From: Kondoa subrosea
Lineage: Eukaryota
Length of the DNA stretch: 64,000 nucleotides
Assembly (NCBI GenBank): GCA_039545335.1
Contig: BCIN01000001.1
Coordinates: forward strand, 1-64,000
Direction of reading: 5' to 3'
Shown: positions 1 through 64,000 of the stretch, piece by piece
How the letters are laid out: each line of letters begins with the position of its first letter
How positions within the stretch are numbered: the stretch's first letter is position 1
Translations under genes and position numbers: made by a program
Notes under the pieces: generated by a model
What the model saw: the letters and a program-made list of their open reading frames with translations, nothing else
Told to the model about the DNA's origin: nothing
Database searches by the model: none

Positions 1-40
1 TAACTCTTCATAACTCTCGCTAACTCTCGCTAACTCTTCA
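1..40. repeat. Four tandem 10-bp units (TAACTCTTCA, TAACTCTCGC, TAACTCTCGC, TAACTCTTCA); candidate telomeric or satellite repeat
   Basis: Directly visible at the window start. The C-rich strand is on +, as expected for a left chromosome end. The array abuts and terminates the recombinase reading frame. Confidence 0.6.
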
Positions 41-1457
41 AAGCCTTGGCGGCTTCTCAGGCCCTCTGTCCCATCGCATAAAAGCATACAGCGCCCAAGC
101 ACCTTGACCACAAAGTTGCACCTCTCTATGCCGATAGTAAGCAATGAAATCCCTGCGCCCGTTCTGTAAAATGTTTTTGAGCATGAATAGTGTGCTCAAA
201 AATATCACTGACCTGATTGGTCTTGGATCTATCATTTTCATCTACGAACGCGCAGCAGAATGAAGGACCTTCTGTATCTTTACAGATTGCGTAAGAGAGA
301 TCTGCTAGTTGAAGCATCCTTCGATTGTCGCCTCTTGAGCCAGTCTGAGAGGCCGAAAGGTGTTCCCATCGGTTTCTGTGCAGCTAAGATCAATTTCACT
401 TTCAAGCTCAGAGTGATATTCCCACCTCAGACTTGCTTCTAGATATGTAGATTTGAGTAGCCAGTAATTGGCTCCAGCTAGTATACCTTCTGAACCATCT
501 TGATCTTCGAAACCGCCTATACCCCGATCGTAAAAAATGCTGAGAGCTTACAAGTCAGATGACCGTTGATTACACAAGCAAAGCACATGCGAACGCACGA
601 TCTGCGATACTCTCTAGCTTTCTGTTTGATCGCCTTTTCTAGGTTGGAGACCATTTTCGTTCGAGGGTGTATGAATATGGTAGACATCGGTTTGGATGCA
701 TGCTGTTGATGAGCTAAATCGACGATGGCTGCAATAGCTCTCTTGACAATCGGCTGTAATGGCGCGCGAGATCGTCAGATGGACATTCGGTAGATTGAGA
801 TTGACAAAAGACTTACAGGCGTTAGATCTCCAACTCTGACCCTCTGCTTACCACGGCCAGCAGTTTTACCTCTTTCTGCTAAGCCCGTCTCCATATACAG
901 AGCGAGCTTGTCCAAATGCGGGTCTGTTGCATGATCGTTTTTGAAGTTCAGTTGAGACCACTCCTGACAAACGCACACGCAGTTGAGCAGCGCAGCATCT
1001 CGTACTATCAAAGACTCACGCAGAATATCTTCTGCGCTGTTTTATAGCCTCTTGAGGTGTTCTTGGGTCTGTTGCTGATCCGCTGCCGCATTGCGCTTTC
1101 ACTGAGTTCCTTATGAATTTTTTGCTTCTTCACTGCCAGACCTGCTTCTTCTTCCTCATCATCATCTACATCTTCGTCGTCCGAGAGATCTTCATCCTCC
1201 CTTTGTTCTGCTCGCTCATTAATTTCCAAATCCAGTGCATCTGCTTCTTCGAGTGCTTCTTCGAGGCTTTCATCGATGGCAGGCAAAGCTGAAGGCTTCT
1301 CCTGTTTATACTTGTTCAAGAAAGATCCAGATTGTAGATCAAGTTTGCGGAATCTTGTAACATTAGTAACAGTTCCGCTGGAGGAAGATGCAGCCGCAGA
1401 TTGAGCATCGAGCAGAGGAGAGCGAGACGGAGAAGGTGCATTAGACGATGAAGACAT
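38..1457 (-). mobile_element. Crypton-type (Ndc10-like) tyrosine recombinase gene, intron-containing, 3'-truncated
   Basis: The spliced translation contains RPKNTSRGYKTAQK..EW, AIAAIVDL, SRGDNRRMLQLADL (catalytic-Arg region) and SKTNQ|NGRRDFIAYYRHREVQLCGQGAWALYAFMRW. These match the Crypton/Ndc10 KTNQxG..RH..C..ALA.Y.F.RW pattern. The HxxR..Y catalytic end is absent. Confidence 0.75.
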
Positions 1458-1529
1458 TTTCTCGATCTTGCGTTTTCGGGTCCCGGCATTCTTGCAAGGC
1501 TGCAATACGAATGAGTAAATCGTAATGCC

Positions 1530-2885
1530 TTAAGCGCACTGATCACTCACAAGTTCAGCTTTCAATTTATCCTTCATCGTCTTTACAGCAGGATAGTCTA
1601 AGGTATGAAAGGCGAGAGTATAAAGGGCTTTTAAATCATCTTGTCTGAGCTTCTGGATTTCGGTCTTAGAATAGGTAGAAAGGGTTCTGCAGGTATTGAG
1701 TGCAGAAGAATCATGACACAGCTCAGATTGCTGCTCAGATTGTGCTTGTAAGGAATCGTCTGGAAGGAGTATAGGTTGAGCGGCAGATGAAGTAGATGCA
1801 GATGAAGTAGATGAAGTAGTTGAAGTAGTTGAAGTAATTGAGAGGGGTTTAAGTAAAGGCGGAGTATTGGGAGCAGCAACGGAAGAAGAAGAAGAAGGCT
1901 GGATTTCTCGTAGCAGTAGCTTCGGCAGTGGAGTCACAGCAGGTGCAGAAGTGTCGGGAAGATTGTTTTGTGCAATGGCTTTTGTCGAATTGCCCAAGAT
2001 TGAGTGTATCGTACTAGCATGATTGCTGGTTGAAAACCGAGGTCTTTCTTGGGCTAGAGATAGAGTTTTGACCAGGGAGCAACAACCTTGATTTAAGAAG
2101 GAAGCTATTTTGATGTAGAGTGGTGTTTTGATTGATTCACTGTCGATACATAGTTGCAGAACATCAAGAGCAAGACATATGAGAGCCGACAAAGAAGAAT
2201 AGCAGGTTGTATTCGGAGGTGCAGCAATGTAGTCTGGAAAAGCTGGGAGAGACTGTCTTGTTGGTGATCGAACGTGTATCAGATCGGTCACGCGTTTAGC
2301 CAAGGCATCAACCCAGCCTCTGAGAGGATCCAGATGTACAGCTTTATGCTGTTTAGCGGCTCAGATTGCGATTCCTCAAGTGCGGAGGAGCGACTTACCT
2401 GAGGCAAATCAATCCGCTGAGATCGCATTATGACCGCCAGTGCGTCCCACGCATCACTCGCATCATCCGACCACCATTTTAGCCCATCAGCTGTTGTGAC
2501 CAGTTCGTCTGGTAATGCCCTATTCCATCATTAAGGCATTGTCGAAGAAGCTTGGGTGTAAAGAATACCTAGCTAAATGAAGTATCGTGGAGCTGAAACT
2601 CATCCAGCCTGCTGCTGCAATCATAAGAGAGTAACGCTTTCCCCTGCACTGCTCGAGACGAAGCAGGTGCGATCGCCGCCAAAGTGGAATGATGGGAATA
2701 CATCCAATTAAAGGTATAGCAGTAGGCTATGACAGTCTGTTATGCCTAACAGCTGATTGCAGATCAATGCGGCGATTAGAGGACGTGTATTCGGGTATAG
2801 CACACTGGATACGAGAATCGAATAGAATCGAACAGAGATAGAAGAGCTTTGACTCGCTGCTCCGTGCTCAAATGGGTCTCAGCGC
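1530..2885 (-). CDS. Hypothetical spliced protein directly upstream of the Crypton recombinase (possible element-borne gene); 5' end uncertain
   Basis: The 257-aa terminal ORF extends upstream in frame through three GT-AG introns (..STEQRVKALLSLFDSIRFSYP|PTAIPLIG..LHLA|RALPDELV..DLPQ|HKAVHLDPLRGW..). It has a Ser/Thr-rich linker and a C-terminal helical segment (EIQKLRQDDLKALY..MKDKLKAEL). Confidence 0.5.
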
Positions 2886-3804
2886 AGAGCTAGGCAGCCG
2901 TTGCAGGCAGACGCGCGAGAGCGGTTTGGCAAAATCATAACATTGAAAACTGTTCGTGGTAAACTCCAGCTCAACGGAACACGAAATTCGATCTCTCAAA
3001 ACAAGGCTGCGAAATTTCGGCGATCTTTTTTGGGCCTGAGCGGGACTCTTGATATTTCGCGGTTTAGGCATCCTCGTAGCAAGTAGATTGCCTGTCTTAG
3101 CGTTTTGTGGAAATGCCAATCCATTATCGGGCCACTGTATTTGATCACATGCACACATATATGCCGGCAGGCAGCAGCAAGTCAAGATTCGTAAGACCTC
3201 ATCTAGCTTAGGTCCTCCCTGAAAGATAACTAGGAAATCTAGAGGCCGTTCCTGATTCCACTTGACAAAACTGAAGGCAAAACATAAGAAAGAGAGCAGA
3301 AAAAGAGGTATCATGATAGGCAGTAAAGATAATAGATTAATGTATATGGGTTTGTAGGTATTACCTCTGTCTCCCGTGAGGTCGACATAGACCTTCCCTA
3401 AGACAAATGGCGACCTCATATAGAGGCCTTGCCTATGTCTGCTTTGTGTGTTGTGCATAAAGGGCGGGTTTCTCACTATTATGAGCTCTACCCGCAGGTT
3501 GATGGTTGATCCCCGAATGCTTTCTGCCTCCCCTCTTGTTCTTGATTACCACCTTCTTCTCGACAGCCTTGTCAACCTTTCCTATTGCCAACTTCTTTTT
3601 ACTGGAGCTGCTGGGCATGGTATAAAGAAGCTGTGGTATCGTTTGAGAGAAAACAACAATGCAATTTTCCGCGTTCTGACCGCGCAAGGACTTCTCAATT
3701 TGCTCAAGTACTGTCTATCCGGAAGGGGATCGAGAGCCCGAACTGTTGTTATTTTTTTGTTCTTTCCTTTCCTTCTGCTTTTATTTCCATACTACTGTAT
3801 CGCT

Positions 3805-4001
3805 GCTCTTTCTCAATTCTCTCGCTCTTTCTCAATTCTCTCATGTACCTTCTGCTCTGATGTTACATGGCCCGGACGCTCTTCATTGCTGGACTTCGGT
3901 CCTCTGCAGCCTTGAGTTTGTCGGATCGTGACTGCCACAATGTTTCGAAATGCTCTTCATTGCTGGACTAGTTCCTTTGCAGCTTTGAGTTTGTCGAATC
4001 G
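3805..4001. repeat. Local direct repeats: 19-bp perfect tandem pair (3805-3842) and ~51-bp imperfect pair (3878-3928 / 3952-4001)
   Basis: GCTCTTTCTCAATTCTCTC x2, and GCTCTTCATTGCTGGACT...GCAGC(C/T)TTGAGTTTGTCG(G/A)ATCG x2. Confidence 0.8.
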
Positions 4002-4832
4002 CGGTAGAGCAAGGGAAATAATAGAGATGATAGAGGCGAGAGAATAAGGATCGTTCATTGCAAAGTAAGTATCACCAGTCGTAGCAGAGAGCTACCTTAA
4101 TTGATTCTTTTATCGTTAGATCCAAGTGATGAAGTCTGATTGTTTTGTCTTCTCTGTATCAACCCGTGCTCTTCTGTTATAATCTATCGATATTCTTTTT
4201 GAAAAGAAGCTGTTGATCTTTCGTCATACCCAGAGAGATTGTGGGACATACCGACCCGTTTGCTTGCGGCTGATGCTCTGCTGGGAAGATCAAGCTATTT
4301 CCTTCCATGCTTCAACTCCGACAGCTCTGGCGCAAGTTGTTCAACAGATTCATTCGCCGATTGGCAACCTGCGAAGCGTTTTGTCAGACTTGCTGGTGCC
4401 GATCAACTCTGTCAAAAGGTCCAGCACTCACGCGAACGATCCCATTGAATTTTGCATTGATCATCACCGTATCGGTGTGACGTTGCATCAATCTACTGAT
4501 CACAGGCTGGTGCTTGATTCTGCAATGGATTCAAGAAGAAAGAACTTCGACTATTGGTGCTCTAGAACCATATGAAGTACTACAATCTGGTACGAGAAGC
4601 GACGTAGGCCCGCTAAGAACATCATAGCCAGTGTCGCAGGTCAGGATCAGGTCCAGAGCGGCAGATTGGGCTATAGATTTGGATTGAAGTAGCCTGATGT
4701 TGCTTCGATGGTCTCGAGATCCATGCAGAGGTAGGTATGAGGAGCACCAGATGACAGCAGTTGATCAACGACTGTGCTGAGGAAAGTCTTGTAGCTTGAA
4801 GCCAGTGAGCAGGTTGTCGAAACACGATGATC

Positions 4833-5901
4833 ATGAGCCGGTTATATCGACCAGCTCTATCTTGCCAGAGATGCAGCAGCTTCCGATATCTGACTACTGA
4901 AGTACCAGAGGCATTGATAGGTTCACGGGAAGGACAGCTCAAAAACGGCAACAGTATGAAGAGAAGTATGGGCAGGCGCTCGAGGCTGCAGCAAAGGCGT
5001 GAGCGAATCGATATTTGTCTTCAGTTCTTGTTCATCTGGATGCCAGGAAAGGAGTAGACTTGCAGACGTTGAAGGACAAGGCTCGTCAAGCTGAAAAAGT
5101 GAAGCCAATCAAGCCATTCAGCTCGGCTCCCAATCTAGCAAGCAATTCATCTCTGCAACAGATACCTTCTGCTGTTGTAGCTCCTTCATTGCCGAGCGCG
5201 ATCGATCAAGCGAAGAGCAAGAGCGGCATCAAGGTCAGTAGTCCGCTCCTCTACTTCAGCGAGCTCAAGGCATCTATAGCCTCTGTCGGACATCATGGAC
5301 CCTACAAGAGCTTCTCACAAGGCATCCTGCACCTTCCGCTGAGGAGATTTCCGCCCTTTGGAAAGCTTATCATGCTTCAGCCAAATCAACAACGAAACTA
5401 GGCGCTGTCATCCCGGTCGAAACCTATAAGCGAATGGCTGCAATAGCTCGCGAGAATCTGCGCTTCATTATTCCTCTGCCTCGAGAAACATCTGACGGAA
5501 CTACTGGAGCGGAAAACATCTTTCTTGAATGGGCCTTCGTTCCTTCTTCTTCAACCATGCCAGTAGGCACACCAGAAACAACTACTGTGCTCTTCACTTC
5601 TTTGGCCTCGTACAAGAGCCATGGGACTTTTGCTCAGCCAGCCCTCATTCTAACACATTACACGGATCTTGCCATTTCGCATGGTATCGTTCTGCTTCGT
5701 GGTGAAATCACAGTAAGAAATTCAGGATCTGGACAGCTTATCTCTCAAACCGATGTTCAGCTTCTACGTATGCGTCTGCAGCGGTTTTATGCTGAGAAGA
5801 ACGAAGACTCGAAAGAAAGAAGGCTGCTGGCAGACTTACAAGGCAAGACAGGCAGGGAATTCAAGTATGAAGATCTGCTTGAGATGACGTGGCAGTTATG
5901 A
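4833..5901 (+). pseudogene. ATP11: ATP11 (mitochondrial F1-ATPase assembly chaperone) with two apparent frameshifts
   Basis: Presequence MSRLYRPALSCQRCSSFRYL. Motifs YEEKY, PLSDIMD(L)QEL, ISALWKAYH, FIIPLPR, TVLFTSLASYK, LTHYTDLA..GIVLLRGEI, LQRFY. The frame breaks at the A-run 4941-4945 and the C-run 5300-5302. Confidence 0.75.
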
Positions 5902-6194
5902 CCTCGAAACTTGAGCTTGGCATTGGGACTCAATACAGTCATACTGATAGGTTACACCTCAATCTTGGATCTGCAGCGCTCCTTCCTACATCCTGAAACC
6001 TTCGCTAGCAGATGTGCTTCACCCTTTCTCTGTCGCGTAAAATGTGACTGCACTTCGGTCTATTAGGAGTCTTAGCGGAGTGCCACAGCCAGCGCCATCA
6101 AGAGTAAAGGCTGAAACATATCACACAATCAGTGTGCGTATCATAATCAAGACAGAACCAAATCATGCAATGAACAGAACTAGACAACTTTGTA

Positions 6195-8639
6195 CTACAT
6201 GTTTGCTACAAAATAAACACCTTCGTCTGCCGTAGATCGTTTCCTGCTAGGAATCCTTGCTTCAGTCTCTTCAGCGCTCTCATTTCCCAAATCGGAAAGT
6301 CTTAGCTTGCTAGCCGACCGCGATATTGATTCAATGCCCCGCCGAGCAAAGTCCATAAAACCGCCTGCCAAGCCAGTCTTGTCATCCTCCTCTTTAGGCT
6401 TCTTCAATAGATGAAGTGCATCCATGCTTTTGCCGCGAGTAATCGCATTGCCGGAAGACGGGGAACCGCTGTGACTCGACGAGGTTCCGTGCGGACTTGC
6501 CTTGCGTTGAACGGATCTTCCTCGCTCCGGCTCTTCTACGATAGTCAATGATAGACCTTGAGGGCTTGTTTTGTCGTTAGACGCTTGATTGCCAACTTCC
6601 AGAGCAGACCGTACGATTGCGAATGCTCTTCTGTCCGATACTCTGATCTCGATACGAGAAGGCGATAGCGATTCCGCTGACAGCTGCCTTCGTTTCTTGC
6701 GTTTGACATGTAATCCAGTATCACTCATCCGCATAGATATGCTCAGCCAGAACTCCAGACATTGCAATTTGTTATCTCGTATTTCGGTCGAAATCTTAAC
6801 CGATTTGCTGCTTTGGGGCGGCATTGACATAGGTCGATTGCCCGCTGTATATGCTCTAGATAGTACTGGGCGTTTGATTTGTGCTGGCGCATTGGCTATG
6901 GTCGCGACGCAGTGCAGATAGATGGGTCGAGCGCATGTGGGTTGGAAAGCCGAGTCGAAAGGATTGTTATTGGAAGCTGAAGCGATAGTAGGAGTGACGG
7001 CGACGGAAAAAGACGCGCTGCTTTGAGAATCGGGCAGGACGTGGTATAAGATGCCTTTGCAACGCAATGCATATTTGATGAAAGAAACGATTCTTGTAGC
7101 TGGATGACTTTCTGGGTTGGTGAGTGTCAAAGACAGCGGTAGTCTACCATCCATTGATGAATTGCGACTGAGAGGTGAGCGAAATGTTGAGTTTGTTCGC
7201 CTCGATGCCGGCCGTTCAGGCTCCTTGAAGGCGATAGTAGGTGATTCAGGTGAGTCTGGCGCACGAAGAGGAAGATAAAGTGAGTGTTTTGGCAATGTAG
7301 GCACAAAGGTCGTGCTCTTGAACTCGCGGGGAGAATTGGAGGAGGGGGACGAAGACTGTACGATTGCGTCGGGTATATCAAAGGTCTTGAACGCTTCCAT
7401 TCTCTTTAGACCGTCCATATCGAGCATCGCTGCTATCTCACTTCGCATATTGGGGGAAGAAACGCCGAGTAGTGCATCAGACACTTTTTCCGACAGATGA
7501 TTGAGAGAGGAGTGGGATGTGCCGAGAGGACACCGAACACCGATCAGACATCGTAACATAGTCACTCCAATGCACCAGATATCGATTTCCGGGCCCTAAA
7601 ACCGGCGTCAGAATAACTAAGAAATAGATCGCAAGGACCTACCCAATAGCGAACACTTCCTGGAGGACTCTTCAGGCTGAGCCAAAGTTCAGGAGCGTGA
7701 AAGGCAGGACTTCCACAGCAAGTGGTCAGCCGCGGCTCCCTTTCGCTGAAATGCGTCGCCAATCCAAAGTCGAGGATGAGAATGTGAAGGGTATCAGGAT
7801 GGACAAGGATATTTTCAGGCTTGATATCACGGTGTGCTATGAATATCGGACGATGAAGAGCAGACTTGACGACGTCGACCAGTTGATGAAGAATAATGAA
7901 GCCCTGCTCTTCTCCGAGACGGCCACCGGGGCAGCGATCGACAACATAGTCTTCCAGATTGATGTAACCAGGGAAGTACTCTTCAACCAGATAGAAGTGA
8001 CCAGGTGTGCGAATCATTTCGGAAACTTGGATGAGATTGCGATGAACGGGTAGCTGAGCCAGAATAGTCGGCTCTCTCAATAAACGAGTAGCGATAAGAG
8101 GATGGTGATTGTATAGTGGTGTGTGCTTTATCGCAACCTGCAATACCGCGTTCAAGCAAGCCCTCAAAAGAGTAGAGTACAAACTTACTTCACGCCCCCC
8201 TTTGCGAGCTATCCATACTGCCGAGAATTTGCCCTTCCCTAGCATGCCACCCTCATCTTCTGGAACAAATGTGTAATCCGCTATGCCAAGAGGCAACAGC
8301 AATTCATCTGCACTGTCCAAGGCCTTGATCTCTCCCTCAACCTTAGCGTGCAAGGGAGACATCAGCACTTGTGTCCTTCACGCAAAGATCAAGGCAACGG
8401 ACCTGAAAGCGGATAGCGAGCTCTGGTTCTATCTCTTGCAGAGATTCATGAACGCTGTCTTGAGGCGAACCCACTTCATCTCGACTAGGCGCCCTACTTG
8501 AATGTCTGGACAACACAGCAGTCAAGGCATCGGTGTTGGTCAAGGACGCCTTAGCCAGGGTGCTCTTGTTCCGAATGACGGGCGCATTTGGCGAACTTGC
8601 TCTTTGCACGACTGCAGGCCGAGAGGAAGCTCTGCTCAT
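6195..8639 (-). CDS. Ser/Thr protein kinase (CAMK-like group) with a long low-complexity C-terminus
   Basis: LGKGKFSAV, VAIK, HRDIKPEN, DFG, CGSPAFHAPE and GPEIDIWCIG across 3 introns. Confidence 0.9.
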
Positions 8640-8894
8640 AGACCACTATGATAGATCAAGTCTGAGCTTGTGCACCATGCCTTTGCGAAGCCAGAGATAG
8701 GGCCGGCTGTCGCGAGACAAAGTCGAAGATAACGATCACTTGTTTGTGCGGGTGAACCGGTCTATAAACGTTCGAGAGTCGTTCGAGGCGTTCTTTGATA
8801 TACAGGTATCTCTATGATCTAGGCATGCTCGTCTAGGGTCTTCTTACAACACAGCAAATGCATCAATATCCGTTAGCGCAAACGATGGGCCGCT

Positions 8895-11800
8895 TCATTC
8901 TTCTACCCAAGATATTATTTCACCATACTGTAAAAGTTTCAGCAGTCTTTCCAATGCAGTAGCTGCGATGCTTACCATGTTTGGCCTTTCTCCTCGTACA
9001 TAGGCCTCAAACGTTCTTTTCAGAACGGTAGCCCAACTCAGGTCCTTGTTATCGTCTTCTATCGCGTCGTGATCTAGATCTATTGGTATTTCTCTTTCAT
9101 TCTTAGCTTTTTGGGTTGCTTTGAGGCCGGCAGTCGAAGAAGATGAAGCCAAATCTGCAGCTGCTTGAGCTTTTGCCTTGATGCGAGCCTTCATCTCCCC
9201 AGCCGCGAATCTAGATCCTAGATCTGGCCAATTACGTGCTGGATCGAAAGGTATCCACCTGTCAACCAGCGAGAGTCAGTTTTGTTATGGAATGGGCATT
9301 GTACACCTACCAGAAGTTGTGGACTAGACCACTTGCGAATTAGAGATAACGCGTCTGAGGATAAGCATAACATACAATGATAACTAAAGGCGCCTTTGAA
9401 GAAGCCATCAAATCCAACAGCGAGAGGTGCGGCGTTTGCTTCCTTAGGGGGATCGAAAAAGTCTGCCAATGGGTAGTTTAGTACCGTTCAAGCTACAAAG
9501 AGCAAAGCTCACCTTCAAAGCGTCGCATATAAGGGAAAGGTGGACGATCGCGCTGCCTTAATGTCAGCCGTGTTCACGAATTGACAAGCGTATTACATAC
9601 TTGGTAATATTCGGTACTGTGTATATCTTCTCAGCGAGGCATCAATGAGAAACATAGTACATACTTTAGCCAAGCAGGGTCAAACAACGCATCTGGTAGG
9701 CGGAGCAGTAGACCTTCCACGTTTGCATCTTTGGTATATCGGGATATAGTCATAGGGTGAAAGTCTAGACCATTAGCCAATGCTGTCTTGAATAAAAAGC
9801 TGCCAAGGGCGGAATTACGATGAAGCTTCAAAACGGCTGTGTTGTATTTCTCTAGTCGACTCCAGCGGTAGGCGAAAGCCCCATGGTATCCCCAAATCTC
9901 CTCCCAGTCACGAAGCAGCAGAGTGTCGGCATCCAAATACACCCCTCCGAAGCGATGACATAACACAAAGCGAGCCATATCAGAAAGGACGACAGTAAGT
10001 CGATCGTAACCTTGACTAGAGGTAGAGCCAATACGATCAAACAACTCGTCAGCATCGTCCTTTTCCGAGTTTGCTGTTGGTGATGCTGCAGCCTGATCTC
10101 CAACCACGGTAGTATTGGCTAGTTCTTGATCCGCCAGAGTAGATGTAGGCAGAGTAGACCGATCTTTGGCAACAGCTTCTTCTCCAGCATTGACATCCCC
10201 GAAGCGACCATACTCTTCGTCTATTCGCAATTGAGCGCGTTTGTCAGCTGGCATTTCTTCCACTTCAGCGGTTTCGACATCAACACCTGTCACACTTTCG
10301 ACCACTAGCGCAGCTTCGTCTTCAGCCGCAGAAGCAGCTTGAGGTGCGCTACCAAACTTTACGCCTCCACTGTTGAAGAGGGGAAGCTCTCTCCAGGAAT
10401 CCCGAAGTTCAGGTACGCCATCCAACTGTTCTGTTGTATTCCAAAGCTTGAATTTGACTACTTCCGTGAAACGAGGATGGAGGAAAGGCGCAGACCAGGG
10501 ATTTGCCTTTAGTTGAGAGTACATGTGTGCTTCAGCTTTTGGATTCGGTATAGAAGCTGCTGGGCCAGGATTAATCCAGCTGTCACAAATGACAAATTTC
10601 AGTTCACATATGTGACACAGACCTCGATACTTACATCCACATCTGCGGCCGACAAATATTGGATAAGAATTCTTCTCTAGGTGATTCGTGGGCATCGAGC
10701 GTTCTTGTAAAATCATGCGGATTGAGAGGAACGTCGAGATGTAAACCTAGATTTTGTGTATAGAGGAAAGAGAGAACTGCCAAATAGGGTTTGTCGGTGA
10801 ACGGCCCAGCCCAGAAGATGTGGAAAATTCGAGGATAATCAGGGTCGCAAGTCGGATCGGCGTCTGGATGAGTTGAATGGGGTAAACGATGTGCGCCAGA
10901 ACCCACGCGATTGATTCTCTCTTTGACATCCAGCGGAGAGGGGCCAATGCTGCGCCGCAGAGGGACTTGTTGCAGCAATAGTGCTTCCTTGCCAGAATTC
11001 AGTGAAGAAGCAATATATCCCAGGCTGGACATGACATCTTGAGAGTCGCTCTGGGTAAAAGAAGACTGTTTACGAGTGATCGAAAGCTGCGGCTCAGATT
11101 CTCCATCTTCAATAAACAGATGTCGCCAGTTTTCGGCATCACCTCTGCGAACTCGGGTAGTCCGATCGAGCTTGGCTCCAACCCTTAACATTTCCAGACA
11201 ATCCCGCACGTAGCGATCCAAAGAGAAATCACAGTGCTCCATAACAATATCCATATCTATTGCTGATCGTGGTATTGGGCGAGGAGGAAATACAGAGTAA
11301 GGTTGCGAGGAGGTATCTGCTATGTTAAGGTATATTCTTGAAGGACCGACTGCTGGTATAGTATTTCTTGATTCATTGAATTGTCCTGTTTGTGTTGTAT
11401 TGGTACTAAGATGGTATGTGATAGGCGGTAGATCGTGAGGCAATCCAGGGTTACTCAAGGGGCCCAGAAGTTCTGGCTGGAGCGAGACGGTCGGAGATAT
11501 AGGTCTGCGAGAAGGATAGCGACCTGAGAGCATCTCGAAAGCCCATAAACGATTGATATGAAAAGGCTCCATGACCAATGTTGATGGCTCTTCGTTGGAT
11601 TCTTGTCGCTTGGAATTAGAGGAGCGTATTTTGATGATTACAAGAATGAGAGACAGCAGAGAGATGAAAGAAATAAGCCATCGCTTGCGGCCATTCGTTG
11701 TGTGATTGCTTGAGAATGGAAAGTGCCCAGATCTTCCACTAGTGGTAGACAGCCTTCGCCTAGCTTGTGCTGTTGGAGACAGCGACAAAGCATTCGCTAG

Positions 11801-12061
11801 GACGGTAGGGACAGGCAAGTGAATTCGTCGTCTTGAGAGCGGCACATTGAAGGGGATAGATTGGAATAGAGGTGAGCGTTTGTCCGTCACCGCCTGACCC
11901 GCTCTGGTGCTTGAAGAGGTATACGACTGCTTTTCGTAGCCAGTAGACTTGCTTTCGTTGGCCAATGCATAAAGTGATGCAGCTCCTCCAGCTTGAGCTT
12001 GGCCTGGTCCTGTCGAAGACTGCCTGCGTCTAGATGGTCTTCCAGTATTGGACGGGGCCAT
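8895..12061 (-). CDS. Type II membrane glycosyltransferase, GT32 (DXD) family
   Basis: N-terminal TM (WLISFISLLSLILVIIKI), IFHIFWAGPF, LSDMARFVLCHRFGGVYLDAD, YNTAVLKL, and C-terminal SYH|FHNFW|WIPFDPARNWPDLG. Multiple introns. Confidence 0.85.
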
Positions 12062-12277
12062 TCCATTTGCTAAGCAGCTTGTCCAGTCAAAGGTAGCGCT
12101 TGTATAGAAATAAGATGCTAAGCGAAAATTTGTTGATTACGCTCGAGATTAATGATAATGCAATAACTTGTATAGATGCAGTGATACATGTGTAAAGACT
12201 ATGGATACAACATCAGAGACAGGAGACACGGCCCATGGACACATGATAGGAAATTCTTGAGACCTTGACGATACCGC

Positions 12278-15152
12278 TTAAAGGAGTTGTTTGACTGCAA
12301 GCAGATCTTCCAGCCGCTGCTTATCAGCGACAATCTGTTGATCAAGCCAAACATGCGTCCGCGATCGTAGATTGCCAGAATCGCTGGACAGTGACGAAAA
12401 ATCTGAAGCTTCTGCCGCCTTCCGCTCTTCTTGAGCAACAATGTGCATTAGAGCTGCATGCAAGATTTCCGCTTGACAGAGCATTGGCTCGGCTTCCATA
12501 GTCACTGCACGTCAATTATTTAGCGCACAATAGGCCAAGACCCTCAAAGAACATACTGGATAGCTCGTTGACGTATTTGAGCACTTCATCGAAAGATTGC
12601 AAGTAGCGCATTATGACTTCTCGATGGGACTGAAGAATTGCCAAAGCGATGAATAGGTGAAAGGCGGGTCCACAGACGTTAGTCAGCATGTTCTCCCATA
12701 TCTTGAAGATTTCCTCAAGTGGAAATTCGCGCTGCATACCAGATCAGTAATGGCTGATTTGGAAGCTGGTCATTACCTTGAATGATATGAGAATCCATCG
12801 GAAGCAAAAGAAGAGGTTCATAGACTCGGTTCGCTCAAGGAAGGCGTAGAGGCTCGGATCCATGACTGTAAGCTCTGAATGAGATACTAGACATCGTACT
12901 ATGTGCTACTTCATACCTGCTATCAGTTTTTGGAGCTGAGTCAATTGTGACTTCATTCCACTTTGATCGCGTAAGAAGTTTTGTTTCTGTTGCATGCATT
13001 CAATTGTACTGGCATGCAAGTTTTAAACACATTACTCACCATTCTTTCCATCAGTGACACAAAGCACCAGAAAGTCATCGGTGCTTCGCCATCCATGCAG
13101 ATATACAAGGGCGAGCACAAATCACTCATTCCTTGTACATAGCCTTGAGATAGCAGATGAGTACATACTATGCCACTATTACATGGATGGGCTCACCCAA
13201 TTCAGTTTCGTAAGCATTGTATGTAAGCAGAATCTCTTGTAATCTTCGAACATGCAAGTTGGAGGCCGGCTGGCCGCCTCTATAATCAGCTCGCGGTAGA
13301 GCGTTGACATCAGCTGTAAGACCACTGATTTCCTCTTCGTCCGGAGGAGCGCTAAATAAAGGCTGGTTTCGATCTGTATAGGCTTTTCAGCGGTTCATCG
13401 TATTGAAAAGAAGCGTTTGACTTACCTGTTCGACGACAGTCAATCTCTGAATGACCGACAGAAGATAATCAGTGACCTTTTGGAATCTTATAGAAAGCTT
13501 CCCGACCGATACGATGACATTCCTCAATGAAGGCTTCTGTTGTGGTAACATCTGGTTTCCCGTACCAAGTCGACTTCAGCCTTTCGTACTCTTTCTCCTT
13601 AGCCAGTAATATTGAAGCTCTCTCAGCTGATGTCGATGTCCAAGGGAAAATGTTGAGTAAGAACGGCCAAGCTGATTTTCTCGCGTCCATATTCAAGCCT
13701 CGTTGGAATATTCGCTTGCGAGCTTCGCTTTCGGACAAAAGCAATTTACCATCGGAAGCCGCAAACCAAGCGTCCCACTCAGTCTTGACGATTGGTTGAC
13801 CAACAGCTCTGGTTGTTCTAGGTCGAGAGATAGTATAGGTTGTGGCCAAGACTTCGAAAGCACCCAAAGCGCTTGCTTCTTCTCCATCTTTACTTGCGCC
13901 GACTTCTTCTCTTCTGACCCGTTCGCCCTCTTCAGCTACTATTCTAGCCCACTTGGCGAGATAGACATGCGCAGCATTGTAGTCGGCACTGTTGATAGGC
14001 AAATGAGCAAATCGAAGTCAACACTGTAACAGGATCTGGCTTACAGGCCGGCATTTTGCTCCCATCTTGCGAATTCAGGATTGCGGGCTTCGGCTAGAGA
14101 TGCAATAGGAGGCGGCAGATGAGGTAAAATCGGTTTAGCGAGATCGTGAGAGAGAAGAGGTTTAGCAATATTCTGAGCTGTTGTTCGAGCTTGTCTGGTA
14201 ATCTTCGAGAAAGCGTTTAGGACAGAGAAAGTCAGCTGATCCATTGGAGCGTTGTCTTGCTGTTGTGTTCGCGAGCGGGAAGTAGAAGGTAAAGATTCGT
14301 GCAAAATCGAAGTCCGCTTCTTGTTCCTTGCTGAAGCTGGAACAGGATCGTCTAAATCGTCAAAGAGGGGAGTGGAGTGAACCTGGACGCAAGTCATGGT
14401 TTGAGACTAAGGGCAAAGCATAATAAATCAACAGACACGTAGCTTACCTCTAGATCCGCTCGCGAAGGATTACAAAGATACAAGGCTGGTTCGAGAGTTG
14501 ACCGGACTAAATTGGCGTATGAACGAACGCGAGAAAGCAAATCTTCTCCTCCCCAGCTTGATGGTAAGCGCCCTCCCGTTGCTGAAAGCCTCGATTGCGC
14601 ACCAGATCTTGCATCTCTTGCAAAGACAGTTGAAGCAGACTCATCGTCATGGAAGTACAGAGGAGAAAGAGTGCTGCCTCCAAACAGAGCAATGATGATA
14701 CTGCCATACCAAGATGAAAGCGTTGGTACAGTCACCTGGAAACTGTAGATGGACGATATTGGCACAGCAAAAGCATGATTGATGCCTTCTCGTGCGGGAG
14801 CATGGGTGAGAAAGACATCTTCTTCGTCTTCTGTTGTGGACAGCTGTCCAGCGTTGTATTCAACTTGTACATATTTGTCGCGCTCTTCATGTGCAAGTAT
14901 TGATTCAGGAATCCAGCATAGCAAGAAAGTAGAAGGAACTCTTTCAATGATACAGACAAAGCCTGGCCTGTTGTCCCTTGATTGCGAAGTAGGATGGATA
15001 TAGACCTTGCTCTTGGAATAGATGAGCTTGCAGGACTGTTGATCATGGTCAGCTGCTTTCGAATGCTTTGCAGAGGAACACACCTTGTCAATGGTAGGTG
15101 TCGTATTCAACGATACATCTACGACAGAGCCAGACTGAGATAGCCCCGACAT
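12278..15152 (-). CDS. GYP7: Rab GTPase-activating protein, TBC domain (Gyp7/TBC1D15)
   Basis: LIYSKSKVYIHPT..DNRPGF, ARKSAWPFLL, RTDRNQPLF, YVQGMSDL, FFCFRWILISFK|REF. Confidence 0.92.
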
Positions 15153-15599
15153 ATGAGCTCAATGGATGGGAGCAGTAGTGTTGCAAGCGAGACTCACGGA
15201 AGTTGTGGAGATGGATTCCACTGAGGCTCCACCCATGCTTACTTGCTCGTTGTTTCCGGCACTATTCTTTGTCCTGTAGCTGGTTGAGGAGCGAGAGTCA
15301 TCATCGCCTCGGAATTACACTGCTGGCTGATCTTTCACAGAACATTTCACAGATTTGCCTTTGGTCTCAGCCGATTTCTTGTTTTCTTGCAACCTTTGCC
15401 TTCTGTCTTCATTTTCTCAGCGCCTAAAGACTCATCGCCCGCATTCAGAGTAGTCAGTCACTCCTTTAAAGCACTCAGCAGGCCAAAAGGAACTTCGAAT
15501 CTTTGCAAAAACGCGACATTGCTCGCCCTTCTCAACGGCTTTACTCAATCGGATCCTTTGCTACCTCTATTTCCTACCCAGTCTACCAGTCAGCTCAAG

Positions 15600-16606
15600 A
15601 TGAGGACATCAAGGCAAACCATCGCTTCTTTATCACTCCTGTTGCTTTGTCCTGCTGCAATTCTAGCCCAGCACGATTTCACGACGGACAATGTTTCAAG
15701 CATAGCAGGTACTTGGTCATCAGGTTCAGGAGCAGTTGAAACTGGTCCAGTCAGTCTAAGACGCCGTGGTGGTCTCTATGTTAGCTAATATCGCGGCGCT
15801 TTGTCCCTCTATTACAGAACTTTGCCAATCCTGTCAACTTCACCTTCAACGTACCTACAACAACAGGTATCTCCTTTTCTTTCACCGACGATGGTTATTT
15901 CGAAGAAGCTCGCTACCAATTCAACTCGAATGGTATGTTACATTCCTTTGGTTTGGCTTCACTGTATTGACCGCTTAATGAACAGGCACTGAACCTCATT
16001 GCATTCAAGCATACATGATCTTCCAGCACGGAACTTATACCTTCAATCCAAACGGCGTAAGTTGCTGTTCCTGATCTGTGATGCAGCATCTGACTGTTGG
16101 CTTTTCAGTCCATTTCTACTCAGCCGATAGCAGCAGACGGAAGGATTCAAGTGCAGGATCCTTGTGCATATACAACAACGGTCATGACTTACTACAACGA
16201 ACCAGGGTATGCCGTCTCTATTTTGTGATCCGTGGATACGGTCTCACTTGTATCTTTAGCCTTTATCAAAACTGGGCGATCTTGAACGACTACAACCATG
16301 GTCAACTCAAGCTTCAGCTATACCAATTTGACGGAGCGCCATTGTCTCCCATGTTCTTGAAGTATGATCCACCTGCAATGTGGCCAAGTGAGCAACCCCA
16401 TGCCAAACTCGGTGTCCATGACTAATTTTGCGGCCGGTTTACCCACAGCCATTCAACTTACCACCAACGAATCGCTCCAAGCGAATGCTAAGCTGAACGG
16501 TCAAAATCTCTCAGCTGCATCGCCGGTGATCTCATTCTCGCCTTCTCTTCTGGCCGTACTGAGTGGATCAATGATGGTAGCGGCATTTGTATTTGGAAGG
16601 ATATAG
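15600..16606 (+). CDS. ROT1: ER protein-folding chaperone Rot1
   Basis: Signal peptide, GTWSSGSGAVETGP, GISFSFTDDGYFEEARY, PHC..FQHGTY, DGRIQVQDPC, LYQFDGAPL.PMFL..PP.MWP, C-terminal TM. Confidence 0.93.
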
Positions 16607-16848
16607 GTCAAAGAAGAAAGGATCAAGAGGAAAACGGGCTGGATCATCGTTCGACTTTAATCTTATTCGGCGCATATGGACATTGCTTCATTGTTAATTT
16701 CGCATCGAAGATATATCTTCTCTCAATACTTGTACTGCTAGAGGATAAGCTTTCGTGCTTGTGAATATTACATCATATTACATTTACTTCCAGAGACAAT
16801 ATGCTCGTGCTCTATCAGTCTATGGACAGGAGTAGAAAGCCGATCTAT

Positions 16849-18443
16849 CTATTCAACAAGGAGCCAGTCCTTTGTGATGTAGTTTCGAATGCTAAAAACC
16901 ACTTCAGCTATCGTGTAATAAAGGAGATCAATGAAACTCACGAGTCGGGTAAGATAAAGACCACATTCATTCCCTCAGTCTGCGCGATCCGTTGACCTTC
17001 TTCTGTCTCTTTCAAAAAGCGTAGACCAGCGTGGACTGCTGTTCCGCTGCTTCCTCCGCAAAGCAAACCTTCTGTTCTGATCAGTCTTCTGGTCATTGCA
17101 AACGATTCGTCATCTCTTGACTTGGTCCAGTGCGTGATAACATCATGCTTCAGTACATCTGGAACGAAGTCGTACCTGTAACGAAACGTGAGCATGTGCA
17201 GGGCTGTGTCGAGAGAGACAAACCCGATGCCTTCGACTTTATAGATCGTACTGTCTCCTTCTTTTAGGTTGTTGAGTGTTTCAGGTCTTGCTAGGATACT
17301 TCCGACAGGATCAACACCAAGTACGATAGCAGATGGATTGTGCTCGCGAATACGTTTGCCTGTGCCAGTGATCGTTCCGCCTGTGCCGGTACCAGAAACG
17401 AGCTACAGTATTTTTAGACAAGATCACTGGGAGCTGCTGAAATGACTAACCATGTCCACAGCTCCTGAGCTTGGTCGATGAGCAGAATGACCGTTGATCC
17501 CGTTTGTGTGACCATTGACTCCATTCGTATAGCCGTTCAATCCGTTCACGTGTCCATTAGCCTTCGATGTAGATGCTATTGATTCGATGATTTCCACGGC
17601 CGTTGTTTCGTAATGTGCCATTGGATCTGACAGATGTATGTGAACAAAGATTACAAAGAAAGTCGCCTTGACGCTCACTGTTTTCATTGATATATTGACT
17701 TGCGGGATAATTAGCAGAGCACACATGTCATGATATCGCGATCTCACTCTAGTATAATACCTCCTGGTGTTTCTTTCTCCAGCCTGCGTGCAACTCCTGG
17801 AGTAATACTTTAGCGAAATATTTGGAGAAGTAGCACAGCCGGCGGACCTATATGCGACTCTGGACTATCGTATGAGGCTTCTGTCGGTGTTCGAATGATT
17901 TCGGCACCTAAATCAAGGATCAGAAAATGTATCACCGATGTGACACAAACCCAGACAGACCTAGAGCAGCAATCGTCGTGGCCTTCTCTTTCGACATCTT
18001 CTCAGGCATCACAATGATACATCTGTAACCCAGAACGGCACAAGCTAAAGCGAGACCAACACCTGCCTCATAGATTAGATGACTTCACGATCCAATCGAT
18101 AGTACTAACCAGTATTCCCACTAGCTGTATGTACAGTAAGTAGGAGCAATGCAAGCCCATATGAGACTTACTAGGCTCTATAACAACGCTGTGACCCTTG
18201 ACTAATCGACCTTCGCGTTCAGCAGCTAGCATCATTCGTTTCCTGCTCATTGTTAAGCAAAATTTCATTGCAACGGACCCTCTTGACTTACGCTATCCTA
18301 TCCTTGACTGATCCGCCTGCGTTGAAGTATTCGCACTTCGCATAGAGGTTGCATCGAATTCCTTCTTCAGCAGCGAGTCGGTCCAGTCTGACCAGAGGAG
18401 TCTCCCCAATAGCATCCAATACACTGTCTAGAGGTGCAGGCAT
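16849..18443 (-). CDS. CYS4: Cystathionine beta-synthase, catalytic core only (no C-terminal CBS/Bateman pair)
   Basis: [25 protein letters not shown] (PLP lysine), [53 protein letters not shown]. It ends [16 protein letters not shown]. Confidence 0.88.
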
Positions 18444-18965
18444 GTTTGCAATGAAAGTAGCGCGTAGATTGTACTGTTCGAAGAAGGAACGCGGGGTCGT
18501 TTCAAGTCTTATTCTTCAATGAGGACGAGCTCGAATGGAAGAGATCAGTTCGAGAGATAGAGGAAAACAGCAAAGGGAACAGGAGAGTCGGTTCAAGAGG
18601 AGAGAAGAAGAATCAAAACGCAAAAACAGAAAGGGAAGGGATGCCGCAATCTTTGAAAGTGTATCGCGCCATTGCTCAGACGGGAGATGGGAACAGCACA
18701 AGTCACAGGACATCGGTATCATTGAGTTAGTATGCTGCTATTGAGCTGCTTCAGCTAAACCTGATAGTACGAGCTATTACGTAAGCAGCGGCATCATAAG
18801 AGATCATCTGTCTGGCACACGCTCGTATGTGTTTCCTAGAGGAATGTTTATTGTAGGTTTCAGGAAGCCACAGTGGTAGAAATATGACTCGTACACAAGC
18901 ATATTGCCATTATGACAATCTCAGCGTCTGCTTATAGACGTACTGCTCTGATAATTTGAAGTGCT

Positions 18966-20151
18966 TTACCTAGCAGGCAAGTTCGAGCCAAGCTGCGAAT
19001 CAAGGTATTGCCAAACTGTTCTCCTTGCTCTCGCAGCTACATCGTTCTCTTCCAGATCCCATACATGCTCTTGACCCTCGAGTATTTCCAGCTGATGTTT
19101 ATAGCCGTGTTCGCGAAGCCACTGGCTGATCTTCTCGCTTTCGCTCGCTGGAACAGCTGAGTCTTCTCTTCCGTGAATGAGCAGAAGAGGTGGATACGCG
19201 CTACCTTTGGCAAGGGCATACTGAGGGAAAAGATAGTGCAATTCAGGGTGATTAGACACCTCTTGCGATGACTTAATACCAAAGATCGTGCGATAATCTG
19301 AAGTTATAGATCAGTCTGGTTTGCAGTCAGATCGAGTGAGATTGTACATAGTCCTTTCCAGATCAGATACGAGTAGGAATTACTTTCCGCCTTGTCTGGA
19401 TTGAAGGGTCGTCCGCCAACTTGAGGGTGTTTCCGTTTTCCGTCAAAGTATCGCACGTTTTGCTCTTCAAATTGCTTATTGTTGTCTAGCCGCACGCCCA
19501 TAATGATTGTGTCGTCGGAGTGAGCGCGAGCGAAGAGTTCATCATTTGTGAAAGTGTAGCCGCTGGAGAAAACACTTCAGCAACAAGAGAACTCGTGAGA
19601 TGGAGCACACACTACATAGAAAGCAAGGCTTTGGGTTGCGGGACCAGGAGATGACCGCTCTGCAGTGCAAGATAAGCGCCCGCTGATCCGCCAGAAAGGA
19701 CGACTTGGTCCAAATTAACAGTCGTGAGTTTCCTTTCAGAGAGCTCCTTGTTCAACCCAGTACGTATGCTATTGGCGGTTTTATTAGCCTATTGCAATGA
19801 GAGACAGAGGATGACTTACTATGCCCAAAGATCTTGCACATCCTGCATAGTCTCGTGAATCCTAGCCTCGGGGAGGAGTCTGTAGTCGGCAGAGATAAAT
19901 GTCCAACCCCGCTTGTCGCATCCCGCAATAAGCCATTCTGGAACACAAGTCTTGCGGTCTCCATAGGTTAGAGATCCAATGTGAAAGAACACAATGCAAG
20001 GTTTTGCTTGTTCTTGTAAAGCAGAAGGACTGTATACGTCCAGCTGCAATTGTAAACCTTCTGGAAACGATTTGTAGCTCAAGGTAGCTGTTGACGTCAT
20101 CTGTAGACTATCAGTGAGTGCAGATCAGATGTTATGCTAGTGACTCACCAT
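18966..20151 (-). CDS. Alpha/beta hydrolase (esterase/lipase-like)
   Basis: LDVYSP, FFHIGSL, DYRLLPE, nucleophile elbow GGSAGAYL, LLIHGREDSAVP, GQEHVWD. An ATG-only first exon at 20149-20151 precedes an intron. Confidence 0.85.
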
Positions 20152-20797
20152 CGCGGACCAGGAGAGAGCAGTGGAATTTCACTCACGTGAAGCGGGATGA
20201 GTAATGGAGGTAAACAAAACCGGCAAAGAGCCGCTGGAGCAATGCCTTGTAGAGCAAGACCCGAGGCTAGTAGATAAAGTGAATGACAAGGAAGATCAGA
20301 TTGTGAGTCGAGGTGAAGCAGCAGCATAGCATTTGGACGACTACTACATACTCGACGCAGGATCCAGTCTGCTATGCAGCTAGATACTATGAGCAAAGGA
20401 AAGAGAAAGCGCTACCTAGCACCGAGTCATCTGCTCCTTGTCATTGCCTTGTTAACGTAGAAATCAAATCTTCGATCAGGCTACGGACTTGCAAACGGAA
20501 GAAGACAGAATTCGCTCCACAAAGCAGCAATGTGGTAGATCATTGATCATCACAGAGCCTGTGTGACAGATCATATATGGAGAAGACAGGTAATGAATCC
20601 GACAAATAGATTTACGAAGGAGGCTGAAAGTGCTAAGAGCGATGCTTTCAGTTCCACGAGGTCCGATCCTGCGGGTCAAGAAGACAAAAGCTGTATATCT
20701 GCACTTGTGCAATTCGGCCCTTTGACGATTTTCGAGTCTTGGATTCCATGACCTCTTTTCCCAAACGATACCTTGTCACTTGTAATTCATAGACAAG

Positions 20798-21765
20798 ATG
20801 AGACCTGCAACATATGCATATTCACAGAGAAGTGGTATAGACGGGCAAGCTCTCTTGGTGGATTCGGGAATCAACAGACTGATGAGATTAGGAATCTTTG
20901 AACAGCCAGAGTTTGGCCGGAGGCAAGGCTGCAAAGGGCAATATCAAGCATACTCGCGTTCGAGCTACACCAGGTCAGCGAATCGCTTGTCCTGTCCAAG
21001 CCAGAAACTCATCTCCTTTGCGCAGATACTGTTTGTCAAAAGTGCCAGCGTAAGCCCTATTGTTTAAGTAAAAGGCAATGTAAAAGCAATAAGCTGACCG
21101 GGCTTGCTTCATCTCATCCCACTCTTCTGTTCAATGCGCTGTTCTGATCCTATTTCGCTTCAATTCTAAATCTCGCTCTCTCTTACTCTATGAACTTCGG
21201 ATCGCCTCATCTGCTATCTGTAGAGACCGGCCACTATCTCTTTGGCAAGAATCCTTCCTCCCCTTGCGACAGCACAATTTGACGTTGACAATAGAATGTA
21301 CAAACGAAAGAGTATACAAGCCTCGACCTACTCGAACGCAACAACTGCTCAATCCAAAGAAGGCACCAAAGCTCATTGAATCGTCTGAAAGTACCGCTGG
21401 CCCGTCAAAGTATGTTCTTAAAGAACAGCTCTTACTTGTCTGACATTTCAATAGGGAAGGCACCGCTGCTAGTATCTTGAAAGCCAATGAGAAGAAGCGT
21501 GCTGCCTCAAGGCGAGTCGTCCTTCGCTATCGCTTTGCCTGCTGAGTATTTTAGCAGATCATCCAGCTCTTCGTCTTCGTCGTCATCATCCAGCTCAAGT
21601 TCCGAATCTGAGGAAGGTGACAAGGGCAAAGGCAAACAACGAGAGAAGAAGCGTACCAAACGTCGTTCTCGCTCGTCATCTGGTTCAGAATCTTCCGAAT
21701 CTGAAAAGAGTGAGCATCGAATCCCAACTCAAAGCAGAAAGGATCGTGGTCGAGATGAAGAGTAA
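20798..21765 (+). CDS. CCHC zinc-knuckle protein, ZCCHC10-like, with a Ser/Arg-rich tail
   Basis: Spliced translation ..RATPDTVCQKCQQTGHYLFECTNERVYKPRPTRTQQLLNPK.. followed by a poly-Ser/RS tail. Six introns, three with GC donors. Confidence 0.8.
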
Positions 21766-21947
21766 TCTGGTAGTGAAGTCACCCTACACATTGTACATCA
21801 GTGCATCGTATATCCATATAGTTCATGTCATGCGTCCCGGCTAAATCTTATCTAAGCCGCTCGACCGCCCAACAACTCAATTTTGCTCTCTTCTCGTCAC
21901 AAGCAGTCCCAGACGGATTGTCACAACCTCTCCAATCGATACCAACC

Positions 21948-24753
21948 ATGTCACGCATACTGCGATCAGGCAGCAGGCTAAGGACTGCTCTGCCTTCGAC
22001 CGTTGCGGTGACAGCTGGATCTGCTTTGGCGTTATATTACTATCAACGCAGTCAGAATGCTTTGGCAGCTGATGCAGAACTCAAAGAGGTCACTACTGAG
22101 GCTGTCTCCACTTTGTGGTCTCCTCCATCAAGGACAGAAATGATTGAAGCTTTGAAAAAATCAAAGTCGATGCCTCGAGCCAAATCTGACATTTCGACTG
22201 CTCGCTATTCCGCTATCGCTGATGATGCAACGAGCGCTCAGACTGGCGATTCAGATGAGTACGATCTGTTGATCATTGGTGGCGGAGCAACTGGTGCAGG
22301 TGTTGCTTTGGATGCTGCTTCTCGTGGTCTCAAGGTCGCTATTGTTGAAAGAAACGATTGGGCTTCTGGAACATCATCAAAATCTACCAAACTTGTTCAT
22401 GGCGGTGTGAGATATTTGCAAAAGGCAATCATGGAGTTGGATTACGAGCAGTTAGTTGCTTCCTAGATCTCCGCTGAGGTCAAGCTTAGGTCTGTTTTCT
22501 AGATGGAAGCTGGTCAAAGAAGCTCTCCATGAACGCAAGACCTTCCTTCACATTGCCCCGCATCTTTCCCATCATCTGCCAATCATGCTTCCAGTCTACA
22601 CCTGGTGGAAGCTTCCTTACTACTGGGTTGGTACAAAGATGTACGATGTTCTGGCTGGCAAAGAAAACATGGAATCCTCCTACTTAATGAGCAAAGGCAA
22701 ATCGCTTGAACAATTTCCCATGTTGAAGTCAGAAGGTTTGGTCGGTTCTTTGGTCTACTATGATGGTCAACATAACGACGCAAGAATGAACATTTCGCTC
22801 GTCATGACTGCTGTTCACCATGGTGCTGTCGCTGCAAACTATGTCGAAGTCACTTCAATCAACAAGTCGAAAGATGCTAATGGTAAAGAACGATGCTCTG
22901 GAGCTGTATTGAAAGACAACAGCACTGGCGAGACTTTCACTGTCAAGGCAAAGGTTTGTCTTACTTGGAATCGACCGCCTGCAATTAAGCTCATATGTTC
23001 GCTAGGGTATCATCAACGCAACTGGTCCTTTCACTGACGGAGTCCGCAAACTCGACGACCCAACAACTCCTGATATTGTGGCTCCTTCTTCCGGTGTCCA
23101 TATTACTCTACCTAAATACTACTCTCCCGGTTCCATGGGTCTTCTCGATCCTGCAACTTCTGACGGTCGTGTCATCTTCTTCCTACCATGGCAAGGAACA
23201 GCAATCGCTGGTACTACTGACTCTCCTTCTGATGTTTCCCAAGATCCTGTACCAAAAGAAGATGAGATTCAATGGATTCTGGGCGAAGTCCGCAACTATC
23301 TGTCAAGCGATATCAAGGTCAGAAGAGGAGATGTACTTTCAGCATGGTCTGGTATTCGGCCTCTTGTGCGCAATCCCAAGGCCAAGAAGACTGAAGGACT
23401 TGTCAGAAATCACATTATCGACATATCTGAATCCGGTCTCCTGACAATCGCCGGTGGTAAATGGACAACATATAGAGCAATGGCTGCCGAAACAGTCGAT
23501 GCAGCTATCAAAGAATACAACTTGAAGCCTTCTGGACCTTGTGTGACTGAAAAGTTAAGGCTGTTGGGTTCACATGGCTGGCACAAGAACCTTTTCGTCA
23601 GCTTGATTCAACAGTTTGGTCTTGATACGGATGTAGCGCAGCACTTGAGCGAGAACTATGGTTCTTTGGCCTGGGCTGTATGCAGTAAGTGACGGCGCAC
23701 GAGATCTGCATAGCATTCACGTGACTTTCAGGTATGGCTGAGAAGACTGGCACGCGATTCCCTGTACACGGTGTTAGGATAGATCCTCAATACGCCTATA
23801 TTGAAGTAAGCCCGTCTGGTAAATCGCCATTGCCATCTAATTCATTTGACCAGGCTGAAGTCCGCTGGGGTTGCCGACGTGAACAAGCCGTTACTGCGAC
23901 AGACATCATTGCTCGCCGAACACGTATCAGTTTCTTGAACGCTCAAGCGGCTTTGGAAGCTCTTCCTCGCATTATTGAGATTATGACCTCAGAACTAGGC
24001 TGGAGCAAGGCAAAGCAGGAGCAAGAATTTAAGGATGCTCAAGAACACCTCAAGAGCATGGGTCTACCTGAAGCTCAACGAAGCCTGACTTTCGCTCAAG
24101 TCAAGGCCGGCGAAGGCCGAACAACAGCTGAAGACAACCCATATACATCAAGAACCATCTTCACACCAGATGAACTTGATCGATTACAAAAGACTTGCAA
24201 GTCTGCTTATAATTCCTTGCGGGAGCTTTCAAGCTGACATATATTCTGCTTCTCAGTCGCTTCCATGGATAACGACCGAGACGGCAAGATCAACGAGTCA
24301 GATCTCACCGCAGCGATGAAGAAGGCTGGCTATACTGATATCAAGAAGGCTAGTTTTGCTATACTCTGATCTCTTGCGCGGATTACTGAAGGATCTCGTT
24401 GAACAGGAACAAATCCAGAGCATCATTCGCGATATCGATTCAGACAAGGACGGCAATATCGAAATGTCTGAATTCTTATCGGCTGCAGCAGGTCTCAAAG
24501 AGCTTCAGATCGCATCAGCTTTTACTCAAGTTGTGACTGATGTTCAGACTGCTGAGTTGAGAGGTTGGTCGAATCAGCTGAATCTCATTCAGCCGATGCT
24601 AAGAGATATGCATAGGTTACGGAAGAGATTCTGCCTCAGAGAAGAAGGAAGGCGTTCAAGGAAGGATTTCAGTTGAGCGCAGCGGAGGTGGAACGTTAGT
24701 CTTTTTCTTCCCATGTCTCTGTTTTAACAGCTCATACTGATCTATACAGCTAA
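21948..24753 (+). CDS. GUT2: Mitochondrial FAD-dependent glycerol-3-phosphate dehydrogenase with C-terminal EF-hands
   Basis: [60 protein letters not shown] loops [12 protein letters not shown] and [12 protein letters not shown]. It ends [11 protein letters not shown]. Confidence 0.95.
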
Positions 24754-25010
24754 TAAGTTAATGAACAAAGCAAAAGATGAAAGTTCGAATCAGGCGCATG
24801 TCATCGATTCTCGCTTCGAGGAAGCGTTCAGAATTGGCTGCACAAGTCGTATGTAATAGGAATAGTGTCTCTTTGCAATGCAATGCGTACATTTGTAAAT
24901 GCCGATTCTCACGCGACTTGAGTTGCGTTTATATGATCAACAATTCTTGACTTCATTTCACCAATTTTTCTGCGCCCCAAAGTCCAAGCGCTTTCGTAAA
25001 GCTATGCAAG

Positions 25011-28000
25011 ATGGACGACACTGATCTGACTCAAGACATTCAAGAGCATTCTGCCAGACTGCTTGCTGGCTATCCACTTCCTGGCTTGAATGGCATTGCA
25101 TTGAACACTTTGCACTGCTTCGCTCCAGCAACGCCCGAAAGCATCGAAGTGGATCCTCACAATGTCCTGCTTCAAGATCACGAACGAGAATTGCATGCAT
25201 TGGAAAACCCTAAGTCTGAGCGCGAAGTTGAATATGCTGCGACCCAATCTGCTGCTCTGTCCTCTGTCCTAAAGTCCGCTCTGCATCAGAATCCTCAGCT
25301 TGCTACATTGTGAGCGAACAGACTCATCCTTCTAGCTGCTCTGTAAACTTACTGAGCTTTGATACAGTGCTTTCAAAGCACCTCCGCACGCTTACACAAA
25401 CCATCCTCCAAGTCCCACCAGACTTACAACACCTTCTAGCTATGCTGCACAAGCTTTATCTTCCCTAAATCTAGCTCAATCTTCTTCCATTCGAGCCAAT
25501 AATCAACCCGCTCGGATCGCTTCACCCTGTTCCAACGCATTTCCTCCGAAGCACGTTCTTGATGCGTATGTAAAGGATCAACTAGCATCAGCTGTCTATA
25601 CAGCAGACACTCCGATCAAAGCAAACGGCAAACGCTTCACACAGTTGACCGATCTCACAAGCAGTACTGCTGCAACAGACAGTCCAGATGCTCTGGATGT
25701 CCTTGCAGATATCGCAGTGGATCAATCTCCTGCAACTCCCACTACTGCTCGTCGAAGTAAATCAAGTCGCAAAGAACCTGCTGCACCTGAATTCGAGATT
25801 GTTGTTCCGCCGAGTCCAGCTCGTAAAGCAAAGACCAACGGACCAGTATCTCCGGCAAAGAAACGAAAGCTAGATACCAGTGATCCTCATACTCCAGGCT
25901 CGGCCGGCTCCTCTGCTGCTTCTTTCTCGCACATGGACATCGATGAAGATGATTTAGCAACGCCTGTCGGTCGTCGTACTATAGTGTTACAAGATACAGA
26001 TCGTCAAGATATGCTGGATAAGTTCGACGATCTGTTGCAAAACATCTTTGCAGCAGAAGATTTGCTGGAAACTTCTTCTTCGCAATCAAGCTCTCAAAGT
26101 CATTTCTTGCCTTCTCACTCAGCCAATTCAGCTCTTTTAGAAAGCAACACTATTCGGTCTTTGACAAAGATGCTAGCTGAATTGGGCAACTCCAATGCTG
26201 GCGAACATCTGACAGCGAAATGCGACCTATCTCAATTACAGCGATTGCTGAAACTGCTCGAGCGCAACGTCCAAGCCGCATCAGACTGTAGTCCTATTCC
26301 TGAAGAAAAGCTTGGTAGCAAAGATCGTATCGACACCACTCCTTCGCCGAAGAAAGGCAAAGCCAAAACCAAGACCAAAACTGCAGCAAAGGGCAAGAAA
26401 GCAAGTACTACAAAATCAACGAAACGAAAGAAGAAAGTTGTGGAATCAGAGGAGGAAGAAGATGAATTGGCATCAGACGAGGAAGATTCCATATCATCTG
26501 CCAAGCAAGCTCGAGGTCGACCTTCCGTTCGTTCTTCGCCTCGCAGATCCTCTCGATCTCGTTCTGGATCTAAATCACACAGCCATCACGAAGAAGAAGG
26601 CGATGAAGAGGAAGTTTCGCAATCAAGCAATGGCTGGACTGCTGATCAAACAAGCAAATTGCAAGAGGATTTGAGGACTGTACAAGGAGGAATGTTAGCA
26701 ATCGGATGCTCTACAGCTCTTTGGACTTGTGCTCGATTGCCAAAGCAGGTAGCTAGACCTTGCCTGACCGTGTTGATGCTTGTGTTGACCTTACTTTCAG
26801 CTGTATTCAGAGGACCTGATTACTTTATGCATGAAAACGGTACAAAAGCAGTTAACAAAGACCATTTATCCGTTATCTGCAGCTATTGGCTCCCGTTCCG
26901 AGTCCTTGCTTTCCGAGGCTCTGGCGAATACTTCTACACACCGCTTGGCGGAAGATCTCTTCCAAATCAGTGCAGGACTCATCTTACGTCTCACGAAGCT
27001 GCTCAAGCGCGAGCAAATGTCCGAAAGTATTGTCATCTCTGCAGCATACATTGCTATCGGTCCATTCTTTGTCGATTTCCAATCTACCGATGTAAAAGGC
27101 AAAGCAAAAGAAACCTCGGCTTCGTCTTCGCTAAAGACACTGCGGACGAACTGTACTGGATTATTGCGCATCGTGAGCACTTTGCGTCCCACGTAATGTG
27201 AATAATCATAACGCTGGTATCCACTCAAGGTCTTCGCAAAGCATCCTGCCCAAAGACAATGGGTCGTCGAAGAGATCTTGACTTCCCTTACCCAGGTTTC
27301 TGACATCAAGAAGAAAGCATTCAAGCCAGTAAACTTCCAATTTGCTTTATTTTTTGTCTAACTTCTACCCTCAGATTGCGCAATGGGAAATCGATACATG
27401 CTGTCTCAGCTCTCATCTTGAATCTCATTCAAAGTTCAGCGCACAATGTTGATCAACGAATCCGCCAAAAGCTACAGAAGCTCGCAGAAACACCTACCGA
27501 GACAACGGACCAAGCGGCAGACAACGAAGAAGATGCACTGGTAAGTATTCACGTTCTATGCCGCTCACAACTTCGTCTAAGCTTGTGCCAGCTGCGAATC
27601 TGCAGGAACGAAGTAGTTCCTGCTACCGATTCAGCAACGAATGCCTCGAGCTTAATTATTGGATATCTGATGGCAAAGTTGGCTTCCTTCTCAGCGCACT
27701 CGGCTTTCTCCTGATATATACCTTTCTTAGATCCAAATCTGCAAGCAAGAACTCAAATGATGCGGACTATAAGATCGCCTTAGAAGTACTTGTGGCTGAT
27801 ATCCTTGCAGTCCTTGATCTTCCTGAATGGCCAGGAGCTCAAATTCTTATATCCGTATGTGTCCAGAAGATGGTGAGCGGTCTCTCTATCATTAGTGCTC
27901 CACTCAACTTCTGAATCCAGGTTGGCTGTTTAAGCGAATCCAAAGCTTCAGCAGAGAACAATGCGCTGAAGTCAATAGCACTCGATCATCTTGGTTTGAT

Positions 28001-31000
28001 CGGAGCTGCTTTAAGTAGTAGAGCGGTTCAATCGCGACAAAGCGAGATAAAGCCTCTCCGACCATTACTGCAGGTTCGTGAGAATCGATGCAAAATGTGA
28101 ACAAAGGCTGACTTATTTTCGAGGTTTTGGTTTCGCCTGACTTTGCTTCAGGCATTGGCGACTGGATCAATGTCCAGCACGATCTCATAAGTAGTTTGTT
28201 TCGCAGCACACACAGCTCAGACGATGTGCGTACAGTGCGTATGGTAGTCCTTCATGAGCTGATATTTCTCCTTCAGAGTGCGCCGCAATCCTGGGCGTTA
28301 AAATGGGCATCGGAAGTATTGCGATGTCTCGAGAGAACGACCGCCTTGTTGCAGAACGAAGACAAACCGGTCCAGTTGGAACAGCAAACAGATATACAGC
28401 AAGGCCAGAAACTGCTTTCGGATGAATTGCTGCATGTCTGGACTTTGGCGGACCAGAGCAGACTTCATTCTATCGTTACGCAAGTTCTATCATACTTTCC
28501 ACGAGTTGTAGCTAATTTCTGAATCAGCTCGAAAGACGAACTGGAAAGTAGGGAAGTGGAAACGATGCGCGCTATTTCTTGGGCGCAAGGTCAAGCGGAA
28601 CTATTTGAAGTCATCTTGCAGCGAATTCTCCAAGTCCTACAAAGCGCAGAAACGGCAATGCAAAGATCGAAAGCTCTCCGAGGATTGGGCAATATGGTAG
28701 CTCAAGACGCTGAGATCTTTGGTAGAGTGACTTTCTATGTTCCTCTTCGAGTATCGTGATGCTTATCGATATCTTCCAGGCCGATGTACGACATGGTATC
28801 GAAGAGCGGTTCCTCGACACGCAATCCTCTGTTCGAGATGCTGCTTTCGATTTACTTGGCGAATATCTTGTCTTCAGGCCCGATCTGGCCATCGAGTATC
28901 TGCCTCGAATCAGCGAGCGCATCTCGGTAAGGACTGTCTTCGATCGCATGACGTCAATTTAACACCTAGAGAATAGGATACCGGTCTCAATGTTCGGAAG
29001 AGGGTCATTCGATTGCTGAAGAAGCTATATGAGATCTTGCCCGAAGAGCTGGCTAAAACTGAGATCTGCAAGAAATTGATGTTTCGAGTCAGAGACGAAG
29101 ACGCAAATATCAAGGTAGGGTTCACTTCTTGGCGCGCGACACTTGCCTTGACAGTAGATCAGGATCTTGCTGTCACGACGTTGGACGACCTGCTGTTCTC
29201 CCCTACCTCAAAAACGGCCCTAAAGCCTACACAAAGCCGACGTAGCGCATCACCAAGCAAGCAAGGGGAATGTACACCTAATCAGGGTCAAAGCCTTGCC
29301 AGTACAATTCTCATGAATATCGCAGCGAATATCAAAGATCGTGTTGTCCCACTGGAAGAGGTCCTGCGACTGGTAATGTGCCAGTCTTGTGTTGAAACAT
29401 CTCTGATATATATCACTTCAAGATTATCGAGAAGAAAACAAGCAATGCCAAAGCGTTGTCAGAACTTATGGAACGCTTTCGCGAATTGGTAGACGCCTTG
29501 ATTAACAAGCTGATTGCGACGGAAGATGGTGACAGCAAAGCAGTGTGTATACCTGCTATTTGCTCCAAAAGCCCATTAACGCTGGAACATCATTGCAGGA
29601 TAGAATAGGCTGCACCCGTACTATCGTGACTTTGGTTGCAGCAAATCCAAATCTGTTATCTTTAGTCGGCGCTGAAAAGCTTCTTCCTTATCTACAAAGC
29701 GCAGAAACGGTATGATAGACCTGAAGTTCTCTATTCGCTCTGACGTCTTGTATCAGGAGGAAGATCAAAGGATTCGAGATCATCTGCTCCAAACTCTTCG
29801 CCTCTGTCTGCCTACCTTTCCCCGTACCAATGTTGCTTTTGCCGAAGATTTACAAGCCATACTTATCGACCTGCTGAAGAAGGCGCCGAGCAATGCAGCG
29901 GTATGTATTTATTCGCGGGCAGTGAGCTTATTGGACTGAGTGATGGCTTCTTCCTAGACTTTGCAGGAGATCATCGCTTGCTTCTGCTTAGTCGTATGTC
30001 ATCAGACTCATGACTATGAGCGACTCTGTCAAACCTTTCGTGCCATCAAAAGTGAGTTCGGTCTGTATGGCATCTCAAGCTGATTGATTGCCGCATAGTG
30101 AAACTTGAAACTGAACTAGAAAATCAAGCTTCAGAGACCGAAAGAACCAAGCGCGCGGCCAGTATGAGAGCGACTGTGGCACTTTCGTACATGTTTGTGC
30201 TTCTCGTTGAGCACGGTAACTTCGATATAATCAGAATGGAGCAAGATGATGCAATCGGTGATATGATTGATGCCATATCTGAGGTAAAGAAGATGTTCAT
30301 AGAGCTCATGATCCCAACTGATTGTTTCAACTGTTGCAGTCATCGATACATGACTTCGCATACGACACGCTCTTCTCTATGTACAACAAGCCACACTTGA
30401 AGCCTATGCAAGGAGTCACACTCAACTGTCTCGGTTCGTCTGCTTCATTGCTTACCTCTTTCCAGTGCTGACAGTTTCCGGTCAGGTTACCTTTTCCGAG
30501 CCGCCCCTGTCTTCATGCTGAGAGAAGATACAACTGAAATGATGGATGCCATCTTCGGACAGACTGGAGATCCGGGCTTGAAGCTTCGCTTGCTCCAATT
30601 ATTACAAGAATTTTTGCTGCATCAAGCGGGTAAGAATGCTGAAGAAGAACGAGGTGTGTTGTATATACTTTTCAAGCTAGCAATCATTGAGATTATTCTA
30701 GCTCACGAGAAGCAAGTCAAAACTCCTTTGAAAAAGACAGCTTACAGCAAAGAGGTTGACATGAATCAATTGATCGGCAATACTGACGGGTTTGCGGACT
30801 CAGGGTATGTCGACCACCCCTTGAGAGTGCTCACAAATACTCACTTGGATTGTGCAGAGTAAGCTCAGCTGTCGTTCAACGATATCTGCCTTCCATTCTG
30901 TCCTCTGCACTGTCTCAAAACCCTCAGATGCGCAATGCTGCTCTCGAGATTATTAGTTGTACCATCAAGCAGGGTCTAGCCCATCCAGTTCAGGCTAGTC

Positions 31001-32120
31001 AACGAGCTTCGGAGGGGTTCACAAGTTGACTTGGCCTCACAGTGCTTGCCGGTAATGATCGCTCTGGAAACGTCGCCCGACATCTACGTTGCGAAGCGAG
31101 CTCACGGACTACATGTAGCACTGCACAACAAGCATCCCGCACTGGTTTCGACTCGTTTTCTAGAATGTGCAAAGTCTGCCTTCGAGTATCAACAATCTAT
31201 CTCTTTATCCAAGTCCGAACCGCCAAGAGGTTTCAAGATGGAAGGTTCTCAAGCTATTGCTTTCCTGACACCGTGGTATAACATGCTCAAGGACAAGCGG
31301 CAAGCACGACTGGACTTCTCCAGAGCTCTGTTGAAAGCCTTTTCAGTGGATGCTACTGCGCAATGCTCCCAGGTATGATTTTCTGCCTCCTTGTGTACAT
31401 TTTCAATCATGCTAAGTCTTCGTGTAGTCCGATGTTGCTGCTGCTCGCTTCGTTGCCGATAATCTGGCAACTTTCGAGTATAAAACGCAAGAAGAATTGT
31501 TTATTGCCCTCAAAAGTCTCAATGCGTCACTAGCAAGCAGTGGAATGCAGACTGTACAGCTCATGAATGAATGCACGGAGGCGATCGAAAGCAAGCAAGT
31601 GCAGACTTCGGTGGGGTCTGATTCGATGCCAGGCAAATCTCAATCGGCCATGGATATCGATGGAAATGCCGAGCAGAGTGATAGTATGTCTACGTTCTTG
31701 TAGTACGAATGCGAAGGCTGCTAATTTCATAAAAAGACATCGAGAACGTCAACCTACGCTCTTTGGCTTACACTTCTCTCATTCTGACTTTGGCTGCTGT
31801 TCTGCGAGACCATCTCAAGGCTTTATACAAGCTCACTGATGCGTATGAATCTACCTCTTCTATCTCCGTCTTTTGGCTGACAACTCTGCAGGAAATGCAC
31901 TAAATTCGTGATTGGCAAGAAATCTGCGACAGGCGACAAAGCTCCTTCGCAAGCTGACAACGTTCCGACAACCTTGTCTTTCACTAGATCACTATTTCTT
32001 CAGCCAGGAGCTGAGATGAAAACAGAAGCTGATTGGCTGGCCCAAGCTTCGACCTTTGAACAACTCATCAGTAACGACACTTCTAGCGATGCGATCGAAG
32101 TAGAAGAAGATGAGGAATAG
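25011..32120 (+). CDS. SCC2: Cohesin loader Scc2/NIPBL (Nipped-B)
   Basis: [95 protein letters not shown]. Many introns. Confidence 0.93.
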
Positions 32121-32385
32121 ACATCATGTACCATGTAATACGTGTAATATTAGACTGTATGGTTTAGCGAGAGTTATGACACTCTCAAAGTAGTTCAGCC
32201 GAGTTTATTGACGCCTGGGTTGTCTCGCAGCAAAACTGTTGTGTATTTCTTGTATGAAGTACTGCTCTTTGCCGTTTGGACCTGCACGATAGCAGCTGGC
32301 ACACAACCCGCCCTCAATTGTCGGCCGATAACTGACTAGCAACAAAAGTCTGCTTGCATTTTCCGCATACTCCTCGTCTTCCGGT

Positions 32386-33875
32386 ATGCGCAGGACATTA
32401 CATGACTATGTGAGATATAGCACCTTCGATCCAGGCGCCTGTTCTGATCCTTGATCAGTCGCCTATAGCGACATGGCAAGCTCTTCGAGGTGAATCGCAT
32501 ACTTGAAGATTTGTAGTGCTAGTCGCTTATGTATTTGCAAAGGGACTGAATCAGCTGTTGCTGGTGCGGCTGCCGGACTAGTCAGTGCAGTGGTCACTTG
32601 CCCGCTCGATGTAGTCAAGACAAAGCTGCAAGCTGGAAGATTGCATAACGGCATAAAATACGCTGGATCAGTGGGTGAGATGCGCTACAACAGCTGAAAC
32701 AGACAACTCTGACCTCAGGGGTGGCAGATGTCATCAGCAAAGTATGGCAGGCAGAAGGGTTTAGAGGATTCTACCGTGGTCTAATGCCTACAGTGTATGG
32801 ATATCTGCCAACGTAAGTTCAGCAAAGAGCTTCCGTAGCTCTAATCACAATGAAACATATAGATGGGCGATATACTTCACCATTTATGATCGAGCGAAGG
32901 CATTTTTTAGCAAACGGAATGGTTAGTCTCACGTCTGTCTATCTTTCCCTCTCCATACCTTCTAATCCAACTGATGAACAAACTAACTCCATTTGTCTGA
33001 GAACCTACCCGATCCTTGTGATTGTGTTTACCTGACCTGAAAAAAGCGTTGAAATAAGAGCGCAGTCTGATCTTTCGTCTTTTATATGAGCCCGCTGTTG
33101 ATTTGGGCACGGCACTGAATACATTCGGTTACAGGCAACGACGAAGATTTGACCGGACATATTCTTGCGGCAGTAACAGCTGGTGCTTCGAGCACAATGG
33201 CAACAAACCCGTTGTGGGTGATCAGGACCCGTTTTATGGTGAGTTGCTTTGCACTATACAATTTGAAAATAGAACTCTGATCAAGGTACAGACACAAAGC
33301 GCAGACAAGACTCAAAGATATCGTCATACCGGCGACGCGATGATGCGGATATACCGGCAAGAAGGCCTATCAGGCTTCTATCGTGGTCTATTACCCAGTC
33401 TGTTTGGTGTGACCCACGTCTGTATTCAGTTCCCTCTGTATGAGCATTTCAAGGCGCTAAACAGTTCGTCTTGTCGCGTTTAGCGCATTCATTGTTGATG
33501 GAGCCTTTAGAACCCGCTGATGGCTCCGAATTACCGAAATCAACTATCTTGCTATGCTCTTCTGCCTCCAAAATGCTGGCTTCGACCATTACATACCCAC
33601 ACGAGGTCGTTCGAACTCGATTGCAAGTGCAGACAAAGGCCTTTGAGCTACCGGCAGGCTCAACAGGAACAACAAGCAAGGGCCTTCGCCTATTCGATGG
33701 CATACGGCATACTTGTGCATCCGTATATTCCGAATCAGGCTTCAAGGGTTTTTATCGCGGTTTTAGCGTCAACTTATTTAGGACTGTTCCAGCAAGCGCA
33801 TTGACTATCTTAACGTATGAGGTGTTGATGAGGAACCTGCTGACCCGGACGCATAAAGGGGAAGAGAGTAGGTGA
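32386..33875 (+). CDS. NDT1: Mitochondrial carrier, NAD+ transporter subfamily
   Basis: Carrier signatures CPLDVVKTKLQ, NPLWVIRTRF and YPHEVVRTRLQ. The motifs YLPTWAIYF and HVCIQFPLYE are typical of Ndt1/Yia6. Confidence 0.85.
32968..33042 (+). ncRNA. Candidate intronic box C/D snoRNA
   Basis: Inside an unusually long (213 nt) intron: TGATGA (32972), CTGA (32997), C'-like GTGATTG, CTGA (33037). No target was identified. Confidence 0.4.
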
Positions 33876-33989
33876 AGATTTGTAAAGGTGGTAGTGTGTA
33901 CAGTGCATGTAAAATTCCTTGTTGCATGGTATTGGTCGAAGCATCCCAGAACCCCGATTGACCTCTACTGTACATTCTAAAACGATGCT

Positions 33990-36141
33990 CTACTGCAGCG
34001 ACTGCCAATCTACCAGTTTGTCCCAGATCTTGCCCGTCCCGTTGGTTCTAGTCGATTATCAGCACCGGGTAAAAGAATGTAACATAGTCGAACTTACTCT
34101 GCCCAACTACTTGATGGAATGTTCAGCAGTCGCATCATCAGGCCGTACAACTCGACGTTTTCGAAGCCATCGATTATCGATGTTTGAGTGTAATCAGATG
34201 GTCGGCCTCCTTTCACTGCTTCGGCAAATGGACCATGAGCAATGAAAATAGCGTGCATATCCGGGTGTGCATTGTCGTATCCGTGATTGCCTTTGTTTAG
34301 TGATTTAGCAATGTGGCATAATCGTCGCAGAGTGGTTGCAAACCCTTAGGTGTGTAATTGCCCTTCATTTCATCCAGATGCTCCTTCTTGTTAGATCTGA
34401 ACAACTTGCCTTTAGTTTCTTCAATGTTCCAAGATAGTGTGCACGTACACTGCCCACCCGACTATAATGACCGAGTCAGCAAAGACCGGCAAGAAAGAGC
34501 AGCACACTTACCCTCTGGAATGATATATACATCTGCGATACGATGGTTTCCGGAAAAGTGAAACTGCGGTGGCATGCTCTCGTGAGTGTATACGGCGAAA
34601 CCACCTTCAGATTTTGCTTCGGCTTCCTTCAGCCGCTCCCACATCAGGTCGAGATCAGTGCCTTTCTTAAAGCGTAATCCAGCAGAAGGCCAGCCTATAA
34701 CAGCGTACTTCGGGTCTATAAATCCAACCGAATTGGCAAAACTTGACTGACCTTCTTTATGCTCCAAGGCATTCCAACCATCTTCGCCGAGGATTGCGTC
34801 CAGGTAGATAACTCTTTCATCGCTGGTGGAAGTCATTCCATGACTAAAACCGGATCGACAGGATGAGAGAAATCTTAGCCTTCCAAAGAAGCCCTTACTC
34901 CGATACTACAACCAAATTCGCGATGTGGCTTAAGTTCCGCTCGTCTAATTCTTCTTGCAGCGCTTTGACGAAGTTGTCCGCATATGTAAGATAGTTCTCA
35001 ACATCACTAGAATCAGGTCCGCCTCTGTGACCAGCTTGATCGACCTATGAGGGGTGCATGTGACATTTCAGTGTGTCACTGTGTCTGAAAATAGTTTCTC
35101 ATATACCTCTGGCAGATACATGGCTATAAAATTCGGGCGCTTCGAGATATCCATATCAATCCAAGAAGTAAGTGTATGGAGCTTTACATGCCAGTCTTGA
35201 TCCTGGAAAGCTCGCCAATAGGTCGGTCGTGCGCCAGAAAGCATCTCAGGAGGACCAGGCCACATATAAACTGCTGATTTGTAGCCTGCCTTGACTACAG
35301 TCTCCCAAATGGGTTCGCCGCCTGGATGTCATATTAGCGTAGGACGAAGAGACATATGCGAATGACTCGCTCCACCACTCAGGAGCCCAACTACGTCCAG
35401 GAACAGTATCTGAAGGTACTGTTATTCTCGCTGTTGTAGTAGCGAATTTCACGCACAGGTAAACTCCTTCTCTTGAACGGGATCCCAAAAATCATTTGCT
35501 ACTATACCATGACTTTCAGGATACAGTCCAGTCATCATTGACCAGTGATTTGGGAATGTCAGAGACGGAAACACAGGTTGCACTACAGGCAAAGACAAAT
35601 ATAAACATTCTGCTTAGTAATCAGCTTACTCGACAGACTTACTATATTCCGCTCGTAGACCTTTCTCGGACATGGATGTTAGATGAGAAGTTAGGTTCCG
35701 CGTAAGGTATTCAGGTCGAACGCCATCAAGGGAAACGATGATTGTCAATTGCTCGAAATCATGCGTTCCGTTAGATTTGAGTGCTCCGATTGGATGGTAA
35801 GTTGGATTGACTCCCCAGACATCTCCTTCTTCAGCCCAAGGATGATTCGGATAAGACGGATCTATAGGGTGTTCTAATGTGCTGTAAACATGCTTGACTG
35901 TATGGTGAAAGATAGACGAAAGGGCAAGAAAAGACATAAGCAGCAGAGGAATGAGACATGCCCAGAATGCAGCTGCCTGCCGAGTGAAGAGACTACTGCC
36001 AGAGCTAGCTTGTTTGCGCGGATTCAGCCTTGGTGGTGTTCTTGTTCCGTTGCCCTCGTTCGTATACTGGTCAACCTCATTCAGTAGAGTTTGAACATCT
36101 TGATAACGCTCGTCCTGCTCTTGCTGCTCTTCCAGTCTCAT
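33990..36141 (-). CDS. NPP1: Ectonucleotide pyrophosphatase/phosphodiesterase (type II membrane)
   Basis: [71 protein letters not shown]. Confidence 0.9.
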
Positions 36142-36447
36142 TCCGTCCGTTGCGGAATTCCTGCCTGGATTCTCGCTTCAAGTCACTTGATCTATTTTCT
36201 GCCTCTCACTGTTGTCTGTGCTCGCAAGTATGGGGTATCCTCTGCAGTATGTAACGTGGTATGTATAGCTGGGTATTAACAGTGCTCGTCCGTCGTCACA
36301 ACAAAAAGATGCAGCCTTCGATTCATTGGCCTCGTTCCTTATAATTCTGCTCTTCGGCGCTCTGTACTCTTCTTATAGATCGACCATCCTCCAAGCACTG
36401 TAGACATTTGCTTGTCTTTTGGCTGCCTCGATGCGGTATAGCCTGCA

Positions 36448-37989
36448 ATGAGCCAAAGTCAAGATTCTCAAGGTGGAATCAATTATCCTAGCTGTACTGA
36501 TGTATCTACAGATACTCTAGCCTGCTATCCTGGCCAAGATGTCACTTTGATCCAGAATCGCAAAACGAAGTTCATCTGGAACACAAATTGCATGTCATGG
36601 GAAACGCGATTTCCAGTGCAAAAACTAACCTGGCCTTGTAGATCGAGGAGTTCAAGGACAAAGCCAGCTCGATGTGCATCTCTATTGCGACAGAAATGGC
36701 AGGCAACTGGTCAGAAGCTGGACATCGGTACCAAATTATCAAGGGAGTATCGACTTTACCTTGGACGATTCAATTCTCCCTGTCGAAAACAGCTGGACTG
36801 CTGGTCAGAACATCACACTTAATTATCACTACGTAGTCAAAGCTGCAGGGGCCCGATTAGAAACAGACGATCCTTGGCAAGGGCAATTCAGGCTGATTCG
36901 TTCGTGTTGACGAAGAAGCTCTTTTGCTGCCCTCCTGACCGCATTTTTACAGAGACGGCACCTCCAACTAGTCTTCTTTTGGTCGGAGCAGCAACATTAT
37001 CAGCTGCAGTGCAACCTCAATTAACCACGTCTGTCAGCTATTTCACGACAACGTTCGGTTCAGCTACATCTACCGGAAGCAGTACCTTAGTCGCAATCCA
37101 GCCTTTTACTACATATACCACAACTTACGCTACTATCTCAGCAAACAGAATCGTTCTTGCGACATCAACAGTAATCACAAATGCTTTGCCATCCATTTAT
37201 CCTACGCTCTTTACATCTTCTCTTCCCTCAAATAGAGGCTTCACCACTATTTCTACATTAATCACTACTCAAGTACCTTTACCGTTTCCGACTTCACTCT
37301 ACTCACCCTCTGCTTCGACTTCAATCAAATCGCCAGCCGATCCCTCTTCAGCAGCATCTTTTTCTTCTAACTCTCAACTTCCAACATGGAGCAAAGCACT
37401 AATGGCAACATTTGGTTCTCTTCTCGCTCTCATCTTGTTCATTTTCCTCTTCTTCTGTATCCGCAAAACAAGACAATCGAAAAAGCGAAAGAAACGTTCG
37501 CCTAACCTCATGGCACCTACTGACTCCCACTCTGCAATTAACTCACCAGTTGATTCACCATCACGAGTGAATTCACCTCAAAATCAACCGTTATCTCAAC
37601 CTCAAATGCAAGAAAGAGCAATTTCACCAGAAAGTCGTGCTCTGTTAGGAACTACAGCATCAGCAGGACATGAAAGTGGATTGAATGAATCAGATGCTTC
37701 TCTTATGGCCGCTGCGTTCAGGAAAGCGCTTAGAAGACCTTCTTTCACTAATTCTAATTCTGGTGATTCGCCTGCTGGAACGCTGAGAAGGGAACACAGT
37801 GGAGGTGAAGCAGGAGAAGAGACAACTGGCAATGCTCCTTTGTCTACACCAAGTAGTGATGAAAGTATCGCAAATACAGAGGGCAAGAAATTGATGAAAG
37901 AAGCTGTTAGCTTGGAAGGACAAAGTTTGAGAACGGTGCCAAGCAGAAAAGGGACTTTACACCAGGGAGAAGATGAAGAGCGACGTTGA
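36448..37989 (+). CDS. Single-pass membrane protein with a Cys-containing N-terminal domain, Ser/Thr-rich stalk and cytoplasmic tail (Mid2/Wsc-like architecture); start uncertain
   Basis: S/T-rich ectodomain, TM FGSLLALILFIFLFFCI followed by RKTRQSKKRKKR, and tail motif DASLMAAAFRKALRRPSF. Confidence 0.7.
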
Positions 37990-38049
37990 GAAATGGGATA
38001 ATTTGTGTATAATATGGTATTCCATGACTGGGTTTCAATTTGTAGTTAC

Positions 38050-39107
38050 TTTGCGATACAACACATACTTTGGGAATATCCCTTTCGAACTGCTGAAACT
38101 ACCTTAATACTCGCTGACATTCTGCAAGGTGAGATTTTGTTTACCTTGTCTTGACTATCTTGTAGCTCAGGAGTAAATCAATGGTTAGTTCGCGTAAGAC
38201 CCCTCGACGCTACTCGTATATGTTAGCCACTGTACGCCAAATCTGGAATGGGAAGACGTACCGCTTGAGTTCAACCAGGCCCATAAGAACACGCTTGACA
38301 TCCTCTACTTTCTGTAGCCCGATACTTAGAGCGTCTACACTTTGCGACTGGGTAGTATTTGGCATGATAACGCTAGAATAGACCACTTCTACCAGGTGAA
38401 TGGGATGAATAGGTGGTTCGTTTGGGTTGATAGTCTGATCCAGTCATGAGAAGAGCCGAAACCAAAAGTAAAGTCTATCTCTTACTGCAAAGAGTTGGAA
38501 GATACTGATCGTGACAGCATCTCTAATGAATTGCGACCCTCGCTTGACGAATGATGCGTGCCGCCTGAGTAATACAGTGAGAGATATTCGCCGAGCAGAA
38601 GGAATAGCGTCAGACCGGAAGCCCAAAGCAGAAGTAACTCGTGCAGCTTCTTCACCTGCCGCATTTGCGGAACTGGCATGTATAGGTATATACCAAGCTC
38701 CTCGAGTGAGAACATTGGGCGAATCTCTGCCCGAATTTGGGCGACTAAGAGATACGAGATTCCTGATAGAACAAAAGACAGAGATTGACAGAGATCCTTG
38801 CCCAGGATCCACAGGCTAACCATTTAGAGGGAGTGTCTGCTTGAGTTTCGAAGATTGTCCGTTTCAAGCGCATAAAGTCTTCATCGCCCACAGACTTCTC
38901 AGCTATTACGCACATGGGCTAGACTTGAGGACATCAGACTGAACCCTTACGCTTAGTGATATTCTTGTATATATCCTCTTCACAGATGTATCGCGAGTAG
39001 GAATGCGAGCAAGCGGCCAGTCGCTGATATATCGCCTTGAGGGTATCTGAATCTGTTACTTGCCCCATAACAGAGACTTCGAAAGGCATCACATGCCCGC
39101 TCGACAT
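38050..39107 (-). pseudogene. Degraded F-box-like / Leu-rich gene remnant
   Basis: It begins MSSGHVMPFEVSVMGQVTDSDTLKAIYQRLAACSHS..EDIYKNI (F-box-like spacing). Stop-interrupted Leu-rich frames follow over ~1 kb. Confidence 0.3.
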
Positions 39108-39187
39108 GGTTCGAAGACAAGCAAACGAAATGCTAAAATGCTTAGTAATGCTACAAAAATGCTTACAGTTGACAATCTAATATTCAG

Positions 39188-42100
39188 TCATCGTTTCGCC
39201 TTCTTCGCAGCAGGCTTTTTGCTCGTAGTTGCTGGAGTAGTTGCAGCCCTTTTCTTGCCTTTCGCTGCAGTCTTCTTTACAACCTCTTTTTCTGGGCTCG
39301 CTGAAGATGACGAAGGCTTCCAATCAAGTATCTCTTCCAGACTCTCTTCTTTCGCCAAAGCTTTCAGAAAAGCAATACTATCATCTGCTTGAGCTTTGAA
39401 CGAATTTAGCGAAGGTGGACCAGTTCCGGCAGATGTAGGTGCCGAAGGATTGATTAGCGTTGCATCTGGTATTCTGGAAAGCCTTGTCTCTGCCGCAGCC
39501 TGGAAATTAAAATGAGCATGGCAAAAAGTAAAGGGCAAAGCAAACTCACCACAGTAAATTTGGGATTTACGTGAGACGTGGTTGATATTGTCGAGTTGCC
39601 ATGCATGGCCAGCTTCGATGCAGAGGAGAAACCAGTCGTACCCGCCGGCATCATAGCTGAAGCTCGACTGAAGCCGTTCGTCGGAGGGAGACCCTGACTA
39701 GCCATTCCTGGCCTTTGCGACAGTGAAGGCACACTGTAGCTGCGATAACCTCCTTGACTATACGATGGACCAGCTTGACTTGACGAGTAGGAATAATTGG
39801 TCTGTGGGAGAGCTGCTGGCGCAGTCCGCGTTTGATAGCCGTTATACGATAAACCGCTAAATCGACTGGAGGACGCTTCAGGTGCCACTACTATGTCCCA
39901 AGCTGCTTCTTTTGGCTGAGTTCTGGTGCTGTTATATATCTTAGCTGAAACTCAGCTTTGCATATAGAGAGGAACGCACTGTTCTTCAATAGCTAGCTGA
40001 ATCACCTGTGCTTCGATCGCTTGACGCCTCAAGACTGCGTTCATCAGCAGCCTAGTGTCAGGACTGATTTGGTCCGGCTGATTCACCACTAGATTGCGAC
40101 TTTCAGTAGAAAGTTGATGCAAGAAAGGGCTCATTTTAGCTTGTTTGACATCAGCCTGTGGAGGATCATATGAGCTATGTATATTCTTTGCGCATATATA
40201 CCTACTCCTTGCATGCGAGCTCTGACGTGAGTCATGTAGAGTGCGACTTGTGCTCTTGTCATAGCGACGTAAAGCAACCGCCTGTCCGAGGCGTCCATTT
40301 ACACGGTCTGTGACTCTATGCGTGCACGTACCTTTCCTCGTCTTGCTGTTCCGGGGTGTCACACTTGAAGAAAGGAAGTATACCGTCTTCACAGGCTGGT
40401 ACAAAGATAACCGGCCATTCCAGACCTTTCGCAGAATGCACTGAACGGAAAATGAGCTTCATAGTATTCGATATTAGCTACGGACCTGTTGAGATAGTCA
40501 CTTTCGGTTTCTTTTCGTCACCCTCTTCTTCTACTTCAACGTCTGTCGATAATTGGGTTGCGGCCAGGAAAGTACGCAATGGTGTTGAAGGTGCAGCTTC
40601 GTCTGGTGATATCTTCTCGTCCAAACTACGGACATGTTGATTATTGTCAGGTTCGGGACCAGCTGAAAGACTCACATTTCCAAAGAATCCTCAAACCCGC
40701 TATCTTCTTGTTTACCCTTACCCTTGGAGATGAAGGGCTTCTCTTCAGCCTCATCATCCTCGTATTGGGTTTGCGACGAAGCTGGAACCGCTTCTTCGGA
40801 CTCTTCCGGTTCTATAGAATCTTTAGCAATTTGAGCAGAGTACGATCTAGTAGAGCATCCTTATCATCCCACCAATACAATTTGACTGAGATAAGACTCA
40901 CTTAAGTTCTTCGATGTTCTGCAAACGCGCATCTTTGTCTGTTCCGTACGTCCGTTCCAGATGTGCCTCGTATTCTATCGTCTGACAGATGACATCGATC
41001 AGTTCAGAGACATGAGCTCCCTGCGCAAGGTAAATGACAATGAGACAAGTATAAGGGGAAAAGCCTTCTGAGACAGCTTACCTTGTTGGCTAATTCCTTC
41101 GCTTTTGCAACAACAGCTACGAACGGCTTCAAAGCTTTCTTCTGTGCTGGCTTCAAGTCTCCGAGGCTCGAGCCGCGTAAAGAACGAGTGACAACTTCCA
41201 TCATGCTAATATTCTTCTCTTCAGCAGCACTTTGAATCTTCGCGATGGTTTGCGCCTGTTTCCGTTGAAGTGAGAAGTAGGACTTGGGGATATGTGGACA
41301 CTCACTCCGATAGCTCTTTTAGGCACATTGACGACCCTTTCAAAAGCCAAAGAATAACCAGGCGATTCAACCAGTTGCAAATAAGCTAGAATATCCTTGA
41401 CTTCTGCTCTATCAAAGAATTTGCTGCCACCTAGTATTCGATTTGGTATCCCGGCAGTCTGAAAAGCTCCCTCTAAAGATCTCGAGAGAGAGTTATACCG
41501 CAGCAGAATAGCGAAGTCTTCGTAGCCTAGCTGTCCTCCAGTATGCGCTATGAGACGCTTGATTTCCGAAGCAATGTATGCGCCTTCCATCTGAGGTGAA
41601 GGTAGCTGTCGGAGAACAACCCCTAGACCGCTAGAGTGGGACGTAAAGAGTTTCTTCTGGATGCGCTTAGTATCTTGTGAGACAACTGCTAGACTTGCGG
41701 CTAAGATAGCGCCAGTACTTCTGTAGTTCTCTTCTAGATAGATTTGGGCACAGGGCTTGAAATCTTTAAGCATGAAATCAATGTTTTCCACTTCAGCTGA
41801 ACGCCAACCGTAAATACTCTGGGTATTGTTCAGTCGGAGCAGCGCGAGAACGTGTAGAAAACCCACTTGGTCTGGATCACCAACGACCGTCAAGGCTTTA
41901 CACTTCTTGGCCATATATTTGACCATTTCGTATTGCACAGTATTGGTGTCCTGAAACTCGTCCACTAACACGTGCTTGACATTCGCTAATACTCTTTGAT
42001 GTTTTTGAAAGAGTTCAAGACCTTGAGAGAGCAGATCGTCAAAGTCTAAAGCATGATCCTTCACCAGCTGATTTTGATAGTCAAGGTAGATATCGCTAAT

Positions 42101-42904
42101 GATGATGTTCATTTCGTTGTTGTTGTTCTCTGCTGTGTGCCGGAATTGTTCTGGTGAGATACCTTTAGCTTTACACTTGCTGATTGTTTCTGCTACTGAT
42201 TTGGGTTTAGGTGGTTCAAGCGATAAAGCTGAGAATTGTTCCTTGGCTTCTAACACAAGTCTCTTGATGAGAGCAACGCTATCCGTATGATCGCAGATGA
42301 GCTGCAAAGACTACTTAGTAGAAATCATTGTCTAAGTTGTGCACTCACAAAGTTATTTGGAATAGAGATCAGCTGTCCATGTCGGCGAAGATCTGATAGT
42401 AAGGGATAAGCAAGTTAATCAGATCGTGTCTTGCCCTCACATCTAACGCTGACGCTATGAAAGGTGCCCATGACCAATTGAGAAGTAGCTTGATCTCCGA
42501 GCATAGCTTTCAATCGCTGCCGCATTTCATTTGCTGCTTTGTTCTATGTAATTTAATATAAGCGAGGCGATCTACTACGAGGCTTAGCTTACAGTGAAGG
42601 TCACCACAATCTGCAGCGACGGATCAGAATAGCTCGTCATCCAGGCCTTTAAGAAGGGCTTACCAAGTCTTTGGGCTGGATCTTATGTTCGATGACCATT
42701 TGTGCGATTCGTGAGGTAAGCGTCCTAGTCCTATGACAGTAAAGAAGCATAGACATGAGCGAACGCTGTTGCTGCTGGAAAGGTTCATGCGATGACTGAC
42801 TTGCCAGATCCTGGACCTGCGAGAATCTGCAAAGATGCTTTTGGCGAGAAAGTGACTGCCCGTTGTTGCGCTTCATTAAGATGCGCTAGGTGAAGAGATG
42901 CCAT
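39188..42904 (-). CDS. SRS2: UvrD/REP-family DNA helicase Srs2
   Basis: LNEAQQRAV, ILAGPGS|GKT, TF|TNKAANEM, GTFH, LDFDDLL, LVDEFQDTN, VGDPDQ|SIYGWR, LEENYRS, HSAKGLEWP, LYVAMTRA. Confidence 0.93.
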
Positions 42905-43507
42905 CTTAGATCAAAGGGATCGCTACGCCGTAGCTCTAAGATCGACTATCGCGGTTCGAAAGCAAAACAAGACGAAATGGTAAACAATCGCGATATGAGT
43001 CGGAGGAGCAGTGAGCGTGCAGCCCAAATGAAATCACGCATGGCTACAAGCAGCTGACTACAGTCCAGTATCACTGCTTTCAAACAACATGCATTGGGTT
43101 GGTTTCCTAATCTACACAAACTCGAAATATCTTCCCCTAGATTCCGCCAGTTTCAGCTCCTCCGACTAGTCCACAAGTTCATCACTTTCGAAGTCCTAAG
43201 AGGACTTTCTTAAATCCATATAATCAAAGCACAGCTTAGGAGTACTGAAGGGTTACTGGATGCCGAAACAGCATGAGAGACGTGCCAGCTACCGTCAATA
43301 CTTCAGCCTTCGAAAGCAATGGAAGAATCAGAGTTACAAATATCCCTCGTTTGAGCATGCAAAACTTGTTGTTCGCAGGTATAGGTAAGAAGGCTTGTGC
43401 AGCTTGTTTAGGCGCTTTGACAAGCTGAGAGGTAAGCGATGGCAGGAGTATGATGGATTGACGCTTAGCCAGGCAATCCAAGCTCAGATTATTCCAGAGT
43501 GGTATGC

Positions 43508-44215
43508 TCAAGCCTCCGCTTTCTTCACATGCGCTCGCTTCTTCTTCGACATTCGTATCGCTTGCTTTGATTTGACTTGAGTCGACGCATCGTGTACACC
43601 TTTCCAAGGTTTGAGCTGATAGAGCTTCTTGTTCTGCCTTGCGACTTTAGGTCGGCTGACTTTGGCTAGATTTGGCAGATGAAGTAGTTTGACTTTTCGC
43701 AAGGGAATTGTGCGAAGTAACGATTGTCGACGATGCCAGGGCTTCGCAAGTATGAGCAGTGCTCAGACGGTGCGAAGAGGGAAAGACTCACCCAAGCTAC
43801 GTGACTTTGGGACTTCAGCCAATCCATGTCCACGGCTGCCTGCTCTGCTTGACTTCGCATAAGCTGCTGCTGTTCCGCTGATAGGTCCGTCACATCTCTA
43901 TACTGAGCATAAGCCACTTGCTACTACTGGACAGCCGCGCTCACAAAACTCGAGTCGACTCTTGGACCCAGTCAACGGCCGTATCTCGCAATTGGATCAC
44001 TTCAGGCTGCTTCTGATGAGAGAATAGACGGAACTCTGTGCAAGACAGTCAAATCTGAAGCGCTGAGGTCTTGAATTTGGCAGCGTACCCATTGGCTTCT
44101 CTTCTTGAACTTTACTGGCTTCATACACCACATCTTGGCTGAAAGAAGGCAACGAATTGCTCAACAAGGCTTCTAAAGCGGCCAGGCGATTGTCTTCTGC
44201 TGGATCAGAGGTCAT
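43508..44215 (-). CDS. Small basic protein resembling the fungal DUF2011 family (copy A, intact)
   Basis: Three introns. MTSDPAEDNRLAALEALL..EFRLFSHQ..QAEQAAVDMDWLKSQS..W|PW..MSKKKRAHVKKAEA*. The family assignment rests on recalled EFRLF/AAV/PW motifs only. Confidence 0.7.
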
Positions 44216-44374
44216 TGTCTGCTGTCAAAGGAAGGGACGTCCCATCAAGTCTCTGAGCCGAGCCTGGAGCCTGCCTGGCTCTTCTGGTGATAGAAATACT
44301 CTGTACGCTCATATACTCATATAACAAATGGTCCCGTGATCATTTCGCTGCTTTCTCGTTAGCTGACTCCTTGG

Positions 44375-45754
44375 ATGGCTTCAATCAGTAACCTACCAGT
44401 AGAGCTTCAAGCAGCCATTCTTTCTGAGCTACGCGGCAGTAACCCACTCAACCCCGGCTATCTTCTGCGGGGTACTATCGCTCGATGCGCTTCAGTTAGC
44501 CGTTTGTGGCACTCGCTGGCAACACCTTTGCTTTACGAGCGAGTAAATCTGGATCTCGACACAATTCCAAATATCAACAGAAGGATTACCAGAAGAAGTG
44601 CGGCTGCAGCAGCGATACCAAATCTTTTCAGCATCTTGTATCAAGACCAGAATCTTTGTGAGCATATCAAAATATTAGCGATTTACACCGAGGATCCCCT
44701 GTCGTACCAAATTGCCAACTTTTTGCAACTCTTACGATCCTGTACCAGGATTGTCCATCTTATATGTACTTCTCTTGGACCACCTCCATCGAAATCTGTC
44801 ATTTCTGCTATCCGAATGCTTTCTAGCTTGAGGACTGCATACTTTGAATATGATAACGACACCTCACCTCCATCATGCGCGGCTTTCTATACCACTTTGC
44901 TCGAAATGGCTCCGCAATTGACGGAAATGTGCTTCAACCAGTGTTTAGGAGGAGCAATGGCGACAGTGAAGTCATGCAGAGCTGCAAATGGGGTTGAGCT
45001 GGATGAAGATTCAAAGCCTGGATCTTTGCACTCCTTCCTCCGCCAATTGAAGACAGGTCAAACGCCGCTAGCAATCACGGAGTTTCAGGGTTCGCCGGAC
45101 TGTCATCTTGATTTGAGCAGACCTTGCGAGCATTTGAATACACAGTTCTTGCGCAGCTTAATTCTGGTTAATCAAGCTTTGCCAAGTACGGCGGACTGGA
45201 TACAAGCCTCGCCATTCTTGCCTGCACTTGTATCCTTGGACGTTTCCATACCCGGGGGACTACCCGCTGGAGATGTGATCCATCGCCGACATGACGAGTT
45301 CGGCCATCTCATCTCCTCCTTGGCACAAACACGCCTAAGCTCACAATTGACGAAGTTGGCTTTTGATTATGCAAGGAGAACGCAAGCAATTACACATTTT
45401 GATCCATTGCTTCGACACTTTCCGAACCTCCGTCACTGCTATATCACGACTAATTCCCGGTGCTGTCCTCAAATTGCTGGCGACTGTGCTTTCTCCGTCG
45501 ACGCCCTCACTTTGGCTGACGATGCCCCAAGAGCAGAACAACTTCAAGCTTTGTGCAAATTTGCATCCACTTTTACAGCTCAAAGGCAGTCAAGAGTCGT
45601 CGAAATCATTGTCGATCTGTGCTTCTGTCGAGGGGAGATGTTTCTGAATTTTGAAGGGGGGCAGCTTACACATCATTATGTTCCGGAATCGGATGTCTTC
45701 AGAGGCTGGAGAAGGATCTTTGGCATTAGCGAAGCCGATGATGCTGAAGCATGA
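44375..45754 (+). CDS. Intronless F-box protein with RNI/LRR-like body (copy A)
   Basis: 459-aa ORF. F-box pattern LPVELQAAIL..CASVSRLWHSLATPLLY and LxxLxL repeats (LVSLDV, FPNLRHC). Confidence 0.85.
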   Translation: MASISNLPVELQAAILSELRGSNPLNPGYLLRGTIARCASVSRLWHSLATPLLYERVNLDLDTIPNINRRITRRSAAAAAIPNLFSILYQDQNLCEHIKILAIYTEDPLSYQIANFLQLLRSCTRIVHLICTSLGPPPSKSVISAIRMLSSLRTAYFEYDNDTSPPSCAAFYTTLLEMAPQLTEMCFNQCLGGAMATVKSCRAANGVELDEDSKPGSLHSFLRQLKTGQTPLAITEFQGSPDCHLDLSRPCEHLNTQFLRSLILVNQALPSTADWIQASPFLPALVSLDVSIPGGLPAGDVIHRRHDEFGHLISSLAQTRLSSQLTKLAFDYARRTQAITHFDPLLRHFPNLRHCYITTNSRCCPQIAGDCAFSVDALTLADDAPRAEQLQALCKFASTFTAQRQSRVVEIIVDLCFCRGEMFLNFEGGQLTHHYVPESDVFRGWRRIFGISEADDAEA

Positions 45755-46231
45755 AGATGACTTTTGAGTGAGTTCGACAAGAGGGCAGATCGTAGCGTTC
45801 TGACGACAGTCTGCAGACCTGTCTGACGATCATGTATGGCTCAATATTTTGGCTGCACATTGCAATGCAATCATTGCCTGTCGCGACCGATGCGTCAGAA
45901 TCACAAATCTTACTCTTCCCTTCTACCGCCGTTCAGACTTGCTTTACACCACGAAATTAACATGCCTATTTTTCCCAGCACTTGGATCTCCAGCATATCG
46001 GGTAGAAGAAACGACACTCTTTCAACAACGCTTCTTCAATTGATTACATAAGCGTGCTTCATAGTCTCGGAGAGCAACATATGCCGTTGTATAGTACTAT
46101 CAAACCATTTTTATCTATCATAGAACATTAGTGTCAGGCCGTCGCCTCAGTATTGCCGTACTCCTCAAGTTTCTTGAATCTCAGCTTTGTCTTGTGATAG
46201 CAGCGACTTCCTCCTTCGTAGTAATTACAAG

Positions 46232-47734
46232 ATGTCAAAGACTACCAAATTCGGTATCATCTCAGCGTAAGACTTGCAGCTCTAAGCAAGTTGAGCCGCG
46301 TTGAATTGCATGACATAATAGTGCGAACATTGCTCCCAATGCCCTGATCAAGCCCTCCAAAGTAGTCTCAGGCGTTACCATCTATGGCGTCGCAGCTCGT
46401 GATCCAAAGAAAGCGGAAGCCTTTGCCAAAGAGCATGGAATAGCCAAAGTCTACCAAACCTATGACGGTAAGTCATGCTCGTCTATACTTTGCATAGTCA
46501 GCCTGATGATCCGCATATCAGAGCTCATCAATGATCCGGAGATTGATGCTATTTACAACCCTGTAAGCTGCTGATGGATGAGCGCATCTGGAGCCATTCT
46601 GACGCAGTGCAGCTACCGAACGGTCTTCACTATGAGTGGTCTCGCAAATGTATAGAAGCCAGGAAGCCTGTCTTGTTAGAGAAGCCAAGTTGCAGCAATG
46701 CGGAAGAGACACAGAAACTCTTTGATCTGGCAGTAAGTACTGCTTTTTCTATTCCTCTGGTCAACTCAACCCCAGCACAGAAAAGCAAAGGCGTTGTCCT
46801 GCTAGAAGCTCTTCACCATCGCTTTCATCCTAAACTTCACAAATTACGCGAAATCGCTCAATCCGGAAAGATTGGCGAGATCAAGCGCCTGGAAACTCGA
46901 TTCCACCTTTCACCGGCCATTGTGAAGGAAAATGATATTCGGTGGGAGTACGAACTAGCTGGTGGTGCGGTGTAAGCAAACTTTCTCTTGATCATATGTT
47001 CGTATTTCAAAACAGCACTCCAGTATGGACTTAGGGTGAGTTCAAAAGCCTTACTTACGATACAGAAACACTCAACAAGAAGTCTAGAACCTACTCAATC
47101 AGTGCTATGCGATTCATCTTGGGCACCGATCCAGTAATCCAATCAGCCCAAGCTACGGCTCACAAGCATCCAAAGATCGATAAGGAGATGAAAGCTGAGT
47201 TGTCGTTCCCGTCAGTGATGAGATTGCCTGTCGTCGCATAAGTAAAGCTAATGTCAACAAATAGTAATGGGGTAGAAGCAACTCTTGATGTCGATTTGAG
47301 CGATGATAAGTGCGAGTCTATTGAAGCTCCTATCACTGTGTATGGCTCTAAAGGATCAGTCCATCTCGATAACTTTGTGGTAAGGCAGACTTTCTCGACG
47401 AATAATCTCGCTGAAACTTGTGGTCAGGTGATCAATGGACGACCATCAAACTTATCTTTCACTTTAGAAGGCGGCGAAGCTACTTCTGTCAAGGAGTTTG
47501 ATAATATGAACGGAAACGCACTGGAATGGACTTCCTATGCCTATCAGCTTCAAGCTTTCGTCAATCGTTTGAATGGCAAAGATACTCATTACTGGATGGA
47601 GGGTCAAGATAGCATCACGCAACAGCAGGTTATCGATGCTGTCAGTATCGTTGTGCTTAATTTGAGCAATATCTGATGTCTTGGAACAGGTCTACGAGAA
47701 ATCGGGAATGGGTGCAAGACCGTCCATGCAGTGA
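46232..47734 (+). CDS. Gfo/Idh/MocA family NAD(P)-dependent oxidoreductase
   Basis: FGIISA|ANIAP, GVAARDPKKAEAFA, DPEIDAIYNP|LPNGLHYEW, VLLEKP, DIRWEYELAGGA. Confidence 0.9.
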
Positions 47735-47843
47735 GGCTATCAAATGGGCTGTACAATAGAATATGCAACGTATCTCCTTTACAGCTTGCAACTTTAACGA
47801 TCCTCAACTGCCATTAGTCAGCAAGGTTTACCTTCGACAGCCA

Positions 47844-50497
47844 ATGGAGGAAGAGGACGAGCAAGTCTATTCCTCGAGAATCAGGCGCAGACGACCTGGT
47901 AGAACTCAAGCTACTGGATCAACAATTACTCCACGCGATACTCAGACTGGAATTGCCGTTACAGCTCGAAAGCGTTTAGATGATGTTTTCGATTTCAATG
48001 AACCTCTTACACCTTTGAGCACTTCTGGATCCGACTCTCGCTCTACATCTGACGATGGTGAAGAAGAGGCTTTTTCGCTCTCTCGTTCGCCTTTATCTCC
48101 AATTCTGCCTGCAAATCAATCTCCAGCTAAACGTCGACGCAAGTCTTTTCCAGCCCGAGCAGATTTTGAGGCCGATGTAGATGATGTAGGAGTAGTAGAA
48201 CTGAATCAGCGTTTGCTTTCTTCGCGTAAGAAACCACGATGGCGCATCAAACCTTCGACTTCGGACGAAGAAGATGCTCAGAACTTAGCAGCGGATCAAG
48301 CACCACAAGTAGCGACGTCACCAGCGTATGATCTTCGTTCTCACAAAGATGCTTTACCGGATTTATATGCTGTCATGGATGCTTTGCCAGCACATGACGC
48401 AGAAGAGGAGGAAAGCGATGTTCAGCCAGCACAGGCGTCACCACCTTGGAATTTGAGTAAGCTCAGAAAGCGTCATCCTTCACAGCCAGCTGAAGAAGAA
48501 CACAGAACGAAATCAGCTCTTGACTTTGTGCCTTCAAATCATGCGAATGTGCCTTTACATGTACGCCGAGCATTTTGCCATTATATTTGAGACTGATATT
48601 CCGCGTAGCATTCGCGTCTTGATCGGATTGAGCGGGTCAAACCAAGCCATACTACTCGATTCTTGTCTCGCACTCGCCAAACTACTTTCGCCTCAGCTAC
48701 TACATCTCAAGAAGAAGTTCGGCATGCTGCTGCTGGTCATAAGCGGTTGCACGATCTATCACGGGTCCCTTATCTGGCCGTACCGCTAGGTGAAGAGGAA
48801 TTTCCACCTGAAGAAAGCAGCGACAGAAATCGTTTGCCTGCAAAAGTGAACAAGAAAGCGGCTAGAAGAAAGGCTTTTCAAGCTTCGCTTCCAACTGCCC
48901 GCTCTTTCGTTCCTTTACAACTTGTCTCCCCAAACGATCCCGATGTGAATTATCACGCTCGATGCGATCAGCCGATTGAAAGGTACGATACTGCCGAAGG
49001 ACTAAGAAATATCTGATTCTGTATCGACAGAGTTAACAACCGACCTAAGAAGATTCCACGTAAACCGCTTGCGAAAGTAGTCAATCCTCTAAAGCAGGTT
49101 CCAGCAAATCAAGCCAACCGCTTGCACGGTACTAATCCCACTGTGCCTGTGTCGCCATCTGTTCAGCTAGCTCTATCACCACTTCCAATTGCTGTACCAC
49201 TCCTTGACACTCCGCCCAGCGTTCGGCGAGAAAGGTTGGTAGACTCTGTAGAGACTGGCCGAAATAGGATTCTGGTCGAAAACACTCAGATCATGGCAGA
49301 AGAAGAGCTTGAAGCACCGTTGCAAGACGAACATGAGCCTTTTAATCCTTTTGATCAGCATCATGAACCAGAGCCTTCTGATCCACCTTTGCAAGAAGAC
49401 GTATTTATCGAACAACCTGTTTCGAACGCTCGAGCGCCCAGTCTAGCTGACGTACCAGTGACCGATGTTGATATGCGAATTGAAGAATCAGCTCAGGCCG
49501 CTAATTTTCCTGGACTAGAGATGCAGCGCTATTCGCAGTACTATCAACACCTTGCGAGATCGGATGGGCCAGCAGATATTGAGCAGCTTTTCGTCGAGGC
49601 AGAAGAGGAATTCGCTTTACTTGATCCCCATTTGGAAGAGCAATCTGTACCATCCGAAGAAGATGCATTGTCTGGTAGCGAAGAGGAACATACACCTACC
49701 GGCCCTAGTGATCCTTACAACTCTTTGTATCCTCAGATGCAAGAGTCAGAGGTAATCGCCAGATCACCGCCCAGCGCAGTGTTGGAAGAGGAATCAGGTT
49801 ATGAAGCGGATGAAGAGGCGAATCTAACTGTAGACGAGTACTTTGCTCGCTTCGGGACGGAAGATTGTCAGTCGATGAAGTACAGAGCTTGTCACTGATA
49901 TGGCTTGTAGTACCTCCTGCGGGTCAAAGCATCACTTCTGACAAGGCTCCAGCATTTGACCACCAGTCGAGAGTGCCGGAACGAGCAGTGGTCTTCAAAC
50001 AGCGCAAGAAGAGGGTGCTTTTACCTGCGAATAGTATTGTGGAAGAAGAGGAGCCGCAAGAACTGATTGGCAGAGATCTTGTACAGCCAGAGGCAGAGGA
50101 AGAAGCTGGAAATGATTTGATCCAAAATCAAGTGACCATGAAAGGTCTCGCCCAACCAACAAGAGCAGTTCAGCCGCAGCCCTTGACAATGTTTGCCGAT
50201 TCACAATTAGTTCCACATCAGCATCAGCAACAGTTGAACTCTCCTCCAGCTTGCTCTACTTCGGCTCGGACCTATCTTCGCTATCGTCGAATGGATCCCA
50301 AATCTTCTTCGCAGCCAGCTTCTACAGCTTTCTCTTTTCGCGGCGGGTTTCGAGCGGAAGTCGGTCAAAGACAGGTCGATGCAACTATGGCTCGACCTGT
50401 CGCTTTGATTACGGATGAAAGAGGTCAAAGAAAAGCTCGTGTGAGGACCATCACCACGATGCAGCGGCTAGATAGCGCTTTGAAAGGAAGCCGATAA
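47844..50497 (+). CDS. Hypothetical largely disordered acidic/Pro-rich protein with basic NLS-like motifs
   Basis: A chain of long same-strand ORFs joined by short introns. No recognisable domain. Confidence 0.65.
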
Positions 50498-50650
50498 TGG
50501 TGATGGAACGTCTGTATTGTGATCATAAGGGGGGATACCAAAATGCATCCGCTAATGCTAATGTCGCTAACGTCCACCACTGCTCCACCCTATGTAGAAT
50601 ATTGATCTGCAGTATCATCCTCTAAAACTTGCACAACGAGACTTCAGTGA

Positions 50651-53154
50651 ATGGGCAACCTGTATGGCGCTCTCTATGTCCTCAGAGTTCTCTTCAAGCC
50701 TTCCCTGCTGCTGCCACGGCTTGTGATCAAAGGTGTGTACCGAGTTGGATGACATAGGTCAAGCTGAGCGATTTCAAGATATCCGAGATTTGGACTTTCA
50801 ATGCTTGAAAGCTAAAGGCATCACTGGTCTTGTGTTCGCTTCTTTTTCATCTCTGTCCCTTTCCTTCATTTTTATGTTCCACTTTGCATAGATTCGACAA
50901 GGACAATTGTCTGGTTTGTCGATCGCAACACGAGTTTTGTCTAAGCTGAACTTACTGAAAGACGAAACCGCATGCGGATAATCTCCCGTCTGAATTGGAA
51001 GTGAGTTGTATCCCTTGATGCTCTGGACGAATCAGGCTAACATCTAATGATAGGGAGCTTGGTCTCGGATTCTCGCTACTTTCCCTGGATCCGTCCTGAT
51101 TGTCTCGAACTCTGCTGGAACCAGAGACGATGCATGTCTCATAGCTGTAAGCTGGCAAAGCGTGCTATTACAAGGTACCTCATCATAGCTTAGGCAGAAG
51201 CAGTCTCCCGATCTCTGCGCGTCCCGGTATTAGTACACTCGAAGAAGAAACCTGCGTGTGCAGCTGCAGTCATCGATTACTTCTCGAATCCTTCGCTCGA
51301 CTCTTCAAGCGCTGTCTGGCCGGATGTTATACCTATGCGCCGATTCTCTGCTGGCAAGCAAAAAATATTGGTCGTTGGCGATCGATCTATGACTGATACT
51401 GTTCTTGCGAATCGAATACATTCACCACAATTCTCCGCTGTGCCGGTTCTCACAGAGCGACTTTGGGCTGGTGAAGGATTCGGAACTGCAGTAATGCGCT
51501 TTCTGGAAGGCGCTTCACGCCGTCTACTCACCTACTCTTCTCAAAGATGGAACATACCAAAGGCACAGCTAAAGGATGATCTGGACCAATGCCTCATCAA
51601 GCCTTTGCAAACTGCTAACAGGTCAAGAGGTCGGTTAGCTGGATTTCGAGGCATGCTGACCGGCAAACTTCCTATGCTTGGTCGACGTACCATCTGGACT
51701 ACTTCAACAATCTCAAATTCTTCGCCCGAAGCTTTACTTCAAGCAGCAGAAAAACAGCTTTCTTCCTTACGACCGGAGTCCCCTGTCTTCTTTGGACTAT
51801 CCAAGAACATTCCCTCTCAGCAACTTTCTTCCTGCGTACAGCTTCTACAAAACCTGAACTGCAAAGCTGCAGTTGGTGGCTTGACAGATACACCTGCCAA
51901 TAAAGCTTTTGCTCTTTCTTTAGCAATTTGGACACCAGACTCCACTGGAAGGACAATCATTCCCTTCCGTTCTGAAATCAAGGGCAAACCGCGGATATCT
52001 TTGGGTAGAGAAGTCAAGCCAGAAGTTCAGGAAGAGCGAGATTCCCTAGATGGAAGAATCAGCGAAGGGGTCAAAGACTGGTCAGCACTGTTTGGGGCTG
52101 ATTCTATCGCTTCTCGGGCAGAGGAAGAACTCCCGCAAGCGTTGCGAGAAATCAAGTGAGTAATTCATGTTTGTGATCGCGGATCGCCTAACCTATGACT
52201 AGTCCAAGATCAATTGAACGGATCTTGTATTTCTCTGATGATGCTCCAGAAGGCTTGACGAATGTCTTCGATAGAAGATTGCCTTCTGCTTCTATAGTAA
52301 GCTCTTCTCCTTCTGCTTGAAAGGCTGCTGATATTCTCCTAGTTTGGGGTCATCGCTTCTTATACACCCTTTGTGACTGGTCGTCGAATGACTCTATTGA
52401 ATGGAAAGTCAATTTACTCTGATGGCGCAGTCGGTCTAGCTGTAGTCAACGACAATGCGCCATCTTTACCTTCTCAAGCCAAACTCGACTTTCCTGGATG
52501 GTTGACACTAGGAAATCCTTACAAGATAACAAAGTGGGTAGGCTCCTTTCAAACCATGAGCCATGTCTGACAGGAACACTAGCGCTCAAGGGAATATCAT
52601 TCTCACCTTGGCAGATCAACCTGCAGCTAGGGTTCTCCTCGACTTAGCTCAAGGTCATGCAAAGTCGCTGAAGTCATCGCTGAACAAGGAGACGGAGTAC
52701 TATGTTGGGCTTTCGAAAGCAGTATCGCAGGCAAGTTGCACTCACAATGAGCATTGCGTTACTAAGTATATTTTCAGTCCGAACCATGTTCGCCAGAGCA
52801 GGCTATCTCTATCTCTCGCGTAACCTCAGGTGATCCCTCTAGAGGGGCTATGGCAGTAGACACAGAAGATACCTTTTCGAACGGAGATTACCTACAAGTG
52901 AGTCATCTCAAAGCCTTAATCATTGTCTCTGAGCCGTTTTCTACTAGTTCTATGCTCGTGGCGAATCTACAAATGCTGGCGACAGAATTGTTTCCGACAA
53001 AGGCTTAGTCTGCATAACTTCGCCAGGCACTGTCGACAAGAACAGCAATGCTTTCCAAGTTATGTCAGAGAATGGATTCATTGTTAGTCCAGGAGGGAAG
53101 CAGAAGAGCTGGGTCTGTTCGCTTTCTGGTAGTATAACAAGGTATACGCTGTGA
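50651..53154 (+). CDS. GEP4: Mitochondrial PGP phosphatase Gep4 (HAD IIIA) fused in frame to a FIST-like protein
   Basis: Gep4 motifs FDKDNCL|TKPH, VSNSAG, KKP and VGDRSMTD. The ORF continues without a stop into FSDDAPEG, IASYTPFVTGR..SDGAVGLA, GNIILTL..PAARVL, GDPSRG..AVDT and SENGFI. Confidence 0.8.
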
Positions 53155-53185
53155 AATGCAATGTTTATTTCAATATTTATTTCTT

Positions 53186-55432
53186 CTACACCCTCTTCTC
53201 AATGACAATGGGACCTAAATACTGTCTGTTACCTTTGTACAACTTCCTCAGCATTGTATCCCCGCTCCTTGTATCGCCATTCCTTAGAAAATACTTGTGG
53301 GCCAAAGCGTAAGCTGGTTCGACTCTTGTCATCCAGTCTTGTCTATTTTTAGGTTCTGCCATCTTGTTGATCAATTCCCACATCCCTGCACTACCTAGTT
53401 GACCATATCGTAACAACGCTTCATAGTAGATAATGGCTGTGACAGGATGATCCAAATCCATTTCAGAACGAAGTATGGCGAGTCGAAACTTCCTCAAACT
53501 CCTCCAGCTCAAGCTAGCAGTCTTCAAGTAATGCCTGAGGAGGATGTTAGTCAGATCAATTCTGTCTTCAGGATGCTTCTCGATCAATTGACGAATGATA
53601 CTGAATCGGCGGTGTCTTGCGAGATTCCGAGCATAAGCGCGAAGAGTGAGAGGATGGTAGGGTTGATTCCGCATCAAAATGATAGCTTCATGAGCTGATA
53701 TTCCCAAAAGCTTTTCGACGACATATTCAGGTGAGGGATTGTCCACCGAAGATGTAGTAGTGAATCGCGCTTTTGATATTAAGACTTGCTCTTGCATCCA
53801 TTCTGTCTGCATGTCTTTGGGAAAAGAATGAATGTACCTCATATAGGGTTCGTCTAGCTTTTGCAAAGATAGAAGACAGGATTCTAGAAGAACAGAATTG
53901 AGAAGATGGGCCGCATAGCTAGCCAAGTCATTCAAAAGGTCGGCCTTGACTCTTTCTTGCATTTCGGAGAGTTCCAGCGATCGTAAAATTGCTCGACTGG
54001 ATTCCGCTATGTGGATCGAAGGAAAAGAGGGATGCTTCAGGGGATGCAATGCTTGCTCAAATTTGCCACGAGCCGCCAAGATTGCGGCAAGACTTGGAAG
54101 CAAGAGAGGTAAGAACTTGGAAGGGATCTTCTTCGTCGTCGGCGCTTTCATTTGGAGAAGCAATGTTTCAAGGGCGCCAAGAAGCAGAGGAGACATGTCT
54201 TCAGGTAGATCTTGCTCAGCGAGAAAGTTGAACCGAGCTTCTGCCTTGCTCGAGGATAAGTGTCGCTTTCCGTGAATGACCGTTTCAGCGATTACTAGGT
54301 TCGGAGTCAGAGCGTCGGCTTTCAGTGTGTTGCGGAACAAATCTTCTAGTACTTCATTTGTATTCTGCAAGAGAGATGCTGTGAAAATTTGGGCTGGAGT
54401 ACTTGCGGCTTGTGGGTAGAGAAAACCAGTTTGTAGTTCCTCCGTTGCAAAAGCAATACAATCAGCCATTGCTACTTCATTGTGCTCGCGGTTCAAATTC
54501 CGGAGAAAGGTGAAGAGCCAAGGCATATTGATCTTCTTCATCAGTTTCCAAACTACCTTTCGCGCAGATTCCAGACGGAGAAGGTCTTCTAGGTCGTGTG
54601 GATCCAGATCTTGCAGCACAGTACTTGCTCTAAGGTGATCTTGCGCGTATAATAGACCGCTAAGTATATGCAACCTTTCAATTTGACCGCATTGACATTT
54701 GCATGCCTGGTAGACTTGCAAAGCTTTAGCGGTGTTATTCTTTGCTGATTCTTTCAATGATTCGGGAAGCAGAAAGATTCTGATTAGCAGCTTGAAGATT
54801 TCCTTCTCTTTTGTCTGGCAGACGCCATCGGCATATAGCTCGAGCAGAAGAATTTGCGCTTCTTCATAGGCTGCCTGATACTCGCTGGCCTCCATAGGCG
54901 GCGTTTTACGGTACTTGAAGAAGGTGTCGATGGATTTGGACAAAGAAGGAAGAACAGTAAGAAGATATTGAGTGTCGGCAGTTGAAGGGATTTGTAATTT
55001 GGCTGCGAGAATGTCTTGAGTTGCGCTGTACAATGCGTCAAGATGATCTGATAGCCTTTCAGGGAGACTTTGAGAAGCAGAAGAAAAGGGAAGAAGAGCT
55101 GTCTCCAGCTTGGATACAGCTGCCGACAATCTGACTGGAACTGAATCTGACCAAGATTGCTCTTCTTCAGAAGATACCGCAACCTCGGAGATGTCTGCTT
55201 GTATTGGAGCAGGCTTAGACAGCTCGAGCTTAGTGAAGGCTGCAAGGCATAAATTTTGGTCAATGTCTAATTTGCTGGCAGCTTCTTCAGACCAAGACTT
55301 ACAGACATGCCGCTCGTCCGAGTATCTTCTATGTATCCCAACACCAGTTCCAGCAAGTCTCGAGGCATTCCTAGCCAGTTGCAATGGGCGTCTGCTATTT
55401 TGTGCGACCAATCTGGTGACATGTAGGCGCAT
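53186..55432 (-). CDS. 748-aa intronless Leu-rich helical protein with a mitochondrial presequence (PPR-like, unassigned)
   Basis: Arg-rich, acid-free N-terminus ending RRYS. Helical-repeat-like composition. No catalytic motif seen. Confidence 0.7.
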   Translation of the reverse strand: MRLHVTRLVAQNSRRPLQLARNASRLAGTGVGIHRRYSDERHVCKSWSEEAASKLDIDQNLCLAAFTKLELSKPAPIQADISEVAVSSEEEQSWSDSVPVRLSAAVSKLETALLPFSSASQSLPERLSDHLDALYSATQDILAAKLQIPSTADTQYLLTVLPSLSKSIDTFFKYRKTPPMEASEYQAAYEEAQILLLELYADGVCQTKEKEIFKLLIRIFLLPESLKESAKNNTAKALQVYQACKCQCGQIERLHILSGLLYAQDHLRASTVLQDLDPHDLEDLLRLESARKVVWKLMKKINMPWLFTFLRNLNREHNEVAMADCIAFATEELQTGFLYPQAASTPAQIFTASLLQNTNEVLEDLFRNTLKADALTPNLVIAETVIHGKRHLSSSKAEARFNFLAEQDLPEDMSPLLLGALETLLLQMKAPTTKKIPSKFLPLLLPSLAAILAARGKFEQALHPLKHPSFPSIHIAESSRAILRSLELSEMQERVKADLLNDLASYAAHLLNSVLLESCLLSLQKLDEPYMRYIHSFPKDMQTEWMQEQVLISKARFTTTSSVDNPSPEYVVEKLLGISAHEAIILMRNQPYHPLTLRAYARNLARHRRFSIIRQLIEKHPEDRIDLTNILLRHYLKTASLSWRSLRKFRLAILRSEMDLDHPVTAIIYYEALLRYGQLGSAGMWELINKMAEPKNRQDWMTRVEPAYALAHKYFLRNGDTRSGDTMLRKLYKGNRQYLGPIVIEKRV

Positions 55433-55579
55433 TCACTCTTGAAGCTGGACATTTGCCCTCTTGCTGATTTCTCCTCTGTGTTGCTACCTCTGATGCATCC
55501 AGGCTACAGCGGCGGTCCGGCACCAACTTGAGAGATTTATTTGTTTCCTCGCTTGTCGAGTTACGGTCGACCCTCTCAC

Positions 55580-56551
55580 ATGCTATCAGCGCCTGTCAAC
55601 GGTCATCGAGCATCGACTTTCAACAAACAAGACGCTTCTGCTGTTTACAATCTCGCTGCAGCCAATTCTCCCTTGAGTCTACAAATCCGTCATGCGCTCA
55701 AGGTGATTGATGACACTTTGGATCGATACACGTGCGCTGTCTTTGTCAAGTGTTGCACAAGTATCGTTCTCATACTTCTATCATTGACAGGAATGATGAA
55801 GTGGCAGTCTCGTTCAATGGCGGCAAAGACTGTACTGTTCTCTTGCACCTAATATGTGCCGCACTCTACCATCGTTCTGCCTCTTCTTCATCTTCTTCAT
55901 CTTCTTCTGTTCCTACACTCAATGCAATCTACGTACGCTGCGATTCTCCATTTCCTCAAGTAGAAGAATTCATTGAACTCTCTTGCGCTTACTATAATTT
56001 ATCTTTACATACCATCACATCAGATATGCGATCCGCTCTAACGACTTATCAATCAAAACTACAACCGAAAGTGAAAGCTGTCATAGTGGGAACAAGGCGG
56101 AATGATCCTCATGGCGCAGATTTAGGTGATATGAATCGAACGGATGTGGAAAAGGGTTGGCCGGATCTGATGCGCGTTCATCCTATTCTGAATTGGGGCT
56201 ATAACACTGTATGGGATTTCCTTCGAGCGGAAGAATTGGGTCGGAATGGTTCGAAAGGGATCCCGTATTGCAATTTGTATGATTATGGGTGAGTCATCTC
56301 TTTGTCTTTTTACTACATTGTCTCAGCTAGGGAACAGATACACATCACTCGGCTCTACACACAATACCTTTCCTAATCCAACATTACGCTCATCAAATCA
56401 TATTTCGCAGTATAAACCAGCTTACATGCTAGAAGATGAATCTTTAGAACGGGCAGGCAGAGAAGGAGCAAGTACAAGTGGTATCGTTATTAGAGAAGAG
56501 AATGGTGTAGAAGAAAGGATTCCGACATCACCTAGTAATGCTTCGTTGTAA
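55580..56551 (+). CDS. FAD1: FAD synthetase (PAPS reductase family)
   Basis: VSFNGGKDCTVLLHL, VGTRRNDPHG, GWPDLMRVHPILNW, YCNLYDYG|YTSLGSTHNTFPNP, ERAGR. Confidence 0.92.
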
Positions 56552-56661
56552 TCCATCTTAGGCAAAGAATTTGTAATATGTACACTAATTTGGGGTCGGT
56601 AGCAATGACCATGGCGCATGGATGAATAGACTATATTACATTACGTTTCATTTCGGAGCAA

Positions 56662-58845
56662 TCAGCTTACAACCTTTCCTAATCCTGCTAAATGTTGCAT
56701 CGGCATTGCTAAACTTTCAGCCAACCCATCGCTTGAAGGAGACGATTGTGAGTCATTTAGAATTGGCTGCTCTTGTGTTACAGATGAAGAAATGGTAGAA
56801 GGGATAGAAGTGTAATCCTGCTTTACATCAACCACCGCGGGATGCTCAATTTGAATTCGCTCAGGCTCTTGCGCTCGCATCGGCTCTTGTAAAGCTACAG
56901 TAGGCTGTTCAACGGGATGTACAGAATTTTGTCGGGAGGGTGAGCGAGATGTATGCTCTTCAGGATCAACTTTCGCTTCTTCTACTTGAGCAAGAGAAGC
57001 GAGAGGTGCTAGTTCATAGCTAGATAGAGCAGGCTATGAGGGTCTCGAATTCAGCACAGAAAGCTTACTTTAGGACACCTGACTCACACTCGCAAACGGA
57101 ACTCGATCAGAATTCGATGTCGCACTAGGCGTTACTGCATCCGTCCGTTTGTTCTCTTCTTCATCTAAATATCCATTTCTATGGGGAAACGTAGAGGCTC
57201 TGGGTGTTCGAGGATCATTGTCCATCTCATTCGGGGAAGAAGATCTGAGAATAGGTGTGACGGGTACTTGAGGATCGTCTGGTTGAGCTGCCGTAGAAGA
57301 GGAGGTAGAAGCGGGAGTGGTAGATTGCTGCGGCTGAGATTTGGCATCCTCACCACCTTTGATGATGAACTCGCTGGAGCCGATTTTGCTATCACAGAGT
57401 CGTTGAAAGCGTTCGAATTGTGCTGCTCTTCGTTCTGCGCATAGTTTGTCCTATCATAGCCGTCAATGAAAATGTAGCAGACCAGATATATTGAGCTCAC
57501 AAAAGCATCGAAGTATTGTTCATGATCCTGCAGATGGTTCAGCTTATCACGTAGAAAAGGCAGAGGCAATAGGACCCACATAGACGAAATTCAAATCGCC
57601 ACCAAACTGCTCCTCGATAAGCTGTGACGGATCGACCAGGTCTCGAGCTTCAGCGTCATCGCGAACAAAGCGGAGCTTGTCTGTCAACACAGAAGAATGC
57701 ATCAGAATGGTCTAATCTGTTCGCATCCTCGCTGACCTTTCGTCACTGGATCGATGAAGCTTTGGATCAGCTGGGAAAAGCAGTAAGCATATGTGATTCC
57801 ACGCAAAAGAGTATGCTAATTACCTTGTAGAAAGCCCAAAAGATGGTAGGCTGACAGCGACTGTCAGTTGATCCTTCCGATGCAAATCATATTACTCACT
57901 ACATCGACGCAGATAGCTCGCCCTAATCGCTCTGCGTAATACGTTTGCAGAACTTGGACGAAAAGTCAGCTTACTTTTCTACAAAGAAAAACATAGCACT
58001 CACTGTACAGTACCTGTCTCGCTTGACCCATCGAAGTTGGCTGACCACCGCCTTGCGATGCGCCGAAATCGATACATAAAGCCAAATTCTCAACACCAGG
58101 CGGCATCATGTCTACAGCTCTTTCCAAAGTCCAGACTACAAATTGAATTTGCCGAGGAGAGACTTTGGTATTCTGTCGATAAGGATGCATATAGAGACAA
58201 GGTCTAGATTGCTTGTCGAAGCCAACAACGTATTGTTTCCCCGTTCGACCTTCTTCTTCTACTTCTGGGCCAGTCAAAGTATCTGTTCCATACTATATAC
58301 GCATACGTGAGTTGAAAGAAGCCGACATAACAACAGGAAATGCTGACCTCTCTACGCCAAACCAACGTTTCTTCAACCCTCTGTATAGCTTTCTCAAGAT
58401 CCCATCTAGTAGCACGTAGACAACGTTGGATTTGCTCAGAAGTCAACCAGAATTTCTCTCTTTCAGCCAAAGGTTCCAATCCATCCTCATTGGCCAAAGT
58501 CATTACTGATGCATCCGTGCCTCTTCTGGCATGAGTAGCACCTTCAGTTCTCGCCTGTTGCTTAGCTTTGAGTTTCCAGTAGCCTTTGAGATCTTTGAGA
58601 GCGGTAGGAATAGCATAACCTGGATCAGATAAATGTCTAATGACATGTTCCAATTTTTCTTTCTGTTCTGCGTTTAAGACAGGTCTAGGAGGTGTCGATG
58701 CATTAGGTACAGGGTCTTCAATAGGTAAGACGTGGGCATTAGGGTCTGCGATGGATCCGCGTCTGCTTGTTGACCTGCTTGTGTTGGGTGAGCCAATAGG
58801 CAAGGAAGAGTTGGAGCTGTTCTTGCTACCAAATCCAAAGACCAT
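56662..58845 (-). CDS. CRAL-TRIO/Sec14 lipid transfer protein, Pdr16/Pdr17-like, with a long disordered tail
   Basis: WLTSEQIQRCLRATRWD, TLVWRRE, EGRTGKQYVVGFDKQSRPCLY, LERAVDMMPPGVE, YYAERLG, FGGDLNF. Confidence 0.85.
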
Positions 58846-59480
58846 GGTTTGTGAAGAGTGGTATAGATCCAAGTCAAGGGGTTGCTTGTTAAAGAAAAAG
58901 AGTCATCGCATGCTTTTCGGCCAAGAAAGGCCGCCAGAAGTCACAAGAATACACATGGCCCGAAACATATAGTAAGCGTCTGCCAGTCAGCGCGCCGGAT
59001 ATGCTGACGGATATGTATAAGCCAGGCCATATAATGATGCACATCAAGCAGAACAAGATTACTAAGACAAGCTGCAAGACACATTCTGAAGAGTAGCATT
59101 ATTTCCTTGCCCGCTCTTGGGACATCACATCTTCATGTCATTTCATATGTTGTTCTGAATATGAGGCTACGAGAATATGATATAATTATGTAATTCTGGA
59201 TATCAGCTGATATGATCAATGAATGAGCGTCGATATTTTCCCACCAGACCAGCTGGAATATGAGGTGTATAGGATCAAATGCATGTTGCAAGCGATGAAG
59301 AACGGTTTGGTTGCAGGGAAAACAGCATAAGAAGTAGTAGTAGATGCTTTGATGTTTGGCCGATGAAGCAGTCGGTGACTGCGTGACGCTTAGCAAAGAA
59401 TTGTATGCGCATGTCCGGTAGAAGAATGTTACAGCTTGCAGCACAGCTCGCAGGACTGTCTGACTCACAACTGAAAATTC

Positions 59481-60854
59481 TTAAATCTCAAGGTTGCCCG
59501 CTACATCAATACCCAAAAGTGTCTTCCAATCCTTCAAAGCATCTGATCCCGGTACGTTATACCAGTCCAATTTTCCGCCCTGGAAAATCATCTCCATTTC
59601 GCTTCCACAATGGCATAGCTCTACAATAACCTGAACTGTATTGGCGTCCGCTCTTGATGTGAAAATGCTTGCAAAGATGCACATCTCTCGTACTTGCTGA
59701 ACCTGAAGTATTTCTGCAGCGAGTGTCATAACGCCTCGGGAGTATGCGCAACGTCCAGCAAGCAGAGGACAGCATTGTGATCTTGTGACAAGAGAACATT
59801 TGCGCAAAATGGGAAAGTGAGAAACTAGCTGCGAGTACTTGACTTGAGGTCGAAGAGCCGTGCCGAAGTCACAATGGAATTCTTCTAATCGTAAGCTTAT
59901 CTTGGTGTCGACTAAGATAGCAAACAGCTGGCCTAGGTCATCGCTCGTCGATGGAGGAAGTTCCTGAGCTAAGGAAATATCCAAAGAGGTTAGGCAAGGT
60001 AATGAAGATGCGGCTTGGACCCAAGTCGCAGGGCTGGCCAGATCTTGAGGGAGCAGCACCAACCTGCGAAGACGTCGTATGTTGAAATTTTCACACAGCC
60101 GGCGCAAGCTATAATTCCCGAAATCCCAGTCTTGCCAGCCAGCGAATTCTTCTATCGCCAATGGAATATGTTGGTCATCCAGACAGCTTAAGAAGGAGTG
60201 TAGAGAATCGGAATGCCGATTCAGCAAGGACATTGGTAAGTCTAGGCTGTAGTCGGCTTGCATAGTCATCACCACTCCGCTTAAACGCTGATCAATCGTC
60301 AATTCTTCTAGATTGGGGGCCAAACCCAATAAAGCAGTGTAAAACGCCGTCACCAGCTGCGGCATGTCATCCTCTCCATATTCGAAATAAACCCTTTTCA
60401 AATTGGCCAAGCCTGACAAAGTGGACATGACAGATAAAGGAGGCGGATCATCATTAGACGTGCAGACGAGGTGATTGACGTTGGTACAGAATTGAAGCAA
60501 ATGCGAGAACGTGTCAACTTGAGATTGCTTTGGCCCAGTAGTGTATATGGCCAAGATCTTGATATGCCCGCAAAGCTGGCTGTTCTGTTGCAAAGTATTG
60601 AACAGGTTTGGTGAAGCCAATTCAGCTGTGGCTCTCCTTGTCACCCTTCTGTTACTATCTGGAATGCTGTCAAGGACGAGATTGACCCGTTCGTAAAGTA
60701 GAGGAGTTGCTAGTGCGTTCCACAGACGGGAGACAGATGCGCATCTTGTAATGGTGATACGGAATTGACGTTCCGGATTGAAGAGATCGCTGCCGCGTAG
60801 CTGAGAAAAAATGGCCGCCTGGAGCTCTACTGGTAGGTTACTGATTGAAGCCAT
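59481..60854 (-). CDS. Intronless F-box protein with RNI/LRR-like body (copy B)
   Basis: Starts MASISNLPVELQAAIF like copy A and is collinear with it to the C-terminus. Confidence 0.85.
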   Translation of the reverse strand: MASISNLPVELQAAIFSQLRGSDLFNPERQFRITITRCASVSRLWNALATPLLYERVNLVLDSIPDSNRRVTRRATAELASPNLFNTLQQNSQLCGHIKILAIYTTGPKQSQVDTFSHLLQFCTNVNHLVCTSNDDPPPLSVMSTLSGLANLKRVYFEYGEDDMPQLVTAFYTALLGLAPNLEELTIDQRLSGVVMTMQADYSLDLPMSLLNRHSDSLHSFLSCLDDQHIPLAIEEFAGWQDWDFGNYSLRRLCENFNIRRLRRLVLLPQDLASPATWVQAASSLPCLTSLDISLAQELPPSTSDDLGQLFAILVDTKISLRLEEFHCDFGTALRPQVKYSQLVSHFPILRKCSLVTRSQCCPLLAGRCAYSRGVMTLAAEILQVQQVREMCIFASIFTSRADANTVQVIVELCHCGSEMEMIFQGGKLDWYNVPGSDALKDWKTLLGIDVAGNLEI

Positions 60855-61014
60855 TCTGTGCAGTCTGCTAACGACAAGAATCAGCGAAATGACGTTGAAA
60901 GAAGTGTTTGTAGTAAAGGTACAAATGCACAAGCTCAATCACCAGAATATCTAGGCAGTACCAGGCCCAGTTCACCAATTTGATGAATTCCGTCCGTTCC
61001 TTTGACAGCACACA

Positions 61015-61657
61015 ATGACCTCTGATCCAGCAGAAGACAGTCGCCTGGCCGCTTTAGAAGCCTTGTTGAGCAATTCGTTGCCTTGTTTCAGCCAAGATGT
61101 GGTGTATGAAGCCAGTAAAGTGCAAGAAGAGAAGCCAATAGGTAAGCCTTGAATTTCAACACTTGAGCGCTTCAGATCTGACTTTGTTGCACAGAGTTCC
61201 GTCTATTCTCTCATCAGAAGCGGCCTGAAGTAATTCAATTGCGAGATAAGGCCGTTGACTGGGTCCAAGAGTCGACTCGAGTTTTGTGAGCGAGAGCCTC
61301 TTCAGTAGTGACAAGTGGCTCATGCTCAGCATAGAGATGTGACGGATCTATCAGCGGAAGAGCAGCAGCTTATGCGACGCCAAGCAGAGCAGGCAGCCGT
61401 GGACATGGATTGGCTGAAGTCCCAAAGTCATGTAGCTTGGGTGAGTCTCTCTTCGCACCCTCTGATACTAACTAAGCCTCGCGAAGCCCTGGCATCGTCG
61501 ACAATCATTACTTCGCACAATTCCCTTGCGAAAAGTCAAACTACTTCATCTGCCAAATCTAGCCAAAGTCAGCCGACCTAAAGTCGCAAAGCAGAACAAG
61601 AAGCTCTATCAGCTCAAACCTTGGAAAGGTGTTCATGATGTGTCGACTCAAGTCTAA
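61015..61657 (+). CDS. DUF2011-like small protein (copy B), C-terminally truncated by a premature TAA; ancestral stop at 61718-61720
   Basis: Exons are near-identical to copy A. The AAA codon of copy A reads TAA at 61655-61657. Confidence 0.7.
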
Positions 61658-62210
61658 CTAACGAAAGCAAAACGAATGTCGAAGAAAAAGCGAGCACATG
61701 TGAAGAAAGCGTTGGCTTGAGCATACGACTCTGGAATAACCAACTGAAGCTTAGATTACCTGGATAAGCCTCAATCCATCATACTGCTGCCATGGCTTGC
61801 CTCTCAGCTTGTCAAGGCGCCCAAACAAGCTACACAAGCCTTCGCAAGTATACCTGCAAACAACAAGTTTTGCATGCCCAAACGAGGGATATGTGTTGGT
61901 CTGTTCCTTTCATCACTTTCAAAGGCTGATGTATTGACAGTAGCTGGCATGTCTCTCATGCTGTTTCTGCATCCAGTAACCCTTCAGTACTCCTGAGCTG
62001 TGCTGTGATTGTATGGAGTTGAGGAAGTCCTGAAGAGAACTTCGAGAGTGGTGAAGTCGCGGACTAGTCAGAGGAGCTGAAAATGATGTGCCTCGCTTCT
62101 GTTACAAAACGACATAATGTACAATATATATGCTCCATGAACCGTGAGTGAAAGCTAATATGGCGATGTCTAGCAGTAGACCATTCATTGAGATCTTGAC
62201 GAACGCCAAA

Positions 62211-63322
62211 TCAGCTGACTTGTCTCCCATATCCATGCGCAAATGGCTTATTTGCATATCTTTCGACTTCCCTCCTTATTTGCCGATCCTTTCTTCCCTA
62301 GCAAGCGCAACGTTCTCCAAAGCTGGGGCAGTATAAGTCTGACTAGGCCTGAGAGGTAATCCAGCAGCAGGAGGAGCAGCTTCAAGCGTCGATCCTTGTT
62401 CCCCCGGTCGAGGTACAATGGTTGAACTTTCTTTCATCGCCGAGAGTTTCGCTTCGAGTGCTTTGATCTTAGCGTCCGTTCTATCCGTATATCAATCAGC
62501 GTTCTGGTAATGAGAGGTATTGAAATACTCACGAAGATGCGCGAGACTGTTTCGATAGGGATAAGAGGGTAGGTTTAGGTGGTTCTGCCTTCTTCTTTCT
62601 TGGTCCGCTCGATCGATTAAGCGCATCTAGTGGTGCCTGTCGAACGCAAGATGGAATCATCAGCTTCAAATTGATCGGCCAACCGCAAAACCGACCGCTT
62701 TTGACAATGAGACTGTCAACTTTCTCCCCCTAATCAACTTATCATTCGTTTCCACTAAAGCAGTCAAGGCTTCCTGAGGTATTGATCAGAATACTTCCCG
62801 TCGACTGCCACACTAAAACCAACTAACCTCCTTTTTATCAAATTCAACAAATGCGAACCCTCTCGGTTTGCCCTTTTGTGGACCAGCAGTATGAAAGAGA
62901 TAATCTAATTTGGTAATTTTGCCATAACGAGAGTATAATTGAACAAGAGTGTACCTAGAGTTCATCAGCATAACTTCTACTTTTGTGGTTTGATGGCTTT
63001 AACGCAACTCGTCACATGAAGGCGCTAGATTGCCTACGAACAGCTTCTTCTCGACAGTTTGAGTGGAAGCAGAGGGCATAAGGACAGCTTTGCCTTTGCC
63101 TTTCAGGTCTGACGTCGAGCGAGATGCGGCAGACAGTATTTCAGATGTAGAGGGTTCTGGAGACGCTGATATTCCCGCAATAGATGTTGCTGAGGATGTG
63201 AGACTTGGGTGAAGCGGGCTAGAGACAGAAGAGGCGTTGATAGACGAGCCCGAAAACACAACATCATGACCCTGCTCAATTTCCGCATGCTGGCCCTGCT
63301 GCTCTGCCAGATCTCCACTCAT
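62211..63322 (-). CDS. Single-RRM RNA-binding protein, RBM18-like
   Basis: KLFVGNL (RNP2), LDYLFH..GPQKGKPRGFAFVEF (RNP1), and C-terminal TDAKIKALEAKL. Confidence 0.85.
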
Positions 63323-63481
63323 GGTATATCACTTCAGTATGTGAGTGTCAGCAGACGCAGGTATTGAGGTCAGCTAGTGGCAGCTTGATTCCAAGAACGC
63401 TTTCGAAATTTAGCATCTCGCCCTCAAACCAAATGTCCAGAGTCTCGAATACGCTCTGACACGACGCTCTGATGCACTGAG

Positions 63482-64000
63482 ATGCTCTGCCATCAAGGCG
63501 CTGTCAAGGCCTATTGTAAAATAACACTTCCGCGGCTTGTCCCTTTGTTCTGCGCTGAGCCATTCTATTGCATTCTTGGCCTATGCTTTACTGGACAGAT
63601 GACTTCTTCTTACTCTCCTTATATTCCTTTTCCTCTCAAACAGTTGAAGTCCCTTTCGTATTGCTGGTCAATAACCTTCTCATCTCCACCTTATCTTCCG
63701 CGGACTCGATAAGCAAAGGGCTTCAAAGTCCAGTGATCCCTCAGATGTATTCTTCTATACCATATCAGTTGCTCCTACTCTGTTCGCTGCAGGCCAGCGT
63801 ACTAGCTCACGTATGTCTCTTTCATTGTTCTTATCGTATTCAACCTAATACAATGCTTTTGTAGAATTGGCTGCTTGATCCTCAGCCACGTATCGTAGCA
63901 GGTCTCTATGGCTCATCGAAATCGGAACAGAACAACTGCGAGAACAGTGATACGGACGTTCCTAGTGGGAATGTTTACAAGCGAGGTCAAGCGATTGATG
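63482..64000 (+). CDS. 5' part of an unidentified spliced gene running off the window
   Basis: GT..AG introns at about 63747-63768 and 63811-63864, then an open exon NWLLDPQPRIVAGLYGSSKSEQNNC... The start is not resolved. Confidence 0.3.

Follow-up and report, generated by a model that had tools for sequence, protein, structure and literature searches.

The window, that is, the whole stretch of 64,000 nucleotides analysed here, was found to open with a short tandem array, directly followed by an intron-rich gene read on the minus strand. Positions 1-40 of the plus strand consist of four consecutive decamers, TAACTCTTCA, TAACTCTCGC, TAACTCTCGC and TAACTCTTCA; these are hereafter referred to as unit A (TAACTCTTCA) and unit B (TAACTCTCGC), giving a unit order of A B B A. 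Unique sequence begins at position 41, directly after the array. The features recognised at this end of the window were as follows:

1..40, plus strand: four units of a 10-base repeat, C-rich strand, inner edge of a presumed telomere array (sequence, Tandem Repeats Finder and unitig depth)
38..40, minus strand: TGA stop of the spliced frame, in the first repeat unit
41..163, minus strand: last retained exon, 41 codons, NGRRDF...EKPPRL, resembling a tyrosine recombinase
164..212, minus strand: intron of 49 nt, GTCAGT...TTACAG
about 213..375, minus strand: exon of 54 codons with ...SRGDNRRMLQLADL...DRSKTNQ
376..425, minus strand: intron of 50 nt, GTGGGA...GCACAG
426..516, minus strand: exon
517..563, minus strand: intron of 47 nt, GT..AG; alternative intron of 35 nt at 517..551
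564 (or 552)..753, minus strand: exon
754..816, minus strand: intron of 63 nt, GT..AG
817..963, minus strand: exon
964..1019, minus strand: intron of 56 nt, GT..AG
1020..1499, minus strand: exon
1500..1550, minus strand: intron of 51 nt, GTGAGT...TTGCAG, linking the upstream 276-codon open reading frame to the recombinase-like part
1551..2360, minus strand: large exon further upstream in this gene, for which no relatives were detected

Exons traced on the minus strand from position 2360 down to position 41 were joined across six GT-AG introns of 47-63 nt into a gene of 668 codons, with use of the one alternative intron of 35 nt giving 672 codons instead. The sole stop codon in the spliced frame is the TGA at 40-38 of the minus strand. 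A preliminary description of this DNA had stated that the recombinase frame ends where the array starts, and this was borne out, the minus-strand reading ...RWDRGPEKPPRL ending with that TGA inside the first repeat unit. The junction between gene and array falls within approximately 37-41. As nothing but the repeat closes the frame, which is open as far as the junction, the gene appears to have been cut by the chromosome end. The possibility that the TGA at 40-38 is the natural end of the gene was considered and rejected, given that the stop is located inside the repeat and that the look-alike domain would be cut at approximately one third of its length.

The 276-codon N-terminal exon and further open reading frames upstream of it (1551-2726, minus strand) had no detectable relatives and no Pfam family; for the exon, a word search returned 6,460 candidates, none of which reached E <= 0.01. 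This exon also encodes a Ser/Thr-rich stretch that arises from 9-base tandem repeats at 1783-1841. Elsewhere in the window, an open reading frame at 41201-42310 (minus strand) carries UvrD-helicase and UvrD_C domains (E 1e-32 and 7e-30) and is probably an exon of a Srs2-type helicase, whilst those at 44363-45754 (plus strand) and 59481-60938 (minus strand) carry F-box-like domains and no other Pfam family.

The two exons closest to the junction were compared with protein clusters, and both of the exons tried gave look-alike scores of 0.88-0.92. For the exon at approximately 213-375 the nearest clusters were those of DUF3435 (0.91 and 0.90) and DUF3504 (0.90), and for the exon at 41-163 an unnamed cluster (0.92), DUF3504 (0.91), DUF3435 (0.91) and NDC10_II (0.88). 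NDC10_II was also the sole Pfam family recovered with the latter exon, at E 0.21 and with 11 bits against a cut-off of 26.3, over profile positions 90-115 of 317. Pfam searches with the open reading frames of the gene at E <= 1 otherwise gave chance-level matches only. Three word-index searches with parts of the gene yielded no significant match, a HMMER search with an 85-residue open reading frame holding one of the look-alike exons returned 0 matches among 1.84 billion proteins, and PDB sequence searches with both look-alike exons produced none at E <= 10. The preliminary description had named the gene a Crypton recombinase; of this, the weak but concordant leads to DUF3435, DUF3504 and NDC10_II stand, and a significant alignment does not.

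Within the exon at approximately 213-375, there is an Arg that we take to be the first catalytic one and a Lys that would correspond to that of the hairpin, a reading based on the motif rather than on an alignment. No H-x-x-R motif was found after the candidate Lys in the last exon. According to the available text of Kojima & Jurka (2011, PMC3212892), DUF3504 and Cbf2/Ndc10 derive from Crypton recombinases, in which the catalytic tetrad is R-H-R-Y. The tetrad is incomplete in the retained part of the gene, which stops approximately one third into the domain, the rest falling beyond the break, and this speaks to the retained part and not to the original gene. Similarly, no Pfam family corresponding to the GCR1_C domain of CryptonF was detected on any exon or open reading frame, and that domain would lie C-terminal to the break. 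Neither the gene nor the first 3 kb recurs elsewhere in the window, and the flank is at single-copy depth in the reads; with respect to mobility, no similar unitig continued past the junction and no element termini were seen. With moderate confidence, we regard the gene on its sequence as probably Crypton-type in kind, and we do not class it as a Crypton: it occurs as a single copy, its long N-terminal part is an orphan and nothing beyond approximately one third of the domain is retained.

Analysis of the array confirmed the earlier reading of two variant units sharing TAACTCT at 1-40, with both the unit description and the placement of the C-rich strand on the plus strand being correct. Tandem Repeats Finder reported a period of 10 with 3.7 copies and a score of 39 at 1-37. 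The 40 bases of the four units have a plus-strand composition of A10 C14 G2 T14, which identifies the plus strand as the C-rich, G-poor strand, and this polarity at the window start is that expected for a left chromosome end. Units A and B differ from one another at three adjacent bases (TCA vs CGC). The G-strand units had been given as TTAGCGAGAG and TTATGAAGAG, the right rotations of the reverse complements; both are of the form TT-NNNN-AGAG (TT-AGCG-AGAG and TT-ATGA-AGAG), and the G strand of the repeat is devoid of G runs.

By chance, the base frequencies of the window would give approximately 4e-12 arrays in which four exact copies of the TAACTCT core are spaced 10 bases apart. The core 7-mer itself is not enriched across the whole window (10 matches vs 9.3 expected). 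When up to two mismatches were allowed, TAACTCTNNNTAACTCT matched three times in the window, in all cases inside 1-37, and the remaining 63,960 bases contained 0 copies of the repeat. Likewise, no TTAGGG dimer was found in the window with up to two mismatches, nor a telomerase-RNA-template-like copy of the repeat, and Rfam matches on the window numbered 0.

The abundance of the repeat was investigated in two public sequencing runs, X1 and X2, each amounting to approximately 19 million letters of contigs. Both runs derive from one sample, probably the source of the assembly, and hence are independent neither of the assembly nor of each other. Logan unitigs of X1 and X2 were placed on positions 1-3000, and a total of 55 (X1) and 376 (X2) unitigs fell on the 40 repeat bases. 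The summed depth of the bin at 1-100 was 25,077.7 in X1 and 105,818.1 in X2, relative to 65.2 and 183.8, respectively, in each of the other 29 bins, such that the first 100-base bin stands at 385x (X1) and 576x (X2) the single-copy depth. Given that the repeat fills only 40 of the 100 positions of this bin, these values correspond to approximately 960 (X1) and 1,440 (X2) single-copy equivalents per repeat position. From the depth and the unitig lengths of 37-60 bases, all arrays together would come to approximately 10 kb per genome, a figure too crude to serve as evidence. Unitig depth measures abundance and not position, and so cannot separate a telomere from a satellite totalling approximately 10 kb.

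The repeat also continues in the reads. Loose ends of unitigs extending past positions 36, 37 and 40 go on as more units (TAACTCTCG), demonstrating that the arrays exceed 40 bases, and the unitig joints 37 to 1 and 40 to 1 represent tandem continuity. Variant units, such as TAACTCTCGT and TAACTCGCGC, were rare, at depths of 8-47, which is under single copy in X2. In X1, a single-copy unitig of 3,072 bases spans from position 3000 to position 18 with 0 differences, and as it crosses the junction, the reads confirm that the array is truly joined to unique DNA. The matching single-copy unitig of X2 ends at position 49 with one letter different, the cause of which is unexplained; this end (window 41-49) could reflect heterogeneity of the junction in the culture or an artefact of the graph. 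In both runs, the share of unitigs that match the unique flank and then continue with unlike sequence was 0.

The preliminary description had proposed that the window starts at a chromosome end with an atypical repeat. This proposal was strengthened by the high-copy tandem array in the reads and by the left-end strand polarity, and the array probably represents a genuine basidiomycete telomere of non-canonical type, sitting on a recombinase-like gene that has been truncated. Further along the window, an exon of ATP11, an F1-ATPase assembly factor, is located at 5242-5901 on the plus strand (Pfam E 1.2e-53). As this exon is only approximately 5 kb away, the presumed end has almost no subtelomeric buffer, and the proximity of ATP11, together with a first 3 kb that is single in the window, is more in keeping with a terminal deletion than with a subtelomere that is old and rich in repeats. 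As a counterweight, the array in the window is only 40 bases long.

To the array, its high copy number and continuation in the reads, its polarity and a frame stopped only by the repeat, the following sequence of events would be added. Position 1 would lie at the physical end of a chromosome, and positions 1-40 would be the units lying furthest inside a true telomere array in a basidiomycete yeast of approximately 19 Mb, in which the telomeric repeat would not be TTAGGG and would instead be a decamer in two interspersed versions, TTAGCGAGAG and TTATGAAGAG. The original terminus would have been lost through a break inside a long intron-rich gene with a C-terminal tyrosine-recombinase domain of the Crypton/DUF3435 type, taking with it approximately the distal two thirds of the domain, the portion expected to hold the His-x-x-Arg motif and the Tyr nucleophile. 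On the broken end, a new telomere would then have been seeded and the array extended to normal length. Taken as a whole, this reading of a true telomere array, a terminal break inside a recombinase-type gene and a new telomere seeded there is the one that we favour, and we hold it to be fairly probable.

Telomerase may have been the builder of the array, adding repeats from a long template with GAGTTA at more than one position; re-alignment at these sites could then make the unit order irregular, as in A B B A. In such a one-template model, the RNA template would hold more than one C-strand unit, for instance ...CTCTCGCTAACTCTTCATAACTC..., and both healing by telomerase and the single template are plausible. 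With three adjacent bases distinguishing the two units, misincorporation cannot account for either arising from the other. The units might stem from a long template containing both, from a pair of telomerase RNA genes or alleles, or from recombination.

Recombination also figures in a reading under which the window starts at a true chromosome end that is maintained independently of telomerase, whether by recombination, break-induced replication or rolling-circle replication, as has been proposed for the telomerase-negative Microstromatales yeasts; the two units would then just be what an amplified array contained when it was copied onto the broken gene from another end. Loss of Est2/TERT and Tpp1, together with ends other than TTAGGG, is possible in basidiomycete yeasts, and two short-read Microstromatales assemblies were devoid of TTAGGG, according to the accessible portion of PMC13234504. 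The three adjacent differences between A and B, being beyond telomerase misincorporation, and the low-depth variant units in the reads also favour such maintenance. On the other hand, the Microstromatales motifs in that portion are 41-178 bp long and mostly specific to one end, as opposed to a unit of 10 bp here, and the G+C content of the window (0.45-0.49) is lower than the 49.8-60.3% given there for four Microstromatales genomes. The repeat also retains the TTAG/TTA core and the TT-NNNN-AG-G decamer layout of the telomerase-made repeats of the Yarrowia clade, as these appear in the available text of PMC7857110, and its motif occurs 0 times in the NAR 2026 supplement (1 file). We consider maintenance of this kind unlikely, if quite conceivable.

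The array could otherwise be an internal or subterminal satellite inside which the assembly broke, the gene continuing, or having once continued, beyond it. Just 40 bases are visible, and the unitig depth gives abundance and not position, both of which leave room for a satellite. Set against these, it is the repeat itself that stops the reading frame, the share of unitigs leaving the unique flank into unlike sequence was 0 in both runs, the 63,960 further bases contain no interstitial copy and the strand polarity fits a left end, such that a satellite seems improbable. A technical origin at the edge of the contig, from an adapter or a chimera, as might be suggested by the location of the repeat at the extreme edge of the window, is scarcely credible in light of the 3,072-base X1 unitig that carries the junction with 0 differences and the 55 and 376 unitigs that carry the repeat in tandem continuity in the two runs.

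Returning to a true telomere healed onto a broken gene, a broader proposal can be advanced tentatively, and we would not be surprised to see it fail: that a basidiomycete lineage swapped TTAGGG for a Yarrowia-like TT-NNNN-AGAG repeat, with the two versions originating from one enlarged template of at least 20 nt in which GAGTTA recurs several times, letting every round resume at either of its positions, and that this second independent 'runaway' start has here been caught healing a fresh terminal deletion. 'Runaway' telomere evolution is so far known only from ascomycete yeasts, and a basidiomycete case, if true, would be a second independent start. If real, a short decamer in two versions would constitute a third state of basidiomycete telomeres, beside the TTAGGG-like and the telomerase-negative, long-motif ones. 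If telomerase makes it, the lineage would exemplify in nature the enlargement of a template with alternative re-alignment, as well as the adaptation of telomere-binding proteins to a repeat devoid of G runs. The joining of the array straight to an open gene would also provide a wild-fungus case of chromosome healing to which a date could be put.

Every G-strand rotation of unit B, together with some strings of unit A and of the C strand of unit B, was sought in the published literature outside subscription journals, and in none of the papers searched did they appear as a telomere motif, being encountered only in primers or as chance strings. The motif had 0 occurrences in the TelFinder supplement and, equally, in that of NAR 2026. 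A scan of metagenomes with TAACTCTYSMTAACTCTYSMTAACTCT retrieved 12 loci, of which 0 had TCA and CGC units mixed or an array at a contig end, and all 12 were rejected as related arrays, being unrelated internal minisatellites. One of them, L003:948-974, consists of five TAACTCTCGC units in a degenerate internal minisatellite of unrelated context.

Amongst known systems, the healing of chromosomes by de novo telomere addition at breaks occurs in yeast, ciliates and Plasmodium, and in human terminal deletions. The locus described here resembles these cases in that the array abuts non-telomeric coding sequence with nothing in between, save a possible overlap of 1-3 bases at most (T/TT at 41-42), and differs from them in that it is known from sequence alone, with a junction placed to about 37-41. 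CryptonF / DUF3435 tyrosine recombinases, reportedly the subject of work by Goodwin and colleagues in 2003, resemble the window gene in that it is fungal and intron-containing, with exons nearest to DUF3435, DUF3504 and NDC10_II. The window gene departs from them in being single-copy, in having an orphan N-terminal part and in lacking, as retained, termini, His-x-x-Arg, Tyr and GCR1_C, as well as any significant alignment.

Basidiomycete telomeres typically consist of TTAGGG, with TTTAGGG and TTAGG variants, in the available text of PMC7857110 (TTAGGG-like ends are also described in PMC12506658), and Malassezia has four short telomere variants (PMC12506658). The only basidiomycete yeasts published so far (2026) with ends other than TTAGGG are, by the part of PMC13234504 available, the telomerase-negative Microstromatales, which have no Est2/TERT or Tpp1 and carry motifs of 41-178 bp in kilobase-long arrays that are mostly unique to one end (PMC13234504). 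The present case is likewise a basidiomycete yeast with chromosome ends that would be other than TTAGGG, and its high-copy unit of 10 bp sets it apart from the long motifs described in that part.

A mixture of two repeat versions within one array is also seen in certain Candida tropicalis strains, where two alleles of the telomerase RNA have been given as its cause (McEachern & Blackburn 1994, as relayed in the available text of PMC7857110); the versions there are one nucleotide apart, whereas here they differ at three adjacent positions (TCA vs CGC). Closest in form are the repeats of the Yarrowia clade, in which 12 of 13 species have telomerase-made decamers of 5'-TTNNNNAGGG-3' in the same available text (PMC7857110). 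These share with the present repeat a unit of 10 nt that begins with TT, continues with four variable nucleotides and closes with an AG-G-type end, whilst differing, as far as that text extends, in belonging to ascomycetes, in having one unit per species and in ending with AGGG, in contrast to the two interspersed units ending with AGAG that are found here in a basidiomycete.

Follow-up and report, generated by a model that had tools for sequence, protein, structure and literature searches.

Gene content and geometry of the locus

The window analysed here is a 64,000-nucleotide stretch of the Kondoa subrosea genome, a Pucciniomycotina-like basidiomycete, and begins at a telomeric array that also occurs at 4 of the 7 other contig ends examined. 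At 43–62 kb from this telomere, self-BLASTN of the window returned a single off-diagonal match, pairing 43148–45721 with 62085–59516 on the minus strand (72.0% identity over 2620 columns, E = 0). The inverted duplication proposed in a sequence-only reading of this DNA thus appears as an inverted diagonal, and it is the sole repeat found in the window (Table 1). Each copy of the ~2.6-kb unit comprises, in order, an outer flank, a small gene, a shared promoter and an F-box/LRR gene, and the two copies lie in opposite orientation ~14 kb apart, with 13,726 bp between the two F-box stop codons. In each arm, a small basic four-exon gene and an intronless F-box gene stand head to head, 159–160 bp apart, as that reading had described. 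The near-identical part of the arms reaches 89% identity over its best 1.07 kb. A genome search found the duplicated unit to be non-repetitive DNA present in two copies, and the locus constitutes a gene-containing inverted repeat around a single-copy block.

The outer boundaries of the repeat are sharp: beyond 43148 and 62085 identity is at chance level, with a score equalled in 155 of 300 shuffles. Decayed inner flanks had also been assigned to the repeat (45755–46085 and 59140–59480), but their best local score was equalled by 28 of 300 shuffles, so the repeat stops at about the F-box stop codons. Nor was the view of the outer flank as a decayed gene confirmed; a pseudogene was rejected on differences that are even across codon positions in all six frames and on two open frames whose genome matches are confined to the two arms.

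The six genes said to lie between the arms were recovered as six models by reading, or seven if one in-frame continuation is separate; interior gene 3 continues in frame into a second region without a match. We take interior gene 5 to be FAD1-like and the helicase outside arm A to be Srs2-like. The gene outside arm B presumably carries RRM-like motifs, and its first exon gave no Pfam match.

Table 1. Coordinates of features in the 64-kb window
Feature	Position	Strand	Basis and remarks
Telomeric repeat array	1..40	+	Contig C1 (4.23 Mb) and the window begin here
Outer left neighbour, UvrD-family helicase	41201..42904	-	PF00580, PF13361; ATG at 42904, continues leftwards
Arm A, inverted duplication	43148..45721	+	Self-BLASTN, 72% over 2620 columns; alignment
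Outer 3' flank of small gene A	43152..43510		87% identity to 61718-62081; coding signature absent
Small basic gene, copy A	43511..44215	-	Exons 44215-44089, 44035-43945, 43897-43792, 43741-43511; 184 codons
Longest perfect inter-arm match, 82 bp	43639..43720		Partner 61508-61589; arm alignment
Shared divergent promoter A, 159 bp	44216..44374		70% identity to B, conserved blocks
Intronless F-box + LRR-like gene A, 459 aa	44375..45754	+	PF12937 E 1.2e-6; structure model; Foldseek
F-box start tract, 32 identical bases from ATG	44375..44406	+	Partner 60854-60823; likely conversion tract
Interior gene 1, Gfo/Idh/MocA oxidoreductase	46232..47734	+	PF01408, PF22725; ends read by eye
Interior gene 2, low-complexity acidic protein	47763..50497	+	No Pfam match
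Interior gene 3, PGP-phosphatase-like front	50660..53154	+	PF09419 E 0.012, under curated cut-off; ends approximate
Interior gene 4, 748-aa ORF	53186..55432	-	No Pfam match
Interior gene 5, PAPS-reductase-domain gene	55580..56551	+	PF01507 E 2e-10
Interior gene 6, CRAL-TRIO protein	56700..58845	-	PF03765 E 7e-8; 3' end approximate
Intronless F-box + LRR-like gene B, 457 aa	59481..60854	-	PF12937 E 8.5e-8; 46% identity to A
Arm B, inverted duplication	59516..62085	-	Self-BLASTN; alignment
Shared divergent promoter B, 160 bp	60855..61014		Arm alignment
Small basic gene, copy B	61015..61717	+	Exons 61015-61141, 61195-61285, 61335-61440, 61487-61717
Outer 3' flank of small gene B	61718..62081		Partner of 43152-43510
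Outer right neighbour gene	62274..63322	-	Stop about 190 bp past arm B boundary

The duplicated gene pair

The N-terminal F-box exceeds the curated PF12937 cut-off in both copies. The structure model of F-box A consists of repeating helix-strand units (mean pLDDT 67), and its top Foldseek matches are SCF F-box/LRR chains, SKP2 and TIR1, at low TM-scores (0.26–0.37 across the top five); F-box B gave a weak LRR_14 match under the cut-off. A C-terminal leucine-rich solenoid is predicted for copy A with moderate confidence. Combining an N-terminal PF12937 domain with a predicted solenoid of repeated helix-strand units, these proteins resemble the F-box/LRR substrate receptors of SCF ligases (SKP2, TIR1 type), although the Kondoa family is intronless and lineage-restricted, with no sequence relatives found outside the genome. 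While A and B share 46% of their residues, A shares 19%–23% with three paralogues on contig C2. A search of 5853 candidates at E ≤ 0.001 detected no homologue of F-box A, and none of the 248 pattern matches of the F-box alignment to metagenome contigs was confirmed as a relative. A PDB sequence search gave nothing real, look-alike stretches of the locus were absent from the other DNA windows compared, and a literature search on intronless F-box expansion in basidiomycetes found nothing.

The exon models of the small gene are based on splice signals alone; in copy A the model is open, with GT-AG introns of 53, 47, and 50 nt. Copy B has an in-frame TAA at codon 165 (61655–61657), unless a 39-nt GT..AG segment (61629–61667) is spliced, and may be beginning to decay from its 3' end. 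Short motifs in the small gene, as we assume, resemble DUF2011, the label it had previously received. This label stays unconfirmed: the four exons (29–76 aa), scanned one by one rather than as a spliced protein, gave zero Pfam matches at E ≤ 10; a PF09428 profile search of the genome returned zero candidates and was uninformative, its control being likewise silent throughout; and DUF2011 found no mention in the literature searched. Exon 4 matched only the two arms in the genome and had no homologue among 23 longer candidates (E ≤ 1), while its one marginal match among 1.84 billion representatives (E = 8.6e-4, 24 residues) was judged to be chance. The shared ~160-bp promoter fared better, as all three motifs named earlier occur in both copies, and the A/B homology score lies above that of 300 of 300 shuffles.

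A mosaic of ages within the arms

The main feature of the locus, absent from the sequence-only reading, is that the two halves of each arm differ widely in age. In codons 1–155 of the small gene, dS is 0.07 and 3 of 68 four-fold sites differ, a low count (7 synonymous differences), and silent sites are ~96% identical between the arms. In the F-box genes, 56 of 95 four-fold sites differ and synonymous sites are saturated (Fisher p = 3e-14 for four-fold differences between the two genes). Where the encoded amino acid is the same, both copies use the same codon in 133 of 139 cases in the small gene versus 77 of 196 in the F-box gene (p = 1e-29). Four-fold sites of the small gene are free of base bias (19/21/24/21), so codon selection does not account for its low dS.

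The introns of the small gene are 76%–83% identical, with 31 of 146 aligned sites differing, which exceeds the difference at four-fold sites (p = 0.001) but is far below saturation. By region, divergence amounts to 4% at four-fold sites, 13% in the flank, 21% in introns, and 30% in the promoter; by window, identity is 98%–100% in exons and 74%–80% in introns. High identity also marks the start of the F-box gene, where codons 2–10 are identical in 9 of 9 cases versus 77 of 196 beyond codon 10, a run with p of about 2e-4 for a given place at the background rate; the longest run elsewhere is 6. Since identity tracks exons, mRNA-templated conversion was considered, but it is unneeded because perfect inter-arm runs reach 6–8 bases into the introns, whose interiors are homologous. 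A RIP-like or methylation signature was also considered and set aside as too weak: CpG losses over four regions number 14 in B versus 4 in A, a difference with p = 0.03 in a post hoc test, and 2 versus 2 in the core gene.

Probable gene conversion between the arms

These patterns, which come from one genome, point strongly to gene conversion between the two arms. We consider it probable that the locus is a head-to-head gene pair duplicated locally and in inverted orientation long ago, and now in partial concerted evolution. The duplication must be old, given that F-box silent sites are saturated. Selection would have kept the small-gene exons alike, so that the arms could go on pairing. Non-allelic gene conversion, in which a break in one arm is mended with the other arm as template, would then repeatedly have wiped out differences in the small gene. 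Conversion tracts may at times have spread into introns and 3' flank, and also into the initial 32 bases of the F-box gene, while the F-box body, escaping conversion, would have diverged. The mosaic could alternatively reflect copying on two different occasions, or constraint at the DNA level, and the 32-base tract could instead be a promoter element of the small gene.

One such alternative is a two-step history without continuing conversion, in which an old F-box duplication was followed much later by a single repair event that began in the F-box homology and copied promoter, small gene, and flank, with the exons under selection since then. It would explain why homology stops abruptly at the outer boundary, and introns (76%–83%) and 3' flank (87%) are indeed roughly alike in age, both being far younger than the body of the F-box genes. 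Yet it predicts one neutral divergence, in place of the 4%, 13%, 21%, and 30% observed across regions, and the supposedly young segment is most diverged in its promoter, which has the two most similar tracts on either side. We therefore regard this history as unlikely. Still less likely is that no exchange took place and that purifying selection on the DNA or RNA of the small-gene exons holds their silent sites. Identity does track exon limits closely (98%–100% versus 74%–80% in intron windows), but such selection would demand constraint at nearly all silent sites over about 155 codons without codon bias, and leaves unexplained why introns and a non-coding flank are far younger than F-box silent sites.

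Partial concerted evolution by conversion has parallels in duplicates that escape from it. According to PMC3924837, conversion typically requires a few hundred bases of high similarity, makes tracts identical, and halts as substitutions and indels build up, after which the copies diverge freely. The Kondoa arms resemble those duplicates in having identical tracts and a half that would have diverged once exchange ended, but here the putative converting and escaped regions adjoin in one 2.6-kb unit, flanking a shared promoter. The longest perfect run of 82 bp is short compared with that typical requirement, so exchange may be slow now or finished.

Possible inversion of the interior

The prediction that recombination within the small-gene exons would turn the interior round, both F-box genes included, agrees with the geometry, which gives 16.9–18.0 kb; such a crossover would invert ~17–18 kb and leave the genes whole, making the interior a possible flippable segment. 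By the mechanism set out in PMC9731477, a few repair events might resolve as crossovers, inverting the 17–18 kb interior with its genes intact; flips, if any, would be a rare by-product over evolutionary time and not a regulated switch.

The closest known system is the flip/flop (FF) region of Saccharomyces chromosome XIV, whose repeats, as reported in the same source, are 4.2 kb long, almost identical, and near the centromere, with both orientations documented (PMC9731477). In both systems a two-gene unit, present twice in opposite orientation, encloses ordinary genes; the FF repeats are homogenised by non-allelic gene conversion, and a crossover between them would spare the genes. The Kondoa arms differ in that the alike part is ~1.07 kb at 89%, the F-box half is saturated, the position is subtelomeric, and one orientation is known. 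A segregating, recurrently re-created inversion polymorphism of this kind, with both orientations among strains today, would swap which divergent promoter drives the full-length and which the TAA-carrying small-gene tail. It would fit the inverted arms, which are separated by 14 kb and reach 89% identity over 1.07 kb, and a geometry in which all genes stay whole after a crossover; recurrent inversion is moreover derived from conversion between such repeats in PMC9731477. Set against it are the repeats themselves, 4.2 kb and almost identical in Saccharomyces versus 1.07 kb here, where 11% of sites differ and the longest perfect run is 82 bp; near-identity does not extend along the whole arm (72% overall). 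No inter-arm joint marking the second orientation was found among the matches listed for either of two DNA runs, which represent one sample, possibly the assembly source, kept as contigs in which orientation is not visible and which cannot exclude such a joint. We consider a present-day polymorphism improbable, if somewhat less so than the two-step history. A single joint, running from 42779 to 45210 in one contig with 22 letters on its shorter side, was set aside; it does not connect one arm with the other. On the limits of recombination between diverged inverted repeats, our literature search found only phage work, and the titles among the matches listed for Pucciniomycotina inverted repeats, inversions, and gene conversion all concerned mating-type loci.

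A programmed switch, either a mating-type-like flip/flop or one placing genes under telomeric silencing, might be suggested by a telomere 43–62 kb away and by a block bounded by gene-containing inverted repeats. In Ogataea polymorpha, flip/flop mating-type switching involves a 19-kb block, comparable in size to the present one, that lies between inverted repeats and can invert (PMC5720833), whereas the Kondoa block is without MAT genes and its repeats are diverged. Pheromone-receptor and homeodomain genes are absent in or near the block, the four Pfam-matched interior genes are of housekeeping types (the other two have no match), the repeats differ considerably, and flipping would shift genes by ≤18 kb. 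Such a switch is accordingly very improbable, and a mating-type locus is ruled out by STE3 matches elsewhere, at 2.43 and 2.75 Mb of contig C1 and on C4, and a Homeobox_KN match on C11.

Origin of the duplication and integrity of the assembly

How the duplication arose is a separate matter from its later conversion, with which an inversion scar is compatible. Staggered breaks around the gene pair would have left a copy of it on either side of a 14-kb block that became inverted, an origin we find plausible though somewhat short of an even chance. Under this origin an outgroup should carry a single cassette, ordered helicase-cassette-CRAL-TRIO...oxidoreductase-RRM gene, or show the mirror arrangement with the cassette beside the RRM gene. 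Among 80 metagenome loci recovered with the FAD1-like exon (34%–51% identity; 12 exceed 8 kb, all distant), none shares a neighbour, with no match to the other genes of 36000–64000 or to the small-gene model; three metagenome loci that matched one 30-residue antisense peptide (E = 1e-4) were disregarded. The layout fits the staggered-break model invoked for 17 of 29 Drosophila inversions (PMC1885836), as do the sharp outer boundaries (155 of 300 shuffles reach the score beyond them) and a non-repetitive unit with two copies in the genome. Template switching or an inserted copied fragment would, however, yield an identical layout without inversion. In that source the class is defined via gene order against an outgroup and likewise shows non-repetitive genes in inverted orientation at both block ends, whereas the Kondoa duplication is seen in one genome, and its patchy re-homogenisation would be a later process.

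That the duplication is an assembly artefact is close to negligible in probability. Read-derived contigs do break in the small-gene region, and no piece among the matches listed (16 of 54) spans flank, arm, and interior, leaving the interior orientation without an independent check. Nevertheless, the arms differ at 28% of sites and so cannot be one collapsed sequence, and 16 of 16 pieces among the matches listed fit both arms and the 16.4-kb interior letter-perfect, though they come from the same sample and are non-independent.

Significance

Taken by itself, the locus cleanly illustrates a process already known, with conversion beside escape in one 2.6-kb duplicate and a sharp internal control between its halves (p = 3e-14). 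A broader and doubtful proposition, which we rate as low as the two-step history, is that it belongs to about ten gene-containing inverted repeats in this 18.9-Mb genome, all refreshed by conversion, and that flipping leads to orientation-dependent expression. If so, small blocks able to invert recurrently without damage would be spread across the genome of this lineage, in contrast to S. cerevisiae with one common inversion polymorphism, and flipping at the present locus would join each divergent promoter and F-box gene to either the full-length or the stop-carrying small-gene tail. The locus gains weight as one of such a set: should other inverted repeats behave alike and several be orientation-polymorphic, they could serve to test directly what repeat length and likeness are required for converting and inverting. 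Such a set could also address why homogenised repeats persist, a question left unanswered in PMC9731477. Three further inverted repeats on contig C1, loci absent from the sequence-only reading, likewise combine a near-perfect core with edges that have diverged further, and their longest perfect stretches measure 311, 73, and 269 bp.

Structure of the repeat

The locus is an inverted duplication of a two-gene unit, and the two copies are probably evolving partly in concert. Comparison of the window with itself gave a sole off-diagonal match (72.0% identity over 2620 columns), and its inverted orientation bears out the inverted paralogous units proposed by the sequence-only reading. Each arm comprises, in order, an outer flank, a small basic four-exon gene, a divergent promoter of 159–160 bp and an intronless F-box gene, and the three promoter motifs picked out in that reading are present in both arms. 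Only two places in the genome matched arm A in a DNA search, and likewise only two matched exon 4 of the small gene in a protein search. Homology ends at the outer boundary, beyond which the score was equalled by 155 of 300 shuffles, and the "decayed flanks" previously described at the inner ends proved not significant (28 of 300 shuffles equalled the score).

Positions of the repeat and related features (window coordinates unless a contig or stretch is named), with identity between copies
Feature	Copy A or sole position	Copy B	Identity
Inverted match (arm)	43148-45721	62085-59516	
Outer flank	43152-43510	61718-62081	87%
Small gene	44215-43511 (-)	61015-61717 (+)	92%
Exons 1-3 and first part of exon 4			95-99%
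Exon 4, last 89 bases			84%
Introns			77, 83, 76%
Promoter			70%
F-box gene	44375-45754 (+)	60854-59481 (-)	61% (bases 1-33, 97%)
Inner flank	45755-46085	59140-59480	
PGP-phosphatase-like frame, extension	51194-52159		
PAPS-reductase-domain gene	55580-56551		
Degenerate 10-base array	1-40		
Left boundary to helicase ATG	42904-43148		
Deeper read contig	42600-43625		
F-box/LRR-like array	C2 ~2981800-2987200 (L005, L006)		
STE3 matches	C1:2428923-2429234; C1:2745580-2746218; C4:50728-51777; C4:1439329-1440384		
Other C1 inverted repeats	L099 2124-6522; L100 2558-7623; L101 2653-7020		
Weak direct repeat	L007 2508-2651	L007 4832-4973	63% (149 columns)

Between the arms lies a spacer of 13,726 bp, from F-box stop to F-box stop, in which gene reading gave six genes, the number given in the sequence-only reading. 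Pfam matches were obtained for four of the six: a Gfo/Idh/MocA oxidoreductase, a PGP-phosphatase-like protein (below cut-off), a PAPS-reductase-domain gene, which we take to be FAD1-like, and a CRAL-TRIO protein. The PGP-phosphatase-like frame runs on without a stop for ~190 more codons; this extension looks like the start of another protein, has no Pfam match and is presumably FIST-like, and the whole is either one fused gene or a pair of genes lying end to end.

As modelled, the small gene has 184 codons and GT-AG introns of 46–53 nt. A Pfam scan of its four separate exons did not confirm the DUF2011 label, a family that the model may resemble. Copy B carries at codon 165 a TAA that splicing of a 39-nt segment would remove, and 12 of the last 29 codons are changed; because five of these 12 are synonymous, the copy B tail is not clearly dead.

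Both F-box proteins (A, 459 aa; B, 457 aa) pass the PF12937 cut-off, and they are 46% identical. Three more intronless family members, in tandem on contig C2, are 19%–23% identical to F-box A, so the two arm copies form a pair from which these three stand well apart. The structure predicted for F-box A from a five-sequence alignment shows repeated helix-strand units (mean pLDDT 67), with SKP2 and TIR1 chains as top Foldseek matches. The C2 tandem array holds at least three intronless F-box/LRR-like genes; the gene call for the first leaves out most of the F-box motif, and an unrelated 258-aa ORF sits between the second and third.

Two ages within one repeat

Identity between the arms differs from part to part, and from the ATG the first 32 bases of the two F-box genes are identical. 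Over codons 1–155, the small gene has a dS of 0.071 and a dN of 0.022, whereas the F-box genes combine a saturated dS with a dN of 0.47. Of the four-fold sites, 3 of 68 are different in the small gene versus 56 of 95 in the F-box gene (p = 3e-14), and where the amino acid is the same, the codon is identical in 133 of 139 versus 77 of 196 cases (p = 1e-29). Base usage at four-fold sites of the small gene is unbiased, and its introns (31 of 146 sites differing) exceed its four-fold sites in divergence (p = 0.001). One duplication with independent drift afterwards does not yield this pattern. From this one genome, we infer that repeated gene conversion probably accounts for it, having lasted where selection held the arms alike and stopped where they diverged. 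Such a course, with conversion persisting and then ceasing on divergence, is described in PMC3924837.

CpG-type transitions are uneven between 43152-44374 and 60855-62081, with 14 lost in B versus 4 in A (p = 0.03 in a test made after seeing the data), and the uneven losses lie mostly in the flank, tail and promoter.

Orientation and origin

By its geometry, a crossover within the small-gene exons would invert 16.9–18.0 kb and leave all genes intact. PMC9731477 shows that repeats of 4.2 kb that are almost identical can invert as a by-product, and reports zero flips in ~53,800 mitoses and 950 meioses. Over their best-matching 1.07 kb, the Kondoa arms are 89% identical and contain perfect runs of 82, 50, 44, 43, 42 and 36 bp, and the flip rate here should therefore be lower still. 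The Saccharomyces flip/flop repeat is similar in its way of working; however, the Kondoa arms fall short of its near-identity, and the locus has been seen in one orientation.

Read data comprised two runs of one sample, as contigs, which cannot show orientation. All 16 pieces listed (38 more lie beyond these) agree with the assembly with no differing letters and break in the small-gene region only; none of the 16 joins the arms, and no flip was seen in this material. In both runs the contig to the left of arm A was read more deeply than those of the interior and the right (71.6 versus 54.9 and 52.1; 167.7 versus 150 and 145.5).

The layout fits the staggered-break model (PMC1885836), which makes an inversion scar a possible origin; assignment to that class rests on gene order in an outgroup. 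The genome search turned up no relatives, metagenomes yielded no F-box relative, and none of 80 distant FAD1-like loci (12 of them >8 kb) had a neighbour gene in common with the block.

A mating-type switch was ruled out, as the STE3 and Homeobox_KN families are neither in nor near the block. The Homeobox_KN match above cut-off is on contig C11. STE3 matches fall at four loci, the two on C1 being in opposite orientation ~316 kb apart; four separate pheromone-receptor loci of this family could bear on the mating system.

An inverted repeat was confirmed at each of three other C1 loci checked (543 bp, 91% identical; 943 bp, 89%; 592 bp, 91%), the arms matching perfectly over 311, 73 and 269 bp within more diverged edges. 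These make the present locus less singular and raise the question of a lineage-wide tendency. For such loci in Pucciniomycotina, the papers listed in a literature search all concern mating type, judging by title, and this is no proof that none has been published.

Setting of the locus

Contig C1 (4.23 Mb, of an 18.9-Mb assembly in 27 contigs) begins at the window start. Among named sequences, the closest matches to one conserved gene of the window come from Mixia (77%) and rust fungi (74%–75%), suggesting a basidiomycete of Pucciniomycotina type that lacks near relatives in the collections searched. The window opens with a degenerate array of two alternating 10-base units, unlike the usual six-base fungal telomeric repeat. 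Because this array stands at the window start and also at four of seven other contig ends examined (L103, L104, L105 and L108), the repeat is placed 43–62 kb from a telomere.

A UvrD-family helicase, which we take to be Srs2-like, has its ATG ~245 bp from the left repeat boundary, the boundary being on the upstream side; this nearness is probably coincidence. Just past the right window end, in stretch L007, there is a weak direct repeat.

What the first reader, a model, noticed from the sequence alone, without database searches (positions are those of the whole stretch)
51540..51730. Gep4-FIST-like fusion with an internal mitochondrial presequence: candidate tandem polyprotein
Seen: the Gep4 domain runs without a stop or intron into a second protein through an Arg-rich, acid-free linker (NRSRGRLAGFRGMLTGKLPMLGRRTIWTTSTIS). 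This fits the R-x|I-x-x-T motif for MPP plus Oct1 cleavage. Known: mitochondrial tandem precursors cut by MPP exist (yeast Arg5,6; S. pombe Rsm22-Cox11), but I do not know of this pair. Inference: a new polyprotein linking cardiolipin synthesis to a FIST-type sensor. The alternative is a nested start at the internal Met (~51653).
Basis: partly seen in the sequence, partly recalled or inferred. Interest (0 to 1): 0.7.

Follow-up and report, generated by a model that had tools for sequence, protein, structure and literature searches.

The report
Gep4–FIST fused mitochondrial precursor gene
In this yeast-like fungus and a few relatives, the gene for a cardiolipin-making enzyme runs without a stop into a second, normally separate mitochondrial protein that still carries its own import-and-cut signal, so the two are probably made as one chain and cut apart inside mitochondria, but no RNA or protein data could be found to show it.

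Summary
The fusion is real at DNA level. One exon (51194-52155) runs from the end of Gep4 (PGP phosphatase) through a 35-residue acid-free linker into a FIST-fold protein. My 11-exon model gives 670 aa. Five database proteins in three clusters (four at 60-63% identity, one near 30%) keep the same open frame. The other 94 scored homologues are Gep4-only or FIST-only.

The linker's end is the FIST protein's old presequence. Arg at -2 is kept in 6 of 6 fused sequences and 35 of 41 stand-alone FIST proteins with a leader, exactly where the predicted fold begins. The Oct1 step is unlikely: it would remove the first beta-strand. 'Sensor' is not supported.

Best reading (0.55): a tandem precursor cut by MPP at R262-T263|I264. 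Against it: the Gep4 N-terminus does not look like a cleavable presequence, which yeast Arg5,6 needs for its internal cut. An in-frame Met 12-13 residues before the site is also kept in all six fused sequences, so a nested start is a live rival (0.25). No RNA run was listed. I found no paper on this pair. New member of a known kind.

The parts
50651..53154 (+). Whole fused gene, my model: 11 exons, 10 introns of 46-58 nt, 670 aa
   Evidence: hand-built model; both halves align end to end with stand-alone orthologues; not checked against RNA
50651..50732 (+). Exon 1. Gep4 start Met, directly preceded by an in-frame TGA, so no upstream leader can be added; the N-terminus is the conserved start of the Gep4 domain
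   Evidence: N4 and G7 invariant in 10 Gep4 homologues
50779..51146 (+). Exons 2-5 (50779-50833, 50892-50913, 50962-51000, 51054-51146): HAD motif I LVFDKD (residues 45-50, split by intron 2) and motif II SNSAG
   Evidence: PF09419 hit at 51054-51134
51194..52155 (+). Exon 6, the fusion exon: Gep4 C-terminal part, linker and first 154 residues of the FIST protein in one open frame
   Evidence: PF09419 over cut-off at 51191-51421; open in 5 database relatives
51587..51691 (+). Linker: 35 residues without D/E, 8 K/R, no predicted secondary structure over most of it; stump of the Gep4 tail plus the FIST presequence
51653..51655 (+). Internal in-frame ATG (M251, 13 residues before the site), probably the old FIST start codon; possible nested start
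   Evidence: Met at -12/-13 in 6 of 6 fused sequences; Met frequency 1.2-1.4%
51686..51697 (+). Predicted MPP site R262-T263|I264-W265 (R-2)
   Evidence: R at -2 in 6 of 6 fused and 35 of 41 stand-alone leaders; first strand starts here; cleavage inferred
51692..53154 (+). FIST-fold protein, residues 264-670 (rest of exon 6; exons 7-11: 52203-52296, 52343-52533, 52583-52730, 52778-52897, 52948-53154; intron 52731-52777 is GC-AG)
   Evidence: fold of the Mixia orthologue
51491..51546 (+). Cryptic intron candidate (56 nt) that would end Gep4 at 206 aa; judged unlikely
   Evidence: donor lacks the +5 G seen in all 10 modelled introns; would delete the invariant R-x-x-E

Best explanation
A deletion joined GEP4 to the neighbouring FIST-domain gene, removing about 60 residues of the Gep4 tail, its stop codon and the region between the genes, but sparing the FIST presequence (inferred). 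One mRNA gives a 670-aa precursor (shown: open frame, conserved; inferred: transcript). [quoted passage not shown] This releases a 263-aa Gep4 PGP phosphatase, whose leftover basic 33-residue stump stands in for the basic tail of stand-alone Gep4, and a 407-aa FIST-fold protein with the same N-terminus as its stand-alone orthologues. No Oct1 step follows. The two products need not work together. A short transcript starting at ATG 51653 may exist as well.
For: Open frame kept in 5 database proteins from 3 clusters, down to about 30% identity. Arg at -2 in 6 of 6 fused sequences although the linker is only 9-10 of 27 identical between P0001 and P0002-5. Acid-free runs of 35 residues (50 in P0101) before the site. 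The site coincides with the R-x|[ILVY]W motif of stand-alone FIST leaders (R-2 in 35 of 41, W at +2 in 36 of 41) and with the start of the first strand in two models. The linker is the top-scoring presequence-like 25-mer of the 670-aa model (4.7; next 1.2). This is the only Gep4 and only FIST locus found in the genome (lower bounds), and Gep4 has no stop of its own, so Gep4 must be made as the fusion. M16 peptidase genes are present. Precedent: Arg5,6, Atp25, Rsm22-Cox11 and others have a presequence-like stretch and MPP motif at the junction (PMC8734313); the Atp25 paper names in-frame fusion of two precursor genes as one route (PMC5063612).
Against: No RNA or protein data. [quoted passage not shown] The conserved site is equally explained by a nested start, since a Met at -12/-13 is kept in 6 of 6. 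Gep4-only tails are basic too (10 of 26 score 4.7 or more), and the 25 residues before the site score only 1.4-3.8 in the five relatives against an in-sample median of 5.9 for stand-alone leaders. The junction does not match the strict Atp25 consensus [R][AFR][FLY]|[AKLS][HSTQ]. My scale is home-made; TargetP, iMLP and MitoFates were not available.
Confidence: 0.55

Rival explanations
1. Nested start. The long form is made but stays uncut as a Gep4-FIST chimera. Free FIST protein comes from a second, short transcript that starts inside exon 6 and uses ATG 51653, giving a 13-residue presequence. The R-2 site is conserved for this short form.
For: Met at -13 (P0001, P0101) or -12 (P0002-5) in 6 of 6, across linkers that cannot otherwise be aligned; with Met at 1.2-1.4% a match in the distant lineage has roughly a 3-8% chance (my estimate). 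4 of 41 stand-alone leaders are 11-14 residues long. It would explain the missing N-terminal presequence.
Against: Stand-alone leaders have a median of 23 residues. The last 13 residues are weakly amphipathic in P0002-5 (moment 0.22-0.27 against a median of 0.58). Acid-free character extends 22 or more residues upstream of the Met. 13 ATGs lie between the two starts, so leaky scanning is out and a promoter inside a coding exon is needed; composition there is unremarkable (50% AT). An exposed R-2 site in the matrix could be cut in the long form anyway.
Confidence: 0.25
2. Uncut two-domain protein only. Gep4 and the FIST domain work as one chain on the inner membrane; the linker is a relic or an internal targeting signal that is not cleaved.
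For: No strong N-terminal presequence. The basic linker resembles the basic tails of stand-alone Gep4. Unchecked notes list several other domain fusions in this genome.
Against: Arg at -2 is kept in 6 of 6 while its neighbours vary (T/S at -1; R/T/S/K at -3), and FIST homologues without a leader show that this Arg is not needed for the fold.
Confidence: 0.12
3. Two products arise at RNA level: an unmodelled splice or early poly(A) site ends Gep4, and FIST is a separate gene, so the DNA-level fusion is rarely or never translated.
For: A 56-nt GT..AG candidate at 51491-51546 with a pyrimidine tract would end the protein at 206 aa. No RNA could be checked.
Against: Its donor lacks the +5 G of 10 of 10 modelled introns, it removes the R-x-x-E invariant in 10 Gep4 homologues, and the Val codon that supplies the donor is Ser or Phe in the relatives. 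No AG lies 40-75 nt after the GT dinucleotides at 51622-51634. The linker is 50% AT against 67% after the real stop. Three lineages would have to keep a stop-free in-frame linker for no reason.
Confidence: 0.08

Closest known systems
Atp25 of S. cerevisiae (Rsf + M domain; PMC5063612)
   Same: Two unrelated mitochondrial proteins in tandem, with the second protein's presequence as the linker and an MPP site at the junction.
   Different: Atp25 has a cleavable N-terminal MTS, two internal cuts, and cleavage was shown. Here the lead partner is a lipid phosphatase with no evident presequence, one site is predicted, neither partner is ribosomal, and an internal Met is kept.
Arg5,6 (S. cerevisiae; PMC8734313); S. 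pombe Rsm22-Cox11, Etp1, SPAC22A12.08c (named in the same paper)
   Same: Internal presequence-like stretch with an R-2 motif at the junction.
   Different: Arg5,6 joins two enzymes of one pathway, is fungus-wide and needs a strong N-terminal presequence for the internal cut. This fusion is lineage-restricted and no shared pathway is known.
Gep4 / PgpP(YqeG) PGP phosphatases (PF09419)
   Same: hhhDxD motif (as described in PMC11804483), SNSAG, KKP and GDR motifs; 46% identical to Cystobasidium minutum Gep4 over residues 3-234.
   Different: The basic tail after the [WL]xxC motif (43-138 residues in the 21 Gep4-only proteins where the motif was correctly found, about 100 in most) is cut to 33 residues and continues into FIST.
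Basidiomycete FIST-domain proteins (PF08495; e.g. Mixia osmundae, Puccinia coronata, Rhodotorula diobovata orthologues); structurally the FIST part of human FBXO22 (PDB 8s7d, 8s7e, 8ua3, 8ua6)
   Different: Stand-alone in every named fungus seen. No F-box. Function of the fungal proteins unknown. Bacterial FIST proteins NosP and CdpA bind NO or heme (PMC8846402), but no shared His was seen here.

Membership tests
MPP-cleaved mitochondrial tandem precursor (Arg5,6 / Atp25 type) | Two proteins that are separate elsewhere, encoded in one open frame | tested here: met
   28 Gep4-only, 66 FIST-only, 7 both (two of these are this locus), 1 neither, of 102
MPP-cleaved mitochondrial tandem precursor (Arg5,6 / Atp25 type) | One transcript spans both halves | not testable with these tools
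   no RNA run listed
MPP-cleaved mitochondrial tandem precursor (Arg5,6 / Atp25 type) | Presequence-like stretch and MPP R-2 motif at the junction | tested here: met
   home-made score, no TargetP/MitoFates; composition alone is not specific
MPP-cleaved mitochondrial tandem precursor (Arg5,6 / Atp25 type) | Strong cleavable N-terminal presequence on the precursor | tested here: inconclusive
   first 27 residues: 4 K/R, no D/E, moment 0.53, but score -0.9 and conserved as the start of the Gep4 domain; whether Gep4 is cleaved could not be read (Osman 2010 not held)
MPP-cleaved mitochondrial tandem precursor (Arg5,6 / Atp25 type) | Cleavage by MPP into two stable products | not testable with these tools
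   needs import assay or N-terminomics
Oct1 (R-10) substrate | R-x|[FLI]-x-x-[STG] motif (motif recalled; R-10 rule in PMC8847149) | tested here: met
   R-T|I-W-T-T in this protein; only 8 of 41 stand-alone leaders fit
Oct1 (R-10) substrate | The octapeptide lies outside the folded domain | tested here: not met
   it covers the first predicted strand: E147-154 in the P0001 model, E15-24 in the Mixia model
Gep4 PGP phosphatase (PF09419) | Pfam match and HAD motifs including DxD | tested here: met
   35.4 bits, over the 20.4 cut-off, for one exon; LVFDKD at 45-50
Gep4 PGP phosphatase (PF09419) | PGP phosphatase activity, rescue of a gep4 mutant | not testable with these tools
   bench test
FIST-domain protein (PF08495/PF10442) | Direct Pfam match of this protein | tested here: inconclusive
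   no match in the unspliced genome or in single exons; the spliced protein was not scanned against Pfam
FIST-domain protein (PF08495/PF10442) | Homology to FIST-annotated proteins and FIST fold | tested here: met
   10 of 15 full-length homologues over the PF08495 cut-off, 2 below, 3 without a hit; fold shown for the Mixia orthologue, not for this protein
NosP-type heme/NO sensor | Heme-ligating His (recalled) and a partner kinase | tested here: inconclusive
   the one His-rich column (11 of 16 rows) is Ala in this protein; NosP itself was not aligned

The most novel reading that the evidence does not exclude
A tandem precursor whose lead protein has no cleavable presequence. The FIST protein's internal presequence would drive or assist import of the whole chain, be cut by MPP without the N-terminal loading step that Arg5,6 needs, and then stay behind as the basic membrane tail of Gep4. 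The old start codon may also still give a free FIST isoform. This would be a natural exception to the published rule for internal MPP cleavage and would tie an unstudied mitochondrial FIST protein to cardiolipin synthesis.
Probability: 0.3. Interest if true: 0.7.

Novelty: new member of a known kind. Interest (0 to 1): 0.5.

Why it matters
Only a handful of MPP-cut tandem precursors are described, and it is unclear why they persist. This pair was not found in print. It has stand-alone orthologues of both halves for comparison and has lasted across about 70% sequence divergence, or arose twice. It offers a direct test of whether internal MPP cleavage needs an N-terminal presequence. It also shows that most Pucciniomycotina FIST proteins carry a mitochondrial leader, which points to an unstudied mitochondrial protein family. 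If the nested start or the uncut form is right, it is an ordinary lineage-specific fusion.

Full report
Setting. The window is from a compact, intron-rich fungal genome (18.9 Mb, 27 contigs). The nearest named homologues are from Cystobasidium, Mixia, Puccinia, Rhodotorula, Rhodosporidiobolus, Sporobolomyces and a Cyphobasidiales MAG, so I infer Pucciniomycotina; the class was not determined.

Gene model. By hand I built an 11-exon gene from ATG 50651 to stop 53154 with ten introns of 46-58 nt, one of them GC-AG. It gives 670 aa. Residues 3-234 match Cystobasidium Gep4 (46%, E 4e-63) and residues 261-670 match the Mixia FIST-domain protein (33%, E 1e-47). The HAD motif LVFDKD is intact; hhhDxD is the catalytic motif of Gep4/PgpP (PMC11804483, passages). 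The junction lies inside exon 6 (51194-52155), open in this frame and with 10 and 8 stops in the other two. An in-frame TGA directly precedes the first ATG, so no leader can be added upstream. Searches of the genome with PF09419, Cystobasidium Gep4 and Mixia FIST found only this locus for each family (counts are lower bounds).

Is the fusion real? A word search with the exon-6 frame found 2 proteins among 2116 candidates, covering 98% and 85% of it at about 60% identity; their clusters added two more. A profile search of 1.84 billion representatives gave 92 hits, of which only P0003 spans both halves. A cluster look-up then revealed P0101, which has the Gep4 C-terminal motifs, a longer linker and the FIST N-terminal part at 28-34% identity to the others. 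With profiles built only from unfused hits, 28 of 102 sequences were Gep4-only, 66 FIST-only, 7 both and 1 neither; two of the 7 are this locus. Caveats: the five relatives are gene calls on genomic contigs, not transcripts; the two other members of P0101's cluster were called from later starts; and many FIST-only rows are metagenomic calls whose upstream DNA I could not see, so some may hide fusions. The one stand-alone locus read as DNA (L005-L007) has no Gep4 match upstream. The top three Atlas FIST clusters (58, 102 and 73 members) list no PF09419 share. One or two origins is unresolved.

What the linker is. Aligned on the invariant Thr, 41 of 59 stand-alone-type FIST proteins have a leader of 10 or more residues and 18 have 3 or fewer. 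The leaders are 22% K/R and 1% D/E. Arg is at -2 in 35 of 41 and Trp at +2 in 36 of 41. All six fused sequences have Arg at -2 (R-T|I-W, R-S|I-W four times, R-T|L-F), after acid-free runs of 35 residues (50 in P0101). Between P0001 and P0002-5 the linker is 9-10 of 27 identical, against 38-41 of 54 for the Gep4 core and 48-52 of 86 for the FIST start. An AlphaFold model of the Mixia protein (pLDDT 85.5) has no structure in residues 1-14 and its first strand at 15-24, starting at the residue equivalent to I264. The model of exon 6 (pLDDT 62.7) shows no secondary structure at 114-146 and a strand at 147-154. So the R-2 site marks the fold boundary, and the linker's end is the FIST protein's ancestral presequence. 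The front of the linker is what remains of the Gep4 tail: about 100 residues follow the [WL]xxC motif in most Gep4-only proteins, against 33-34 here (63 in P0101). Those tails are themselves basic: 10 of 26 score at least as presequence-like as this linker, so composition alone proves nothing.

Oct1. Oct1 removes eight residues after MPP (PMC8847149, passages). Here that would delete 7 of 8 residues of the first strand. Only 8 of 41 stand-alone leaders fit the motif, and leaderless homologues start at the MPP position. I reject this step.

Mechanism. Gep4 has no stop of its own, so unless RNA processing intervenes it is made as the long chain. Known composite precursors have a presequence-like stretch and MPP motif at the junction (PMC8734313, passages, part 3 of section 4 and Discussion), and Atp25 is two full precursors in tandem (PMC5063612, passages and Discussion). 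I put MPP cleavage at R262-T263|I264 at 0.55. Two results hold this down. [quoted passage not shown] The original Gep4 paper was not held, so whether Gep4 is processed is unknown to me. Second, a Met at -12/-13 is kept in 6 of 6 fused sequences while Met is 1.2-1.4% of residues. A short transcript from ATG 51653 would explain the conserved site without any cut of the long form (0.25). An uncut fusion alone gets 0.12 and RNA-level separation 0.08; the best cryptic intron (51491-51546) has a weak donor and would remove an invariant motif. No RNA run was listed.

Novelty. Searches for Gep4 with FIST (0 papers), for the fusion in Pucciniomycotina (1 unrelated listing), for fungal FIST proteins, for Gep4 with presequence or fusion and for composite precursors showed no description of this pair; most listings were seen as title and abstract start only, and the library lacks most subscription papers. 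The preprint PMC13640660 (passages) added nothing on Gep4 processing. Earlier scan notes had no look-alike stretch; they list other candidate tandem precursors in other fungi and several fusions in this genome (unchecked). Verdict: a real, conserved, apparently undescribed fusion of a known kind, with cleavage likely but unproven. Interest 0.5.

Noticed in passing
window 53154-53186: The stop of this gene and the stop of the convergent - strand gene (748-aa ORF, 53186-55432) are only 31 nt apart, so their 3' UTRs probably overlap; the gap to the upstream + strand stop (50497) is 153 nt.
   Followed up: no
window 52731-52777: A GC-AG intron with a consensus-like donor in the FIST half.
   Followed up: partly
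P0066, P0071, P0075, P0078, P0079, P0081, P0083, P0085, P0087, P0092, P0094-P0096 and others: 18 of 59 FIST homologues begin at the mature N-terminus with no leader, most of them in one branch of the tree; either a non-mitochondrial subgroup or missed first exons.
   Followed up: no
P0013 and other Gep4-only hits: Basidiomycete Gep4 proteins carry a long basic C-terminal tail (about 100 residues after a WxxC motif) beyond the Pfam domain; its role is unknown.
   Followed up: partly
[not shown]
   Followed up: no
window 55580-56551: PAPS-reductase-family gene (probably FAD synthetase) on the + strand downstream (PF01507, E 2e-10).
   Followed up: no
L011 (G000:C4:128556-131840), - strand 1168-1833: ORF that looks by eye like the mitochondrial genome-maintenance protein Mgm101 (name recalled, not searched); its weak match to the Gep4 tail is its own leader region.
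   Followed up: no
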